In this document: positions 1-64,000 of the stretch, piece after piece
How positions within the stretch are numbered: the stretch's first letter is position 1
Layout: every line of letters begins with the position of its first letter
From: a virus
Lineage: Duplodnaviria > Caudoviricetes
IMG/VR virus record: IMGVR_UViG_3300027747_002427
Length of the DNA: 64,000 nt
Strand: one strand, 5' to 3'
Program-made: the position numbers and the translations under genes
The notes under the pieces: model-generated
Databases searched by the model: none
Seen by the model: only the letters and a program-made list of their open reading frames with translations
Told to the model about the DNA's origin: nothing

Positions 1-233
1 AGATCTTTAGCTAATTGTATAAATTGTTGCTTTACACTATCTTTTACAATTTTTTTGTCTTGAAGTTGTTTCTTATACCAGCTTTGGACATATTCTAAAT
101 AAGCTTCTTGAGCATTTTCTGGTATTAATGCATCTTGATACTCTATCCAGTCTTTGTAAGGTAGAGGGGCTTGTGTATTTAAAGATACACTAGATGTCAT
201 GGCCATAAGTTAAAATACTTATAATAAACGCCT

Positions 234-1613
234 TTATATTCCGAAAACAACTAATGAAATATTTGTTGAATCCACATAACCAGAAGTCACTGCATTCTTA
301 GCTGGTGGTGATACTCTAGTAGCTGTTATAGTAACATCTGTATTTGCTTGAGAATTTACACTTAAAATGGCTGTATCCGGTGTTGTAGAAGGATCATTAC
401 AATTACCAACAGCTGCATATAAATTATCTGATCTATCATGTCTGAATGATACCTTCCATTGTCCGGTGCCAAGTTTTGATATACCATCCACGTTAAAACA
501 AGAACGTATACCAAAGCTATTAAATGTATAAGCATTACCTGTTAACACTCTTGAATCTGCTGCATTACCGTTTAATAATGTAAATTGTGCGGTATTAGTT
601 GCCGTGTCAATACTAGTTATTCTTATAGGTTCTTGATTATAAATGCCTGGTGCTGAGATGTAAAAGGTTACACCAACATCTGTTGCAGCCCATTTAATAG
701 TACCAATACTAGCTTGCCATTGACCATTTGGTGACCCAGCTGTTAAACTAATTTGATCTCCAGAAACACCATTAGCTTGAGCACCTACAGCCTTTTTAAC
801 TGTCACATTACCCGATGAGGTACCGTAAACTTTTCTAGGAACTTTGACTCGAAAGACATTATTATTTATTTTTGTTGCTATGTAATTACCAGCTACAAAA
901 ACCTGACTATTATTAAATGTTTGATATTGTTGTACGTATACTCTATTTTGTAATATTTTATTAGTAGGTACCGTAACAACAGCACCAGCAAAATATTGTA
1001 TATTAGAAAGATTAACTGTATTGCCAGTAGCTATCCCGTGATTAGGACAATTTATTTCTATTGTTTGATCACCAGCATTACCAGCAACATCTGTAAATCC
1101 AGCTGTTCGCACCTCTGGAGCATATCCAGTTCCGGATGTTACTCTTGCTCCGTTAAAATTAACCCAAGCATCTGCTATTCTATCCTGAACAGCTTCTGTT
1201 GAATCTCCGTTTTTTAATTCAGAATAACCAATACTATTCGGTTGAATAATATCGGCTGAAATAAGACCAGGAGCACATAAACTTGCGTCAATAGTACCCG
1301 GAGCAATCATGTTTCGAGTTATGAATGCTCCAGCTTGTAATTGTATAGTTAAAGTGTTAGTGCCTTGTATAAGGTCTATTCCAAACCCTTCTAATATAGT
1401 ATTAAAGATAAGTTTTGTTCTATCAGGGGATAAAGAACTGAATATAGGTATTCCATCACCAAGACTAGCAGCATCGGTGATACCTGAAAATTGTTTTACA
1501 AATGTATCACCATTTACTTTGTAGGTGGTGTCTCCATTTACTTTTATAAAAGTATCTGCATTTGAAATTTTTGAATTATCTAATGGTAGATCTGTGATTC
1601 TTACTCCGGGCAT
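234..1613 (-). CDS. Tail fibre/adhesin-like structural protein
   Basis: N-terminal GVRITDLP attachment-type motif; Gly/Thr/Asn-rich beta content; AWVNFNG and IRSCFNVDGISKLGTGQWKVSF segments typical of phage fibre C-terminal domains. Confidence 0.55.
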   Translation of the reverse strand: MPGVRITDLPLDNSKISNADTFIKVNGDTTYKVNGDTFVKQFSGITDAASLGDGIPIFSSLSPDRTKLIFNTILEGFGIDLIQGTNTLTIQLQAGAFITRNMIAPGTIDASLCAPGLISADIIQPNSIGYSELKNGDSTEAVQDRIADAWVNFNGARVTSGTGYAPEVRTAGFTDVAGNAGDQTIEINCPNHGIATGNTVNLSNIQYFAGAVVTVPTNKILQNRVYVQQYQTFNNSQVFVAGNYIATKINNNVFRVKVPRKVYGTSSGNVTVKKAVGAQANGVSGDQISLTAGSPNGQWQASIGTIKWAATDVGVTFYISAPGIYNQEPIRITSIDTATNTAQFTLLNGNAADSRVLTGNAYTFNSFGIRSCFNVDGISKLGTGQWKVSFRHDRSDNLYAAVGNCNDPSTTPDTAILSVNSQANTDVTITATRVSPPAKNAVTSGYVDSTNISLVVFGI

Positions 1614-1635
1614 AATTTTATTTTATATATTTACA

Positions 1636-1941
1636 CTATATGAGCAAATTGTAAGTGTAAATCTCCTCATACGCATCCGGTCTAATTGTCCTGCTGTTAA
1701 TATCAATTAATAATCCTATATCTGTAAATGGATCATATAAAGGAGAATCTCCTGGAAATTCTTGTATAAGAAAGAATTGATCGGCTACCTCGTCTAATGC
1801 TAATAAATCCAAAGCAGTTTCTACAGCTACATTCTTTTTAGCTATACATCCAGCAGCTATATTATTATACACTGGAAAACTTCCTAAGATGGTATTAAGC
1901 GACTTACGATAAGAATTATAAATGGTAATATTAGGATCCAT
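1636..1941 (-). CDS. Hypothetical protein
   Basis: 101-aa ORF preceded by a TAAATA late-type motif. Confidence 0.45.
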   Translation of the reverse strand: MDPNITIYNSYRKSLNTILGSFPVYNNIAAGCIAKKNVAVETALDLLALDEVADQFFLIQEFPGDSPLYDPFTDIGLLIDINSRTIRPDAYEEIYTYNLLI

Positions 1942-1988
1942 CTTAAAATATTTATTGAAAAGGTCTTAATTTATGTTAAATTAAATAT

Positions 1989-2750
1989 ATGTTCAATAAA
2001 AAGGTCTTAATTAAATTTATAGCTGAAACCAAAGAATTTTTAGAAATAGCACCTAAACCAGAACCCAGCTCTCGCAATACCCCAGTTTGGTTTAAGAATA
2101 CTCCCTCTTATATAGACGATAAAAAAGGTATAGACTCTTATAGCGACCCTAATAGCACTATTAAGAAATGTATGCCAGTAGTAGATGCTATGACTTCTGG
2201 GTATCATATATTATTACCCTGTGATGTTTGGGTGTATAATGAAGGACAAGATAAGATAAAATTCCAATGGGCATGGGAAGATTTAGAAATAATATCTGGA
2301 ACTAGAAAGGAACAACACAATTTATATCCTACTCCAGATGGTTTTTATTCTACAGTATTTAAATGGATTAATCATTGGATAACCAAAACCCCAAAGGGAT
2401 GGTCTTGTTTGTTTACTCATCCTTTACATTATGATGATCTACCGTTTAAATGTTTAACCTCTATGGTTGACACAGACAAGTATCCTTCTCCAGTCCATTT
2501 CCCTTTCTTTCTCAGAAAGGATTTCAGCGGTTTGATTCCTAAAGGAACTCCTATTATGCAAGTGATACCTTTTAAGAGAGAACACTTTAAGTCTCAATTC
2601 TCTTATGATAGAGGACAATTCAAAAGACTTTGGGACAAGGCTCATACAGAATTCTTTGATAGATATTTAAAGAATTTTAGAACTCCTAAAAACTTTGAAC
2701 AAGGAGAAGTTGCTAAATGTCCATTTGCTTTTATGCATAAGGACAAGTAA
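1989..2750 (+). CDS. Conserved phage hypothetical protein (TIKKCMP...KTPKGWSCLF...IPKGTPIMQVIPFKRE type)
   Basis: 253-aa ORF; motif pattern familiar from aquatic phage proteins; function unknown. Confidence 0.6.
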   Translation: MFNKKVLIKFIAETKEFLEIAPKPEPSSRNTPVWFKNTPSYIDDKKGIDSYSDPNSTIKKCMPVVDAMTSGYHILLPCDVWVYNEGQDKIKFQWAWEDLEIISGTRKEQHNLYPTPDGFYSTVFKWINHWITKTPKGWSCLFTHPLHYDDLPFKCLTSMVDTDKYPSPVHFPFFLRKDFSGLIPKGTPIMQVIPFKREHFKSQFSYDRGQFKRLWDKAHTEFFDRYLKNFRTPKNFEQGEVAKCPFAFMHKDK

Positions 2751-3183
2751 GTATCTTAAATGGACTCTTACACAAGTAATCCTATATCACCGGTTCAAAC
2801 CGGCTTTGAAGCTAATGTAAATAAAAGTATAGCTGGTAATGTAACTGTAGAATTACCCACACCTAGTGTACCCCTCCATAAGAAAAAAGTTTCGGAGATT
2901 GCTGATTGTATAGAAAGAATAGTAAATCTTTTAACGAAAATCAAGAATTAAATTTAATGCAAAAACAAACCATAATAATACCAATACCAAGAAAGCCTAG
3001 CTTTGCTCAAAGAGAAGCATATATCAATGTAGAGATTGATAAGATTCAAAGAGATTTAATTTCAAAAGGCTTTAAACCTATTTCTTTTGAAGTTAATAGC
3101 AAGACGGATCAAAGAGCTAGTGTTACCTTTTATTTTCAAAAGTAGTTGACTTTGGTATACATTGACCTATTATTATAGGTCTT

Positions 3184-3624
3184 ATGAAATACACAAATGC
3201 AACATCAATTTGGTTTGGAAGTTTATCTTATACAAGTAATCTTCTTTCAAAGGTTATTCTTTGTAGCAAAACTCTAGTAGACTTTAGTCGCTGGTGTGAT
3301 ATCAATGCTAACCTAGCAGAAGATGAAGATTCTTTAATCTCAGCAGACTATTGGAATGGTTCAGAGAATGACATTATTAATATCTTTAGAGAGATAAATC
3401 ATCTTTCAGAAGAAGGACACGGATATCATGGCAAGTATCTATTAAAGCGTTTAAGCTTCTTAGCTAAAGAAGGTTTGAACCTTGCAGAAGGAATAGACTT
3501 CCTAAAATACCGTAAGCTTAGTGAAGATGAAGTAAATTCGGTTATCCTTTCTTCTAAGAAGTTTCGTAAGCCTCGCGTCTCTAAGAGAGATGCAAAGGGT
3601 AAATTTACATCTAAAAAGAAATAA
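3184..3624 (+). CDS. Hypothetical protein with basic C-terminal RDAKGKF motif
   Basis: 146-aa ORF. Confidence 0.5.
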   Translation: MKYTNATSIWFGSLSYTSNLLSKVILCSKTLVDFSRWCDINANLAEDEDSLISADYWNGSENDIINIFREINHLSEEGHGYHGKYLLKRLSFLAKEGLNLAEGIDFLKYRKLSEDEVNSVILSSKKFRKPRVSKRDAKGKFTSKKK

Positions 3625-3638
3625 TTTTCCCAATTGGC

Positions 3639-3667
3639 TTGAGTTTTCCCAATAATGGGGATATTAT
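3639..3667 (+). promoter_or_regulatory. Outlying copy of the early promoter repeat
   Basis: TTGAGT-tttcccaataatgggga(17)-TATTAT. Confidence 0.65.
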
Positions 3668-3713
3668 TAAGAGGAAGAATAACAACAACACAAACACCTA
3701 ATAAAAAAATAAT

Positions 3714-4523
3714 ATGGACACATACACACTAAACCAAGCAATTCAGATGGCGCCAGCAATCGCCGCAACGGAGCCTTCACCGATCGTTTCAGATCGCTAC
3801 AGCTTCATCAACACCGGAGAGTTCCTCGAGAAGGCAATCGACTCTGGATGGACAATCCGCAACGTTCGTCAGGGCAAGAGCCGTTACGGAATGCATAAGG
3901 TAGACCTCATCCAGACCCAACACAAAGACAGCAGTCTTGTTGGTGAGGGTATGCCTCAGATCAGCATCATCAATAGCCACGACCGCTCCAAGAGGTTCCA
4001 GGTTATGATGGGCTTCTTCCGTTTGGTTTGTTCTAACGGTCTTGTGGTTGCCACAGGAGCTAACCTTAATATCCGAGCAATGCATCGCTTCGGTGATGAT
4101 AAGCTCTCCACGCTCATGAGCACTATGGAGCAGGGCATCAAGCAGTTCAGCGTCATCGGACAGAAGGTTGAGCAGTTCCGAGATCGTATCCTCTCTCAGG
4201 AAGAGAAGAACGCTCTTGCGCGCTTCGCTCACTACATCAGGTTCCGCTATCGCCAGAACCTTCCTACCTCCATCAAGCCAGATGCACTCCTCGGAGTTCG
4301 TCGGGATGTTGATCAGGGTAATGATCTCTGGAGGGTTTACAATACCATTCAGGAGAACATGACTCACGGTGGTCATAACCTCGGACGAGGTCTCACCCGT
4401 CTCGAAGACGACACTCGGTTCAATAGTGAGTTCTGGGTCGGTGCAGAGTCCGCTCTCACAACTCGCGGAGCAGATTTCGAAAGGACCCTCAAGACCCTCT
4501 TCCCTAAGAAGGAGAGGGCTTAA
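3714..4523 (+). CDS. DUF932/DUF945 family phage/plasmid protein
   Basis: SDRYSFINT, IINSHDRS and GFFRLVCSNGL motifs, plus DLWRVYNTIQEN. Confidence 0.75.
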   Translation: MDTYTLNQAIQMAPAIAATEPSPIVSDRYSFINTGEFLEKAIDSGWTIRNVRQGKSRYGMHKVDLIQTQHKDSSLVGEGMPQISIINSHDRSKRFQVMMGFFRLVCSNGLVVATGANLNIRAMHRFGDDKLSTLMSTMEQGIKQFSVIGQKVEQFRDRILSQEEKNALARFAHYIRFRYRQNLPTSIKPDALLGVRRDVDQGNDLWRVYNTIQENMTHGGHNLGRGLTRLEDDTRFNSEFWVGAESALTTRGADFERTLKTLFPKKERA

Positions 4524-4664
4524 TCATATGGCAGGCAAAGGATCAAGAGAAAGAACATCAAACCGCAAAGCTTATAACAACAACTTCGACCTTATCAAAA
4601 AAGGTAAGGTCGAAGGGTTCGTTATGGTTAAAGGCGGAAAGCAAATTAAGAAATATTAATAATT

Positions 4665-4778
4665 TGACTAGGGTGCGAGTTCTGAAAGCTAAAGAACTTC
4701 CGCAACAGGTGATAGCGAAGCATAGTATACGATGAACGTGTAGCCTGTCCGAAGTACCACCAAAGTATTTCCTAGTCA
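4665..4778 (+). ncRNA. Candidate ~114-nt structured RNA
   Basis: Terminal stem TGACTAGG/CCTAGTCA enclosing AGTTCT/AGAACT, ACAGG/CCTGT and TATACG/CGTGTA helices in an intergenic gap; strand not certain. Confidence 0.35.
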
Positions 4779-4793
4779 TCAATTTTTAAAAAA

Positions 4794-5189
4794 ATGAACA
4801 TCAAAGTAAGAATCAACAATGTAGAGTTTAGAAATAACTGTAACATTAATCCATCTATTGATAACGGAGAGTTTATTGTGTGGTCACCTAATGAAAGATA
4901 TGGTAAGATTCAAGAATATCTTGATAAAGGATATATCAATGAAGGTGATCATCTTCGTAGTCCTAATGGAGCTTATATTTCTTTAAGTCTCTTTGAGCAC
5001 AAGGAAATATGTTGTGTTATTGCTTGGTTAAAATATGATAAGAAGGAAGGATGTTGTACTCTGGAATCAGTTGGTCCTAGACTTTTAGATTTGAATGAAG
5101 AGCAAAAAAAAGATTTTAAAGATTTCTTTGAAGTATATGCAATTGCTGAAAAGAAGATGATTGAAGTAAACAACCCTAAAGAAGACTAA
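4794..5189 (+). CDS. Hypothetical protein
   Basis: 131-aa ORF in the co-oriented gene run. Confidence 0.5.
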   Translation: MNIKVRINNVEFRNNCNINPSIDNGEFIVWSPNERYGKIQEYLDKGYINEGDHLRSPNGAYISLSLFEHKEICCVIAWLKYDKKEGCCTLESVGPRLLDLNEEQKKDFKDFFEVYAIAEKKMIEVNNPKED

Positions 5190-5451
5190 TATGTACAAAA
5201 AAGATTATAAGATAGGCTCATTTAAGTTTCTTAAAGAAGGTAGTTCATTTAACTATGCTCAAGTCTCTAATAAGAAAGGAGAAGTTATTTATATCTTTCT
5301 TGACCCTAGAGATGATACTTGGTACTTTCTTCATAATGAAAACACATTTTTTAATGTAGTAAATTTGAATAAGTTTGTTGAAGGGCCTTACTATCAATAC
5401 AAGAAGGATCAAGTGGCAAAAGAAGCTTTAGAAGAGTTTTAATTTAAGATT

Positions 5452-5652
5452 ATGGAGACTAGAACTGTATCATTACTCAAAGCTATCTCTTATAGAATCC
5501 TTGGCTCTATAACTACCTTCCTCGCTTGTTTCTTCTTTACTGGTAAGCCTTTTATTTCATTAGGAGTATCTGTATTTGACTTCTTTGCAAAAACTATTCT
5601 ATACTATGTACACGAAAGAGCTTGGGAGCATATAAAGAAAAAATATAGTTGA
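5452..5652 (+). CDS. DUF2061 small membrane protein
   Basis: SLLKAISYRILGS...KTILYYVHERAW pattern. Confidence 0.75.
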   Translation: METRTVSLLKAISYRILGSITTFLACFFFTGKPFISLGVSVFDFFAKTILYYVHERAWEHIKKKYS

Positions 5653-5686
5653 GTATCCACATTTAAATCTATAATATATTTAAATC

Positions 5687-6397
5687 ATGAAGAACATATA
5701 CAAATTAATCTTATTCGTAGCAATTATTAGCCTTTCAGCTTGTGCTTATTATCCGGGTCCTATAGACGCAGGGTATGGAGTAGTGGGTGGAGGAGGATAT
5801 CCTGTGTATGCTGGTGGATATCAAGGTTATAGTGGAGGTTATTATCCAGTTTACAATGGTATGGGATGGGGAGGTTATAACTATGGTGGAGGCTCGGGAA
5901 GCGGTTCAGGTAATAGCCTATTTGGTTGGAATAATGGTAATAACGGAAATGTTACAGTTAATAACACTTATACCGGAGGAAGTTATACAGGTCCTAGCAA
6001 TAATGGTAATACTACCTATAACAGAACAACGACAGCTACAGGTGGTACCACAACGGCTACAGCCGCGACAGTGAATCCTAGCGCATCTTATCAAGGTCGT
6101 GGTATGAATGGTGCCGGGTCATATCAAAGCAGAGCAATGAATGGTGGAGGGGGCATGGGTGGATCTTATCAAGGAAGAAGTATGAATGGTGGAGGGGGCA
6201 TGGGTGCATCATATCAAGGTCGTGGTATGGGCGGAGGAGGCATGGGTGGATCTTATCAAGGAAGAAGTATGGGTGGTATGGGCGGAGGAGGCATGGGCGG
6301 ATCTTATCAAGGAAGAAGTATGGGTGGTATGGGCGGAGGTGGAATGCGAGGCGGTATGGGTGGTGGAGGGGGAATGCATGGAGGCAGAGGAATGTAA
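5687..6397 (+). CDS. Gly-rich low-complexity lipoprotein with SYQGR repeats
   Basis: Signal peptide with lipobox LSA-C; six SYQ[G/S]R[G/S/A]M repeats separated by Gly/Met runs. Confidence 0.7.
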   Translation: MKNIYKLILFVAIISLSACAYYPGPIDAGYGVVGGGGYPVYAGGYQGYSGGYYPVYNGMGWGGYNYGGGSGSGSGNSLFGWNNGNNGNVTVNNTYTGGSYTGPSNNGNTTYNRTTTATGGTTTATAATVNPSASYQGRGMNGAGSYQSRAMNGGGGMGGSYQGRSMNGGGGMGASYQGRGMGGGGMGGSYQGRSMGGMGGGGMGGSYQGRSMGGMGGGGMRGGMGGGGGMHGGRGM

Positions 6398-6520
6398 TGT
6401 TTGAAAAATTAAAATATTACTTTTGGTTGACTTATTATTTTATTAAAAACGGTCCAGAGATCATTTATCTTTTGATTTATAAAGAGTATCTTTATATTCG
6501 ATTAATGATTATGAATTTAT

Positions 6521-7513
6521 TTGATCTGTGATAAATATATAGTGACTCAAAGGTTTAATATTATAACAGATAAGCTTCTTAATGAAGCAAGAGCTTTAGA
6601 ACTCACTCCAGAAGAGAATGCTCAAGTGTTAAAAGCTTTAGATGAGTATAAAGAAGCAACAGCATGGATGGATGAAATAGGAATAAATCCTAAAAAGATT
6701 ACTAAGTCTCAAATAAAAGAATTGTCCCAATATAGAATAAACAATAAACCCATAGTATTTAAAGAAGTTAAAGTAGGTCCGGACAAATATCACGGAGTAC
6801 AACTTAGTAATATTAAATTTAAAGATCGTAAGAAGAAAGAAGGATATCAAAATACTAATGCTTTAGTATTCGTCAATTATGACAATCCTTTAGAAGACCT
6901 TTCAGCAATTATATACGAAGTAGATAGAGGAGCTGGAGTCAATCAACCAGTAATCGTTATTAATAATGATTATGTAGGTGGTAAGATGAAAGACCTTTAT
7001 GCTTTAATATCTCACGAGTTACTTCACGGAGTCCAAAAGTATAAGGAAAAGACCAAAGAATATGAACAAGCTATAGAAGATATTCGTAATAATTTAGAAT
7101 GGGATCGAGTAGATTATTATACAGACCCAGGAGAATTAGAAGTTCAAATAGGTGAAGTGGTTGGTAACGTTCGCCATTTCATGGAGAATGAATATCGCAA
7201 GTATCAACAAATAAACAAGACAGAAGGTTATCCAGAAAAGGGTTGGGCTGCTAGACGTAATCTTATTTTAGATGAACTTAAAGCATTCTTTAGTTCTCCT
7301 CCAGAAAATTATTTTGAATATAAAAATCTTAAGATACCTCAGTATCTTAAACGTAGCCAAGAGTTCTTAGAGACAATAGTTGGTCTCTATGGTGCTTCCA
7401 AAGAGACAGAAAAAGGTTTTGAGAAGAAGGAATGGGAAGGCCCTTGGAGAAGATTACAAAGGGCTCTCCATAGTGTATACGAGGAGTTGCAACAAAAGTA
7501 TCCAGTTAAATAG
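6521..7513 (+). CDS. Putative zinc metallopeptidase-like protein
   Basis: ISHELLHGVQ (HExxH) with a downstream ELE; LLNEA near the N-terminus. Confidence 0.45.
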   Translation: MICDKYIVTQRFNIITDKLLNEARALELTPEENAQVLKALDEYKEATAWMDEIGINPKKITKSQIKELSQYRINNKPIVFKEVKVGPDKYHGVQLSNIKFKDRKKKEGYQNTNALVFVNYDNPLEDLSAIIYEVDRGAGVNQPVIVINNDYVGGKMKDLYALISHELLHGVQKYKEKTKEYEQAIEDIRNNLEWDRVDYYTDPGELEVQIGEVVGNVRHFMENEYRKYQQINKTEGYPEKGWAARRNLILDELKAFFSSPPENYFEYKNLKIPQYLKRSQEFLETIVGLYGASKETEKGFEKKEWEGPWRRLQRALHSVYEELQQKYPVK

Positions 7514-8370
7514 TATTTTTTATTATCCTTATACTTCATAAGTATAAGTGTGAAGGCTTCAAAGTCTAAAGAATACATTCAGGAAAAGGTTTTAAAAGAT
7601 TTCCAGAATGCTGCTAAAAAGTTTTATGAAGAAACTGAAAAAGAATATTTGGATGACCTTCGTAATAAAATGCGAGATGGTACAATAGATATTATTAATA
7701 GAAGTGTTAGTGAAATATCTATTGAATATGCAGAACAGTATCAAGATTATATAAAGAATTCCAAAAAGCTAGAAACCTTTATTAAAAATTACGTTAATGA
7801 TACTTTTGATTTGATATGTGATAGTCTTAGTGAAGACTTAATAGAACAGGAAGAAGCAGAAGAAGCTTTCTTAACTCTTAAACATATATTGACCGCCGGA
7901 AAGATTCATATAGACGAAGAGACTAAGATAAAAACAAAAAGACCTTCTAGAAAAAGAGATTGATTTATTATTATAATATAATATTATATTAATAATGAAA
8001 CACATAACTTATATTGTATATTGCATTTGCATGTATAGTTTGACTTTTCTACCTTTCTTTTACGTTATTTTTTGGAGAAATGCCAATCCGTGGTGGTTCC
8101 TATTAGCAGCGTTTATGGCTAATATGGTTTCTTCACCATCAGCTTGGGGTCTTACAGAACAATCCAAACAAGAAAAATTAATAATAACAGAAGATGACCC
8201 AAAATAACTTTGGATCGTTTGGACAAGAATCTAGCTTTAGTAATGAAGATTCTAAGGCACTTGATAGATGGTATCAAGAATATAGAAGAAAGGTTTTAAA
8301 TCTCCCTAAAGAATATAAACCTAAACGTAAAAAGAGATCGGGCAATTCCAAATATTAATCTTTAATATAT

Positions 8371-8631
8371 TTGGATATGAATTGCAGAACCTGTTGTAAC
8401 CCAATTGAAACGGAGCGTCTCATGATTCTCCCTAATACCGTTGTTTGTGCTGCTTGTGCGCAGAAACATAATTTTGTTAAACCTCGATTAGGTAGAATGG
8501 TATTCGGCCATAAAACCGGAGCAGAGATACAAATTATGTCTCAACAATCTTTTAAAGAAACTAAGATGTATTATGAGCCTATTGGTTCAAGGTCTGCTGT
8601 AAAGAATTTCTCTAAGAACATTTGTGCATGA
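8371..8631 (+). CDS. TraR/DksA-type C4 zinc finger protein
   Basis: CxxC-NPIETERLMILPNTVV-CxxC spacing and the ERL..LP motif. Confidence 0.7.
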   Translation: MDMNCRTCCNPIETERLMILPNTVVCAACAQKHNFVKPRLGRMVFGHKTGAEIQIMSQQSFKETKMYYEPIGSRSAVKNFSKNICA

Positions 8632-9108
8632 GCCGATACGTTGTACAACGATGGTCAGGAGCTGCTTGGTATGATTCTATGTGCTCTCCTTATGATACCA
8701 TGGGAGAAGTTAAAAAACATTTAAAAGATTATTCTTGGCATTATACCGAAGAAAATCCTTGTAGAATTAAAGATTATAAACCTAAAAAAGTTCAAAAGTA
8801 TTCTCCCAAATATAATTGGAATACCGACGAAGGAATAGTTATACAAAATCATTAAATTTGCGACCGTAAAAGGGAGTAAGTATATAGTGCACTCTGTTGA
8901 TCAACTTACGGTTAAATGGATGGGATTTTATAAAACTCCCGACGAAGCTCAAAGTGTGCTAGAAGATAAAACTAAAAGAGTAAGTGAAGGGTTTAATATA
9001 GTTTCTTCTTCAAAGCAATTAATAGATAACAATTCATTGTCTAAAAAGGATCTTTTACTTTTTAAATTTACAATAGTTAAAGCAGTCAAAGAGGGTAAGT
9101 AATAGATA

Positions 9109-9483
9109 ATGAACGAGAAAGATATCAATTTAATTGCCGAAGCTTACAGTAAAGTAGGCATAGTACAAGAATCATTTAACTATATGGATCTTGCTAAGGA
9201 AGTTCTCCATGCAGCTGAAGAGCACATCAATGATGGTGTTAGACATACATTTGCCGAGATTTGGTCTGGAAGCAAAGAATATGATATGGTTTTAGATCGT
9301 TATGTAGAAGACTTAAGGGAATTGGTTGATGTGGCAGAAAACCTTAAGAAAGGTGATATGGAAAAGGTTAAGAGACTTTATAAAGGTTTGGATATGACTG
9401 TTAAAGATCATCTTCCAAAGTCTTTTATTTCATTAGCTGATAATCTTTCATTGTCAGAAGTTCCAGAAAAATCCGAGGAGTAA
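9109..9483 (+). CDS. Hypothetical protein with DxxLIxEAY N-terminal motif
   Basis: MNEKDINLIAEAYSKV. Confidence 0.55.
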   Translation: MNEKDINLIAEAYSKVGIVQESFNYMDLAKEVLHAAEEHINDGVRHTFAEIWSGSKEYDMVLDRYVEDLRELVDVAENLKKGDMEKVKRLYKGLDMTVKDHLPKSFISLADNLSLSEVPEKSEE

Positions 9484-9767
9484 TCATGGCTCGCATAGTC
9501 CATTGGGGTGGCCAGGATTATAAAGTCTTAGATGGTCAAAAGTCTTATGGACCATTTGATAAACAAGAAGCTCAAGACTTTCTAAAAGAATTAGAAGATC
9601 TAAATGCTCCAGCCTCTTACGAAGATTTTAAAAAACTATTTGGACCCGTTCAAGCTCAACTTAGAAAAGATGTAGCAGAAAGAGAAGCTGCTAGAGCTGA
9701 AGAAGAAAAGAAAAGAAAAGCAGCTGGCGAAGCTGAATTAAAAAGTCTTTCATTCAAGAGACATTTC

Positions 9768-10886
9768 TCAGACTCTCAACGTCTTTCCTAAGCTAGTAAC
9801 TGTAGCTTTGTTTCCGTGAACCACAATAGGTTCTACACCAATTACATCATCTGTGTAATTGATAATTGAGAATCCGTTTTGCCAATTACAATTAGGAGCA
9901 TAGTCTGGATCCATCTTACAAGCACAAGCATTCTCATAGTTAGTATTATAAATGTCTCCGCGAAGACCAGCTGCTGGAATTCTTTGACAAGTCATTCCCA
10001 TTCTATGAGTATGATTAGTCATAGTAGAAGTCATCTTCTTCTCCCACTCTCCACGAGCAGACATAGCTCCAATCTTTCTAACAACTGTTCCGTGATAGAC
10101 AATAAAGTTTGTTGGAAGAATAACCTCATCAACTAACTTGATTCTACTCCAGGACTCCTTAGGAAAGAAAAGATTCTGATATGAAAGTTCATCTTTAGCA
10201 ATCTCTGCTAACTCTCCAAGCTGAGCACTAAGATATCTCCAAAGCCTTCCTTCAACGGAATTACCGGAATGATTAGCATTAGTCTCTAAAATCTCTGAAC
10301 CAAATGGTTCTGTAACATCATGAAGAAGCTTTAAGAATTTATGATATGCTTCTCTCTCCTTAATAAGACTTTGCTTGTAACGAGCGTCCTTTGGATACTT
10401 GCTTACTGCAAACATATCCATAGTATCTCCATTGAGAATAACCTTCTCTGGTTTAGTCTCTGCAACGGTTTGTAAGAAAAGGTCTAAAGTATTCCAATCC
10501 TCACAACCAAAATGTGTATCTCCAATAACACAAGCAATCTTATTAGCTTCTTGTCTTACCTTTGTTCTCTCTGGTGCTGGATAAACAATAGGTGCTAACT
10601 CTTGAATAAACTGTTTAGCATCCCTATCTTGAGCAGATTGTGATAGAATAGAAGCAATGGGATCAGCTGGAACATAAACATCTTCACCATCTAATTCTCC
10701 ATCCTCTGTATAGTATTCATCTACAATAGTAGTAACTGTATGATGCTTACGACCTGATACCCAATCAAATATAGTTGATCTAGGTACTCCTAGAAGATTA
10801 GATATTTCAGTCTTAGACTTACCTTGTTGAAAGAGTTCCTGTGCTAAGGATTTCTTCTGATCGCGTGTTAGAATGTTATTAGACAT
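9768..10886 (-). CDS. Calcineurin-like metallophosphoesterase with N-terminal HTH
   Basis: GDTH, NGDTMD, NANH, HGT and HTHR motifs; KTEISNLLGVPRSTIFDW HTH. Confidence 0.75.
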   Translation of the reverse strand: MSNNILTRDQKKSLAQELFQQGKSKTEISNLLGVPRSTIFDWVSGRKHHTVTTIVDEYYTEDGELDGEDVYVPADPIASILSQSAQDRDAKQFIQELAPIVYPAPERTKVRQEANKIACVIGDTHFGCEDWNTLDLFLQTVAETKPEKVILNGDTMDMFAVSKYPKDARYKQSLIKEREAYHKFLKLLHDVTEPFGSEILETNANHSGNSVEGRLWRYLSAQLGELAEIAKDELSYQNLFFPKESWSRIKLVDEVILPTNFIVYHGTVVRKIGAMSARGEWEKKMTSTMTNHTHRMGMTCQRIPAAGLRGDIYNTNYENACACKMDPDYAPNCNWQNGFSIINYTDDVIGVEPIVVHGNKATVTSLGKTLRV

Positions 10887-10983
10887 TGTTTCTATATTAA
10901 TAAAGCTTTACGATATATCAAGTATTAATTTTAAAGGATTCTTTTGGGTTGATCTTTCCCTAATTATTACATATTATATATAC

Positions 10984-11610
10984 ATGAAGAATAACAACAA
11001 CCTAACAGAAGCATACACCGCAGTTTATATGGAGAACATCACCACCGAGACTGGTGCAGAGCACACCCAGGAACTCATCACCCAGCTCCTTGATTATCTT
11101 AGCAAGGGGCAGACTATTGCATCCTTCTTGTACAAGTCCAAAGGGCTTGGTGAAACCGCTCTTTACAATGTTCATTTGAATGTTGACTATAAGAAGGCTA
11201 AGGAAGAAGACTATAAGAAGCTCGAGGCTTATGAGCCAGAGACAGAATTGGAAGGTCAAGCCAAGGAGCACCTCCTTAATCTCTATCGTAATCCTAAGGC
11301 TCGCACACAGAAGCAAATGGATACCTACACCAATTATGGCAAAGGTATCAGGGTTAATAATAACAACGGCTTGTTGCATCTCTTTGGTTATAAGATCAAC
11401 AAGAGCACAGTTGCCGATGGTGTCGAGAAGAAAGACACTCGTAAGGAGCTTACAAAGGCTTGCGACGACCTCAAAGCCAAGCTTAACTTCCTTCACCAGA
11501 AGATTCGTGATTTTATTCTTGATCCTCAACACATTGCAGGTCTCAAAGCTAAGGGTAATGTGATTGAATTCCAACAGGATGACAATGGTGATAGCACCGG
11601 AGGAGTGTAA
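10984..11610 (+). CDS. Hypothetical protein (start reassigned to MKNNNNLTEAY)
   Basis: TTGATC(10949)-17-TATTAT-6 nt-ATG(10984); GC-richer codon usage than its neighbours. Confidence 0.6.
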   Translation: MKNNNNLTEAYTAVYMENITTETGAEHTQELITQLLDYLSKGQTIASFLYKSKGLGETALYNVHLNVDYKKAKEEDYKKLEAYEPETELEGQAKEHLLNLYRNPKARTQKQMDTYTNYGKGIRVNNNNGLLHLFGYKINKSTVADGVEKKDTRKELTKACDDLKAKLNFLHQKIRDFILDPQHIAGLKAKGNVIEFQQDDNGDSTGGV

Positions 11611-11618
11611 ATAGTTTA

Positions 11619-12590
11619 GTGAATTTTAAAGAATTCTTTAAAGAAGCTAAATACCATCCTTCTAGAGCAGCAGGTCGCATATACAAAGCACCTAAAACCT
11701 GGAAGGATGTATTCTTTATCGAAAAGGATACAGCAAAGGAACCAGTTGAGAATTATAAGTTTACAGAAAATAAAACAGATAATACTATAGCTCGACTCTT
11801 TGGTTCTTTAAAGAAAGGTAATGTTCATGCCGCTAGTGTCTATGATTCACTTGTAAACACGACATCAGATTTAAAGTTATTCCTTTTCCATTTATCTAAA
11901 TCAAGAAGAGACTCTGATAAAAAATCAGAAGATCCAGTTACATTAAGATTAAGAAAAGAATATTACGATTCGGTTGTAGATAATACAGCTGCTATAGTTA
12001 ATAATTTATTAATTGAAAAACCTGATTCAACAGTTTTGTATATTCATTCAAGATCTCCTTTTAACGAAGCAGTTAAAGATAAAGTAGGAGCAACCGATAA
12101 ACAATTAGTACCTAAGAATACTTTAGGTGATCTAGTAGAAAGATATAGAAAAGATCCTTATTGTATTGATAAATTAGTTTCTGCTAAGAACACATCAGTT
12201 GCTAGAAAAGATATAGCCAAAGATGCTTTGATAAAACTTTTAAATATATCTAAAGACGATGAAGAATTAAAAAATGAACCCCTTTCTGTAGAAAAAATAT
12301 CAAAACTTATTATAGATAAAGATCTTATAGATTTAAATAAAGTAGCTTCTGGTGATATACAATTTGCTTCAAGATCAAATTATCTTCAAGCAGCATTTCT
12401 TCCGGAAGGTTTCTTTAATTTTGAAAATGTAAAATTAGAAAACAAATCTGTAATAGTTATAGACGATAATATTAATACCAAAGCAACCTATGATGAGATC
12501 AATCAAAAGATCAAAGAGAAGTATGGATACAAAAATATTGATTGGGTCGTTGGAGTTATTCCTAACGATGTATTACAAACTATAAAATAA
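11619..12590 (+). CDS. PRTase-like protein with capsid-targeting-like N-terminus
   Basis: VIVIDDNINTKAT resembles the PRPP-binding loop; starts MNFKEFFKEA (GTG start). Confidence 0.5.
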   Translation: MNFKEFFKEAKYHPSRAAGRIYKAPKTWKDVFFIEKDTAKEPVENYKFTENKTDNTIARLFGSLKKGNVHAASVYDSLVNTTSDLKLFLFHLSKSRRDSDKKSEDPVTLRLRKEYYDSVVDNTAAIVNNLLIEKPDSTVLYIHSRSPFNEAVKDKVGATDKQLVPKNTLGDLVERYRKDPYCIDKLVSAKNTSVARKDIAKDALIKLLNISKDDEELKNEPLSVEKISKLIIDKDLIDLNKVASGDIQFASRSNYLQAAFLPEGFFNFENVKLENKSVIVIDDNINTKATYDEINQKIKEKYGYKNIDWVVGVIPNDVLQTIK

Positions 12591-12591
12591 T

Positions 12592-13191
12592 ATGCAATTT
12601 AAAGAATTTATTAAAGAAGAAAGGAATGTAACGCCCGACATTAGAGATCACAATCTAGTTATTCTTTATGGTATGCCGGCTTCAGGTAAGTCAGCGGTTC
12701 TTAAATATGGTTTGATTAATCTTCCTAACATTCAAGTATTAACATCAGACAAGTGGACAGAGCTATTGGCTCGCAAAGAAAAGAAAGACTTGTCCAATCC
12801 GGAGAACACTAATGAATTGCATCATAGAGTATCTCCAAAGTTTGATAAACATCGTTACAATGCTACACACGTACGCAATAGGTCTAATATAGTTATAGAA
12901 AAGATTGGTAGTAGCTATCAAAAGCTTTTGGAACTTATAAATCAATCACAAGCAGATGGCTTTAGAATTGTATTAGTTTGGGTTAAAGTAGATTTAAAAA
13001 CATCTATAGAATCCAATCAAAGAAGAAATAGAAATGTTCCGGAAGAAAGAATTATGAATTCATATAAAAATACAGAATTACATTTCAATCAATTAGTTGA
13101 TAAAGTTGAAGAAGCATGGATCATAGATAATGACACGCATCCAAATTTCAATGACTTTAGAACTTCAAAATATATTAAAAGAATAAAATGA
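12592..13191 (+). CDS. P-loop kinase (AAA_33/zeta-toxin-like) with capsid-targeting-like N-terminus
   Basis: GMPASGKS Walker A; SIESNQRRNRNVPEE lid; starts MQFKEFIKEE. Confidence 0.7.
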   Translation: MQFKEFIKEERNVTPDIRDHNLVILYGMPASGKSAVLKYGLINLPNIQVLTSDKWTELLARKEKKDLSNPENTNELHHRVSPKFDKHRYNATHVRNRSNIVIEKIGSSYQKLLELINQSQADGFRIVLVWVKVDLKTSIESNQRRNRNVPEERIMNSYKNTELHFNQLVDKVEEAWIIDNDTHPNFNDFRTSKYIKRIK

Positions 13192-13674
13192 GAGAACAAA
13201 TAACAGAAAGTGATATGCCATTGATTTTAAAGGAGTTACAAGCATACAAAGGATCTCCTTGCGAATTATTAAAAGACGATAACGCAAGTGCATTAGCAAA
13301 GAATTGGGTTAATGCTTGGGGACCATTCTGTGAGTATTCTCAAAACCTAGAAGAGTATTACCCATTGCCTTTAAACAATTTATGACATTAGAAGAAGAAA
13401 AAAACTACTGGAAAGAACTAGTCGAACAAATGGCTGGTAGCATGGACAAGACAGCTATGGAATTATATAAATGGCAAGAGATTGCAGCACGTCTTGTGGA
13501 ACATATTAATCCTTATTTGGATTGGCCAGAAGATCCAAAGATGTTAGCAACCTATGCAACTCTTAAAGATTATTATTATTTAAAAAATAATGTAAAAAGA
13601 AGTTGCAATGACCAGCAATTGGAGTTAATATAAATAAATAAGAATAGATCTTTGATAATACATTTTAAAAATTG

Positions 13675-13910
13675 CCAGTGTGGAAACACCGAGTAGATGA
13701 TTAAGTGGCTGCTTAATCTCTACAAGCTCTCAGCCAAAGAGGCTGGCTTATAATATAAAAAGTCTTTCATACCAATAATTTCTTTAGTAATGCTACTGGA
13801 GTAACCCCTCCAACCGTCTCAAGTCGGAGCAAAATGCAGAGAGATAAAGAAAATAAGTAGACTCGTTGATCCCGTCGATACCTACTAGTGGTGAGGGATA
13901 ACGTATAAAA
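13675..13910 (+). ncRNA. Candidate ~240-nt structured RNA
   Basis: ORF-free; GTGT-GGAA-ACAC, GTAGA-GATTAAG/CTTAATC-TCTAC, CAGCC/GGCTG, TTTCTTTA/TAAAGAAA and AGTAG/CTACT helices; followed by a terminator. Confidence 0.45.
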
Positions 13911-13911
13911 G

Positions 13912-13958
13912 AAAAATAGGAGCTAAGGTTTTAGTCAAGCCAAGGCTCCTATTTTTTT
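13912..13958 (+). terminator. Intrinsic terminator
   Basis: AAAAATAGGAGC...GCTCCTATTTTTTT. Confidence 0.75.
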
Positions 13959-13996
13959 ATCTTGACCTTCCTCTAATAATTTAATATTATATATAG

Positions 13997-14395
13997 ATGA
14001 TCAGCACCACAATACCTTATCAATACAATGACGGTGGCTTCAAAGATTCTGGTATCCAGGATACTAATAATTGTACTATCGTAGCGTTCGCTATCATTAC
14101 AGGGCTAGATTATACTATTGCAGATCGCATTGGAGTTAAGACCAAAAGAGTTCGTCGCCGTGGACATTGGCCAGAGAAGATGGTAAACTATTCTAAAAGA
14201 GTTCATGGACTTAAATTTCGAAAGTTTAAATTCGCTTCTATTACCTTACAGAAGTTTCTCAAGAGGTTTCCGACCGGTAGATACTATGTTGCTAATAGAA
14301 GTCATTGCTTCGCTATTATTGATGGAGTTATCCATGATCATGGCATGTTGGTCAAACCCTTTCAAATTATTAAAGAAGCCTGGCAAGTACTATGA
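13997..14395 (+). CDS. Conserved phage hypothetical protein
   Basis: NNCTIVAFA...SHCFAIIDGVIHD (Cys/His/Asp); early promoter copy TTGACC(13962)-17-TATTAT-6 nt-ATG. Confidence 0.6.
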   Translation: MISTTIPYQYNDGGFKDSGIQDTNNCTIVAFAIITGLDYTIADRIGVKTKRVRRRGHWPEKMVNYSKRVHGLKFRKFKFASITLQKFLKRFPTGRYYVANRSHCFAIIDGVIHDHGMLVKPFQIIKEAWQVL

Positions 14396-14742
14396 GAAAC
14401 CTAAAATTATATTTCGCAAGATTCATACCTAAGAGAGGTGGAGCCGGAGAGTTCTATAAGTTTGGACACACTCATCATTATGATTTCATGAAGAGATTTA
14501 AAGAGGACAAATATAAAGACTGGTATGTAAGTCCTATGACTTCTGCATACGGACCAGAGGACGAAGTGTTAAAAGCTGAACAAGAGCTATTAGCAAAGTA
14601 TCCTAAGAACATTTATATCGAGGAGAAGATAGTAGGAGTCACAGAGATCTTTGTTCCTAAGGACCAGAGAGAGATACAAGAGATATTTAAATACTTTGAA
14701 ACAAAGCGTTCGCTATGGTATAATTTAAGAAGCTTGAAATGA
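14392..14742 (+). CDS. Possible GIY-YIG/T5orf172-like protein
   Basis: FYKFGHT...KRF...AEQELL...GVTEIF pattern. Confidence 0.35.
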   Translation: MRNLKLYFARFIPKRGGAGEFYKFGHTHHYDFMKRFKEDKYKDWYVSPMTSAYGPEDEVLKAEQELLAKYPKNIYIEEKIVGVTEIFVPKDQREIQEIFKYFETKRSLWYNLRSLK

Positions 14743-14966
14743 AAACAGATGAACAACTACACATTAAGTTTAAGGGTCAAGATTACAATGTCTTCTATAA
14801 TGCTGAAGATAATCAATTGGTTATTGGAATAAAGAAGTTCCAAGGCCAGGACATTAATGTAGATGAAGATATGGAAAGGGTATTTGCTTTGAATGAATAC
14901 CTAAGGCTAGAAGGATTCTTTCCACAATATTTTGAAATGTTGGACTAATTATTATAAGTAATAAAG

Positions 14967-15440
14967 ATGAAAGACCATGATCAAATTATATTAGAACAAG
15001 CTTATACTAATAAGATTGTTAAGCCTCGTAAGATTCTCTTAGAAGACTTAGCTGACAATGAGTATGAAGCAGAAGTAGAATTAGATTTATTCCATTCCAG
15101 AGAGCCTAATGGATATTCTTTAGATGATTATGGCATTAAGGTTAGAGTTCGTTATACCTTAGAGCTTGATATAAGAAGCTATGGTATCAAAGATGTTTCT
15201 GTATATGGTTTAAAGATAGATCCTTTTACAGTAGATTGGTATGAGGGAGAAGAAGGTGAGAAGCCAGCTCCTATTGAGGTCAATGTAGAAGATGCTAGTG
15301 GCATTAAGATAGATACCGGAAGTGATCGTAGTATTACATTACCATTCTATCCGGTGACCTTAGAGCTTCATTTGGATGATAATTTCAAAGTAATACCTGA
15401 GCAGTCTTCTTTAATATTCAATCAGAGTAACGGGTTGTAA
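14967..15440 (+). CDS. Hypothetical protein with DQIILEQAY N-terminal motif
   Basis: TAAGTA 6 nt upstream of the ATG. Confidence 0.55.
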   Translation: MKDHDQIILEQAYTNKIVKPRKILLEDLADNEYEAEVELDLFHSREPNGYSLDDYGIKVRVRYTLELDIRSYGIKDVSVYGLKIDPFTVDWYEGEEGEKPAPIEVNVEDASGIKIDTGSDRSITLPFYPVTLELHLDDNFKVIPEQSSLIFNQSNGL

Positions 15441-15629
15441 TTGGTTTAAAACCTATTATAATAGTATTATGAAATGTGCAATATTCATAGCTATTGGTTT
15501 TCTTATTTGTTTATATATAAAGACAGAAGACTTTAAGAAGATTAAACTACCGATTGACTTACCTAATTTTAGGTATCACGTTGATCTTATCAAGAAGTAA
15601 TACCCCATTCCATATGGATAAGTATCTAT

Positions 15630-15812
15630 ATGGAATCTCCAAGCCCAGAAGTTCTTGTTGAGCTTCTATTAAAGAACAAGAAGTCACCAGAATACATTAT
15701 AGAGATATTAGTTAATATACTCAAGCAACAGATGATGTATGGAGGTTCTGTGAGTGATAAGCTAGACTATGAAATTCATAGAGCTAAGCAAGACTCTTAT
15801 TTCCTAACGTAG
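15630..15812 (+). CDS. Small protein of the local KSP[DE]YII paralog family
   Basis: Aligns by eye with ORF 19352 and an internal segment of ORF 32795. Confidence 0.5.
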   Translation: MESPSPEVLVELLLKNKKSPEYIIEILVNILKQQMMYGGSVSDKLDYEIHRAKQDSYFLT

Positions 15813-16429
15813 ATATAGTAACGATCTTGGTTTGTATCTATAGTACCGAAGTCCCAGGAGAGCTGTTTAGAGAAATAAGGAGACATACGATCATAGAGTC
15901 TGACTCTTGAGGGTTCTGCCTTAGAAGCTGAGAGTACAACTACGTTAATGTCGGGAATGTTTATACGTTTGAGATCCCCTTTGTCTTCCAGTGGCTTTAA
16001 AGTATCAAGACTTAGAGACTTTGGCCAGAGAACATCTTTCTTAGTTCTCTTAAATAGGATAGCCTTTTTGTAAACAAAGTCCTTGAGAGAAGACATAACC
16101 GTGCCGAATACTTGAGGAGATGACCCGGAACCCGTTAAGGCATGAGGATCCTTTTCGTCGTCTTCATAACCTTCTTCATTAAAGGATAGTATATAGGGAG
16201 CATTATTCTCTAAGGCTTTCTTGATATTAGGAGATAGCGTATCAACTTCCGTAGTAGAAAAGGTATCATAGATATAGGTTCTCAATAGATTAATAGCATA
16301 GTTAACATTAGATGGAGAAGTAAAGGAGCTTCTGTACATCTCATCACTTAAGAGTTCTATCCAACAAGAAGATGATGGACTATCGAATAGCTCTAATAAT
16401 AGAGAATGGACTTGTTTATCAAATTTCAT
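15797..16429 (-). CDS. Hypothetical protein with MKFD...LLLE N-terminal motif
   Basis: 210-aa ORF. Confidence 0.55.
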   Translation of the reverse strand: MKFDKQVHSLLLELFDSPSSSCWIELLSDEMYRSSFTSPSNVNYAINLLRTYIYDTFSTTEVDTLSPNIKKALENNAPYILSFNEEGYEDDEKDPHALTGSGSSPQVFGTVMSSLKDFVYKKAILFKRTKKDVLWPKSLSLDTLKPLEDKGDLKRINIPDINVVVLSASKAEPSRVRLYDRMSPYFSKQLSWDFGTIDTNQDRYYIYVRK

Positions 16430-16683
16430 TTCTTTTTCCAGGAGATACGTTTAGATCCCTTCTTGAGCTTCTTTCTATTATTACACATGGCCATAGTAGG
16501 TCGACAAGCTGGATAACCTTTACGCTTCTCTCCTGCTTGACGACCACAGGACTTACCAGTCTTGCAATCCACCCAGCCCTTGTGACCATCGGCTCCTCGG
16601 CGAGAGAACCAGCCATGAAGACCCTGTTCTTTTTCTTTCTCAAAGCCTTCTAAGATAGTAGTAACTAAAGAATCAAATCTCAT
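16426..16683 (-). CDS. Small basic Cys-containing protein (start reassigned to MRFDSLVTTILE)
   Basis: WVDCKTGKSCGR...YPACRP motif; ATG overlaps the stop of the upstream ORF. Confidence 0.6.
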   Translation of the reverse strand: MRFDSLVTTILEGFEKEKEQGLHGWFSRRGADGHKGWVDCKTGKSCGRQAGEKRKGYPACRPTMAMCNNRKKLKKGSKRISWKKK

Positions 16684-16841
16684 TTCTTTTTCCAGATCTC
16701 TCCTCGGCGACATCTTACAACGGCACCCGACTTATAGGCCGAGGTCTTCTTTCCATAGACTGCATCGGCTTTTCTAAGACAACGATCTCGTTTGACCTTC
16801 TTTTCTTCTAGGATATTAGCTACTAAGGTATCAAACTTCAT
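16680..16841 (-). CDS. 53-aa basic protein missing from the ORF track
   Basis: MKFDTLVANILEEKKVKRDRCLRKADAVYGKKTSAYKSGAVVRCRRGEIWKKK; TAAATA upstream. Confidence 0.6.
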   Translation of the reverse strand: MKFDTLVANILEEKKVKRDRCLRKADAVYGKKTSAYKSGAVVRCRRGEIWKKK

Positions 16842-16909
16842 ATAGTATTATTTATAGTATTGTCGGGAGTTTTCTCCAATAATATAATATAGTAGAATAA
16901 ATAATAATA

Positions 16910-17359
16910 ATGAAATTCGATAGACTATTTAAACAATATAGTGAAGGTTATAGAAGACCCTCATATCTTCCTCATTATACTAAGACCTGGCATGATTATA
17001 GAGATCAACAAAACGATCGCAATCATGGACTCGAAAGAGAAGAAGAACCATTAATACCTGCTGGGTATTATAAAAGTAACCCGGAAACCGATCTTAAAAC
17101 CCAAGTATTAAGAAACAAACGTACCGGAAAATATATGATGGCCAGAGAAGATAAAACCAAAATTGCTACCTTTAAGTCTATTAGTCACGCAAAGAATGTC
17201 TTGAGTAAATTTAAATTCGGTGCCAATGATATGGAGATAGTCGCCGCGGATAGTTTATCAGAACCCGACAAGGAAAAAATATATCAAGCACCAAGACAAC
17301 CAGATAAATTTAAAACTATCTGGGGAGTACCTAATGTCCCAGGCGGAGATATAGATTAA
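16910..17359 (+). CDS. Hypothetical protein with MKFD N-terminal motif
   Basis: 149-aa ORF preceded by TAAATA. Confidence 0.55.
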   Translation: MKFDRLFKQYSEGYRRPSYLPHYTKTWHDYRDQQNDRNHGLEREEEPLIPAGYYKSNPETDLKTQVLRNKRTGKYMMAREDKTKIATFKSISHAKNVLSKFKFGANDMEIVAADSLSEPDKEKIYQAPRQPDKFKTIWGVPNVPGGDID

Positions 17360-17918
17360 TACAACCCTATAAAATAATAGAACATTAGATTCTATTAAAG
17401 TATTATATAGAATAGTATATAGTATAGAATTGATATAACCGATTTAATAGCACTCTATGATTTAATACAACATGATGTTCTATTAACGCATTTTTACTAT
17501 CATAACCAAGAAAAAATACCCCCTTTCAATAAAGAAAAGTTGTTAAAAATAAGGGAAAAGTTGTTAAAAATAAAGAAAAAGTATTCTTTTCCCGGGAATT
17601 ATATTCTAGTAATAATACCCCTTATAAGAAGAAACCTATTATGTTATAGTATAAAATAAAGCTAATAACACCTTTTCCTCCTATATAAACAACTCTATAT
17701 ACTTTCTCAATTAGCTATTAATAGCACTTTAAGCAAGTCAAATCAAGTATACGTTCCACAAAATCCCTTATAGCTCATATAAAGACTATTAAGTTACATA
17801 AGAATCTATATAAAGACTTTAAACCCCCAAAATATTTCCTCGGTTCTTTCCCGGGAAAACATAAAGAGAAAAAGTGTATAAACCTTCCGCCCCCCAAATT
17901 TTTCCCCAGACCAATTTA

Positions 17919-17947
17919 ATTTTATAGGAATTTTAGGGAAAAGTCAA
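17919..17947 (-). promoter_or_regulatory. ORF-less copy of the early promoter repeat
   Basis: TTGACT-tttccctaaaattccta(17)-TAAAAT on the minus strand. Confidence 0.6.
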
Positions 17948-17996
17948 GGAAAAAGGAGGATATTAGGAAACCCCACCCAGATAGAGGGGTATTTGA

Positions 17997-18080
17997 TAAC
18001 GACCGGTTGTTAACTTTTTTAACGACCGGTCGTTGAGATTTATAACGTCCGGTCGTTAATTTCTTAATGACCGGTCGCTA
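17997..18080. repeat. Four tandem 16-bp palindromes, consensus TAACGACCGGTCGTTA
   Basis: Copies at 17997, 18020, 18043 and 18065 (period 23/23/22). Confidence 0.9.
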
Positions 18081-18143
18081 GAGATTTTGGATTTAGGTAT
18101 TCTAAAGTGGGGGAAAGGGAAACTCACGTCAAAAATTCTAGGC

Positions 18144-18172
18144 TTGACCTTTCCAGAGAATTCCTATATAAT
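18144..18172 (+). promoter_or_regulatory. ORF-less promoter copy (convergent pair, left)
   Basis: TTGACC-17-TATAAT. Confidence 0.75.
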
Positions 18173-18207
18173 ACCCTAGGTGCAGCCGGCATTTGGGGTC
18201 CAGTTCA

Positions 18208-18236
18208 ATTATATAGGATAATAGGGGAAAGGTCAA
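18208..18236 (-). promoter_or_regulatory. ORF-less promoter copy (convergent pair, right)
   Basis: TTGACC-17-TATAAT on the minus strand. Confidence 0.75.
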
Positions 18237-18350
18237 GCTTCGAATGCGCTAGGAATTTGAGCAGCCTCCAGTACCCTACCCTCGGATTGTCACACCCTGT
18301 TCGCCCTGTTATTTCGGATCGAGGCTCTTCCGTGTTCTGATTATGTATAT

Positions 18351-18379
18351 ATTCTATAGCAATATGGGGGAAACCTCAA
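18351..18379 (-). promoter_or_regulatory. ORF-less promoter copy
   Basis: TTGAGG-tttcccccatattgcta(17)-TAGAAT-ATATAC followed by ATA instead of ATG. Confidence 0.65.
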
Positions 18380-18437
18380 GCCTATAATTTCTCAGAATCT
18401 TCTTTTCTTTTCCTACAATCCCTATTATAATAAGGGC

Positions 18438-18617
18438 ATGAAAAATAACAACACCACAGTAGACGAGTATTACGAGAACGTGATGAAGGCCGCTAAGACC
18501 CTGGAGGAGTACTATGAGAAGATGGCTAACTTCACTCCAGTTCCCGAGAACAAGAAGACCTATCAGATGTTTAGGAGGGAGATGAGGGATCTTTGGAAGA
18601 CCCACGCTGCCTATTAA
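18438..18617 (+). CDS. Cassette gene, 59 aa (MKNNNT...), missing from the ORF track
   Basis: TATAAT-6 nt-ATG; GC3-rich codons. Confidence 0.7.
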   Translation: MKNNNTTVDEYYENVMKAAKTLEEYYEKMANFTPVPENKKTYQMFRREMRDLWKTHAAY

Positions 18618-18656
18618 GATCTTGAGTTTTCCCACAATAACCTATATACTAAGAGT

Positions 18657-18896
18657 ATGAAAAATAAAAACAAGTACCCCATCAACGGATCGATCATGGA
18701 AGGCGTTAGTGTTCGCACAGGCGTCCATCAATATGATGATAAGAATAGAACGGTAGTAGAATTGACCTTCCAGGGCTATAATAGCTCCTATGTCCAGGTC
18801 ATAGATATTAACACCGCGGCGAGCCTTATTAAACAGCTTAGGGAGCAAGGTATTGCCCAGGCTGAGTATATTACAGCCGCCGAGGTATTCGCTTGA
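18657..18896 (+). CDS. Cassette gene (MKNK)
   Basis: Promoter repeat upstream; stop lies in the next -35 box. Confidence 0.75.
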   Translation: MKNKNKYPINGSIMEGVSVRTGVHQYDDKNRTVVELTFQGYNSSYVQVIDINTAASLIKQLREQGIAQAEYITAAEVFA

Positions 18897-18927
18897 TCTT
18901 TCCCCCTAAAACCTATATACTAATAGT

Positions 18928-19176
18928 ATGAAAAATAAAGAATACACCATCAATACAGATCCCAAGGGCCTCGACTACATCATTGGTAACTACCATATGT
19001 ATCGAAGCGATGTCTACGATGCCTTGGAGAAGCTTCAGCAATACCTAGATGATTCTCACGTTAAAGCCGTTCTAGAGAGCGAGGATCCTGAGATTCAAGA
19101 GCGTTTGAGTGAGGAGTGCCTCCATCTTGACTTCACTACCTTTCTAGAGGATCTCAAAGGAGCCATGGGATACTAA
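18928..19176 (+). CDS. Cassette gene (MKNK)
   Basis: Promoter repeat upstream. Confidence 0.75.
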   Translation: MKNKEYTINTDPKGLDYIIGNYHMYRSDVYDALEKLQQYLDDSHVKAVLESEDPEIQERLSEECLHLDFTTFLEDLKGAMGY

Positions 19177-19351
19177 ATAGATATATGATCGAAGATACTA
19201 CCAAGCATCCGACTGGTGAGTTACCCCCTACTCCGGAGCCTCCTAAGTTCCCAGAGCCTGTGATAGCTCCCCCAGTACCTGCACCTACAAACGAATAACC
19301 CTATCACATTTGGTTCTTGAGTTTTCCCACTAAACCCTTTATACTTAAAGT

Positions 19352-19537
19352 ATGAAAAATAAGAACACCGTAAAGGATATCGTCACCCACCTGGAGTCCA
19401 CGGGCAAGTCCCCGGACTACATCATCGGAACCCTGATGGCCATGCTCGATGGTCTCACCTATGAGTATAGTGGGACCGCGCAGCAGACCATCGATAGTTA
19501 CATCAACCACCACCTCAACCCCAATACCAACGCCTAA
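19352..19537 (+). CDS. Cassette gene (MKNK), KSPDYII paralog family
   Basis: Promoter repeat upstream; similar to ORFs 15630 and 32795. Confidence 0.75.
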   Translation: MKNKNTVKDIVTHLESTGKSPDYIIGTLMAMLDGLTYEYSGTAQQTIDSYINHHLNPNTNA

Positions 19538-19538
19538 T

Positions 19539-19877
19539 ATGGGAGCCTACATCTACCGCCTCAAGGGCAGCAAGGCCTTCACTCTGATGAAGATTGATGG
19601 CCAGATCCAGCGAGTCTATGACTACGTCTATTGGTACAAGCCTTACTATACCGGCATGTTCGAGAGTGAGCCTAAGTGGATGAAGCCTGTTCGAATGCTT
19701 GATACTCGCCTCCGTAACGCGTTTGCAAAGGTTGAGCCTGTTAAGTGGGTTCGCCACGTCAATGATATGGGAGAGAAAGATGACTACATTATGGAGTGGC
19801 CTGGCGGTATTAGCATTAGCGATTACAACGAGCGCTATCAGAATGCTCGTAGGATCCCAGTAAGCGATTTGGCTTGA
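19539..19877 (+). CDS. Hypothetical protein coupled via TAATATG
   Basis: Start MGAYIYRL directly after the upstream TAA; stop in the next -35 box. Confidence 0.65.
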   Translation: MGAYIYRLKGSKAFTLMKIDGQIQRVYDYVYWYKPYYTGMFESEPKWMKPVRMLDTRLRNAFAKVEPVKWVRHVNDMGEKDDYIMEWPGGISISDYNERYQNARRIPVSDLA

Positions 19878-19908
19878 GATTTCCCCCTAAACCCATTATA
19901 CTAATAGT

Positions 19909-20109
19909 ATGAAAAATAAAGACCACGACGAGATCATCACCACCCACAACCACCGCCTCATCCGCCTTGACGCCCAGAAGAAGTTCGTCGAGCAGATGAT
20001 TAAGGACCTTCAGGTGCAATATACTACCCTCAGCGATGACTGGGACGAGACCTGGAGGAGCCGGCAGTATTACATTAACAGAGAAGAAGAGAGTGCCGTT
20101 ACCACCTAA
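19909..20109 (+). CDS. Cassette gene (MKNK)
   Basis: Promoter repeat upstream. Confidence 0.75.
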   Translation: MKNKDHDEIITTHNHRLIRLDAQKKFVEQMIKDLQVQYTTLSDDWDETWRSRQYYINREEESAVTT

Positions 20110-20128
20110 ACCCTAGATAATAATATAT

Positions 20129-20572
20129 ATGAATAAGAAAGCCACCTCACCGCTCCTAGAGCTCACCGCCACCTCCTCCTATAATAGCCTCCAGAAGGCC
20201 GTAGAAGGCCGTTGTAAAGACCGTAGTCGCGAAGGCAATGTAGGTCTTACCTTCTCTATCTTTGAGACAAATAAGACCTTGGATAAGGGTCTGGATAGTG
20301 GAGACTGGATTGTCAATCACCCAGATATCTTTGATGAGGGCGCCGTATTCGAAGGTAAGTGCGTCTTCTATAGCGATTACTGGAGGATCTCTGATAAAGA
20401 GGTCTACAGCGAAGTAATGGAACACCCAAGCTGGAGGGAGATCATTAGCGAATGTAATCGCCAGTTGATTGATCAAGAGGATGGTAGCACCGCTTGCCTC
20501 TTCCTCGAGGGCTTTACCGAGATGGAACCTAAAGACGGAGTCCGAGTCTTCGAGATCGATTGGGGTTCTTAG
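20129..20572 (+). CDS. Hypothetical protein
   Basis: Partial promoter repeat upstream; HVFLEGF-like CLFLEGF motif. Confidence 0.6.
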   Translation: MNKKATSPLLELTATSSYNSLQKAVEGRCKDRSREGNVGLTFSIFETNKTLDKGLDSGDWIVNHPDIFDEGAVFEGKCVFYSDYWRISDKEVYSEVMEHPSWREIISECNRQLIDQEDGSTACLFLEGFTEMEPKDGVRVFEIDWGS

Positions 20573-20610
20573 AGGTTGACCTTTCCCCCTAAATCCTTTA
20601 TACTAAGAGT

Positions 20611-20850
20611 ATGAAAAATAAAGCATATCAGTTCTCCATCATGTCGGAAGAAGAACGCTCTATACATCTCTTTTATACCATTGAAGGTATGGTAGAGACC
20701 TTAGAGCTGATTGGTAAGCAGCTTGATACAGAAGCTCTTAATGGAGCCTCTCGCCTCGCTAAGCTTGCAGATATTAACGAAGAGATCGAATTACTCTTCT
20801 TGAGAGTTCACAAAGACTACCACGCAAACAAAACCAAGGAAGCCATCTAA
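20611..20850 (+). CDS. Cassette gene (MKNK)
   Basis: Promoter repeat upstream. Confidence 0.75.
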   Translation: MKNKAYQFSIMSEEERSIHLFYTIEGMVETLELIGKQLDTEALNGASRLAKLADINEEIELLFLRVHKDYHANKTKEAI

Positions 20851-21085
20851 TATGACCTATAGGAAACTAATCGCCCATCTCCAAGAGAAATACGCAGAGC
20901 ATCTGGATGATCCTGTAAAGCTCGAGTCTATGCACGATAACGCGATTTATCACGTGTTTAGCGCGCGTACAGCGCATAAAGATGTGCCTTATGACGACAT
21001 CAAAGAGGATGATCTCATTCTACTAATCGAATATCCACACTAATTGGGGGTTGACTTTTCCCCGGTAATCCGTTATACTAATAGT

Positions 21086-21757
21086 ATGAAAAATAAGAAC
21101 AAGCAAAAGAAGATTTCCAGGAAACAAGCCATCGCTGATTCCCGGGTACCAGTAAAGGTTTCCCGGAAACGTATTCCCAAGAACGAGCGTATCAACAAGG
21201 CAGACCAGTTTGAATACCTAGGAATTGATACCTGGGTAAAGACTTTCCAGGGAACTAAGAAGTTCCCACATAATAAGATTACCTGTTCTGAATGCCGGCA
21301 TAATACGGTTTCCATGTTTGGTAACCAGCTAGCGAATTACCTGGCAAAGTATAACGGGGATACCCGGAAACTCCTTACCGAGTTCAAGTGTCGCGTATGT
21401 CGTTCCCTGGACAAAGAGGCTATCAAGTTGAAGGAGCCTAAAGAGCCTAAGGTAAAGGTAGAAAAGGAAAAGGTATTCCTTTCCCCGGAAGAGTGGGAAG
21501 CTCGTAAGGAGGAGGTTCGTAAGACCCTTCCTAAGATGGATCCTAACTACCAAACCCAGGAAATCGATTTGGTTAAGGACAAGGAGACGTGTTCCCAGGT
21601 AACAGCCATGGCATGCTGGCGCCCAGACATCTTCCTCAATCTCGGATGCGCCGAGTGTGTTCTACAGAAGAATTGTGCTTGTCCAATTAAGGATATCAAT
21701 CGTATTCCAGACAATCGCCCAAGGAAATTCAAGAGGGCAGTAACGAAAGCCGCTTGA
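21086..21757 (+). CDS. Cassette gene (MKNK), Cys-rich putative zinc-binding protein
   Basis: CSEC...CRVC and a C-terminal C..C...CAEC...CAC cluster. Confidence 0.7.
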   Translation: MKNKNKQKKISRKQAIADSRVPVKVSRKRIPKNERINKADQFEYLGIDTWVKTFQGTKKFPHNKITCSECRHNTVSMFGNQLANYLAKYNGDTRKLLTEFKCRVCRSLDKEAIKLKEPKEPKVKVEKEKVFLSPEEWEARKEEVRKTLPKMDPNYQTQEIDLVKDKETCSQVTAMACWRPDIFLNLGCAECVLQKNCACPIKDINRIPDNRPRKFKRAVTKAA

Positions 21758-22001
21758 TAAACGTTTAACCTATAGTATTATTTTAATATGCACGTATGGC
21801 AATCAAAGAGAGTTTTAAAGACAGGACCTATCTACCAAGTACCTACTTGGGTAAAGAACCGACCGAAGGCAATAGCTACAGCGGACTGGGAGCAGATGGT
21901 AAAGGACTTCAAGTTCAACAAGCTTATTGTACTAGATAAGGTTCCTAAGACTAGTAAGAAAAAGAATTTCGCAACAAACGAAAGAAAGGAAAACAACAAC
22001 A

Positions 22002-22238
22002 ATGACAAAAACAATCGCTAATACGATCGTTCGCAATATCAGTGATCTCACTGGCCGCACTGTCTCCAGCCGTACAGGCAAGGCAGCAAAGCTTGAGCTG
22101 ATCTCTGAGAGCATCAATGAGAGTCGCTATGAGATTCTCGGTCTCGTTGGACGCAGTAATAACGTCATGCTTCGCCCACGTTTTCACAACGTGCGTAACA
22201 AGCAGGGCCGCTTCACTGCTCGCCGCCGCAGCCGCTAA
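22002..22238 (+). CDS. Small basic protein with RNKQGRF motif
   Basis: 78-aa ORF with GC3-rich codons. Confidence 0.6.
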   Translation: MTKTIANTIVRNISDLTGRTVSSRTGKAAKLELISESINESRYEILGLVGRSNNVMLRPRFHNVRNKQGRFTARRRSR

Positions 22239-22243
22239 AGATT

Positions 22244-22322
22244 AAGGGTCTAGTGAATAGATTGCAGGGAGAGCCTGCTCGGGAAGTTTTTATTCCTCAT
22301 TGAACACACTAGACCTTTTTCT
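22244..22322 (+). terminator. Branched terminator-like RNA
   Basis: 12-bp closing stem (22244-22255/22307-22318) with two internal hairpins, then a T run. Confidence 0.5.
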
Positions 22323-22628
22323 TTCTTTTTAGATTGACATTTCCCCCTTAATCCTTTATTATATATACATGATTGATTCAAACCTGTATCGCAAAATTGA
22401 AATGGCCGGCGAAGCACTTCTCGCTGATTACAAGCTAACCTATCCTGATATGAGTGATAGTCAGATCCGTACAGATCTTCTTCTTAATCACGGATCGAAG
22501 GTTATACACATGAGTGTAGATAATGATCTCCTAGAAGGAATCATTGATAGCGATCGTCAAGACGATCCAGAGTACAAGGCTCTCCTTCTTATAGCTGGAG
22601 TATACTTCGTAACCCTCTAACCCTTTAT

Positions 22629-22704
22629 GCCTGTGTAGTCCAACGGCAGAGACAAGCGACTTAAAATCGCTCCAGTATCGGTTCGAATCCGATCACAGGT
22701 ACCA
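22629..22704 (+). tRNA. tRNA-Leu(UAA), short variable loop
   Basis: GCCTGTG/CACAGGT acceptor stem, AGCGA-CTTAAAA-TCGCT anticodon arm, GTTCGAATC, encoded CCA. Confidence 0.85.
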
Positions 22705-23293
22705 CTTTAAGATTGACCTTTCCCACCAATTGCTATAATATATAAACAATGAAACACCTCCTACACCTCTTAGGGTTTACTCAACGTAAGCCTTCACTCC
22801 TCCTCATGCATATGTGTGACGTCACTCACGGCACCTGGCTTCAGGATCTTTATCGTACCAATCGTCTTAGCGACTACAACGTAAAGAAGTAACATGATCT
22901 GGCCTAAAGACCCTCCAGTGACTCGTTCCGAATTCCGCCGAGCTTTGAATCTTCATTGTCATAATAAGCTTGGAGTCAGCTTCAGTGACCTTCCAGACAT
23001 TATCAATATCGATGACGTATGGTGGGAGGGACAGACCATTGGAGAAGCTCTCACTATGATTAACAGTTGTATTGAAGACTTTAAAGAAGAAATGGGTGTT
23101 GCACTTTCCCACTAACAGGAGTATAATAATAATAATATGATCATCGAATTCTCACCTGGCAAGTTACCAAAGAGTAAAGAAGCTTTGAAGGATATTATCC
23201 TCGAAGCAGTCAAGAAGTCTTCAACGAACCCTGATGCCGTTAATGCCGGCCGACAGCCTCAGGACAATAATACAAAGGCCGGCGTTACTCAAT

Positions 23294-23512
23294 ATGCAAA
23301 CTAAAGTCACACTCACGGATCTAATTCGTAATATCTTGACCGCAGAGCAGGAGTTGTCCGTAAAGGATATCCTTACTAAAGTACAAGAGACTATTGCAGG
23401 CGAGCAGCTGACCATCAAGGCCGATTACCGTAAGGTTTATCGTCACCTTCGTACGTGCGCCACTAAGACGGCACGCGGTCAGTTCTCCCTCACCGAGACC
23501 TCTGCCTCCTAA
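23294..23512 (+). CDS. Small winged-helix-like protein
   Basis: LIRNIL...LSVKDIL...KVYRHLR...RGQFSL pattern. Confidence 0.45.
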   Translation: MQTKVTLTDLIRNILTAEQELSVKDILTKVQETIAGEQLTIKADYRKVYRHLRTCATKTARGQFSLTETSAS

Positions 23513-23536
23513 AGGTAAGTCTCGGCAACCATCAAC

Positions 23537-23627
23537 ACTGGGTTAATGTAATTGGAAGCATCGCACAGCTTATATCTGTGAATCCCTAGATGAGGGACGA
23601 GCATCGGTTCGATTCCGATACCCAGTA
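23537..23627 (+). tRNA. Atypical tRNA, anticodon UAU, long variable arm
   Basis: ACTGGGT/ACCCAGT; ATGT/GCAT D stem; CACAG-CTTATAT-CTGTG; TCCCT/AGGGA variable stem; ATCGG-TTCGATT-CCGAT. Confidence 0.75.
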
Positions 23628-23816
23628 CTTTTTATGACAGACACCAACACAACATCGAAAGAAGCAAAAGTATTCGCACTCTGCCAGGACCTGGAAGATA
23701 TGCGAGATCGTAAGAAGGCATCTAGCAAAGCCTTTAGCGATGAGATCAAGCGTATTCAAGCGGAGATCAAGGATCTTATAGATCCTTCCGAGCCTGAAGA
23801 AGCTCCATAGTATTAC

Positions 23817-23889
23817 GCCCTTGTAGCTCAATGGTCAGAGCAGTCGGCTCATAACTGATTGGTTGGGGGTTCGAATCCCTCCGGGGGCA
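23817..23889 (+). tRNA. tRNA with CAU anticodon (Met or Ile2)
   Basis: Cloverleaf with a CTCATAA loop. Confidence 0.85.
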
Positions 23890-23895
23890 CTCTAT

Positions 23896-23971
23896 GCATC
23901 GGTAGCTCAGTGGATAGAGCAGGGGTTTTCTAAACCCTTGGTCGCAGGTTCGATCCCTGCCCGATGTACCA
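23896..23971 (+). tRNA. tRNA-Arg(UCU)
   Basis: Cloverleaf with a TTTCTAA loop and encoded CCA. Confidence 0.9.
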
Positions 23972-23974
23972 TTT

Positions 23975-24046
23975 GGAATCGTAGCTCAATGGTAGAGCAG
24001 TAGACTTTTAATCTATTGGTTATGGGTTCGAGTCCCATCGATTCCA
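23975..24046 (+). tRNA. tRNA-Lys(UUU)
   Basis: Cloverleaf with a CTTTTAA loop. Confidence 0.9.
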
Positions 24047-24127
24047 CTTTAATACAACAGCATGATATAATAGCGCCGGCCTCTCTATTATCGTGAATTT
24101 TCCCACTAAATGATTGATACTAATAGT

Positions 24128-24298
24128 ATGAAAAATAACAACAGTGCAGTTGCAGCAGAGATCGAAGCGCTCCACCAGGAGATCGCTACCCTCAAGGCCC
24201 AGATCAAAGATCTGGTTAACGTCACCAACAACAACAAAGAGGTCCTCTTCGATCTTCTCGAAGTCCTCAAGAACCCAGCCTCAGCATACCTCGTCTAA
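24128..24298 (+). CDS. Cassette gene (MKNN), coiled-coil
   Basis: Promoter repeat upstream. Confidence 0.7.
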   Translation: MKNNNSAVAAEIEALHQEIATLKAQIKDLVNVTNNNKEVLFDLLEVLKNPASAYLV

Positions 24299-24302
24299 TA
24301 AT

Positions 24303-24671
24303 ATGGCAACACGTTCCCAAGTTAAGTTCTCCGATCGCGGAGTAGTCGCAGCTAATATCTATGTCCACTATGATGGATACCCAGAAGGTGAAGCTGGTCG
24401 TCTCAATCAGCTTCAGCGCTTCTTTAAGTGTGTGAAGGAGAATTGCAGAGACACTCGCTTTCATGATGCAGAGTATCTTGCAGCCAAGTACATCGTTTGG
24501 TATGCTACAGAGTATTGTAAGGATGAGGAGAATCCCAAGCATGCTCTAGACTTCTCAGGCATTGGAATCTGTCTCGAGGACCATGGTGACATTGAGTACA
24601 CCTACCTGGTTGATTGTGACCATCACGATCCAGAGACTGGGTTCCCTACCGTCGATGTTAGGAAGCGGTAA
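24303..24671 (+). CDS. Conserved phage protein (MATRS...IYVHYDGYPEG type)
   Basis: Recognisable IYxHxDGYP motif. Confidence 0.7.
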   Translation: MATRSQVKFSDRGVVAANIYVHYDGYPEGEAGRLNQLQRFFKCVKENCRDTRFHDAEYLAAKYIVWYATEYCKDEENPKHALDFSGIGICLEDHGDIEYTYLVDCDHHDPETGFPTVDVRKR

Positions 24672-24738
24672 CATTTGAGGTGGTAAGGGGGGAAAGATTG
24701 TGGTGGTCTTTCCCCCCAAATCTCTTTATACTAAGAGT

Positions 24739-24891
24739 ATGAAAAATAAGAACACCGTCAAAGCCACCACAGTCATCAAGAACATCCGCCGCATGATCAG
24801 CCAGCCGGCCATGCAGGGACCGAAGCACCAGGCCTGGAGGGAGTCCTGGTTGCACGTCATCAAAGGTCTTGAGAGGGGCGAATCGATTTGA
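24739..24891 (+). CDS. Cassette gene (MKNK)
   Basis: Promoter repeat upstream; stop in the next -35 box. Confidence 0.7.
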   Translation: MKNKNTVKATTVIKNIRRMISQPAMQGPKHQAWRESWLHVIKGLERGESI

Positions 24892-24922
24892 TTTTCCCCC
24901 ATAAATCCTAGATAATAAATGT

Positions 24923-25147
24923 ATGAAAAATAAGAACACATTCGAAGAGATCATGAACGAGTACAAGGCCCTGGACCAGATGTTCAAGCAGATGGTCCGC
25001 AACACCGCGGTGATGGAGCTCAAGGAGTGGGGCGTCGAGGAGATCGGAAGCTCGGACGTGAACTGCCAGATCGTCGACCTCTACAACAGCTACGGCGGAT
25101 TCGACGAGATTGTCCGACATGGGTTGGACCTTGTCCGTAGCCGATAA
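24923..25147 (+). CDS. Cassette gene (MKNK)
   Basis: Promoter repeat upstream. Confidence 0.75.
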   Translation: MKNKNTFEEIMNEYKALDQMFKQMVRNTAVMELKEWGVEEIGSSDVNCQIVDLYNSYGGFDEIVRHGLDLVRSR

Positions 25148-25185
25148 GGATTGAAATTCCCACCTAAACCTCATATAATAATAGT

Positions 25186-25506
25186 ATGAAAATTAAGAAT
25201 GCACGTATGCAGTGGAGCAATGAAAAGCGTACCACGAAGTCCGTCCTCTACTTCTTCCCGGTTGGAGAGACCATCATAGACAACCTCGCTATGCGCCGTA
25301 AACGCCCTATAAAAGAGTTTCGCGCACTTATACCTGAAGTATGCGCAGCAGTAGGTCTCAATATGGCAGACCATAAGTTCAGCTGGAGCCAGAAGGCAGG
25401 TTGCTCTTGCGGTTGCTCGCCTGGCTTCGTAGTAAAGCATCTCTATAGTAAGCAGATCTTCTGCGATGTTACCATGGACAATGACTTCGAGGGTCTTGGC
25501 CTTTAA
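25186..25506 (+). CDS. Cassette gene (MKIK) with AGCSCGCSPGF motif
   Basis: Promoter repeat upstream; CxCxC metal-binding motif seen in other phage proteins. Confidence 0.75.
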   Translation: MKIKNARMQWSNEKRTTKSVLYFFPVGETIIDNLAMRRKRPIKEFRALIPEVCAAVGLNMADHKFSWSQKAGCSCGCSPGFVVKHLYSKQIFCDVTMDNDFEGLGL

Positions 25507-25543
25507 GATTGTCTTTCCCACCTAAACCCAATATAATAATAGT

Positions 25544-25816
25544 ATGAAAATTAAACAATACGTTATAGACCTCCTCACGTTCGGCTTCGTTGCTCTGGCC
25601 TTCAGTGCAGCAAGCGCCGGCCTCACCGCTGCCTACTATCAGCACCTCGCCGTGGTTCACAATGCCGCAACGTACGAGGCAAGCAGCTGGGGTAATGTAA
25701 GCTTCCACTGGAACGATGTTAGCTACGCGCAAGCACCCTTCCAAGACCCAGCGGAGACCCAGAAGAAAATGGATGACGCCTTCGCTAAAGAACTCAAAGC
25801 CAAAGGCATCAAGTAA
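25544..25816 (+). CDS. Cassette gene (MKIK), membrane protein
   Basis: Promoter repeat upstream; N-terminal hydrophobic helix. Confidence 0.75.
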   Translation: MKIKQYVIDLLTFGFVALAFSAASAGLTAAYYQHLAVVHNAATYEASSWGNVSFHWNDVSYAQAPFQDPAETQKKMDDAFAKELKAKGIK

Positions 25817-26078
25817 CACCTAACACCTACCTAATATGAAAATCACAGCTTCCACTAAAGAGAAACTTAAGCACGTGTCCTATGTAGTCGAGGACGTACC
25901 TAACTTCGGAACAGCCATTTACACTGATGTGTACAACGAGAATGATAGGATAGTCGATAGCTTCATTCGTACCGAAGACGGATACGCAATCGAAGCACCG
26001 GCTCTCTTCGAGACCATTCAGGACTTTGTATGCAGCAATAGTGTTGAGGTTTCTCCCTAAATGCTTTATACTAAGAGT

Positions 26079-26399
26079 ATGAAAAATAAGAACACCACAC
26101 TGACCGAGCTCGAAACCCAAATCCTCACCCTCCTGTTCAAGGACGCCGAGGGCAACGGCCACGACTTCGGCATCATCGAGAACCTCAGCGACTACGAAGG
26201 CGTCGACATGAAGGTCGCGCGCGGAGTCCTCAGCTCCCTGGTCCAGAAAGACATCATCACCATCCACGAGTATCGCTTCGAGATGGGAATGGAACAGGGC
26301 TGCACCCAGTTCACCTGGAACCACGTTCCCGCCGATATCTACCCAGAGAGCATCACCCACGTACTCCCAGAGAATGTAACCCTGGGAGTTGCAGCTTGA
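26079..26399 (+). CDS. Cassette gene (MKNK), possible winged helix
   Basis: Promoter repeat upstream; ARGVLSSLVQKDII resembles a wHTH; stop in the next -35 box. Confidence 0.7.
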   Translation: MKNKNTTLTELETQILTLLFKDAEGNGHDFGIIENLSDYEGVDMKVARGVLSSLVQKDIITIHEYRFEMGMEQGCTQFTWNHVPADIYPESITHVLPENVTLGVAA

Positions 26400-26430
26400 G
26401 ATTCCCACCTAAACATAATATAATAATAGT

Positions 26431-26673
26431 ATGAAAAATAAGAACATCCACCAACAGTATCAGGAAATCATCGACTCCATCAAGGCCCTCGGCACGGTCC
26501 GCATCCAGGAGGCTCTGGCGAACCTCGAGAAGGACTTCCAACTAACCTCCAACGTCTATGCTCGTATGGGACTCCTCGGAAGGATCCAGATGCATGAGAG
26601 GGCTCTCAAGGAGCTTACCAACACCGAGAAGAGCCTGGAGATCCTCGACGAAGCCTTTGCCACCCACGCCTAA
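26431..26673 (+). CDS. Cassette gene (MKNK)
   Basis: Promoter repeat upstream. Confidence 0.75.
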   Translation: MKNKNIHQQYQEIIDSIKALGTVRIQEALANLEKDFQLTSNVYARMGLLGRIQMHERALKELTNTEKSLEILDEAFATHA

Positions 26674-27094
26674 TATGGAACAACCTCCTAAAGATTATCA
26701 ACTGAAGTTAGTCATCGAGAAGCTGGAGAAGAGTTTAGACAAGCTCTCTGTCCTCGAATACGAAATCAAAGACGCCCTAATGTTAGCAGCAGACCTCTAC
26801 GAGAGAATCACCAACAACAACGACTAATATGAAGATCGAAACCAAAGCCTACGAAGTCCTAGAAGAGCTGATGGACGGAACCAACAAGCTAGAGAAGCTC
26901 TATAGAGCAGCAACTCATCGCCCAGACTCACCTTGGATTGAGAAGCCAGGACGCTTCGCAGACTGGGTAGGAGGCCAAATGCTAGAGGCCATGGAAGAAG
27001 AGCTTAGGCACCTAGAGCAGAGGTTCATTACAGATGAAGCTCTCCTAGCCATGGTAGATAAGAGCTAATATCATTTTCATACCCGCGGTGGGGT

Positions 27095-27130
27095 AAGGGA
27101 GGAGGTCTGTGGTGGGCCTCCTCCCTTTTT
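27095..27130 (+). terminator. Intrinsic terminator
   Basis: AGGGAGGAGG...CCTCCTCCCT-TTTT. Confidence 0.8.
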
Positions 27131-27168
27131 GTATTGTCTTTCCCCCATAAAGAGATTATAATAATAGT

Positions 27169-27534
27169 ATGAAAATTGAGAACACCACACCCACCGAAGC
27201 CCAAATCGAACTCGCCGGATACCTCCTCACGCGCGAGGTAACCTTCACCGAGGAGTGCGAGGCCAACCCCAAGATCCAGTGGTTCGCCGTGGCCAGCTAC
27301 ACCCTCGAGGACATCATGGGCCTCACCCCCTACCGCAGCGGCTACGCGGACATCGCCGAGTACGAGCACCAGGAGGACCTCATCGAGGCCAAGGAGGCTC
27401 GTAAGAACTCCTACTATGACTACGACGACGAGCAGCGCGCCTGGTTCGAGAAGGAAGAAGAGGCTCATCGAAACGCTCTCAAGGAGCTGGTGAGTTCCGA
27501 GTACAAGCCACTGGGGGTAGGACTCCCCCTTTAA
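27169..27534 (+). CDS. Cassette gene (MKIE), acidic
   Basis: Promoter repeat upstream; almost all codons end in C/G. Confidence 0.75.
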   Translation: MKIENTTPTEAQIELAGYLLTREVTFTEECEANPKIQWFAVASYTLEDIMGLTPYRSGYADIAEYEHQEDLIEAKEARKNSYYDYDDEQRAWFEKEEEAHRNALKELVSSEYKPLGVGLPL

Positions 27535-27572
27535 GGCTTGGCTTTCCCCCTTACTTGATAGATAATAATAGT

Positions 27573-27803
27573 ATGAACAATAAGATCACCATTGGAGAGT
27601 TAAAGAAAGGTCAGCGATTCAAGTACGGCAACAGCGGCATCTATGAGTGCGCCAACCCGTACTGGCCTCAGGCCCGGAACCCAGCCTACCGCTCAGCTAA
27701 GATCATCGTGGTAGTTCCATCAATCAACCCGGAGGCTACCTACCCAACAGTACCAGGCCAGTGTGTCACCTTCAATCACAGGACCAAAGTGGAGCTCCTT
27801 TAG
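27573..27803 (+). CDS. Cassette gene (MNNK)
   Basis: Promoter repeat upstream. Confidence 0.7.
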   Translation: MNNKITIGELKKGQRFKYGNSGIYECANPYWPQARNPAYRSAKIIVVVPSINPEATYPTVPGQCVTFNHRTKVELL

Positions 27804-27840
27804 ACTTTCTTTTCCCCCATAACCATTATATAATAATAGT

Positions 27841-28062
27841 ATGAAAAATAAGAACATCGAAGTAGGTTCCATCGTCACCCTCAACTCCAACACCGATCGT
27901 GTCCACCGCGTCACCAAGGTCGATGAGTTCGGCATCTGCACAACGCCAGCGGGAGGCCAGCCAGAGTACCAGTCCAGGTACGGCTCCTTCCCTCTCGCTT
28001 CCTGGGAGGTTGTTACCCTCGCTACAGAGGAGCAGCTCAAGCTAGTAGGCACCTGGCGCTAA
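27841..28062 (+). CDS. Cassette gene (MKNK), SH3/KOW-like
   Basis: IEVGSIVTL...HRVTKV pattern; promoter repeat upstream. Confidence 0.7.
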   Translation: MKNKNIEVGSIVTLNSNTDRVHRVTKVDEFGICTTPAGGQPEYQSRYGSFPLASWEVVTLATEEQLKLVGTWR

Positions 28063-28101
28063 GGGGTTGACCTTTCCCCCATTATAGGTTATACTTATAG
28101 T

Positions 28102-28404
28102 ATGAAAAATAAGAAGACCCAATACACCGCCACAGCCCCTAACGGAGACGTCCTCAGCGTCACCTCCACGCGCCCGCTGGTCGAGTGCCACGTCGCCATC
28201 AACAAGGAGACCAACGCCACGGGAGCCTACCGCTGGACCATCAAGCGCCAGGGCAAGGCCTCCGCCTCCTCCTGCGGCTACAGCTTCGGCTACGTGGGTA
28301 GCTGGTGCACGGACGCTGCCAAGTACAATGCCGAGGCCGACAAAGAGAAGGCCTTGCGCAACGCCAAGTACACCTTCCACATCGTCCCAGTGGTCGCCGC
28401 CTAA
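28102..28404 (+). CDS. Cassette gene (MKNK)
   Basis: Promoter repeat upstream. Confidence 0.75.
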   Translation: MKNKKTQYTATAPNGDVLSVTSTRPLVECHVAINKETNATGAYRWTIKRQGKASASSCGYSFGYVGSWCTDAAKYNAEADKEKALRNAKYTFHIVPVVAA

Positions 28405-28624
28405 GCTTAACGACCGCGGTCGGATACCTACCGGTCTTAATAGCGACCAGGGGTAATACTACCGACCGCGGTATGCTAGGACCCCGGACGTTCAAATTTG
28501 TTAATAGGGGAATAGCAAGCAGAAACGGCCGGGGGGCAATCCCGCGTATATAGGGGGGTACCCTGGTATTAAATCGCCAAAGTATTAAATTGCTATTCCC
28601 TTATATAAGTAATAATATATTTTA

Positions 28625-28993
28625 TATGAAAAATAAAGATCAAATCATGTTAGAGTCTCTGTATACTAATAGTATGAAAAATAAGAACACCAAGCCCGCC
28701 CTCAAAGCTCTCTTCCCTGGCCAGGAGGTCTCTGTAATGGGCTTCAGGGAGTATGGTAAAGTTATCGAGCGTCAAAAGGAGAAGGTTATGGGCAATACTG
28801 TCTATAGGGTCAAGTGTGAGGGTAAGGAGTTTAATGTATCTCGCCGTCAACTTGGCGTTCGAGTTAACAATATCTTTAAGTTCGGTCCTTACAATACAAC
28901 CGATCTTCCTGCTTGAAGTTCTAATCAAATTCCCTTATACTAATAGTATGAAAAATAAAGATCAAATCATGTTAGAGTCTCTGTATACTAATA
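28625..28993 (+). repeat. 47-bp exact direct repeat (28625-28671 and 28947-28993)
   Basis: TATGAAAAATAAAGATCAAATCATGTTAGAGTCTCTGTATACTAATA occurs twice, 322 bp apart. Confidence 0.95.
28674..28916 (+). CDS. Cassette gene (MKNK), SH3/KOW-like, between the 47-bp repeats
   Basis: FPGQEVSV...GKVI...VYRVKC pattern; stop in the next -35 box. Confidence 0.7.
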   Translation: MKNKNTKPALKALFPGQEVSVMGFREYGKVIERQKEKVMGNTVYRVKCEGKEFNVSRRQLGVRVNNIFKFGPYNTTDLPA

Positions 28994-29358
28994 AGGTATT
29001 GAAAGAGGACGAAGAGAATGGAGATAATGTATTAAAGAAGTATACCTATGAGATTCTTTATAGAACTGATTACAAATATGATCCTAAGACAAAGAAGGCT
29101 ATAAGTTGGTCTTATGGTTCTCATTCTAGAGGTTGGCCGGATCTCCGACATGAATTTGCTTATTCTGATGATGATTTTTGGTCTAAGATAGATGATTCTG
29201 GATATAGTGGTGGTAAGGATGAATTAAGAAAATCCATAGTTATTAAAAATGTTGAACCTGCTGATTTGAGAGAGGTTGAGCATGAGAAGAGAAAAAATAA
29301 GGCTATATCAGATTATTATAGTAATGCGAGTAAGACGGGTTCTTATTCGGGTGATTAG
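28948..29358 (+). CDS. Hypothetical protein with DQIMLESLY N-terminal motif
   Basis: Start reassigned to the promoter-linked ATG. Confidence 0.65.
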   Translation: MKNKDQIMLESLYTNKVLKEDEENGDNVLKKYTYEILYRTDYKYDPKTKKAISWSYGSHSRGWPDLRHEFAYSDDDFWSKIDDSGYSGGKDELRKSIVIKNVEPADLREVEHEKRKNKAISDYYSNASKTGSYSGD

Positions 29359-29380
29359 AGGAGGTTTCAGTTTAATAAAG

Positions 29381-29408
29381 AAAAAGGACTCTTCGGAGTC
29401 CTTTTTTT
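29381..29408. terminator. Bidirectional UUCG terminator
   Basis: AAAAAGGACTC-TTCG-GAGTCCTTTTTTT. Confidence 0.9.
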
Positions 29409-30830
29409 ATTGTTTTTCTTTTATGATCTCTTATAATAGAGACTATGAAAATTACTCGTTATGAACCAATATTAGCTGATTGGGGAGAACCGGATATGGT
29501 AGAGGATGATTATGGTTTTTATGTTACTCATTATGAATATACTAAGCTTTTAGAGAAGTATAAGCAATTAAAGAAAGAGAATAGAGAGCTTAAAAAGGCT
29601 TTTGAAGATGAGTATGATTGATTCTAAGAAGATAGCAGTTAAGTTAGGTCATCTCTCTATTGGTAGAGGTATCTATGATAGAGATGGAAAGAAGTATGTA
29701 AATCCTCATACCTTTGGAGATGATGTATATTTGGAAGATCCTACTAACTATCATTATATAAAGTATGAGAATGGTAAATTTGTAGATAGTGATGGATTTG
29801 TTATCTATATCAATTTTTAAGGGTTGAGGTTTCCCTTATAATTTACTATTATATATACATGCTTAAAAGAGATAATTGGACCATAGAAGAAGCAGAAGAT
29901 ATTCTATTAGGGAATACTATTGCCTATACTAAGAGAAACGGAGTCGCTATTGATGATCCGGAGTTCTATAGGAACATGGATCGTAATAAGGGTATCTATA
30001 AGGTTATTAATGATGTTAAGACTTCTCAGAAGTCTATTTGGACTAATAATGAGCTTATAGACCATATTGATAATAATCAGTTTAAGATGGATGATTCCTG
30101 GACCAAAGAGGAATGGGACTCTAAGGGACAATGGAATCAAGGTTTAGAACAATGTGCTATTCAATTTGGAGACTTTAAAGAAGATCCTGAAGAGTCCTAT
30201 AGTGCAATGGCCTATGATACTGAAACAAAGCGAATTTATGTTATTTCCCAACCACTACCACAATGAGAACATTTAATACAAAGAACAAAGAAGGACACCC
30301 TATTACGTTTAAAGGAATCAAGTATCTATTCCTTATTGATGATCAGGGAGTAGGCATTAGGAGAGCAGATAATAAAGTTCCTTTGCCAGAGGACATTGTC
30401 TCTCTTACAGACTATCTCTTTCAAGAAGGATTTGCTAACCCAGAGGATTTTGAAACAGAACAATAATATGAATACGGCTCAACACATTGCAAGTAGGAGG
30501 GTACAAGAATATAAGGTCCAGCTTCGAGGAGCCTATCAGGGGAACTATAGAGTTCTTTGTATGCGTAAAGAAGGTCTAGAGAATGAGACTCTTATTTTTA
30601 CGGATACAGAGAGACCACTTCAAATTTATAATAAGGATATTGAAGAATTGGTTATAGATGCTATATTAACCAAATAATATGCTCGTTTTATTACTCCTTT
30701 TTATTATAGCTTTGTATTATAGAGAGCACGGACCACTCTGAAATTGTACCCCCTTGATAAAAAAATTTTTTTGGCTCGGCGGGTTAATATACTCATTCCG
30801 GCGCGCGCTCTTGGTAAGTAAATAATAACC

Positions 30831-31415
30831 ATGAAAAACAGAGACACAATAATGTTAGAAGAAGCCTATAATTTAATCTTAGAAGCTAAGAAGAAAAAAC
30901 TTACTCCTAAGGAAAAGAAGATTGCAGGTGCAGCAGAGCCTTATGACAAGATCACAAGAGCAGACATTATTACTTTAGCTAAGAACAAGAACAAGAAGAC
31001 AAATAATGAGTCTACTGGACTTGAACAAGCTTATAATCAGCAAGACGAAGTTGCTGCAAAGAAGATCGCTGAGAAATTAAAAGGAACACCTAATTTAAAC
31101 ATTGCAACAATTAAGATGTACGTTGCAAAGTATCTACCCATGATTGGCAAGGGAGAAAGTGATGTAGATCACTTAACAGCATTAGTTCATGATAATCTTT
31201 CTGAATTAGGCTTAGTAGAAGCCTCTGCTGGAATCGAAGATCAAGAAGAGTATCATTGTGATTATGCCGCAGACGGATGCGACTGTGATGGTTGTGAAGA
31301 GTGCAAAGCTAACCAAAAGAAAGAAGTTCAGGAAAATGAGATGAAGTGTGAATACGCTAAGAAGGGTTGTGATTGTGATGGTTGTGAAGAGTGCAAAGCT
31401 AACCAAAAATCCTAA
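30831..31415 (+). CDS. Protein with DTIMLEEAY N-terminus and duplicated Cys-rich C-terminal motif
   Basis: Two CxYxxxGCDCDGCEECKANQK units; 35-bp exact DNA repeat at 31284 and 31374. Confidence 0.65.
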   Translation: MKNRDTIMLEEAYNLILEAKKKKLTPKEKKIAGAAEPYDKITRADIITLAKNKNKKTNNESTGLEQAYNQQDEVAAKKIAEKLKGTPNLNIATIKMYVAKYLPMIGKGESDVDHLTALVHDNLSELGLVEASAGIEDQEEYHCDYAADGCDCDGCEECKANQKKEVQENEMKCEYAKKGCDCDGCEECKANQKS

Positions 31416-31498
31416 ATAAAGATAGCAAACCCCCGGCGCCTCTTGACAATGCGTAATTCCGGGGGTATTTTTTGGAGTAAAACAATCTAAGTATTCTT

Positions 31499-31939
31499 AT
31501 GGAATATCTAGACTTTAGTTGCAGAAGAATAGCTAAAAGAGATCTTTCTTTTTGGATAGATGTTTATAAGGATTCTACAACATTGGACAACATGAATAGT
31601 ATTCCTGACTTTAAGGATACTAATGATCTCTGGCATCATTTAAATAAGATAGACAGATACGTTGTTTTTTCAGCGGAGGACGGAATGGAAAAAGAAGTTA
31701 TAGGAGGTTTTTCCTTTTATAATAGAAAAGACGAAGAAGCAACTTTTGGATTAGTTACTCATCCAAAATTTCGTGGGCTGGGATTTGGTTATGTTATTAT
31801 AGACTGGTTAACTGATATGGCCAAAGACCTTGGTATTAAAACTTTAAAGGCTGATGTCTATTCTGACAACGAAGCTTGTTTGAATGTACTTCGTAAAAAA
31901 GGTTTTAGAGAGCTGGTTTATCTTGAGAAGCACCTCTAA
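31499..31939 (+). CDS. GNAT acetyltransferase
   Basis: VTHPKFRGLGFG motif A; VYSDNEAC...KKGF motif B. Confidence 0.85.
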   Translation: MEYLDFSCRRIAKRDLSFWIDVYKDSTTLDNMNSIPDFKDTNDLWHHLNKIDRYVVFSAEDGMEKEVIGGFSFYNRKDEEATFGLVTHPKFRGLGFGYVIIDWLTDMAKDLGIKTLKADVYSDNEACLNVLRKKGFRELVYLEKHL

Positions 31940-32285
31940 GCTTTAGCATATACTTGATCTCTTCTACAATAGTAATATCTTCTTTGGTATAGATCTTAAT
32001 ATTCCCTTTACTAACATCATTTTCATCAATATTAGTAATAACATAGATATAGAAATCTGGATTATTTTGAAGTTGATTGTGACTAGCTTTCTCTAACCAT
32101 CTACCTTCTAGTCTCTTCTTAGTGGTTGCTTTGACTTCAATATAACGGGTCTCCTTTGGGTTACCGGTACAAAGATCCCACCCACAACCTTTGCTCTTGG
32201 GTCTAAAAATTAATCTCCCCTGTTCCTTTTCATAGGCAATAACTAAATCCGTGCCAATCTTTTCAATATCTAAGTTTTTAATCAT
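31905..32285 (-). CDS. Stand-alone DUF3883/NO VEIN C-terminal-like PD-(D/E)XK nuclease
   Basis: VIAYEKEQGR...GWDL...YIEVKAT...FYIYVI pattern. Confidence 0.7.
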   Translation of the reverse strand: MIKNLDIEKIGTDLVIAYEKEQGRLIFRPKSKGCGWDLCTGNPKETRYIEVKATTKKRLEGRWLEKASHNQLQNNPDFYIYVITNIDENDVSKGNIKIYTKEDITIVEEIKYMLKLRGASQDKPAL

Positions 32286-32334
32286 ATAATATTATACTAT
32301 AGAATATTAGGCATTACCAGCCTAAATATAGCAT

Positions 32335-32766
32335 ATGTTATCATTTAAGGAGTATTTTGAAGAGGCGGAATTAACTCAAAGAACGGGTCATAAAGGGTTT
32401 ACTGGAAGAGTGTTTGTTTACTTTAATATCAATCTTTCGGACAAATTAAAGACCCCCTATTTTTCTGTTAAGAATATGAGTACTGGAAGAGTCATTGGTC
32501 ATGAGACTTCCTTTATGGTAAGAGATGCAACCTTTAAAGTTAGTGCAGCTGGTAATGAAAGAGTAAATCGAGAAGGTAAAAAGAATGTTCATGCTGGGGT
32601 AGTGGGTTATTTGGTTCATGAAGAACCGCGTGCTCTTGACACCCCAGTTACCTATAATCCTTACAAATATAAAACTTTCGTTAAAGTGGCGGATGAAACT
32701 CCAGTACATTCAGCGGATTTAGTTTCTTTTGCAAATAGAAGGCTTACAGCTGAAAATGTAAAATAG
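32335..32766 (+). CDS. Conserved phage protein with capsid-targeting-like N-terminus
   Basis: MLSFKEYFEEA; VFVYFN...FKVSAAGNERVNREGKKNVHA. Confidence 0.65.
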   Translation: MLSFKEYFEEAELTQRTGHKGFTGRVFVYFNINLSDKLKTPYFSVKNMSTGRVIGHETSFMVRDATFKVSAAGNERVNREGKKNVHAGVVGYLVHEEPRALDTPVTYNPYKYKTFVKVADETPVHSADLVSFANRRLTAENVK

Positions 32767-32794
32767 TGCACATTACAGACTAATTATTATACAA

Positions 32795-33622
32795 ATGAAT
32801 AAAGATCAAATTAACTTACAAGAAGTTTATAGTAGAATCTACCTTAAGGAAGATGAAAATTTTAGTGATCAAATAAATCCTTCAGCTCAAGAGAGAGCAG
32901 AATCTGTTTATGGCGAAGAGATTCCACCTGTAGAAGGTGAGAGTGAAGAACTAGGAGAAGATTCTAATAATTCTGTCAAAATGCCCAACAGAGTAGCTCA
33001 TATGGTCAAGGTAATGAAGAGTAAGGGAGAATCTTCAGACTACGTTACGGGTTATCTTATGAGTATGATTCAGAATACTATTGATGTTCCTAATATGCCT
33101 AGCCTTCAAGATCAGATTGATTGGGCAATAAATCATTACGAAAAAAAGACTCTTCCTGAGGAAGATGAAACCCAAGAAAAGATGAACGAGGATTCTAAAT
33201 CAGGTTCTTACACTCTTTATTATAAAGATTCTGAAGCAAAGAAGACAAGTGCTTGGTATACATCTGAGACTTTAGAAGATTTAGTCAATCAAGTCAACAA
33301 AGGTAATAAAGGAATGGATTATGATTTGCCAGTTGTTGATGAAGACCGAGTATTTAAAAACAAGGAAGAGCTTTTAGATTTTTGTTCTCATAGTGACTTC
33401 TTTATCAAAGGACCGGATGGTAATTTAGTATCAGGTTATCCAGTTAAGCCAGGAGATTGGGAAAATGATATTAACGAGAAGAAGGAAAAATTTACAATTA
33501 ATACACCAACTCAAGGTCAATTGATTTCTAAGACTAGAGCACCAGTTCACAAGCCTACAATGCAAATCAAACCCAAGAAGGGAATATATAATCGCCAACA
33601 ATTCAAAAAGGATTATGAGTAA
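32795..33622 (+). CDS. Modular acidic protein with DQINLQEVY N-terminus
   Basis: Several xxE-type junctions; internal segment of the KSPDY paralog family. Confidence 0.55.
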   Translation: MNKDQINLQEVYSRIYLKEDENFSDQINPSAQERAESVYGEEIPPVEGESEELGEDSNNSVKMPNRVAHMVKVMKSKGESSDYVTGYLMSMIQNTIDVPNMPSLQDQIDWAINHYEKKTLPEEDETQEKMNEDSKSGSYTLYYKDSEAKKTSAWYTSETLEDLVNQVNKGNKGMDYDLPVVDEDRVFKNKEELLDFCSHSDFFIKGPDGNLVSGYPVKPGDWENDINEKKEKFTINTPTQGQLISKTRAPVHKPTMQIKPKKGIYNRQQFKKDYE

Positions 33623-35235
33623 ATTCCAAAATCTCTATGAGTCACTTCTCTTAGAGATGCCACATATTTCTTTTGAAAAGAATGGCAAACATTTTGATTT
33701 TGATTTAGAATTAGAAAAACATCAGAAGGACTGGTATGGATTAGTGCGTTTAATGCATAATATTCTAGGGTCCAATTCAGTTAAAGACAAGTATGGTAAT
33801 GTTTTAAGTCTACAAACTTCAGATGAAAAGGAAGCATTTGTAGAAGAGTTAAGAAACAATCCTATGTTTACTACTTTCATTAAAAGGTTTTATAATAAAG
33901 ATTTTAATGATCTTTTAGATTTAAGTCATTATACTCCTAAAATAAACGTAGCACATAAGAACAATACAACACCACAAGGGACAACCAATTATGGCAAAGG
34001 TGTTTCTGCCAATTTAAAATCTTCTATGGGAGATCAATTACCAACGGGCAATAGTGCCGCTATGTAAGTAAATATAACAATGCGTACCTTTGACACAATT
34101 ATTTTAGGAGAAGCTTATTCTAAAGTTCGTACTATAGAAGAAGCTAAGTTTCGTGATATAGCTGCCGCAGCGGCTTTAGGTCTTTCTGGTCTTACAGGTG
34201 CTCATGCTACTACAGCCGACGATCAAGCAGATACTCATGGACTTAATCCTCCGATTGTACAACAAGCAACAAAGGAAGAGCCAACTGAAACCAATTATCA
34301 TAAGGCTAAAGTAGCTTATGATAAGGCAGTCAAAGAAAAAAAGGCAGATATAGAGACTTTAAAAAATATATCCTTAGATACAGACTATGCAAAAAGATAT
34401 GCAGGTCATTTAGTTTTAATGGGCCATGATGTTCCTGATATCATCAGAGATGCAGCAAAGGGTTCAGCAGAAGAAACTGAAAAGGCTTTACAAAGCCAAG
34501 ATTTGAATTAATTTTTAATTCGAGGTTTACGTTTTTTGGGACGAGTTTTTTCTTGATAATCTCTATTTAAATCTTGTTGTTCTTGTAACACAGAACCATC
34601 GATAAAGGCTCTCCAAGCAATTACGCCTTGTAATATAACATTTAAAAATATTATAGTAGCTCTTACTTCATTTATACCGTGAAACCCACCGTCTGCGGAA
34701 TCTGTGTGATGAGAAAGATCGGATATTAAAGATGTTATCATAGCAACACTAGCATAGAGACAAAGTTTGACTTTAACGCTACTAATAGAAACCACCGATC
34801 TAACTGGTTCTTTTCTTTTTATTGCCATATCAATACTTAGACTTTAATTTGGGACCAATTACGCGTAAATAATAGCAAATAAGTTATGACACTTAAAGAT
34901 ATTCAAGATTTAATAGATTCAACAAACCTAGCGTTGCTAGAAGATTTTCGCATAGTACATCATCGCGATCCGAAAGATAAAGAGCTTTTATTACATTTAA
35001 AACACGTCCTTAAAGAAGGATATCAAGAAGACGTATTAGCTGAAGTTTTATCAGATGATGTAAATTGTCCACAAGACTATTACAAGCTCTTATTATTAGT
35101 TGCGGCTACCCAATAAATTTTATTTCTCAATACTATTCAGAAATAAAGCCGTTAAAATAAGGCCTCCAAATACAAGTTTAAAGAAGAAATAAAGCTCTGG
35201 ACTCATACTAATACTTAGGGGGTAAAAGGAGAGTA

Positions 35236-35943
35236 TTAGATGGATATTTCTGTTTCAAAAAACTTTTTAAAGGTTTCTAAGGATAATTCTTTATCAAATA
35301 AAGATTTGCGATAATCAGCTATTTTTTGTAAATGACCACTGTAGCGTAAAGTCTTGAAAACTAAGTTACCTATAGAATATTCTCCTCCCTCTGCTAAACT
35401 CGTAGTTCTCAATTGTTTTAATTCGTCTCTTAAAGCTTTAAACTCTTTTAAAGGAGCTTTTTGAACAACCATGTCATCTATTCTATTTTGAAATTCATGA
35501 GCTAGAGTTAAAACCTCTGGGTCATTTAAAGAGTTTGTAGGTTCTTGTGGTACTACTAACCACACATCTTTAATTAAATCATAGATTCCTTTACCTTGAT
35601 ATTCAGCTTCTAAATCTTTTAAATTTACTTCTACCTTATATCCTTTTATTGTTATATCATGTGAATCATTAAAATCCTTACTCTTTACTCTGAAATAATC
35701 TAAAACAGTTTCTTTACAGGTATCTTCTTTTGGGTCTGCAATAATATGAAGATCCCAATCACTTTCGGGTCTCCATTGATAGGTGCAAAGTGAACCAGTG
35801 AGAATAATGTGCTTTATAGTTATAGGAGCAACCACATCATCTAAGAATTCTTTTGATATGGATAACAAAGCTTTTTTAATGTCTGGATGTAGTTTTCTTT
35901 CACTATCCCAAACTCTTGGATTTAATTCTGAAGGCATTATCAA
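35236..35943 (-). CDS. DNA polymerase beta-superfamily nucleotidyltransferase
   Basis: ILTGS...SDWDLHII catalytic motif; TAAGTA upstream. Confidence 0.8.
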   Translation of the reverse strand: MIMPSELNPRVWDSERKLHPDIKKALLSISKEFLDDVVAPITIKHIILTGSLCTYQWRPESDWDLHIIADPKEDTCKETVLDYFRVKSKDFNDSHDITIKGYKVEVNLKDLEAEYQGKGIYDLIKDVWLVVPQEPTNSLNDPEVLTLAHEFQNRIDDMVVQKAPLKEFKALRDELKQLRTTSLAEGGEYSIGNLVFKTLRYSGHLQKIADYRKSLFDKELSLETFKKFFETEISI

Positions 35944-36460
35944 ATTACTTATTGCATTCCCTCCAAAAATCTTTTATTTTAATTAAAGATGATTTTATCA
36001 AATACACCCTTTCAGTGGTAAATAGTAAAAATGATTATTAAGGCAAAATATATCACAGCCCTAATTTTAATTGTTTTATTTTCCAGTGCTTTAATTTATG
36101 AAGTAACTGAAGGATCCAATAGTTTTGCTTTCATATTACTTGGTATATCATTAGGATCAGTTTTGGGTGTTACTTCTTATTGTGCATCAGTTCATTGGGG
36201 TTCAAGATTGTTATCTAAAATTTTTAAAGATTTTTAATCATGTTTAAAGTGGATGATTATGTCACCAAAGAAGGTGATAGGTTTTATGTAGATACCGAGG
36301 AATGGAAAAAGGGTCCAGAGACGGGTATAGAAGAAGGGGATATTATTAAATTTAATTTTGATGGTAAAAGATATATTGCCAAGGTTGTAAAATTTGGTAA
36401 TGAACCTGGACTTTTTGAGTTGATAAATGTTAAAGAAGTAGTTAAGATTTAATCTTAATT

Positions 36461-37402
36461 ATGAAAGACATATCTTTGTATTACGACGATATATATCTCG
36501 TTCCTCAATATTCTGAATTAAAAAGTAGAAGTGGAGCTGATACATCATTAACGTTTGGAAATCACAAATTCAAGCTTCCTATTGTTCCTTCTAATATGAA
36601 GGCAGTGATTAATGAAGAATGGTCAAAGTGGCTTTCTGAAAATGAATACTTTTATGTTATGCATCGTTTCAATAGTGCTACAGTGCCTTTTGTAAGAAAT
36701 GCTAATACAGAGAATTGGAAGACTATTAGTATTTCTACTGGAGTTAATGAAGAGAGTTTAGCCGAATTAGAAATTTTAAAAAATGATGGATGTAGAATTG
36801 ATTTTATAACAATTGATGTAGCTCATGGACATCATATTAAAGTGGCAGAACGTATTGAAGATGTTAAAACTTTATTCCCAAATACTTTTATTATTGCTGG
36901 TAATACATCATCTCCCGAAGCAACAGAAGAGTTAGAGCAATGGGGAGCAGATGCTACTAAATGTTTAATTGGTACTGGAAGTGCTTGTTCGACAAAATAT
37001 CAAACCGGATTTCATGTACCTTCATTTTCTTGTATTCAAGAATGTGCATCAGTAGCAAAGAAACCTATTGTTGCAGACGGCGGAGCCAAGTATTATGGGG
37101 ATATAGCTAAATCTTTAGTTGCCGGTGCTACTATGGTTATGAGTGGTGGAATGTTTGCCGCTTGTTCCGATTCACCAGCACCAGAGATTAATGGTAAGAA
37201 AAGATATTTTGGAAATGCTTCCGCTGTAGCAAAGGGTAAGAATCTTCATGTAGAAGGTTTTGATTTGCAAATTGAAGATGCGGGAATAAGTTTAGAAGAA
37301 AGATTAAACGAAATTCATCAAGCTTTACAAAGTTCTATTAGCTATGCTGGTGGATGGGATTTAAGATGTTTTCAACACGTAAAATATGTCAGACTCAAAT
37401 AA
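36461..37402 (+). CDS. guaC: GMP reductase
   Basis: FKLPIVPSNM, YFYVMHRF, TIDVAHGH, IIAGN, IGTGSAC, ADGG and LQSSISYAGG match the Bacillus-type GuaC pattern. Confidence 0.85.
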   Translation: MKDISLYYDDIYLVPQYSELKSRSGADTSLTFGNHKFKLPIVPSNMKAVINEEWSKWLSENEYFYVMHRFNSATVPFVRNANTENWKTISISTGVNEESLAELEILKNDGCRIDFITIDVAHGHHIKVAERIEDVKTLFPNTFIIAGNTSSPEATEELEQWGADATKCLIGTGSACSTKYQTGFHVPSFSCIQECASVAKKPIVADGGAKYYGDIAKSLVAGATMVMSGGMFAACSDSPAPEINGKKRYFGNASAVAKGKNLHVEGFDLQIEDAGISLEERLNEIHQALQSSISYAGGWDLRCFQHVKYVRLK

Positions 37403-38420
37403 TAATCCAGAATTAAAAGAAGAATATCTTTATCTAGTTACTGGTAAAGATAAAGATGATTTTGGCAATTCTCACAACGAAGTAGCACAATATCGCAAAG
37501 GTAAATTTTGGTTTTTTGGTTGGGAGATACCAGAACCTATAGAAAAATTTGCTTCTTGGAAAGAGTTAGTAGTAGCTCTTAAAAATGAATAAAAGAGAAA
37601 AGTTACAATTGAGTAATGAAGTTATTGGTTGGTTGAGTAAAGAAGTAACAGAGATTAGACACATTATAAAAAGAATAAAAGCAACCTCTCATATTGAAGG
37701 TTATATGGTTGGAGAATATGATAAAGATGATTTGGATTATCTAGAAGAAAAAATAAAAGAATTAGAGTGCCGTTCCGCGTTTGAATCGCGTAATATTAAA
37801 AAAATAAGATATGAAGACTGAATTAAAAAATCTAACAGATCGTATTCACCAATTAGCTCAAAAGGTTAAAGCTACTAATATCCAAGAAGTAGTTGATGAC
37901 CCGGAATGGCAAGAACTTCGCCTTTGGCTTAAAGGTAAGTGGGCAGCTCATGGACCGGAGTGTGTTCGTCGCTTGAGAGAATATTTTGAAAAGGATAAGA
38001 CAAATCCTTGGAGGGTTCGTCGTGTATTAAATTATGTTACTTGTTCAGGATTTAGAACTGGTGCTATCAAAGAACCTTCTGTTGATGCTCTTAGAGAAGA
38101 TGTTCGTAACACCTGGCAGCAGCTTTTAGGTGATAAAGCTACGCATAAATCGGGCGGTAAGTTGTAAGTAGATTTGATGTCTAAACTTACAGATAGAAGT
38201 ACAGCACCTAAAAAGTTATCTAAAACAGATAAAAAAAACTTTTGGAGAGCTAAGAAAAAAATAGCTTATCAAGATCTTAAACAAGCCAAAAAAACTAATA
38301 ACATTGGTTGGGTTAAGATGCTTCATAAGCGTATTAACAAGTATAATAGTCATATAGGAGAGTCTTTTGATAGCAAGGTTAAAACCATATTAGAATCCCT
38401 TTAAGAGTAAATATAGTTAG

Positions 38421-39068
38421 ATGTCTAATTCTAACTATATCTTTACTAATCAAGTATCCTCTGTTCCTGTAAACCCTAATGTAGGGTATAACAATTCTTG
38501 GGTCAAAGTTGATAGCAATGCTCGAAGAGAACTTTATGCACAGGCCTCTTACATTACTAATCTAGACGGATTAAGTGTTTCTTTGACTGCTGGTAACGTA
38601 AACATTGGTGATGTTCATATTGCAGATCCCGGTGGATTACATGCTAACGTGGCAGATGTAGGTGCAGGATTAGGGGCTTTGAGAGTTTTAACCCAAGACT
38701 TCGATTCGATACACGATAGTGTTTCCATAGGAGATAAGAAAGGTATTAACTTTGCTTCAATCCAACCTTCAACAAGTGCATTAAGAACTTATGATATTGG
38801 TAGTAGAGTTACAAATTGGGATGTATTGAGTGCTGCTGTTAATGGTTCCACATATACAACATTCCCATCAAATCCTGCTAATGAGATAACAATTTTAAAT
38901 AATACAGGTGGTATTATTTATATTAAAAATGCAGCTAAATCAATAGGCTTACCAATTGATAATAATACATCCGTTGATCTTAGATTAGTTGGTGATACTA
39001 ATGAAGTAGCAGTTCTAGCTAGTAGTAATAATAAAACAGTTTTTGGTACATTTATAGCTTATAACTAA
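38421..39068 (+). CDS. Putative virion structural protein
   Basis: Ser/Thr/Asn-rich beta protein; N-terminus PxNPNVGYNNSWV is shared with ORF 51649. Confidence 0.45.
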   Translation: MSNSNYIFTNQVSSVPVNPNVGYNNSWVKVDSNARRELYAQASYITNLDGLSVSLTAGNVNIGDVHIADPGGLHANVADVGAGLGALRVLTQDFDSIHDSVSIGDKKGINFASIQPSTSALRTYDIGSRVTNWDVLSAAVNGSTYTTFPSNPANEITILNNTGGIIYIKNAAKSIGLPIDNNTSVDLRLVGDTNEVAVLASSNNKTVFGTFIAYN

Positions 39069-39069
39069 T

Positions 39070-39286
39070 ATGGGAAGAATATCTTTACTTGGAACTGGTA
39101 ATGTAGCTTTTAGTGGCTGATGTTAATGTAACAACAAGTTCTAAAGTCTTTGTTCAATCAATTGATGTGACAGATGATAAGAAAATACCATCAATTAGTG
39201 TTGTTACATCTACAGGAAGTCTTACTGCTTATAGTAGTATTAATAATATCACATCTAAGATCAATTACTTCTTTATAAATCCGTAA
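39070..39286 (+). pseudogene. Frameshifted small beta-rich ORF
   Basis: An extra T in TTTT (39108-39111) splits an otherwise continuous ~71-aa frame. Confidence 0.45.
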
Positions 39287-39302
39287 AAGATAAGTATTCT
39301 AT

Positions 39303-40133
39303 ATGTTTACAGCGTTAGTTGGTATAGTAGCTTTAATAGTAGCAGGATGTGCTGCATTCTTTTCGGTTCAAGGATTAGCAACATTATATGCTGCTCGTTT
39401 TGTGGCAGTTTGTGTCATGGCAGGAAGTTTGGAAATTGGAAAGTTGGTTGCAGCTTCGTTTCTGCATAGATATTGGCACACTTGCGGAATACTCTTAAAA
39501 TTTTATTTAACTATAGCGGTTGTTGTTTTAATGGGTATAACATCATTAGGTATTTTTGGTTTCTTAACAGGAGCATATCAACAGAGCCATACCAAGGTAG
39601 AACTTACAGATGTTAAACAAGAATCTTTAAATTCTAAGAAAGAATTTTTAACTCTAGAAATAAGTCAATTAAATGATAGAATTAAAACATTAAATGAAGC
39701 AAGAAAAGCTCAAGAAAAACGATTACCAGATTTATCAAGTAGAGCAGCTAAACCAATTTACGAAGATATTAAAAAATCATCAGAAGAAATATCTGCAACG
39801 AGGAAAAGAGTTGATGAACTTACTACGCAACTCTTTGAAACAAGTCAAGATTCAATCAATCAAAAGATTGAAGGTTCCAAAGAAGTAGATATTGGAACAC
39901 TTAAGTATGTAGCAAAAACCTTTGGAGTAGATATGGACACTGTTGTAAAGTGGTTTACGCTAGCTATTGTATTGGTGTTTGACCCTCTTGCCGTAGCATT
40001 GGTTTTAGCTTATAATAGTCTTATAGAAACTATACCACCTAAAAAAGTAGAGCATATAGAATATGAAGAAGAGCCGGTTACAAGAAAGATAATTAAAAAA
40101 ATAACTGGGGCTCATTACAGAGATCAATTATGA
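39303..40133 (+). CDS. Multi-pass membrane protein with coiled coil
   Basis: Three N-terminal TM helices, a long coiled coil, and a C-terminal TM (VFDPLAV). Confidence 0.65.
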   Translation: MFTALVGIVALIVAGCAAFFSVQGLATLYAARFVAVCVMAGSLEIGKLVAASFLHRYWHTCGILLKFYLTIAVVVLMGITSLGIFGFLTGAYQQSHTKVELTDVKQESLNSKKEFLTLEISQLNDRIKTLNEARKAQEKRLPDLSSRAAKPIYEDIKKSSEEISATRKRVDELTTQLFETSQDSINQKIEGSKEVDIGTLKYVAKTFGVDMDTVVKWFTLAIVLVFDPLAVALVLAYNSLIETIPPKKVEHIEYEEEPVTRKIIKKITGAHYRDQL

Positions 40134-40309
40134 AAGATATAAAATATACACATAAAAGAACTTATAGAGATTTTGGAGAAGAAGGTATTCCTCTTAAAAG
40201 ACCACTTATATTAAGAAAGAAAAAAAATATCTTTCAAAAAATAAAAGAAAAGGTTGTATCTTTGTTTAAAAGATAGTATATTAATAATAGATCTTTGATA
40301 AATAATTTT

Positions 40310-40744
40310 GGGGGCGTACTGGTTTCGACTCATACTCGAAGTTTGTATTGCACGCAGTAGTTGATCTGTGGCTACTTTAAAACGGATTAAAAACTAAATG
40401 CAAAGGCAATAACCAATGCAGTTGTGTCAGTCAAGTCATTCGTGACAAATATGGCAGAGAGCCTCTTCAGTAATGAAGATGAGCTTTGCCTTATGGCTGC
40501 TTAACAATAAGAGAGGATCCTATTAAATCTTTTATTATAATAATAGGTATAGAAGTACTTGCGATTCTTATAAAATAAGTGCAAGGGGTGGTATGTGGTC
40601 CTTAATCACACATATAGGCAGACTCTAAAAGATAGGTCGGTAAACCATAGGAGCCTTTAGTCAATCAAATCCTAAATTTACCTAAGCGTGTAGAAGTATA
40701 AATAGAATAGTATGAACACAGGGGTTCGACTCCCCTCGCTTCCA
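40310..40744 (+). ncRNA. ssrA: tmRNA
   Basis: 5' GGGGGCGTACTGGTTTCGAC; 3' GGGGTTCGACTCCCCTCGCTTCCA with a G3-U70 pair; tag ORF 40400-40504 ending LMAA*. Confidence 0.92.
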
Positions 40745-40763
40745 TTCCCTCGCCTCTACCATT

Positions 40764-40997
40764 TTATTTTTCCGGTTTTAATTGCCCACCACGTCTTAAA
40801 GCTCCTCTATAATTAGAAGCTTGAAGTTTAGCTCTTTTAGAATTATGCTTTTTAACAACCCAATTACTTAATTTTTGTAATTTAGTAGAAGTTGATAACC
40901 CTTTTAAAGATACTCTAAATTTTTGCCAATCATCAGATGATACAGCTTTATCTATTTGCTGATGTGTTGCTTCATAAAAGAAGGTTTTGAAATTCAT
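40764..40997 (-). CDS. Small basic protein with capsid-targeting-like N-terminus
   Basis: MNFKTFFYEA; TAAATA upstream. Confidence 0.6.
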   Translation of the reverse strand: MNFKTFFYEATHQQIDKAVSSDDWQKFRVSLKGLSTSTKLQKLSNWVVKKHNSKRAKLQASNYRGALRRGGQLKPEK

Positions 40998-41897
40998 TAT
41001 ATATTATTTACAGTTGATATTACCAGCATAACAATATAATATATAAACAAATGGGAATGTTTGATACTATATATTGCGAAAGAAAACTACCTCTTACTAA
41101 AGAGATTAAGAAGGCCTTTCCAGACACTAATTGGTCTAAAGCAGACTTTCAAACTAAAGATTTGGATAATACAATGACTACCTATTCTATCAAAAAGAAT
41201 GGTACTCTTAATATTTTAAAGGTTGAAGGAGAAACTGTTCGAGTAATAACAGAAGAAGAAGAAAAGAAGATTCGCAAGCAAAAGAAATTTTGTTGGCCTT
41301 ATGAGTTTGTTGAGAAAAGTAGAACATACGAAAAGTATGAGTATACAGGTACAGTTAATTTTTATTATTATCGAGAAGACAATGACAATAATACATGGGA
41401 TCTAGAATTTACAGCAACATTTGTCAAAGGTAAGCTTACTGATCTTGTCCTTGATAGTGCTGAGATTATTCATACAGCTGAACAAAATGCAGCTAATGAA
41501 AAGGCTTGGAAGGATAGCTTAGCAGCTCATGAAAGACATCCTTGGACAAAGACGAAGAAATTTTTAAATAGTGTTACTTTTGGTTATTGGTCTATATTTT
41601 GGGGTAATAGAGTTTCCAGATCTCTTTATTGGATATCTCAAAATATACAAAAACTTCAACTCTGGATTGTTCGTAACCTTGCTTAATATGAAAGATCCTT
41701 TTGTACCAGCTCTTATTAGTTTAATGACTGTAGTCGCCTTTATTTGGTGGTTGACTATCAAGGGATATATTCTTATAATTTATCCATAATATGAAATCAC
41801 TAGAAACAAAATTAGTCTGGTTAGGAGCAATTGTAATTTGTGCTACTTTCTGGTATGGCATATTCAAGATTATTAAATATTTTATTAATGAATATTT

Positions 41898-42755
41898 TTG
41901 AACATGAATAAGATTTTAGTTATAGGTGATATTCATAACCATTGGGTTAGAGCTGAAGCCATTGCATCAAAATACGATGATCATACTATTGTGTTTATCG
42001 GAGACTATTTTGATGACTTCGGTGATACTGCTATTGACGCTGATCAAACAGCTAGATGGCTTAAAGAGTCATTGACTAAGCCTAATCGAATCCATCTGAT
42101 GGGTAACCATGACATTAACTATTCCTACCTAAACTATAGGAAGGATAGTAAGGGTAATCTTCAGAACCTTTATCATTGCTCTGGGTACACTCTTCAGAAG
42201 GATGATGCTATTAATCGAGTTATGACCAATGAAGATTGGGATAAGATTAAGATGTATCATTACGAGAATGGCTGGTTCTTTACCCATGCTGGGCTTTCCC
42301 ATTATTGGTTTGAACACCCTGTTCTCGATACAACTCCTGAGATTATTACCAAGAAGCTTGATGAGGCTGTAGAGATGTATAAGAATCGGGAGTATACAGA
42401 TATTCTTGGAGCTGCTGGAAGGTGTAGAGGTGGTACTCACAAAGTAGGTGGCATTCTCTGGCATGATCACTTCAGAGAGTCTACTCCTCTTCCTTTTATT
42501 AAGCAGGTCTATGGTCATACTCCTAATACTACAACAGTAGGTCCTCTTATTGATATTGAAAAGGATGATGAATACTCAATCAATGTAAATGTTGATTGTG
42601 GTCTTCAAGAGGTCTTTAGAATTCATGAGGATGGTTCTGCAGGTCCCTTAAAAACAGATCTGCAGAACTTTTACTACGAAGCTAAAAAGAAAGACTTTGA
42701 TGCTATGATGAAGACTATTGACTCTCAGGCTTGGGGAGATTATAATAAGATATGA
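41898..42755 (+). CDS. Calcineurin-like metallophosphoesterase
   Basis: GDIH, GDYFD, GNHD, THAG and GHTP motifs. Confidence 0.9.
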   Translation: MNMNKILVIGDIHNHWVRAEAIASKYDDHTIVFIGDYFDDFGDTAIDADQTARWLKESLTKPNRIHLMGNHDINYSYLNYRKDSKGNLQNLYHCSGYTLQKDDAINRVMTNEDWDKIKMYHYENGWFFTHAGLSHYWFEHPVLDTTPEIITKKLDEAVEMYKNREYTDILGAAGRCRGGTHKVGGILWHDHFRESTPLPFIKQVYGHTPNTTTVGPLIDIEKDDEYSINVNVDCGLQEVFRIHEDGSAGPLKTDLQNFYYEAKKKDFDAMMKTIDSQAWGDYNKI

Positions 42756-43628
42756 AGAAGATCCTAAAACCCAAACAGCACGAAGAAGCAAATTATTTTT
42801 CTGACTTTACTGGTCAACCTTTTGATAACTATTATGGTCCAGCAGTAGAATTAAAAGTTAATTTTAACTATGGGTCAAAGTATGATTGTTCTGAATTTAC
42901 TTTACATTTATCGGATAAAGATATTGAGCCAATTCTAGATCTCATTCAATCCAAGCTCAATTCAGACTTTAAAAAGGGGTTACATGATTTCTATTTAGGT
43001 GATGAGGAGCAATTACAGAATGCAATAGAAGCAAGAGATCATATGGAGTGTGAGTATAGGATATCCAACATGCGACTTATTAATAGACTTTTAGGGAATG
43101 AAGAATAAAAGTATGACAAACCATGAGAAAATTATAGCTCTGAATACAATCTGGTATGACCTGATTGGAGGAGAATATCATAAAGATCGAGATTGTCATT
43201 TTAGGATTTCTACTCATTATATGTATGGGGATAGAGTTGAATGGGAAGTTGAGCATCATGGATATATTCTACATGATAAAGAGGCTGAATTTAACACTTT
43301 AGAAGATGCTGAAACGTATCTTATTAATGATGTTCTTAAAAAAGGAATTTTAGAGGAAGTTGAATTTTATCTTGAACATTATGGAGACTCTAACTGGGAT
43401 CAGCATAACAGATACAATAAAGAGGGTTTACAAGAGATCATTACAAGAGTAATGTTAATAACAAAAGATTAAGTAATATTATGAACCCATCATTGTTTAT
43501 ATTTCATATAGCAATGGTATTCTTGTTAATAGGTTTTGGTATATTTGGTTGGATGGTATATAAACCATTTAAGAAAGTTTATAAGAGAGGTAGGAAGGCT
43601 AAGAGAAGACTTAAAAAGTTTAATGAGT

Positions 43629-44303
43629 CTAAATCTCCTTCAAAGTAACCTTACCTTCTTTGTCAATTATTAGATAGTGACAAGGTTCATCACAGAAAGA
43701 GCCTGAATTGTGATACTCTTTACCTGATTCTTCACACTTAAAGCTTTCGGCAAAATGGATATGCCCTCCAATAATGGCATCATAGTCTTTGTCCTTAATA
43801 TAGTCTAAGGCTTTATTCCTAATCTTTACCTTTACATTTAGGAATACTTTTGATGTTCTTTTTAACCATCTGGAGAACTTCTTTGATCTATCAATACTCT
43901 GGAAAAAATAATAAATGCTTTCAGCAATATGAGTTACAATAGGATATTTTTTAAGGAAAGAATCAAATTGATGAAAATGAATAAACAAGAACTTCTTATT
44001 ATTAATTGTTAATTCATACTTGTCAATAAACTCTAGTCCTAGAACCTTTATTAGGAATGTTGAATTAATGTCATGATTACCTTTAATGAGGGTAACTTCT
44101 TTCTTCTTGGCTATCTTTCTAATAAGAGCTAAAACTTTCCAGTGATGTTTCTTGTATCTTTCTATATGCTGATTATCAAATAGATCACCATTCACTATTA
44201 AATGATTATATTTTTCATTCTTTAGAACATTAACTACAGTTTTAACTTTAGAGACTGGGCTTCCTAAATGAATATCTGATATAACAAGAACATTGTCTTT
44301 CAT
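43629..44303 (-). CDS. LpxH-like (UDP-2,3-diacylglucosamine hydrolase family) metallophosphoesterase
   Basis: SDIHLG, NGDLFD, GNHD, IHFHQFD, GHIH and NSGSF motifs. Confidence 0.8.
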   Translation of the reverse strand: MKDNVLVISDIHLGSPVSKVKTVVNVLKNEKYNHLIVNGDLFDNQHIERYKKHHWKVLALIRKIAKKKEVTLIKGNHDINSTFLIKVLGLEFIDKYELTINNKKFLFIHFHQFDSFLKKYPIVTHIAESIYYFFQSIDRSKKFSRWLKRTSKVFLNVKVKIRNKALDYIKDKDYDAIIGGHIHFAESFKCEESGKEYHNSGSFCDEPCHYLIIDKEGKVTLKEI

Positions 44304-45607
44304 TACATCTATTTATTTGACTTTCCATCCATTTGAGCTAATATTATATTAAAGTATGAAACTACCTTTAGCATCAGTCTGGGTTGGAGATAAATGGATC
44401 TCTTTAAAGAATGTTGAGATTATCCAATACTATAAAGTAAGTGAAAAGACAGCTCTGCAGTTTAGATATGAAGGACAGGTCATGGAAAGTTATGTAGAAT
44501 TTCATGAGTTTGGAGTTGACACCTCCTCCTAAAGCTATATAATAAGAAAATGTTTAATTTATTCCCACAGAAGAAGTCAGTTGATGAGATACTAGAAGAC
44601 TCAAAGCCTAAGATTAATATAACTGCAGAATGGAATGAGCTTTTAAAGGAAGTTTTGCAGTTAAGACATTTGAAAGAAGAGAATGTTCAATTGATGGAGA
44701 GAATTAATGAGATTGATAGTGATGTAAATAGAGATTTACAAGATCAGCTTTTTACTCTTAAGAATGATTATGCTCTTCTTAGAGCTAAGAACAATACACT
44801 ACAAGAATTTATTGATACAAAAATAAAGGTAGACTGGAAGTCAGCAAGAATTGATATTCTTGAAAGAGATTTACAGAAATGTGCTGAACAAAGAGATGAA
44901 TATAAACATCAGCTCAATGCAGCTAATAAGGAGAATGAAAAGCTAAAGAAGGATATTGTAGACTATGTCTTTGACAAGGATGAAGAGATTGAAAAACTCA
45001 AAGCTCAAAAACATCCTATGTACCCTCTTTATTGGAGTGGACTTGATCCATTAATCCATGAACAAGTAAAGGATCTTACTATTGAAGAGACTATAGATAA
45101 GGTTAAAAAGAAAACACCTTGGGTTGAAGAGCCTGTTGATTGGAAAGGAGACACAACAGAAAAGTCTTGGAAGTGTCCTTGTAATAAATGCAAAGAGATT
45201 AAGAAAGGGACTTCTTGGGAAGAAGCAGCATCTGATTTGGCTTTGAGAGCTGTAAAGCTTGAAAAGCAAATAAAAGAGCTTACACTTATTAAACTATGCC
45301 AGAAGCCATCTTAAAGTTCAATCTTCCTGAGGAGCAAAGTGAATTTGATATAGCAAATAATGCTGGAAAATATTATTCTGTTCTTTGGGATTTAGATCAG
45401 TATCTTAGAAACTGTGTCAAGTATCCAACAGAAGGTGCTCCAAAGCTTCTTACAAATACTATGGATCAGGTAAGAGCTGAATTGCACAGCTTAATGAAAT
45501 CTTATCATATTGATTTTAATATATGAAATTTTATATAACAGAGTTTAAAGCAACGCCCGATTCCTATTGGATTATGGATATAGGGGGTAGAAAGGTTAGA
45601 AGGTTTA

Positions 45608-46168
45608 TTGAATGGCTTTGGTTTAGAATTGAATATTAATATGAAGCCTACAGTTGTATGGATTACTGGATTATCGGGTGCTGGTAAGACAACTGTAGCC
45701 GAACTTTTAGAACAGTATTGTTTCTATAAAGGTCGTAAGGTAGGTTTATTAGATGGGGATGTTATTCGAGCAACATATGAAAAGCCAAAAGGCTTTGATA
45801 TGAAGAGTAGGGAGAGGATGGTTAATGAAATGGTCTATAGAGTTAGAAATATGGTGGAGTTTCAAAAAGTTGATGTCACTATTGTTGCTATGATATCACC
45901 TCTTCAGTCTATGAGAGATAACGCTCGTAAGCTCTTGACATCTTACTCTGGTGCTAAGTTTGTAGAGGTTTATTTAGATACACCATTAGAGATTTGTGAG
46001 CAAAGAGATCCAAAAGGTCTTTATAAAAAAGCTCGAGCTGGTGAGATCAAAAACTTTACAGGTATTGATTCAATCTATGAGCCAGCAACACACGCTGAAG
46101 TTATAATTCCCTTTAATTATACAGTTGAACAATCTATAGAACTAATATATAATTCAATAATAATATGA
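45608..46168 (+). CDS. cysC: Adenylyl-sulfate kinase
   Basis: WITGLSGAGKTT, LDGDVIR, ISP, CEQRDPKGLYKKARAGEIKNFTGIDSIYE. Confidence 0.93.
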   Translation: MNGFGLELNINMKPTVVWITGLSGAGKTTVAELLEQYCFYKGRKVGLLDGDVIRATYEKPKGFDMKSRERMVNEMVYRVRNMVEFQKVDVTIVAMISPLQSMRDNARKLLTSYSGAKFVEVYLDTPLEICEQRDPKGLYKKARAGEIKNFTGIDSIYEPATHAEVIIPFNYTVEQSIELIYNSIII

Positions 46169-46669
46169 CAACAAAAAAAGTATTACAACCAACTAATGAT
46201 GTTTATATTCAGTTTACTGAAGAAGAGTTAAGCTCTATTGGAGCAGGGCCCGGAACTAAATTTGAAACTAAACTTCATGATGACGGTTCTATTGAGCTTC
46301 GTCCTTATGTTGGTATTGAGCTTGATATAGCAGATTGGCCAAGAGAAGTTCTTGAAATGATTATTAAGGATTCTTGCGAGCAAGATATTTCAGTTAACGA
46401 TGTTATTAATAATTTATTAAAAGAATCTTTGGACAAATATCCAACTGATAAAGATCTAAAACAAGCCAAAGAAGAACTTCTTCTAGAAAGAGCTGTTATT
46501 GATCCAGATGTTATAAATAAAGATACTAGCATATGTGGTAATAATGAGATTGAAAAGGATATTCTTTATAAAGCACCAGAAAATCCTAATTGGTATAATA
46601 TAAAAGACTCGAGCAATCGCTCAAAAGAGTGGAATAGAGATTATTTAAACGAGATAGATAATTAATGAT

Positions 46670-47251
46670 ATGAATAAAATATTATTACTATCTGCATTGC
46701 TTGTTGTGGGATGCACTTATTATACAGAAAAACAGTCTGAGGCTCTTAGTCAAAATGTTTATGCTACAAATGATTCTCTTAATAAAGCAAGAGTTGACTT
46801 AGCTTATTATTATTCAGACCAAACAACAAGACTTGTTAAACCTCCAAAGAAAAAGATTGATATTCAACCTATTTATCAAGCAGGAGAGGTAGTAAAAGAT
46901 GCTAAAGCCGGTGAAAAGACAAGAGTGGTTATTGTTCCTAGCCAATATAAAGGTGATAAAGTTGTAGTGGTTGATTCTGTTGAGTATCAAGATTTATTAA
47001 AGGTTAAGGCTATTGCCGAGCAATTAAAGAAAGATAACGCAAACCTTGCAAATGCCAAGGAGAATACAGATAAGGAATTAGCAAAGCAAGCAGAATACAC
47101 AAATAAGATGATTAAGGATTTAAATCATCTTCAAGCTGAGGTCTATAAGAAGGATTTAGCTATCTTATGGAGAAACATTATTATTGGAGTTTTATTGGCT
47201 TCAATTGGTGGTTATATCTACTTGAGAATGAACAGTTTCTTAATGTTTTAG
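46670..47251 (+). CDS. Lipoprotein with C-terminal TM helix (u-spanin-like)
   Basis: Lipobox VVG-C; coiled coil; C-terminal TM; sits upstream of the holin and endolysin. Confidence 0.55.
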   Translation: MNKILLLSALLVVGCTYYTEKQSEALSQNVYATNDSLNKARVDLAYYYSDQTTRLVKPPKKKIDIQPIYQAGEVVKDAKAGEKTRVVIVPSQYKGDKVVVVDSVEYQDLLKVKAIAEQLKKDNANLANAKENTDKELAKQAEYTNKMIKDLNHLQAEVYKKDLAILWRNIIIGVLLASIGGYIYLRMNSFLMF

Positions 47252-47539
47252 TTGAAAATCCAGGTTTTATCCATAAATATTAATATGGATAAATTCATTA
47301 AAACAATTTCATCTGTAGTTAATTCAGTCATAGACTGGATTACTCGTAACCCAAAAACATCTCTAGCCATTCTTATTTTTGTAATTGGCTTCATTATCGG
47401 TACTCTTTTCTAAGAGCTAATAATATGTGTGAATATCATACCCCATACTATCGCTATGCCTTAATGTATACGTATTGTCTTTGTTTAGGATTTGGTTTGG
47501 CTCGTTCTTTAATTTATCATCTAGGGTAAATACCTATAG

Positions 47540-47968
47540 ATGTGGCAAAACATAGTTAATATAGTTCAATCTGCTGGTGCTTTTCTTAGTAATGACAAAG
47601 CACCCCCAAATACCCCTGCTCGTTTAGAACAACAATTAGAGGATACAAATCATTTAGCATCTAAAAAATTCTTTGTTATTTTTAGTGCTGCAATTGCTCT
47701 TATAACAATTTACTTTGCCAGTGTTGGTATTCTATTTTTTATACCCAGGACTCCTGAATTAATAGTATCATATACTACAATCTTCAGTAAGATGATGGAA
47801 ATATTTGCGGTTATTGTAGCAACATATCTCGGTGCTCAAGGTATAGTTGATTTAAAATATAATAGTTCATCCAATGTATCATTAGAAGGAGAGGTAGAAG
47901 TGTATGAGGAAATTTTAACTAATAATACAAAAGAAGATGACTATCACATATCGGAGGTTGAAGTATGA
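47540..47968 (+). CDS. Putative holin
   Basis: Two TM helices; overlaps the endolysin start. Confidence 0.55.
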   Translation: MWQNIVNIVQSAGAFLSNDKAPPNTPARLEQQLEDTNHLASKKFFVIFSAAIALITIYFASVGILFFIPRTPELIVSYTTIFSKMMEIFAVIVATYLGAQGIVDLKYNSSSNVSLEGEVEVYEEILTNNTKEDDYHISEVEV

Positions 47969-48576
47969 AAAATCCATCTACAAAAGCTTTAGCATTAATT
48001 TTAGAATATGAAGTAGGAGGTGGTAAATCTTATTATGATAAATATTTGTCTAAACCTACATGGCCAGGAGGAGCTAGTGGATTTACTTTAGGTATAGGTG
48101 TAGATTGTGGATATTATACACCTACAGAGCTAGAAAAGCTTTTTATTTTTTTACCGAAGAATCAATTAGAGATAGTCAAAGGAGCTTCTGGCAAGACTGG
48201 TCAAGCAGGAAAAGAATACACTCAGAAGTATAAAAATAGTGGTATAGTTGTGTCTTGGGATCAGGCTCTTAAAATATTCAATGAACTTATTTGGGGAAAA
48301 TTTGCTAGACTTGCAGAAAAGGCTTTTCCTGGATTAGATCAATTATGTGATGATGCCTATGGTGCTATTGTTTCTTTGGTGTTCAATAGAGGTTCTTCAT
48401 TATCTGGTGATAGTAGACTTGAAATGCGTAATATTCGTGATTTAGTTCCTAAAAAAGATTATAAAGGTATTGCAAATGAATTAAGAAAAATGAAGCGTAT
48501 ATGGCAGGGTAAAGGATTAGACGGATTAATTACTAGAAGAGAAGCTGAAGCCAAATTGGTAGAAACCTGCATATGA
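47965..48576 (+). CDS. Endolysin, lysozyme (pesticin/GH24-like) fold
   Basis: LEYEVGG, WPGGASGFTLGIGVDCG, SLVFNRG, GLITRREAEA. Confidence 0.85.
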   Translation: MKNPSTKALALILEYEVGGGKSYYDKYLSKPTWPGGASGFTLGIGVDCGYYTPTELEKLFIFLPKNQLEIVKGASGKTGQAGKEYTQKYKNSGIVVSWDQALKIFNELIWGKFARLAEKAFPGLDQLCDDAYGAIVSLVFNRGSSLSGDSRLEMRNIRDLVPKKDYKGIANELRKMKRIWQGKGLDGLITRREAEAKLVETCI

Positions 48577-50432
48577 GTTTATCCCAAATATATACAACTC
48601 ACGTAAAACACAATCCTATTAATAATTTTATTTCTTCTATTGGAGGTATGCCTCAAATAGAAAAAGATCCTACAATTACTAAATTAGAAAGAGATGTTAT
48701 GCTTCAAATGCAGCATTTAATGCCTAAAGAAGAGATAATCCAGCAACCTCAAACATCGGTTAAAACATTATCCCCGGAAGAAGCTTTAAAAGAGTTGATT
48801 AACCTATCAAAATCTTAGAGAATATTTGAGTGAATTATTTTGATATAAATGAAAAATTAAAAGAAGAATTGGTTTTAAATTATCAAGCCATTTTTGCCAA
48901 AACAATTTTTTTATCAGCTGGTAATCTTTTATTACCAGAACCATTTTACGAAACCGCTGTATTATGGGAAAAAAATACAGATATAGAAATTTTACAAAAA
49001 GCTTATAAGCTAATAGTAAAACATCAAAAAAAATTAGGAGAACAAATGACAGATCCTATTTTTGAATATAGTTTACAAAAACCTTCAATGGTTTGGGCAA
49101 CATTCACACAACCCTTAAGTGATGCGAAATACATAGAAGATTAGGCCACTTTTAATATAAGTAAATATAATTCTCATATGAGTTATCAGCCAGACCCTAC
49201 GAGTGATAAGTTTATAGAAAAGCTAAACGTTTTTGAATCGAGACACAGGCCTTTTATTAATTTAATTATTAAGCCATTGCTTACAATGACTGTATTCTTA
49301 GCTGTGGGGTACTATACTATGTGGATGTCCACTACATATGTTAAGCAGGATAAATTTGTTGATTATATGAAACAACAAATTGAATTAGATAAAAAACAAG
49401 ATGAGATTCTTAAAACCCGTTTTGAAGTAACTCAAGGTAAATTAGAAATTATAATAAATAATCAAGTATCGTTTACAGAACAATTAAAAACCTATAATCA
49501 ATTATTAGGTGGATTCCAAAAACAATTAGACAATATTGATGGTAGAGTAACATATTTAGAAAGGCGTCCCGCTGCTATACCAGCAAATTAAGGTATAAAG
49601 ATAAATAATTTTATGCCTTATAAAATTAAAAAGAAAAATGGCGGTTATAAAGTCTGTAAAGTAAGTGGCAAATGTTTTAGTAAAAAACCACTTACAAAGA
49701 AAAAAGCACAAGCTCAAAGAGCAGCAATTGCTATTAATTCATACGAATCTTTAAAACCTTCTTTAAATCAACTCATAGAAGACGTCTTGAAATTCCAATA
49801 ATACCCCCTAAGTATTATTGTGAAAAATAAGAGATTTTGTTATCGTCAAGGGGTTATATTAACAGAAGCACATCCTATTCTTTTAAAGGGTCAAGTAGTA
49901 GAAATTATAGAAGAAGCTGGGCCTCATTATGTTGTAAGAGTTAATATAAATAGTCCAGTTTTTATTTTAAACAGACAAGATGTTTTAGTAAATTAATCTT
50001 GATTTTACCTAATAACATATCATATATTAATTGTATGATTCATGTAGCATTAGCAAATATAGAAAGCCAAGTAATTAAAGGCATGGTTTTAGAAGCTCCA
50101 GTTAATTCCATTGCATATGATGAGTCGGATAAACCAATTTTAATAGAAAAAGGTGCAATATTCAAGGTGACTCATAATAACCGCATTGGAATCAATAGAT
50201 ATCGCATTAATTTACAGGATATTAAGACAGGTGAGAAGCGATACCAGATGAATTATGGCATTGGTAAGAATAAAAATGGTAATCCGGTTTGGTCTCGCAG
50301 AAAGGATTTAGAAAACCCTGAAGACATTCCTCTTTGCTATTCTTTAAAAACAAAAAACCCTCTTTTCAGAAAAGTTCCTGGAGAAAAAAGATATATCTAT
50401 ACTAAATTAGATACACCAATAAGATTTTAATT

Positions 50433-50506
50433 GCCTGGTTAGTTTAATGGTAAAACGGTTGATTTGTAATCATCAAACAAGAGTTCGATTCTCTTACTAG
50501 GCTCCA
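50433..50506 (+). tRNA. tRNA-Thr(UGU)
   Basis: Cloverleaf with a TTTGTAA loop and CCA. Confidence 0.85.
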
Positions 50507-50674
50507 CCATCCTTGTAGGGGGTAAGTATTTATGTGCTTACTGTATTTGAAGGCGCTATGACGGGGTTGATGCTTATTCCCTTTGTAATTGGTTATATAA
50601 CTTTTTTAATATTTAAATATACTTGTAAAATTCTTCTTGCAATTATACGTAAACTATCATAGTATATAAACCAT

Positions 50675-50746
50675 GTCCTCATAGTGTAGCGGTTAGCACC
50701 AGCCCCTTTCACGGGCTTAGCAGGGGTTCAAATCCCCTTGAGGATG
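50675..50746 (+). tRNA. tRNA-Glu(UUC)
   Basis: Cloverleaf with a CTTTCAC loop. Confidence 0.85.
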
Positions 50747-50762
50747 TTAAATAATTTTATAT

Positions 50763-50852
50763 GGAAGCTTACTCAAGCGGTTTACGAGAGCGGTTTACTA
50801 AACCGCCGAGCCTTCATCGGCTCCGTGGGTTCGAATCCCACAGCTTCCTCCA
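50763..50852 (+). tRNA. tRNA-Ser with ACU anticodon
   Basis: GCGGT-TTACTAA-ACCGC; long variable arm GAGCC/GGCTC; CCA. Confidence 0.85.
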
Positions 50853-50855
50853 TAT

Positions 50856-50933
50856 GCGTCAATGCCTGAGAAGCCCAAAGGAAAGGTCTGCAAAACCTTA
50901 AAGCCGTAGGTGCAAATCCTACTTGACGCTCCA
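50856..50933 (+). tRNA. tRNA-Cys(GCA), divergent D and T loops
   Basis: AAGGT-CTGCAAA-ACCTT; U73; CCA; T loop TGCAAAT. Confidence 0.75.
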
Positions 50934-50940
50934 TTTTAAC

Positions 50941-51029
50941 GGAAGTGTGTCTGAGTGGTTTAAAGAGTCAGTCTTGAAAACTGAAGAGGTCTAAAGCCTC
51001 CGTGGGTTCGAATCCCACCGCTTCCTCCA
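50941..51029 (+). tRNA. tRNA-Ser(UGA)
   Basis: Class II cloverleaf with a CTTGAAA loop and CCA. Confidence 0.9.
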
Positions 51030-51052
51030 TATAAAAGGGGGTAAGTATTTAT

Positions 51053-51406
51053 ATGTTTACAAGAATTAAAGATACTCTCCAAGGTAAAGCTCCTATAACA
51101 GCTTCTCGCTCTCCTAAATGGAATGGTGTGAGAGATGCACATTTAAAACAACAACCTAATTGTGCAGTTTGCGAAGGTAATGAAAATCTTAATGTTCATC
51201 ATATTAAACCCTTTCATTTACACCCAGATTTAGAATTAGAACCTACTAATCTTATTACTCTTTGTGAATGTGAGAAGCATGGTGTTAATTGTCATTTACT
51301 CATTGGGCATTTAGGTAATTTTAGAAATGTTAATCCACATGTGTTAGAAGATGTTCCACTTTGGAATGCTAGACTAAAAGAAAAAAACAATAATCCAGAC
51401 TTATAG
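51053..51406 (+). CDS. HNH endonuclease
   Basis: CAVC...NVHHIKP...NLITLC...CHLLIGH. Confidence 0.85.
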   Translation: MFTRIKDTLQGKAPITASRSPKWNGVRDAHLKQQPNCAVCEGNENLNVHHIKPFHLHPDLELEPTNLITLCECEKHGVNCHLLIGHLGNFRNVNPHVLEDVPLWNARLKEKNNNPDL

Positions 51407-51454
51407 TTATTGCCTTACTGATGAAGATGTATTAATATATACATCATAAGCATC

Positions 51455-51529
51455 CGGGATGTAGCTCAGCTTGGCTAGAGCGCTTGGTTTGGGACCAAGA
51501 TGTCGTAGGTTCGAATCCTATCATCCCGA
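51455..51529 (+). tRNA. tRNA-Pro(UGG)
   Basis: CGGGATG/CATCCCG acceptor stem; TTTGGGA loop. Confidence 0.9.
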
Positions 51530-51536
51530 AATTTAA

Positions 51537-51611
51537 TGTCGAGTAGCTCAGTGGTAGAGCGGAGAGCTGTTAACTCTTTGGTCGTAGGTTCAAATCCTAC
51601 CTCGACAGCCA
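51537..51611 (+). tRNA. tRNA-Asn(GUU)
   Basis: Cloverleaf with a CTGTTAA loop and CCA. Confidence 0.9.
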
Positions 51612-52311
51612 ACTTTTTTTGAAACTCTTAGGGTAAGTAATATCATCTATGACCCTTTCTCCAGTAGTTTCCTCTCTCCCAGCCACTCCAAATATAGGGT
51701 GGAATAATTCTTGGGTTTCCGTACCCAATGACCAAAGTAGATCTTTATTTGCTCAAGCAATGTATAAAGTTAATGAATTAGGTAGTAATGGAATTACAGT
51801 TATTGCTGGGACTAATCAAGTAGATGGTAAATTTGGGGGTCTTCAAACAATAACTTCAACGGTTTTTGCAGGATTGACTTCTTCCGGGACTACAGCAGTA
51901 AGTGCGATATCTATTCCTACATTCCCAGCTGGGTTCGTTTTAAACGGCAATTTTACATCTATAAAATTAACAAGTGGTCAAGTCATTGCTTATAACGCTT
52001 AAATTATAAATATAATATCATGAGTATAAAAATAGTAACAAAACCAGAAGAATCATTAACAATTGAATCCGTAGAAGTAATAGCTGTAAGAGATTTATTT
52101 GACGAAAAAAAGATTATAGCTCGTATAGCAGGTCTCCCTAGAGGCGTTATCCTTTGGGAAGGAGATACAGAATATACAGCAGCCGGTAATTGGACAAATG
52201 AAACAGCAATAGCTAAGGCAAACGAGGTTATTAATTCCGGTTCTATTAAGTGGGCTTAATTTAGCTTAAAAAACTAATTGCATTTATTAATCATTTCTTT
52301 ATAATAAGGGA

Positions 52312-53310
52312 ATGATTAATTTTGTTGATATCATAGTAGGTCTTGCTTGGGGGGATGAAGGCAAAGGTAAAGTCTCAAGCGCTTTAGCCAAAGATTATGA
52401 CATGGTATGTCGTTGGAATGGTGGTCCAAATGCTGGTCATACGGTTTATCTAAATGATAAGAAATATAAAACACATCTGATTCCTTCTGGAGTATTTCAC
52501 GGTAAGCCTTCTATTATAGGTCCTAATTGTGTTATTAATATCAGCAAGTTTTGGGAAGAGATGGAATATCTTAAAGAGAATGGGTTTGATACTTCTTTAG
52601 TAAAAATTCATCCTCATGCTCATGTGATTACTAAAGATCATATTAAATTTGATTTGGATTATCTCAAACCAAAATTAGGAACAACCGGTCAAGGCATTGC
52701 TCCTTGTTATGCGGCAAAAGCAAATAGAGTAGGAGTTCAAATTAAAGATTCTTCGATTGATCCGATATATCATTGGAATGGAAAATTACAAGGTAAAATT
52801 CTTTGCGAAGGAGCACAAAGTATTTGGTTGGATATCAATTACGGGGATTATCCTTATGTAACAAGTTCTGAAACGTTTCCTCATAATGCTTGTTCTCTTG
52901 GATTTTCTCCAAAAAAGATCAGAGACATTATTGGAGTAGCAAAGATCTATGATACAAAAAGTGGTGTAGATCCTTTATTTCCAGAAACACTTTGGGACGA
53001 TCCTATTCTTGATAAAGTCATTGAAATTGGAGGAGAAGTAGGAACGACAACTGGAAGAAAAAGAATTGTAAACTGGCTAAATGTTAGAAAGCTAGTTGAG
53101 GCTATTAATCTTTCAGGAGTAACAAAGCTTATTATTAATAAGTGTGATGTACTAGAAAAGGTTGGCGAATTTAGATATAATTTTGATAATAATGGATTTG
53201 TATCAATTGGTCTTAATCCATTTAAGAAAAGTTTAACAAAAGATATAATAGAAAACACAGAACTTAAAGAAGAAGATATTGTATTTTCCGGTGACACGAC
53301 TAAAATATAA
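52312..53310 (+). CDS. purA: Adenylosuccinate synthetase
   Basis: WGDEGKGK, GGPNAGHT, GTTGQGIAP, EGAQ, YPYVTSS, GTTTGRKR, NKCD. Confidence 0.93.
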   Translation: MINFVDIIVGLAWGDEGKGKVSSALAKDYDMVCRWNGGPNAGHTVYLNDKKYKTHLIPSGVFHGKPSIIGPNCVINISKFWEEMEYLKENGFDTSLVKIHPHAHVITKDHIKFDLDYLKPKLGTTGQGIAPCYAAKANRVGVQIKDSSIDPIYHWNGKLQGKILCEGAQSIWLDINYGDYPYVTSSETFPHNACSLGFSPKKIRDIIGVAKIYDTKSGVDPLFPETLWDDPILDKVIEIGGEVGTTTGRKRIVNWLNVRKLVEAINLSGVTKLIINKCDVLEKVGEFRYNFDNNGFVSIGLNPFKKSLTKDIIENTELKEEDIVFSGDTTKI

Positions 53311-53312
53311 CC

Positions 53313-53627
53313 ATGAGTAATTCCACATCATCAGCCTTCAAAGGCATTCCCACTAAACTTACAAACAATCCAGAGGTTGTTGAAGAAATTCTTCTTACAG
53401 AAGTTCCTGTAATTGATGAGACTTTATTAGAAACACCATCTACTGAAACACCTATAGTTGAAGTACCAATTGCAGAAGGTTCATTATTAGAGAATCCTAT
53501 TATTGATGAAACTTTATTAGAAGAAGGTTCTTTAGAAGAACAACATAAAGATCTTTTGAAGAAAGAGGAAAGTGTTTTGGAAAGAAAGATTGAAGTTTTA
53601 GAAGAACTTAAAACTTTAATTTCTTAA
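53313..53627 (+). CDS. Acidic low-complexity protein with repeated LLE/IxE motifs
   Basis: IDETLLE occurs twice; also SLLE, ILLTE, VLE. Confidence 0.55.
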   Translation: MSNSTSSAFKGIPTKLTNNPEVVEEILLTEVPVIDETLLETPSTETPIVEVPIAEGSLLENPIIDETLLEEGSLEEQHKDLLKKEESVLERKIEVLEELKTLIS

Positions 53628-53635
53628 AAATTTAT

Positions 53636-53706
53636 TTCCTGGTGGTGTAATGGTAGCACAAGAGTTTTTGGCACTCTTTGTCGAGGTTCGAGTCCTTGCC
53701 GGGAAG
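53636..53706 (+). tRNA. tRNA-Gln(UUG)
   Basis: Cloverleaf with a TTTTGGC loop. Confidence 0.85.
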
Positions 53707-54114
53707 CTTTTTAGTTGATATTCCTTTATAAAACATTTAATATATAAACAATGAGCGAAGAAAATACAAAGACAGTAAGACTAATGGAATCCTTTACCAC
53801 ATATGAGTGCCATGGAGACATTAAACTTAATCTTGATATTTTCCCGGAATTGAAAGATAAGACAAATCAAGAAATTCAAACTTGGTTAAATGAAAATTCT
53901 GGTAATCTTTATATTGATTGTTATAGCCAAGAACTTCGCAAAGATCAATATTATATATATTCCCAAGAAGAATTAGATGATATGTTGGTTAATGGAGAAG
54001 ATCCTGAAATAGATGATAGTGTAATAGAACTTTCAGAATATTGGTCAAATACGGAAGTGATTTGGGATAAAATCAAGTGTGAAGAAAAGACTTTGCATGT
54101 ACAATAATTTAAAT

Positions 54115-54199
54115 GGGTAGATCGCATAGCGGCAATTGCCGGAGACTGTAAATCTCCTCTCCTCGGAGTTCGAAGGTTCGAGTCCTTCTCTGCCCACCA
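54115..54199 (+). tRNA. tRNA-Tyr(GUA)
   Basis: Class II cloverleaf with a CTGTAAA loop and CCA. Confidence 0.9.
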
Positions 54200-54868
54200 T
54201 TTTATGAAAATTAAAACTAAACTTACAAAAATTTGTACAGGTGTTTATCTTTGCGAAATTGATAATGCTTATGATTTGGCAATGACTTTTTGTAGGGTTC
54301 AAGAATTTTATGAATCTTCTTTTGAGCAAATAAGAGGCAAAAATTTTAATATGATGGAATTTCAAAGAATTTATTCTTTGAAAAATGGAGGAACTTTTAC
54401 ATATCCTGAAGACTGGTCTGGTTTTAATATTCCTAGTGGTATTTTAGATAAATTTTATAAAGGTTCTTGGGTTCAGACAGATTGGAATATGTATGATTCA
54501 GTATTAAAAAAAGTGATCAATCAAATAAAAGAAAACAAACCTTATTATTTGATAGGGACACAGAAAAAGGATCAAGATACCATCAATCATGAATTATGTC
54601 ATGCGTTTTATAAATTAGATAAAAAATATAAAAAAAGTGTAACCAAACTTATTAATAGTATTCCAAGAAGACTTTTAGATAAAATGAAAAATGTTCTTCG
54701 TAAAACCGGATATTGCGATAATGTATTAAGAGATGAAATACAAGCATATCTTTCCTGTGACCAAGCCTTTTTAGGCGATGCAATAAGATCCGATTGGGAG
54801 AAAATAGAAAAGTGGGGTATTGTTTTTGAAAAACATTTTAATAAACATATTACCCTAAATATAAAGAA

Positions 54869-56008
54869 ATGAACTTTAAAGATTTCTATAACAACGAAGA
54901 AGGACACATGGTTCTTGTTAAAGACGTTGAGATTAGTGAGGCGTTATCATATCACCTGAAACATAAATTAACCTTAAGTGAAAATGCTTTTAGAATATAT
55001 TCAGATCAATACTTTGCTTTAATTCAAGAAGCTAGAGATCTTTATAATCAAGATGCCTTGGCTTTAAATGACGAAGATGTAGAATTAGTTGAATCTTCTT
55101 TAGGTGAAAAAGCAATTTACAACGGAAGAGAAGTTTATTTAGAAGCCCCTCTTTATCTAAGTGAGGATATTATATTAGAAGCAACATTGGAGCCTAATTC
55201 TATTGATACAACAATTTATGTTGATATGGATGGGGTTTTAGCTGATTTAAGAAAAGCAGTTTGTCAATATGTTGGTAAAGATCATGTTGAAGACGAAGAT
55301 TATGACAAATATTTCTTAGATCATAAAGACAATATAAAAGATTGTTTTAGAAATCTTACAAAATTCGATTCAACAGATTATTTAATTAAGCTTGTTTCGG
55401 ATGTTGCAGGGTCTTATAAAATTTGTTCATCGCCTTTAAGAAGTGATAGAGAAAATTCATCCATCGGAAAAAGTGAATGGTTAGAATCCAATTTAGAAAT
55501 TAAACCTTTAGAGAAAATTTTTACAGGCCGCAAAGAGTCCTATGCTACTACAAACGGCAAACCTAATATTTTAATAGATGATAAAGAAAAAAATATTAGA
55601 AGGTGGGAAGATAAAGGCGGAATAGGAATTCTTTATTCGGCAGAACATGATAGTCTAGACACAATTGTTCAAGGTTTAGAAAGAGCTAAAAAAATATTAA
55701 TGGGTGAAAGTACAATTACAGAAGCTATTAAAAATGGTAAAAAAGTAAAACTCGGCCATCCATTTAGAACCCCAGGAGGTCCTAAGAAATTTGCCGTTTA
55801 TGTTAAGACACCCAAAGGTTCTATCAAGAAAGTAACCTTTGGAGATCCTAATATGAAGGTTCGTAATAATAATAAAGCTAGAGCTAAATCATTTAGAGCA
55901 AGACATAAATGTTCTCAAAAGAAAGATAGAACAACGGCTGGTTATTGGAGCTGTAATGTTTCTCGATATCGTAAAGCTTTAGGTTTAAAATCTTCAAGAG
56001 TCTGGTAA
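54869..56008 (+). CDS. Three-module protein: N-terminal domain, HAD 5'(3')-deoxyribonucleotidase-like domain, basic C-terminal domain
   Basis: IYVDMDGVLAD and ILIDD HAD motifs; KVKLGHPFRTPGGPKKFAVYVK...TFGDP C-terminal module. Confidence 0.75.
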   Translation: MNFKDFYNNEEGHMVLVKDVEISEALSYHLKHKLTLSENAFRIYSDQYFALIQEARDLYNQDALALNDEDVELVESSLGEKAIYNGREVYLEAPLYLSEDIILEATLEPNSIDTTIYVDMDGVLADLRKAVCQYVGKDHVEDEDYDKYFLDHKDNIKDCFRNLTKFDSTDYLIKLVSDVAGSYKICSSPLRSDRENSSIGKSEWLESNLEIKPLEKIFTGRKESYATTNGKPNILIDDKEKNIRRWEDKGGIGILYSAEHDSLDTIVQGLERAKKILMGESTITEAIKNGKKVKLGHPFRTPGGPKKFAVYVKTPKGSIKKVTFGDPNMKVRNNNKARAKSFRARHKCSQKKDRTTAGYWSCNVSRYRKALGLKSSRVW

Positions 56009-56307
56009 TGAGCCTTCCGTTTCAGCAAGAAAGGATATCTGATAAAGAAGTTATCAGATCATTTTCAGAATTTATAGATGAAGAAGATTTAAAATGGCAT
56101 TTTGATAAAGAAGACAGAATAGTTGAAGCTTTAGAACCTACGGATTGGTTAATTCAATTTGATAACCAATTACCCCAATTAATAGAAGGCAAAATAGAAA
56201 TCCCTGCTGGAATATATCACAGAGTAATAAAAGGAAAAAAAGATTTTAAAATTAAAATTAAAATGTCTTGATCTTTCTTATCAGGTGTATTAATATAAAC
56301 ATGATAT

Positions 56308-56383
56308 GCACGAGTAGCTCAGTGGTAGTAGCGTTTCGCTTACACCGAAAATGTCGGGGGTTCGAATCCCTCCTCGTGTACCA
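56308..56383 (+). tRNA. tRNA-Val(UAC)
   Basis: Cloverleaf with a CTTACAC loop and CCA. Confidence 0.9.
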
Positions 56384-56384
56384 T

Positions 56385-56457
<73 letters not shown>

Positions 56458-57027
56458 CTCCACTATTATGAATTCTTTAATAACAAATTTTCTAATTTTA
56501 GTAGGGGTTTGTTATATTATAGCTTTTATAGCGTCTATAATTTATAGACTAAGACACCCAAGCAAAAAGAACTTGATAGAAGAAGGTTGTCGTTTGGTTA
56601 TCTATAAAATAGCTACAAAAAGAAAAGGAAAATATTTTACTACCTTTAATACTTTAAAACATGATTTAAGATTAAATGTAATTGGAATAAACAAAGAAAA
56701 TGCTTGCGAAATAACAAGGTGCGTTTTAGAAAAATTGATGGAAAATAAAATAATTGAATTAGATACACATTTGGAAATTGATGTTTATCATGAAATTTAA
56801 AATATTAATATTTTTTTTATACATCACATCAATATTTGCCAAAGATACTAACTCTAATAATGGCTCAATTGATTTAAACAAATTTTTATCAGATATGCAA
56901 GATCAATATTATCTTAAAATTATAGAAAAGAAAAAAATTGATATAATCTTGACAGGTCAAACCTTTTTCGATTATAATATTAATCGTAATTATACCTATA
57001 GTTGTTTTAAAATAAAATTTTAATAAA

Positions 57028-57549
57028 ATGCATAAAGATTTAGAAAATATATTATTCTCAAAAATTTCCCTTTCAGCAAAAATTAAATCTCTTGGAAGAA
57101 CTATTAGTAAAGATTACAAAGAAGAGCCTTTAACTATTATCAGTCTTATGGCTGGTAGTATTTTATTTACAGCTGATTTAATAAGGGAAATCAATATTCC
57201 AATTCAATTATACACTATAACAGTCTCAAGTTATAATGGAGAAAAAATAAGTTCAGGGACGCTCAATATTCAAGGGCATATACCAGATTGTAAAGATAAA
57301 AACGTTTTAATAGTAGATGATATTTTAGATTCCGGTTTAACTCTTTATACGTTAAAAAACCGATTAAATGAATTGAATCCCAAATCAGTTAAAACTTGTG
57401 TTTTATTAAATAAGAAAATTGAAAGACCATATACAATAGATCCTGATTATTATGGATTTGAAATAGGAGAAGAATTTGTTGTAGGTTATGGATTAGATTA
57501 TCAGGGACTATATAGAAATATCCCTTATATTGGTACTCTTAAGAATTAA
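57028..57549 (+). CDS. hpt: Hypoxanthine phosphoribosyltransferase
   Basis: GSILFTADL, SSY, VLIVDDILDSGLTL, FVVGYGLDY..YRNIPYIG. Confidence 0.92.
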   Translation: MHKDLENILFSKISLSAKIKSLGRTISKDYKEEPLTIISLMAGSILFTADLIREINIPIQLYTITVSSYNGEKISSGTLNIQGHIPDCKDKNVLIVDDILDSGLTLYTLKNRLNELNPKSVKTCVLLNKKIERPYTIDPDYYGFEIGEEFVVGYGLDYQGLYRNIPYIGTLKN

Positions 57550-57550
57550 T

Positions 57551-58141
57551 ATGAATTGTGGATATTTAAAAAGAGAAACGGTTTTAGTTTTAAATCGTAA
57601 TTGGCAAGCTATACACGTTAAATCACCGGCTGAAGCATTGGCTGCAATGTTCAGTGATGATGCAACCGGCCTAGATGTTCAAGGAACAGATAATATGATT
57701 CCTTATAGATGGGATCAATGGATTAATTTGCCTTATGATGAAAATGCTTCTTACATTAAAACAGTAAGAGGAGATATAAAAATACCAAAGATTATTATCC
57801 TAGCAGAATTTGATAAAGTTCCACAAAAAAGACCAAAGTTTTCTTCTAAAGCTATTTGGAGAAGAGATGAAAGTATTTGCCAATATACAGGTCAAAAATT
57901 AACTCCTAATGAGGGTAATATTGATCATGTTATTCCAAGATCAAAAGGCGGCAAGACTAGTTGGACTAACTGTGTTTTAGTTCATAAAGAAGTAAATGCT
58001 AGGAAAGCGGATAAAATGCCACATGAAGCAGGTTTAAAATTAATCAGACAACCACAAATTCCTAAAGCATTACCTACTACATTTTACATTAAAAATAAAC
58101 ATAAAATCCAGGAATGGGAAATTTTCTTAAAATATGAATAG
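57551..58141 (+). CDS. HNH endonuclease (McrA-like)
   Basis: VLVLN, RRDESICQYTG, IDHVIPRSKGG..SWTNCV. Confidence 0.85.
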   Translation: MNCGYLKRETVLVLNRNWQAIHVKSPAEALAAMFSDDATGLDVQGTDNMIPYRWDQWINLPYDENASYIKTVRGDIKIPKIIILAEFDKVPQKRPKFSSKAIWRRDESICQYTGQKLTPNEGNIDHVIPRSKGGKTSWTNCVLVHKEVNARKADKMPHEAGLKLIRQPQIPKALPTTFYIKNKHKIQEWEIFLKYE

Positions 58142-58538
58142 AATATCTTGGGAAGAATATGCTTTAAAAATAGCAGAAGTAGCTTCATTAAGAAGTGAGG
58201 ATCCTCGTACTAAAGTAGGTTGCTGTTTACTTCGCACAGATAATACCGTAGCTAGTTTAGGTTATAATGGAGCTCCAGCTGGAGTGGAAATAGAATGGAA
58301 TAACCGTGAAGAAAAACACAAAAGGGTTATTCACGCAGAGATTAATGCTCTTAGAATGGTTAAACCAGGAGAGTGTTATCTAGCAGCAGTAACTCATTCT
58401 TGTTGCAATGATTGTTTAAAATCTTTAGCAGCCTACGGAATCAAAAAAATAATTTATAAAACTCATTACGATACAGGCACCTCATATTCATTTACAGAGA
58501 TAGCCAAAGATTTCGGAATTGAAGTAGTAAATTTATGA
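58134..58538 (+). CDS. dCMP deaminase
   Basis: RSEDP..KVGC, GYNG, IHAEINAL, CCNDC zinc motif. Confidence 0.9.
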   Translation: MNRISWEEYALKIAEVASLRSEDPRTKVGCCLLRTDNTVASLGYNGAPAGVEIEWNNREEKHKRVIHAEINALRMVKPGECYLAAVTHSCCNDCLKSLAAYGIKKIIYKTHYDTGTSYSFTEIAKDFGIEVVNL

Positions 58539-58730
58539 TTTACGGTGGCTTTGTTTCCACCATTTACACCAACCATTTGGTTTAATATCACCAGCTACAG
58601 CTGAACACTTATTAGGCGAACGCCACATAGTACATTCATCACAGCGTTGACCCTTTACAGTGTGATCAACGTAACCTGCTTCTGATTTAGGATGTTTGGC
58701 TTTTTCTTCTATAAATGTTTTGAAATTCAT
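58533..58730 (-). CDS. HiPIP-like [4Fe-4S] protein with capsid-targeting-like N-terminus
   Basis: GY..H..KGQRCDEC..W....KC..VAGDIKPNGWC..W; starts MNFKTFIEE. Confidence 0.75.
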   Translation of the reverse strand: MNFKTFIEEKAKHPKSEAGYVDHTVKGQRCDECTMWRSPNKCSAVAGDIKPNGWCKWWKQSHRKS

Positions 58731-58738
58731 AGAATTAT

Positions 58739-60412
58739 TTATGCCTCACAACTCTTACAAGTCATAATTGAACGAGCAAGTTCTTTTGCTGGGTTAGAAC
58801 TTCTCTGATAATAGAGACTTTTAATTCCATTTTCCCATGCAAAAATGATAAGCTCATTTACTGCTTTAGGCGGTGTTCCTGCTGGAATCATAAGATTCAA
58901 ACTTTGACCCTGATCAATATATTTTTGTCTAGCAGATGCTTGAATAACAATTTCTTTTTGAGAAGTTTCAGCAAAGGTTTTAAATACATCTTTTTCTTCT
59001 TGAGTAAGAAAATTAAGATGTTGAATTGATCCTCCATGAGTTAGAATATCTTTCCAGGTTTCTTCGTCATTCTTATCTTTGGATTTGAGTAATGCTTTAA
59101 GATAAGGATTTTTATAAGTGAATTTGCCCTTTGCTAAATCTTTAACAAAGTAATTTGATTCTAAAGGTTCAATACTTGGAGATACTTGACCAAGAATAAA
59201 TGAACTAGAGGTTGTAGGAGCTACCGCTAAAGTAGTCGTATTTCTACGATTGCAACCTTTTAGTAATTCTGGTTCTCCTATTAATTCGGAAAGATCTTTA
59301 GTTGCTTTGTCTGCTCTTTCTCTTATGGTTTTCCAAATAGTTGAATTAAGAAGCTTTGCTTCCATGGATTCAAATGCAATCATTTTAGATTGTAAAAGTG
59401 AATGCCAACCGAGAATACCAAGACCTAATGCTCTATGCCTTACTGCAAAATTTCTAGGCGCATCCATAAAAGGCATACCTTCGGTTTTATTAATAAATTC
59501 TGACATAACAGCATCCAAGAAATAAATCATCGTTTCTACTGCATCAGTATCTTTCCATTCTTCCCACTTTTCCAAATTCATAGAAGAAAGATCACAAACA
59601 AATGATTCTTCTTCATTATTAGGAAGCATAATTTCTGTACAAAGATTAGAATGATTAATCTTCATCTTTGCATCTTTATAAACTTGCGGAGCTTGATTGT
59701 TTACATTATCGGTAAAGAAAATATAAGGATAACCAGATTCAAAACGCTTCTTAAGAACAAGACCCCAAATTCTACGCTTTTCTTTATCTCCTTCAATCAT
59801 AGATTTCATCCATTCATCGGTAATGGTAACACCGATAGAAAGATTTTGAATACTGTTTCCTTCTGAGCGAATAGCTAAGAATTCTTCTATGTCCTTATGA
59901 TCAATAGGAAGATATGAAGCAAAAGACCCACGACGAACATTCCCTTGAGAAATGACACTCATGAGGCTTTCAAAGAGTTCCATGAAATGAACCGTACCTG
60001 TAGATTCACCACCTGATGAGATAGGTTCTCCTCTGCCTCTTAAGGAGCCGAAATAAGCTGAAGTACCTCCACCTCCTTTTGTCATCATTCCAACTTCTGA
60101 AACCTTTTCTAAGATACCTTCCATGGTATCTGGAATATGAGAACCGAAGCAAGAAATAGGAAGACCTCTTTTACGACCGAAATTAGACCAAATAGGAGAT
60201 GCTAAAGAATAAAATCCTCTATGCATGTAATCTTCAAACTTTTTTGCAAATTTTGTATCGCCTGTAAATTCTACTAAAATCTTTTGAGCAGCTTTTGCTA
60301 TATCATGAATTCTTTGTTCTGGTGTTTCGTCTTCTAAAAGATAACCTCTCTGGAGAAATTTTCTTGAATCCTTGTTTAGCCAATAAATGTTGCTTGTTGC
60401 CTCTGTAGTCAT
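58739..60412 (-). CDS. nrdA: Ribonucleotide reductase class Ia alpha subunit (no ATP cone)
   Basis: ISCF, GGGTS, RRG, SNLCTEI, GLGILG, APTTSSS, YIDQGQSLN, SLYY, CKSC. Confidence 0.95.
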   Translation of the reverse strand: MTTEATSNIYWLNKDSRKFLQRGYLLEDETPEQRIHDIAKAAQKILVEFTGDTKFAKKFEDYMHRGFYSLASPIWSNFGRKRGLPISCFGSHIPDTMEGILEKVSEVGMMTKGGGGTSAYFGSLRGRGEPISSGGESTGTVHFMELFESLMSVISQGNVRRGSFASYLPIDHKDIEEFLAIRSEGNSIQNLSIGVTITDEWMKSMIEGDKEKRRIWGLVLKKRFESGYPYIFFTDNVNNQAPQVYKDAKMKINHSNLCTEIMLPNNEEESFVCDLSSMNLEKWEEWKDTDAVETMIYFLDAVMSEFINKTEGMPFMDAPRNFAVRHRALGLGILGWHSLLQSKMIAFESMEAKLLNSTIWKTIRERADKATKDLSELIGEPELLKGCNRRNTTTLAVAPTTSSSFILGQVSPSIEPLESNYFVKDLAKGKFTYKNPYLKALLKSKDKNDEETWKDILTHGGSIQHLNFLTQEEKDVFKTFAETSQKEIVIQASARQKYIDQGQSLNLMIPAGTPPKAVNELIIFAWENGIKSLYYQRSSNPAKELARSIMTCKSCEA

Positions 60413-60443
60413 AACCTGTTTTATATTTTATCTCTTTTTAAGA

Positions 60444-61415
60444 TTAAAACAAGTCTGATTCGTCAAAAGATTGATTCTTTTTTGAGTACTCAACTGGACG
60501 AGAATGGAAAAAGTCGGTCATGTTATTTCCAAGAAGCTCTTCTTCAAACCATTTAGTTTTGCTTAATAATTCCTTATCAACTTCAAAAACCGGTTTGAAC
60601 TTAATTTGTTTGAGAGAATCATTAATACGATTCTTAATAAATTCTTTAAGAATAGGTGCAGTAAGATTTTCTTCTTTAATACCGTTAACCATCCAATCAA
60701 CAATTTCTGATTCGGATTCAAAAGCTTGCTTTGCTTCATGTGCAATCTTTGCTTCCAATTCTTCATCAAAAAGCTCTGGATACTCTTCTCTAATTGTATT
60801 AATGATTCTAGTACCAACAAGTCCATGAATCTGTTCTTCGTTACGAGTATACTTTACTTGTTGATCAGTATCCTTTAAGACATTCTTAAATCTCGCAAAC
60901 CAATTAATGACATAGAATTGTGAGAATAGAGAAACATTCTCAACGAACAATGTAAATAAGATTAAAGCATAAAGATATTGCTTCTTGGAATCCTTATAGA
61001 AGCGATGTGTATACTTTCTAAGATATTTTACACGACCTTCAATCCAATCTAACTTGAGGTTCTCTTCAAAAATATCTTCCAAGCCAAGAGCTGAAATTAA
61101 TCTTTCATATGCATTGTTATGAATAACTTCCACGTTAGCCATTACATATCCAAGATCAGAAAGTGATGGGTGAGGAAGATTCTCACCAAGTTTTGCCCAA
61201 AAGGTTTTGACTGCTATTTCAATTTGACCGATAGCTGAGAGAGTACGGATAACAATTTCTCTTTCCTGATCATTAAGATTTACTTTAAATTGTTGAATAT
61301 CAGATTTAAAATTGAATTCTTTGTCGGTCCAAAAGCCGTTGTGCATGGCTTCAATAAATTCTTCTGTCCAAGGATAAAGGTTAGGTTTGCGTGAAATTTG
61401 TTCATTGAATATCAT
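60444..61415 (-). CDS. nrdB: Ribonucleotide reductase class Ia beta subunit
   Basis: FWTDKEF, EVIHNNAY, FVENVSLFSQF, NEEQIH, DFF. Confidence 0.95.
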   Translation of the reverse strand: MIFNEQISRKPNLYPWTEEFIEAMHNGFWTDKEFNFKSDIQQFKVNLNDQEREIVIRTLSAIGQIEIAVKTFWAKLGENLPHPSLSDLGYVMANVEVIHNNAYERLISALGLEDIFEENLKLDWIEGRVKYLRKYTHRFYKDSKKQYLYALILFTLFVENVSLFSQFYVINWFARFKNVLKDTDQQVKYTRNEEQIHGLVGTRIINTIREEYPELFDEELEAKIAHEAKQAFESESEIVDWMVNGIKEENLTAPILKEFIKNRINDSLKQIKFKPVFEVDKELLSKTKWFEEELLGNNMTDFFHSRPVEYSKKNQSFDESDLF

Positions 61416-61464
61416 ATATTTGTCTTCTATTTAGTAAATGATTATCTATATTTTCAGATAATAA

Positions 61465-61890
61465 TCACTTAGTTTTTGAAGTATTTTTTTTATTCAATAA
61501 CCTTTTGTTTTTCAAGTATTTACGCTTTCTGTATTTGGATCTTTTTTCTATCTTCTCTAAAAAATTCTTTTGTATTTCAGATTTATAAATTTTAGATGAA
61601 ATGTGTTTCAGGAAAGCCGCGTTTTCTAATTGTGAAACACCATTAATGATTCTCTTTTCTGTATAAAGAACTTGTGTTTCACTCCATTCTGGGAACAAAT
61701 AATGTATACATTCATGGTAGGCTGTAGCTAATAATTCTCCGCTTGGATTAAACACTAAATCAGTCCAATTACATAAGCCATGTGTACCTCTCATCTTTTT
61801 TAATGAAAAGAACTCAGCTGGTTTACGTTTAACCAAACTTAAACACCTTTTATATATAATAGATATTTCATTTTTGGTTATCTTTTTCAT
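61465..61890 (-). CDS. Hypothetical protein with HExxH motif
   Basis: AYHECIHYLFPEWSE. Confidence 0.5.
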   Translation of the reverse strand: MKKITKNEISIIYKRCLSLVKRKPAEFFSLKKMRGTHGLCNWTDLVFNPSGELLATAYHECIHYLFPEWSETQVLYTEKRIINGVSQLENAAFLKHISSKIYKSEIQKNFLEKIEKRSKYRKRKYLKNKRLLNKKNTSKTK

Positions 61891-61938
61891 TTCAATACTT
61901 AGATTATAAAAGCCTTTTAATTCATTTCAAGTTGATAG

Positions 61939-63180
61939 TTGTTTATATTGCTTTATATTAATAGAAGTATGTTCAATTTAAATAGCAAAAATATAATGAA
62001 ATTGTCTAAAGATAATGGTGAAATTTATTATAACCTTGTCAATGACAACGAGTTTCCTATAAGAAGATATATAGAAAACACTTACGGGGTAGCCCCTAGT
62101 TTTTGCTATCCTGATGAAGAATTTACTGGTGAAATATTATCGTTTCTTTTAAAAGGTGGTAAATTAATGAATTTTACTTCCACTGGAAAGATAGAATTAT
62201 TAGAAAAAGACAGTATCAAAGGAGTAAGAGGTGGTACTTTTTGGTTTCTGTATAAAAAGGTTTTTGTAAGATTATCCATTAAAAATCAAACCGATGAAAA
62301 AGAACATCTTTCTATTTCAGCCGGATTTAGCCCTCCATTAGAATGGTCTGAGGTAGAAAAAGATAAACAATATTCACCTTCACAAATTTTTAATTTAGGT
62401 TTCATATTTCCTTCTAATGTTCAAGATATTCCTTTTAAAGATTTTGTAGAATTTATTCATAAACCAGCTAAAGGTAGAGTTCATCTTTTTATTAAGACAC
62501 AATATGGTGAATATGATTTTGAGCCTATTTCAGTGGATATTCCAGATAATGTTGATTTAGCATTAAATTATGGAAAAGACTTCGTAGAAATAGATAAAAC
62601 TATTAAAGAAAGACTTTCAGAAAAATCTAGTGGTCTTTATATGTTCCATGGACCTCCAGGAACAGGTAAGACTACCTATATCAAGTATTTAGCAGGTCAA
62701 ATTGATAGAGATTTTATCTATATTCCTACAAGTATGTTAGAATTCTTTACTTCAGATCCAAATAGCTTATCAGTTCTGTTACAAAAACCTAATTCAATTC
62801 TTATTTTAGAAGACGCAGAAAAGGCTATTATTAAAAGAGAAGATAATGGCATGGCTTCTTCTGTATCATCACTTTTAAATCTGTCTGATGGTATTATGAG
62901 TGATATCTTAAAAACAGCAGTCGTATTAACTTATAATTGCTCTAGACAAGAAGTTGATGAAGCTTTAAAAAGAAAAGGTCGTCTTCGTGTTGATTATGAA
63001 TTTGATCTTCTAAAGATTGAAGATGCTAAAAATTTAGCAAAGTCCTTGAATTATTCTGATAAACTAATAGAATCAGAGATTAAAGAAAAGATGTCTATTG
63101 CTGATATTTATAACTTAAAAGATAAAGTTAATTTCTATGAAGAGAAGGAAGAAGACGTTCCGCGTATTGGATTTAGATAA
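61939..63180 (+). CDS. AAA+ ATPase
   Basis: GPPGTGKT, LILEDAE, LLNLSDG, ALKRKGRL. Confidence 0.9.
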   Translation: MFILLYINRSMFNLNSKNIMKLSKDNGEIYYNLVNDNEFPIRRYIENTYGVAPSFCYPDEEFTGEILSFLLKGGKLMNFTSTGKIELLEKDSIKGVRGGTFWFLYKKVFVRLSIKNQTDEKEHLSISAGFSPPLEWSEVEKDKQYSPSQIFNLGFIFPSNVQDIPFKDFVEFIHKPAKGRVHLFIKTQYGEYDFEPISVDIPDNVDLALNYGKDFVEIDKTIKERLSEKSSGLYMFHGPPGTGKTTYIKYLAGQIDRDFIYIPTSMLEFFTSDPNSLSVLLQKPNSILILEDAEKAIIKREDNGMASSVSSLLNLSDGIMSDILKTAVVLTYNCSRQEVDEALKRKGRLRVDYEFDLLKIEDAKNLAKSLNYSDKLIESEIKEKMSIADIYNLKDKVNFYEEKEEDVPRIGFR

Positions 63181-63965
63181 TGGATAATTTTGCTAAATTA
63201 GAAAAGACCTTTGATAATATTCTATTTGTAGATAAAGATCATAGTTATAGAATTAATGGTAAGATTGCCAAGTATTCTGTAACTAAGATTCTTAAAAAAT
63301 ATGAGAAGCCATTTCCGAGAGATGAGATGGCTAAACACGTTGCTAATAAGAAAGGAGTTCTTATTGAAGATATTCTTCAGGAATGGGATTATAAGAGAGA
63401 CTATTCTTCTCACAAGGGTTCAGAGTTCCATTTGTTTGCTGAAAATTATTTGCAGCGTAGACAAATACCTATTGATAGAAAAGCTATAGAGGTTTTTTTA
63501 AAAGAAAATCATAATATAGGAACTGTAGAAGAATATTATAAAGAACAAGCTCATCTTATTACTAACTTTTTAAATTTTTATAATTGGTGGAAAGAAGATC
63601 ATGTTTTAGTAAAGCCAGAATTTGTAGTAGGAGATGAAGAAGCTAGTGTTTGCGGTACTATAGACAATCTTTCATATAATACAAAGACTAAAAAATTAGT
63701 TATATTTGACTACAAGACTAATAAAGCAATTGAAAAGAAAAATTCTAGAGGAGATACTTTATTAGCTCCTTTCCAATATCTTCCTTCATGTGAATTTGTA
63801 AAATATAGTTTACAACTTTGTCTTTATCAGCACATTATAGAAAAGCATACTGGTATGGAAATTGAAAAGAATTATATAGTGTGGGTAAACGGCAAAGATG
63901 ATTATGAATTAATAGAATGTTTAGACCTAAGTAAAGAGGTAGAGCAAATATTAAAAGATGCTTGA
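63180..63965 (+). CDS. PD-(D/E)XK exonuclease (phage Exo/Cas4-like superfamily)
   Basis: SVT, KGSEFH, PEF, GTIDNL, IFDYKT, YSLQL. Confidence 0.85.
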   Translation: MDNFAKLEKTFDNILFVDKDHSYRINGKIAKYSVTKILKKYEKPFPRDEMAKHVANKKGVLIEDILQEWDYKRDYSSHKGSEFHLFAENYLQRRQIPIDRKAIEVFLKENHNIGTVEEYYKEQAHLITNFLNFYNWWKEDHVLVKPEFVVGDEEASVCGTIDNLSYNTKTKKLVIFDYKTNKAIEKKNSRGDTLLAPFQYLPSCEFVKYSLQLCLYQHIIEKHTGMEIEKNYIVWVNGKDDYELIECLDLSKEVEQILKDA

Positions 63966-64000
63966 AGTAAAATTTTAATTGAAATGGACATCAATTGAGG

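Follow-up and report, generated by a model that had tools for sequence, protein, structure and literature searches.

An apparent insertion of an array gene and its promoter into the start of a late-type gene, bounded by a 47-bp duplication, in an uncultured freshwater phage

Here, we describe a locus in a 64,000-nt stretch of Caudoviricetes DNA (IMG/VR record IMGVR_UViG_3300027747_002427; "the window" means this whole stretch, as analysed) that is very probably a derived insertion allele, in which one gene of an early-type array, together with the promoter following it, has been joined into the first 47 bp of a target gene. The arrangement is read as derived since homologues of the inserted cassette gene are bound to the array and orthologues of the target gene are led by an upstream element of their own.

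The 64-kb window represents part of a large uncultured freshwater phage with 16 tRNA genes, ribonucleotide reductase genes and a PurZ-family match. The runs that contain the stretch are freshwater or lake metagenomes, and part of it is contained in runs X7, X10 and X12 (RNA). A blastn comparison of window positions 27000-31000 with 50,697 phage records gave zero matches. The tRNA genes fall into two clusters, at 22629-24047 (inside the high-GC array) and at 50433-56458, and one of the calls, tRNA-Ile(tat) at 23537-23628, is unusually long (92 nt). The PurZ-type match is an adenylosuccinate-synthetase-like protein of 332 aa encoded at 52312-53310 on the + strand (phrog_1211, E 2.8e-68), which may point to a modified-base (2-aminoadenine) pathway in this phage.

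The array comprises about 20 small genes on the + strand (18437-28404), and its GC content of 47% stands against 33% elsewhere in the window; from a base level of about 33%, GC reaches 45-51% in the block at 18.4-28.4 kb. The array genes individually range from 40% to 62% GC, with a tendency upward toward the 3′ end of the array. Each gene is preceded by a sigma70-like promoter (TTGAnn, 17 nt, TATA[CA]T), followed by 6 nt and then ATGAAAAATAA. The 17-nt spacer often opens with TTTCCCCC, and AATAGT separates the TATA[CA]T box from ATGAAAAATAA. About 20 copies of this promoter repeat occur at 18.4-29 kb, in a hyperplastic region of small ORFans, and the stop codon of the preceding gene usually falls in or beside the -35 box (..GCTTGA..), with intergenic distances of about 31-40 nt. 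Since the -10 box ends 6 nt ahead of the ATG, with no Shine-Dalgarno sequence in between, the array transcripts are predicted to be leaderless on the basis of this consensus promoter geometry. A Shine-Dalgarno-like motif precedes only 9 of the 105 window ORFs of at least 70 aa, and the pattern TTGAnn-17-TATnAT ending 6-7 nt before the ATG is also present at many non-array genes (13997, 22369, 29859, 44550, 53751), so that leaderless or Shine-Dalgarno-independent starts seem to be genome-wide.

The last array gene is separated from the interrupted gene by a GC-rich (52%), moderately structured spacer (28405-28590, + strand; MFE -73.7 kcal/mol, z = -2.46). An Rfam scan over 17-31 kb returned tRNAs only, with no match for this spacer, and several relatives' contigs stop inside it; the spacer may be a boundary element or a terminator of the early block.

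Downstream of this spacer, direct comparison of the sequence bore out the predicted exact duplication: an identical 47-mer stands at 28625-28671 and at 28947-28993, with a start-to-start spacing of 322 bp, and a single array-type gene and a single array promoter lie between the copies, as had also been predicted. The base before the copies differs (A versus G), as do those after them (GTATG.. versus AGGTA..), so the repeat is exactly 47 bp long. An exact match of this length cannot be due to chance, and the exact 47-mer was absent from the IMG/VR scan. All features of the locus lie on the + strand. The native upstream region of the interrupted gene (28595-28624) contains the T4-late-promoter-like sequence TATAAGTA at 28604-28611. 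It is followed by repeat copy 1 (28625-28671), comprising the final base of the upstream region, the ATG and the initial 15 codons of the leader (MKNKDQIMLESLYTN), and then by a single G at 28672, which separates copy 1 from the cassette part. The inserted cassette gene (28674-28916) encodes 80 aa, starts with MKNKNTKPAL and is present as a single copy in the window. Copy 1 is in frame with it, giving a fusion ORF of 96 codons (MKNKDQIMLESLYTNSMKNKNTKPAL.., 28626-28916) that consists of 15 leader codons, one Ser codon derived from a promoter remnant and the 80-codon cassette protein, and that reads MKNKDQIMLESLYTNS followed by MKNKNTK....

An array-type promoter (28913-28946) comes next, with a -35 box TTGAAG at 28913-28918 whose TGA is the stop codon of the cassette gene, a 17-nt spacer, a -10 box TATACT at 28936-28941 and then AATAG. 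Repeat copy 2 (28947-28993) represents the true 5′ end of the interrupted target gene, which extends over 28948-29358, starts with MKNKDQIMLESLYTNK.. and encodes 136 aa with a leader of the family M..D.I.L.E.Y. An intrinsic-terminator-like hairpin past the target gene (29379-29408) is the first downstream of the whole unit and the only one on the + strand in 27500-30000; within 28600-29379, the terminator scan gave no such site on this strand.

Both junctions lie in short strings that belong to the array repeat and also sit in the target leader. The left-junction microhomology TATACTAATA (10 nt, 28662-28671, + strand) recurs at 28936-28945 and 28984-28993, and the right-junction-type microhomology TATGAAAAATAA (12 nt, 28673-28684, + strand) recurs at 28625-28636 and 28947-28958; the 47-bp repeat thereby opens with TATGAAAAATAA and closes with TATACTAATA. 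TATGAAAAATAA, which encodes the MKNK start common to the array genes and the target leader, occurs 16 times without mismatch in the window, on the + strand in every case and within 18656-28947, and at no more than one mismatch it gives 23 matches versus 2.9 expected. Seven window copies of TATACTAATA were found: four in array-type promoters (18916, 19897, 21074, 28936), where it is the -10 box plus four bases, one in each repeat copy (28662, 28984) and one in the paralogue at 15003. In the target gene the same string provides Y-T-N codons, and there the right-hand homology TATGAAAAATAA lies 25 bp upstream of the left-hand TATACTAATA. The original prediction held that the duplicated N-terminus contains both microhomologies by chance; both are indeed contained in it, but chance is not the whole account, as the MKNK start is normal in leader-family relatives too. 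A shared 11-mer upstream of both copies, ATTCCCTTATA (28595 and 28929), was weighed as a possible third site of crossover and ruled out, being a common array-promoter spacer variant in relatives and already present in the empty allele.

The leader family of the target gene has six members in the window, with starts at 9109, 14967, 28948, 30831, 32795 and 34080. Across the window paralogues and orthologues, the leader follows M..D.I.L.E.Y or ..LIAEAY, and it ends in IMLE, IILE, LIAE, LQE or ILGE here and in LIAE-AY in relatives. TAAGTA stands 12-16 nt ahead of the ATG in four of the five other window paralogues. In 12 more distant related loci, orthologues that begin with M.NDE.LIAEAY or a similar leader carry TAAATA, TAAGTA or ATAAAT at a distance of about 13-19 nt from the ATG on its 5′ side; none of these 12 has a cassette at this position. 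Protein-guided scans with the target gene over IMG/VR and JGI metagenome contigs yielded distant relatives only (49-65% identity), which are informative for leader and promoter conservation and not for alleles. TAAGTA is a genuine and distinct element of upstream regions: of 29 occurrences, 17 are placed 11-20 nt ahead of the start codon of an ORF of 60 aa or more, whereas permuted hexamers have a median of 4%. Copy 1 had been described as following a late-type TAAGTA motif, and this agrees with an element that is tied to gene starts and carried by orthologues, "late" being a reading of the promoter type. In T4, the late promoter is an 8-bp sequence, TATAAATA, that depends on gp55, lies about 6 nt upstream of the transcription start and has no -35 box. 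TATAAGTA at 28604 matches this consensus at 7 of 8 positions, and TAAATA and TAAGTA alternate in the orthologues. No Pfam family was found for the cassette gene, the target gene or the target's paralogues. As side observations, a ribosomal protein S21 gene (PF01165) lies directly 3′ of the target homologue (74% identical) in two related contigs (L021, 5483-5665, and L022), and the paralogue at 30831-31415 ends with two 62-nt direct repeats (31257-31408, 82% identical), each of which is a Cys-rich CDCDGCEECKANQK module.

The predicted empty allele, with a 322-bp deletion that joins 28624 to 28947 (equivalent to 28671 joined to 28994), was found in L019 (ENA ERZ28593671), in L020 (JGI 3300032265, also in Logan) and in contig 27 of run X6 (394 nt; "skips 322, both = 47"). 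A filled arrangement with diverged copies in all relatives, which the original prediction had named as the finding that would speak against it, is therefore not what the relatives show. L019 and L020 were reached via a protein cluster 99% identical to the target gene and come from projects other than that of the window. In a 4396-nt ENA/JGI contig the gene offset is the same as in the empty allele. Both L019 and L020 run from the upstream region with TATAAGTA through one repeat copy straight into AAGGTATTG.., and their upstream sequence is identical to the window over about 28537-28624, including the 3′ part of the GC-rich spacer (from about 28537 onward). Their repeat copy departs from the window in a single synonymous T>A, position 34 being A in the empty alleles and T in both window copies, and the gene shows 3 mismatches in 412 nt. 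The empty-allele strains are about 99% identical to the window at the locus, and their gene content past 29358 differs from that of the window; they are close relatives and not its direct parent.

A second, 88%-identical TATAAGTA-type upstream region was observed in L019 (516-557), where it follows the target gene and precedes a different gene of 191 aa, and run X5 shows a joint of 29358 to 28604. The second copy in empty-allele strains makes the late-type upstream region itself appear as a dispersed repeat, which may mediate gene swaps.

For the cassette gene, 10 clusters of homologues were obtained. Homologues on seven related contigs (including L015/L016, L017, L018, L023 and L024) share 83-93% nucleotide identity with it where they align. 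Canonical array promoters flank them in every case, and their neighbours differ among L015/L016, L017, L018, L023 and L024: the readable ones comprise four different genes upstream and three different genes downstream, and L017 and L024 have the homologue and the MKNKNTKNDLL gene in opposite order. Downstream of the homologue in L018, L023 and L024, as in the window, lies an array-type promoter whose spacer is the ATTCCCTTATACT variant; judging from these sequences, the downstream promoter type travels with the cassette gene. The GC content of the cassette (45%) is close to that of the array (47%), and that of the target gene equals the rest of the window (33% for both). The array origin proposed for the inserted gene is thus borne out by its array-bound homologues and its array-like GC content. 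A near-identical donor copy was not found, the closest homologues having about 90-93% DNA identity; the donor could be the same genome or a co-infecting relative. The protein model (pLDDT 81) is an all-beta small barrel of predicted SH3/Tudor-like fold, and the fold search returned only Tudor/SH3/KOW-like barrels, none of them significant (E of at least 0.04 in the PDB and at least 0.008 in AFDB clusters). A 96-aa homologue, P0008, was considered as a second leader fusion and rejected, as its extension is translated promoter only.

From these comparisons, the order of upstream element, leader and gene appears to be ancestral, and the array promoter before the target gene is unique to the filled allele. 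The main alternative concerns timing. The filled form could be old in the lineage, with the present empty alleles as secondary deletions between the 47-bp copies and no fresh snapshot to be seen; a deletion between the direct repeats would yield exactly the empty form, the strains with the empty allele are unlike the window at other places, and conversion can maintain the identity of short repeats. We consider this improbable, as the A versus T at repeat position 34 would require an extra mutation in a deletion derivative, and as the orthologues in the 12 distant loci have the late-type element directly upstream, with the cassette in none of them. The insertion would in any case have had to come first, so that the timing alone would change. 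Of the recent snapshot that had been proposed, the insertion stands; the sign of recency is the 47/47 identity of the copies, which has little dating power.

The filled arrangement was recovered beyond the window itself. L014 (JGI sample 3300009154) is 100% identical to window positions 27000-29358 (2359 bp), through both copies. The run data were examined as contigs: the contigs of run X2 that lead from the upstream region into the repeat, from the repeat into the cassette and from the repeat into the gene are identical to the window, and a contig of run X4 extends without differences from the cassette end to 30 nt inside repeat copy 2. An assembly artefact, against which the original prediction had cautioned, is not what was found, as L014 spans both copies and the X2 and X4 contigs carry the junctions; the samples with the filled allele may share one campaign, which limits their independence. 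In X2 the depth of the 47-nt contig is 24.6, as compared to 13.8 upstream, 14.3 in the cassette and 12.5 in the gene. A doubled repeat depth with the cassette at the level of its flanks agrees with each genome having one cassette and two copies of the repeat.

These data also bear on the idea that the genome is empty and that the cassette with one repeat copy is a separate 322-bp circle, or belongs to another locus, and was threaded in by assemblers. A k-mer graph would show the same loop either way, since at k = 31 the 47-bp repeat collapses and the contigs of public runs break at its borders, and mini-circles have been documented for the PeSL (promoter-early stem-loop) repeats of T4-type phages (PMC2839356). 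However, the window and L014 assemblies read through both copies, the cassette depth in X2 equals that of the flanks with the repeat doubled, and the PeSL mini-circles were put at about 1 per 10^5 virions (PMC2839356), far from 1:1; the junction of repeat and cassette would require a molecule with leader and cassette fused regardless. A separate circle is, on this evidence, highly improbable.

For the insertion itself, the temporal direction and the recombination route are those we infer from the alleles and junctions. The ancestral target gene would have started right behind TATAAGTA, as it still does in the strains of about 99% identity, and the insert would be a unit of the early-gene array, one 80-codon gene plus its following promoter, with the left joint in TATACTAATA and the right joint in TATGAAAAATAA. 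Because the target has its right-hand homology 5′ of its left-hand homology, the 47 bp would become duplicated on both sides of the insert. Three routes can be proposed: (a) copy-choice, in which the growing strand would leave the target for the donor at TATACTAATA and return at TATGAAAAATAA; (b) ends-in invasion by a promoter-bounded fragment with gap repair; or (c) two crossovers, one after the other, involving more than two copies of the genome (three). A one-promoter circle entering by a single crossover, when worked by hand, gave a duplication of 10 or 12 bp and not 47, and was rejected as the sole step. For the extra 47-bp copy to arise, either a third partner would have to take part or DNA would have to be synthesized, through template switching or through gap repair after ends-in invasion. 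The original prediction was therefore right that an array fragment was joined through microhomologies, the junctions lying in 10 and 12 nt, but its two simple crossovers with one donor would give no extra 47-bp copy. Compared with known ends-in recombination with gap repair or microhomology-driven template switching, the locus is alike in that the target homology interval is duplicated around the incoming DNA and the junctions lie in short shared sequences; it is unlike them in the shortness of its homologies (10 and 12 nt). The enzymes at work may have been those of a T4-type UvsX/gp46-47 pathway or of replication slippage. Owing to the 47-bp direct repeat, the event would be reversible, the insert being lost by deletion or excised as a 322-bp circle. 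Insertion by a mobile element that encodes its own enzyme (a transposon, or a homing endonuclease or integron-like cassette) is hardly credible, since, although the directly duplicated flanks resemble a target-site duplication, the 275-bp insert holds only an 80-codon ORF (SH3/Tudor-like predicted fold, no Pfam family) and a promoter with no transposase or recombinase, both junctions fall within sequence shared with the array repeat, and a 47-bp duplication bounded by two homologies fits the geometry of recombination rather than a staggered cut.

The insertion would have changed the expression of both genes, whose classes are read from promoter type. The cassette protein is predicted to be expressed from the TATAAGTA element and to bear the 15-codon leader, fused in frame, as a tag. 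Its gene no longer has a -35 box of its own, the best candidate before its TATACT being ATCAAA (3 of 6 positions, by eye). The target gene stands under a complete TTGAAG-17-TATACT promoter, 6 nt from the ATG like every array gene, and a leaderless mRNA is predicted for it. Its proposed move under an early promoter holds in so far as a full array-type promoter lies at its ATG, "early" again denoting the promoter type. As no terminator-like site occurs before 29379, the target gene might also be reached by read-through from upstream.

Shuffling by repeated early promoters has been proposed as a main source of plasticity in T4-type phages, and the evidence so far consists mostly of indels between pairs of cultured coliphages or vibriophages and of mini-circles detected by PCR. 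The closest known system to the present locus is PeSL-mediated modular shuffling, of which the locus is a variant. PeSL shuffling was described in T4-type phages (Arbiol, Comeau and Krisch 2010, PMC2839356; Comeau et al. 2014, PMC4122927), with crossovers mapped between the -10 box and the ATG and with mini-circles seen, each made of one gene plus a chimeric repeat (PMC2839356), and mini-circle excision and re-insertion were proposed as a reversible route (PMC2839356, PMC4122927). As in that system, repeated early sigma70-type promoters flank small ORFans in a hyperplastic region, indels or replacements between close relatives are bounded by repeats (here, the changing cassette neighbours and the empty versus filled alleles), and the crossovers lie near the -10 box and the ATG. 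In contrast to PeSL, there is no stem-loop terminator before the promoter here and the stop codon lies inside the -35 box; there is no Shine-Dalgarno sequence, only AATAGT between the -10 box and the ATG, and leaderless mRNAs are predicted; and the repeat extends into coding sequence (MKNK). The insertion also differs in lying outside the array, in the coding start of a gene of another promoter class, in using homologies of 10-12 nt, and in leaving behind a 47-bp duplication and a protein fusion.

The leader invites a second comparison. The T4 internal proteins IPII and IPIII (from NC_000866) begin with MKTYQEFIAE-A, and the first 10 residues of IPIII suffice to load foreign proteins into the T4 head and are removed by the gp21 prohead protease (PMC9026906, PMC3012670). 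Capsid-targeting leaders of this kind end in an (L/I)-x-E protease site. Similar to this capsid-targeting sequence, the leader found here is an N-terminal stretch of about 10 residues with a hydrophobic-x-E end, common to otherwise unrelated proteins, and the genes that carry it stand behind an element resembling TATAAATA. In contrast, the motif here is D.I.L.E.Y and that of T4 is YQEFIAE, a short resemblance in sequence only. By this analogy, a capsid-targeting-like leader and a late-type promoter might have been duplicated onto an early-array ORFan, which would make the fusion a candidate for packaging into the head (with processing at IMLE|S) and injection, and would leave the original gene intact. 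We regard this capture of a leader as a tentative and rather doubtful reading. If it were true, promoter-repeat arrays would be a feedstock for new internal or ejected proteins of T4-like phages, and the MKNK start common to array and leader genes would make this a recurrent route.

Our results place the states before and after a cassette insertion side by side in natural freshwater populations, with every junction readable to the base. They indicate that a shared sequence of 10-12 nt would be enough for such an event, that cassettes can leave the array and land in the coding sequence of a gene of another regulatory class, and that a swap of promoters and an in-frame leader fusion can both come from a single event. 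The locus offers a PCR-testable difference of 322 bp by which the rates of cassette insertion and excision could be followed in an uncultured phage. It also suggests, and does not show, a route by which new virion-packaged proteins could arise.

Follow-up and report, generated by a model that had tools for sequence, protein, structure and literature searches.

A phage-encoded mini-HiPIP with a candidate T4-type capsid-targeting leader

We analysed a 64,000-nucleotide stretch of DNA from a virus of the class Caudoviricetes (IMG/VR record IMGVR_UViG_3300027747_002427; this whole stretch is referred to as the window) and found that the 65-aa ORF at 58533–58730 on the minus strand is a real gene encoding a member of the HiPIP family. 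This assignment is well supported by the ORF list, the Pfam HIPIP match, the match to PioC and the predicted fold; the stop codon of the gene occupies 58533–58535. In textbooks, HiPIPs appear as electron carriers in the periplasm of phototrophs and of iron or sulfur oxidisers. The phage protein combines two known kinds of protein, the HiPIP family and the internal phage proteins tagged with a capsid-targeting sequence (CTS). With modest confidence, we favour the explanation that it is a [4Fe-4S] protein that is packaged in the capsid, trimmed by a protease and injected. Its leader, which resembles the one used by T4 to load proteins into the head, and its lack of an export signal make it probable that the virion carries the protein and delivers it along with the DNA. 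We infer cluster binding, packaging, cleavage and injection from the evidence described below.

The phage ORF matched the Pfam family HIPIP (PF01355) with 23.8 bits (E = 5.6e-5; gathering cut-off 22). Its closest solved relative was PioC of Rhodopseudomonas palustris TIE-1 (PDB 6XYV), which was matched at E = 3e-7 by the single sequence and shares 38–40% identity with the phage ORF across the whole domain. When a profile of 84 family members was compared with the PDB, the matches were HiPIPs only, and PioC was matched at E = 7e-18 over residues 3–53 of its 54-residue chain. The earlier note on this DNA had described a HiPIP-like protein, and both the Pfam score above the cut-off and the homology to PioC agree with this description. 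Its cysteine pattern, C-x2-C-x8-C-x12-C, was located as C30, C33, C42 and C55, the quoted peptide being exact in the ORF, and the Y and GWC residues of short HiPIPs that it had pointed out are present as Y20 and a GWC motif. Y20, the four cysteines and V45 were invariant in the 84 aligned sequences. The Trp/Phe positions are conserved, and W36, W54 and W57 are kept in close relatives. The predicted mature domain, residues 10–65 (58536–58703, minus strand), has a pI of 9.6 and contains the HiPIP core, namely Y20, C30, C33, C42, C55, W36, W54 and W57.

A structure prediction, which the earlier note had proposed as a check, gave a HiPIP fold. The AF2 model built on a shallow alignment of 17 close homologs was unusable (pLDDT 49). 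With the 84-row alignment the pLDDT was 85, exceeding 90 in the core and being about 55 for the first ten residues. In a Foldseek search of this model against the PDB, all of the top 18 matches were HiPIPs, with an rmsd of 1.1 Å for 1isu, a TM-score of 0.78 for PioC and superpositions on HiPIPs at 1.1–2.3 Å; benzylsuccinate synthase beta was among the weak matches. The PHROGs search with the phage HiPIP protein gave no match. From the homology to PioC, a proven cluster protein, we strongly infer that the phage protein binds a [4Fe-4S] cluster.

Sixteen metagenomic proteins were 69–86% identical to the phage HiPIP, relatives were encoded at 67 IMG/VR loci, and the nearest ESM Atlas clusters were 100% viral and auto-named 'HiPIP domain-containing'. 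Among 50,697 GenBank phage records, homologs were found only in the cultured freshwater T4-like cyanophage S-SRM01 (QPX48026.1) and in one uncultured huge phage. With a threshold of E <= 1e-3, an exhaustive profile search returned 1576 cluster representatives. We sorted a set of 162 rows, made up of the best 150 representatives and the 16 close homologs, into ∼50 long fusions, 38 short proteins starting at the core, ∼29 short proteins with a window-like leader and 18 proteins with Tat-like leaders. In a tree of the domain, built from 44 columns with a quick search and mostly unresolved, the window protein grouped with CTS-like and lysin-fusion rows (SH-aLRT 91) and without Tat rows; 15 of the 18 Tat-like leaders fell in one group apart from that of the window. 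A search of the bare homologs against genome contigs gave no matches, a result that says nothing on their spread in cellular genomes or prophages. No paper dealing with phage HiPIPs came up in full-text literature searches, and in UniProt some of these proteins bear no more than the automatic label 'HiPIP domain-containing'. We observed that three loci of G001-type phages (L009, L010 and L020) encode 120–122-aa proteins in which a basic extension of ∼50 residues, ending in ...YLNYHC, follows the HiPIP at its C-terminus, which shows that the domain is extended as well as fused. A 215-aa ORF of the window was considered as the counterpart of a 215-aa neighbour in the relatives and was rejected, the two being unrelated.

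The N-terminus of the phage HiPIP is fixed by the sequence upstream. An in-frame TGA lies five codons before the ATG and no start codon occurs between them, so the protein must begin with MNFKTFIEE and a longer leader is impossible. With this stop in place, neither a Tat nor a Sec signal can be encoded ahead of the protein. Moreover, neither a twin-arginine motif nor a hydrophobic stretch was found in the phage HiPIP sequence. The absence of a Tat signal claimed in the earlier note is therefore borne out.

The first nine residues, MNFKTFIEE (58704–58730, minus strand), form a candidate T4-type capsid-targeting propeptide, with a predicted prohead-protease site at F-I-E/I-E-E. The N-termini of T4 IPII and IPIII, taken from NC_000866, read MKTYQEFIAE. 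The ten-residue leader of T4 is sufficient to direct a protein to the capsid; residues 4 and 7 matter most for this targeting, residues 8 and 10 are needed for processing, and gp21 cleaves after L/I-x-E (PMC9026906). In MNFKTFIEE, the residues F3, F6, I7 and E9 have the F-x-x-F-I-x-E spacing of MKTYQEFIAE with the register shifted by one, the window leader being one residue shorter than that of T4. The S-SRM01 homolog starts with MKSFQEFLFE, which is in exact register with the T4 leader. Further homologs start with MKTFKQFLAE, MKSFRDFLTE or MKTFKEFFIE, several have F instead of L/I at P3, and a longer leader form is also seen among them (e.g. MNFNKIVQAFLEE). Although the leaders diverge, the viral homologs have a hydrophobic-x-E junction directly ahead of the HiPIP core, whose first residues are basic. 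AT-rich 5′ ends favour K, N, F, I and E codons and thereby inflate the occurrence of such motifs. However, S-SRM01 is GC-richer and none of the 24 genes neighbouring its HiPIP homolog has such a leader (0/24), which argues that the leader motif is not merely an AT-rich 5′-end effect.

The leader is not confined to the HiPIP gene. We scanned the six-frame translation of the 64-kb window with the strict pattern M-x(1-2)-[FY]-x-x-F-[ILF]-x-E and obtained matches at gene starts only, in 4 genes compared with 0.19 expected. A looser form of the leader was present in 8 of the 131 non-overlapping ORFs of the window. The 25 nt upstream contained TAAATA in 6 of these 8 ORFs, as against 16 of the 123 others (Fisher p = 2.6e-4). 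Among the tagged ORFs is a basic 77-aa ORF (40764–40997, minus strand; pI 10.5) with the leader MNFKTFFYE and a tGTAAATA box upstream; its first 14 coding nucleotides are identical to those of the HiPIP gene, and the upstream box is also shared. On the plus strand, a 323-aa ORF with the leader MNFKEFFKE and no Pfam family (11619–12590) is adjoined by a 199-aa ORF with the leader MQFKEFIKE (12592–13191). A basic 53-aa ORF (16680–16841, minus strand; pI 10.2) has the long leader form MKFDTLVANILEE and lies downstream of a copy of TATAAATA, the exact T4 late consensus. The fifth example is a basic, Cys-rich 85-aa ORF (16426–16683, minus strand; pI 10.2) with the leader MRFDSLVTTILEG. When the leader-bearing window ORFs were compared by tblastn with the first set of fetched loci, no homologs were found; one was found later in the related record G004, where the 85-aa ORF has a 69% homolog. 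This 85-aa ORF has a four-Cys pattern of its own (DC...SC...AC...MC), so that it may be a further small cargo that binds metal. The HiPIP gene of phage G001 comes directly after a gene starting with MKKFKEFFTE.

No Pfam family was found for the tagged ORFs examined, and the small ones are basic (pI 10.2–10.5). In these respects they resemble, by analogy, the internal proteins of the T-even phages, which are diverse cargoes with the capsid-targeting sequence as their sole shared part (PMC3012670).

The box preceding the HiPIP gene, cATAAATA (58736–58743, minus strand), lies 5 nt before its ATG, overlaps the stop codon of nrdA and matches the T4 late consensus at 7 of 8 positions. The exact consensus was not enriched in the window, where 10 copies were counted and ∼14 were expected from an estimate based on base composition. 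We therefore call the late motif put forward in the earlier note a late-promoter-like box and do not claim it as a proven promoter.

A leader of this kind would be removed by a T4-type prohead protease. Within the 64-kb window, we found no head genes and no prohead protease. Peptidase_S77 (T4 gp21) was present in 4 of 5 large related records and in all three of those that are at least 90% complete, and it was also found in a further record, the fifth to have it (G007), and in S-SRM01. The protease-bearing G004 and the window have ∼20 genes in common at 50–84% identity. The presence of S77 in the relatives, including G004, indicates that the window phage very probably comes from a lineage having a T4-type prohead protease, an assignment that rests on these relatives. 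The packaging tag that the earlier note had proposed in place of a Tat signal is therefore supported by the match to the CTS residues, by the co-tagged basic ORFs and by the gp21-type protease of the relatives.

In the window, sixteen tRNA genes are arranged in two clusters (22629–24047 and 50433–56458), with an unusual Ser(ACT) call and an Ile(TAT), which is in keeping with a large phage genome (roughly 200 kb). A 332-aa protein encoded at 52312–53310 (plus strand) matched PHROG 1211, a family of adenylosuccinate-synthetase-like proteins with a PurZ-type annotation, at 2.8e-68; it may be a PurA or a PurZ, and could hint at a modified purine pathway. In the related 218-kb phage L002, genes for ribosomal protein S21, ThyX and an IMPDH-like protein are found near the HiPIP locus (L002 8237–8452).

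On the favoured explanation, the phage protein would be a PioC-type mini-HiPIP, a domain of ∼55 residues in which one [4Fe-4S] cluster is wrapped by four cysteines and an aromatic shield. The Tat signal of its cellular relatives would have been lost, and a nine-residue T4-type capsid-targeting propeptide would stand in its place. The protein would be made in the cytoplasm, and its cluster would be loaded by the Fe-S assembly machinery of the host. The leader would then recruit it into the prohead scaffolding core, where a gp21-type (S77) prohead protease is predicted to cut the leader off after Glu8 or Glu9. The mature basic protein of 6.4 kDa (pI 9.6) would be kept with the packaged DNA and would enter the next host together with it, an entry that we model on T4 IPI, IPII and IPIII. 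Several observations count against this explanation: the shorter leader and the F at P3 of several homologs, the bias of AT-rich 5′ ends towards such residues, the lack of head genes and of a protease in the window, the nucleotide-metabolism surroundings of the gene, and the exact late consensus not being enriched. HiPIP clusters are buried and oxygen-tolerant, and the HiPIP fold is the smallest known [4Fe-4S] fold. By our own reasoning, a small oxygen-tolerant HiPIP could survive in the virion and pass through the tail folded. Our guess is that after entry it might act as a compact, oxygen-tolerant metalloprotein effector, either redox-active or binding and inhibiting a host factor. A role in countering redox-based defence, which had been suggested in the earlier note, is pure speculation.

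We also looked at the proteins in which the HiPIP-like domain is part of a longer chain. Viral proteins in which the domain is joined to head and effector modules make up many of the best 150 of the 1576 representatives. In 53 long representatives, the partners were portal (5), MuF (3), XkdF-type prohead protease (2), InPase (3) and GH19 (3), as well as DUF2213, LysM, Acb1, NUDIX and ParB. A structural search of the viral models in BFVD found the domain in prohead protease, SppA-type protease, XkdF, zeta toxin, ParB, HAD and helicase proteins. Such partner domains are a hallmark of head-packaged, injected polyvalent proteins (Iyer et al. 2017, PMC5512222), a paper in which HiPIP, iron-sulfur and 4Fe occur 0 times. 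One HiPIP relative is flanked by virion-type lysins. The surroundings of the bare homologs are suggestive rather than decisive, portal, terminase, MuF or capsid genes being seen at only a minority of 17 loci. Head or packaging genes lay within 5 kb at only about one-fourth of the loci surveyed, which counts against packaging.

The best surviving alternative is an unpackaged HiPIP-fold protein that stays free in the cytoplasm, where during infection it would regulate or inhibit a host or phage enzyme or be its redox partner. Its N-terminal residues would then form an interaction helix or simply an amphipathic start of the ordinary kind. The absence of an export signal fits this alternative equally well, small subunits with a HiPIP fold do exist in the cytoplasm (e.g. 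benzylsuccinate synthase beta), the gene lies among early-type nucleotide-metabolism genes, and leader-like residues are favoured at AT-rich gene starts. However, the leader match falls on all four functionally mapped CTS residues, the hydrophobic-x-E junction is conserved despite the divergence of the leaders, the leader is common to several unrelated small basic ORFs, and fusions of the domain to portal, MuF and prohead protease recur. Altogether, we consider the cytoplasmic alternative possible but doubtful.

The nrdA gene for the RNR large subunit (58739–60412, minus strand; Pfam Ribonuc_red_lgC, 1.2e-96) ends 8 nt upstream of the HiPIP gene on the same strand, in agreement with the order given in the earlier note, and is itself preceded by nrdB for the small subunit (60444–61415, minus strand; Pfam Ribonuc_red_sm, 3e-45). 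No terminator was found between nrdA and the HiPIP gene. At its 3′ end, the HiPIP gene is convergent with a dCMP deaminase gene and overlaps it by 6 nt. The gene thus lies within a nucleotide-metabolism cluster, and may be co-transcribed with non-late genes. An HNH endonuclease gene (57530–58141, plus strand) is located between the phosphoribosyltransferase and dCMP deaminase genes, overlaps both, and looks like a homing-endonuclease insertion.

E. coli YfaE is a [2Fe-2S] ferredoxin that is encoded behind nrdAB and serves the NrdB cofactor. A YfaE-like role has to be weighed, in which the HiPIP would service the class I RNR by giving NrdB electrons or iron for its di-iron tyrosyl cofactor. Such a role is favoured by the placing of the gene on the strand of nrdB-nrdA, 8 nt after them and without an intervening terminator, by the same gene order in the near-twin L008 and by the presence of nrdBA 8 kb from the HiPIP gene in one further clade (L029, L035 and L036). 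However, the linkage is not conserved. The HiPIP gene is found behind nrdA only in the window and L008, which amounts to 1 of the 67 IMG/VR loci; there was no nrdA adjacency in the other 66 or in L002–L007. The HiPIP identities are also out of step with those of the neighbouring genes. Compared with the window, L008 has neighbours that are 91–98% identical but a HiPIP of only 79% identity, whereas in the distant phage G001 (L092) the HiPIP is 85% identical, nrdA 22% and the other shared proteins at most 52%. Therefore, the gene moves between phages independently of RNR, and the sequences suggest that it is exchanged in a cassette-like manner. Furthermore, HiPIPs operate at high potential and are poor reductants, and YfaE, as a [2Fe-2S] ferredoxin, has a different fold. 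The role in RNR cofactor maintenance proposed in the earlier note is thus not supported, given the rarity of the adjacency and the independent movement of the gene, and we regard it as unlikely. A 379-aa deoxyribonucleotidase-like protein encoded in the window (54869–56008, plus strand) has a 46-aa stretch with 52% identity to G001 DNA at 193519–193653, which lies directly upstream of the G001 HiPIP gene.

It is similarly improbable that the Cys4 site holds, for example, Zn instead of [4Fe-4S] and forms a structural knuckle, whatever the location of the protein: the Pfam score is barely over the cut-off and one fusion protein has a sub-threshold zinc-finger match, but the ligands are spaced exactly as in PioC, with 38–40% identity over the whole domain, the conserved Tyr and Trp/Phe shield serves a cubane rather than a Zn site, and the model superposes on HiPIPs.

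A leaderless viral HiPIP aimed at the capsid would give a textbook periplasmic fold a second and very different career, and a metalloprotein would be added to the proteins known to be injected by phages. The finding also bears on the iron contained in aquatic virions. The finding can be tested in the cultured phage S-SRM01 and in the T4 capsid-targeting system. More tentatively, the PioC-like mini-HiPIP might be an unrecognised and widespread cargo of phage heads, packaged either by a T4-type leader or by fusion and acting in the next host. The fusion routes would be portal, MuF, prohead protease and ejected lysins, and the folded, oxygen-tolerant [4Fe-4S] domain would serve as an immediate redox- or iron-bearing effector, for instance against host defence or in priming a di-iron RNR. 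If so, virions would for the first time have been shown to transport an electron-carrier fold of the iron-sulfur type, and each of them would contain hundreds of Fe atoms.

The phage protein can be compared with four known systems. Its mature domain has the same length as PioC (∼54 aa) and the same C-x2-C-x8-C-x12-C spacing, both proteins have the conserved Tyr, the GWC motif and the aromatic shield, and both are basic (pI 9.3 for PioC and 9.6 for the phage protein). However, PioC, the smallest characterised HiPIP, is a periplasmic protein with a Tat signal and takes part in photoferrotrophic electron transfer, whereas the phage protein is virus-encoded, cannot be exported by Tat or Sec and carries a CTS-like propeptide. 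YfaE is similar in that a gene for a small iron-sulfur protein lies directly behind the class I RNR genes; it differs in fold, cluster type and potential range, and the linkage of the phage HiPIP gene is not conserved.

The likeness to T4 IPI, IPII and IPIII lies in a propeptide of ∼10 residues with an aromatic, an aromatic, I/L and E at the same intervals as in T4, followed by a small basic mature protein, in several unrelated cargoes per genome having only the leader in common, and in a gp21-type protease, present here in the relatives. The cargo differs in being an iron-sulfur protein fold, unlike any T4 one, and the window phage is only distantly T4-like; packaging, cleavage and injection of the phage HiPIP are predicted here from sequence. 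Finally, as in the polyvalent and the MuF- or portal-linked effectors, the HiPIP-like domain is fused in other phages to the modules of that class, whereas the window protein stands alone.
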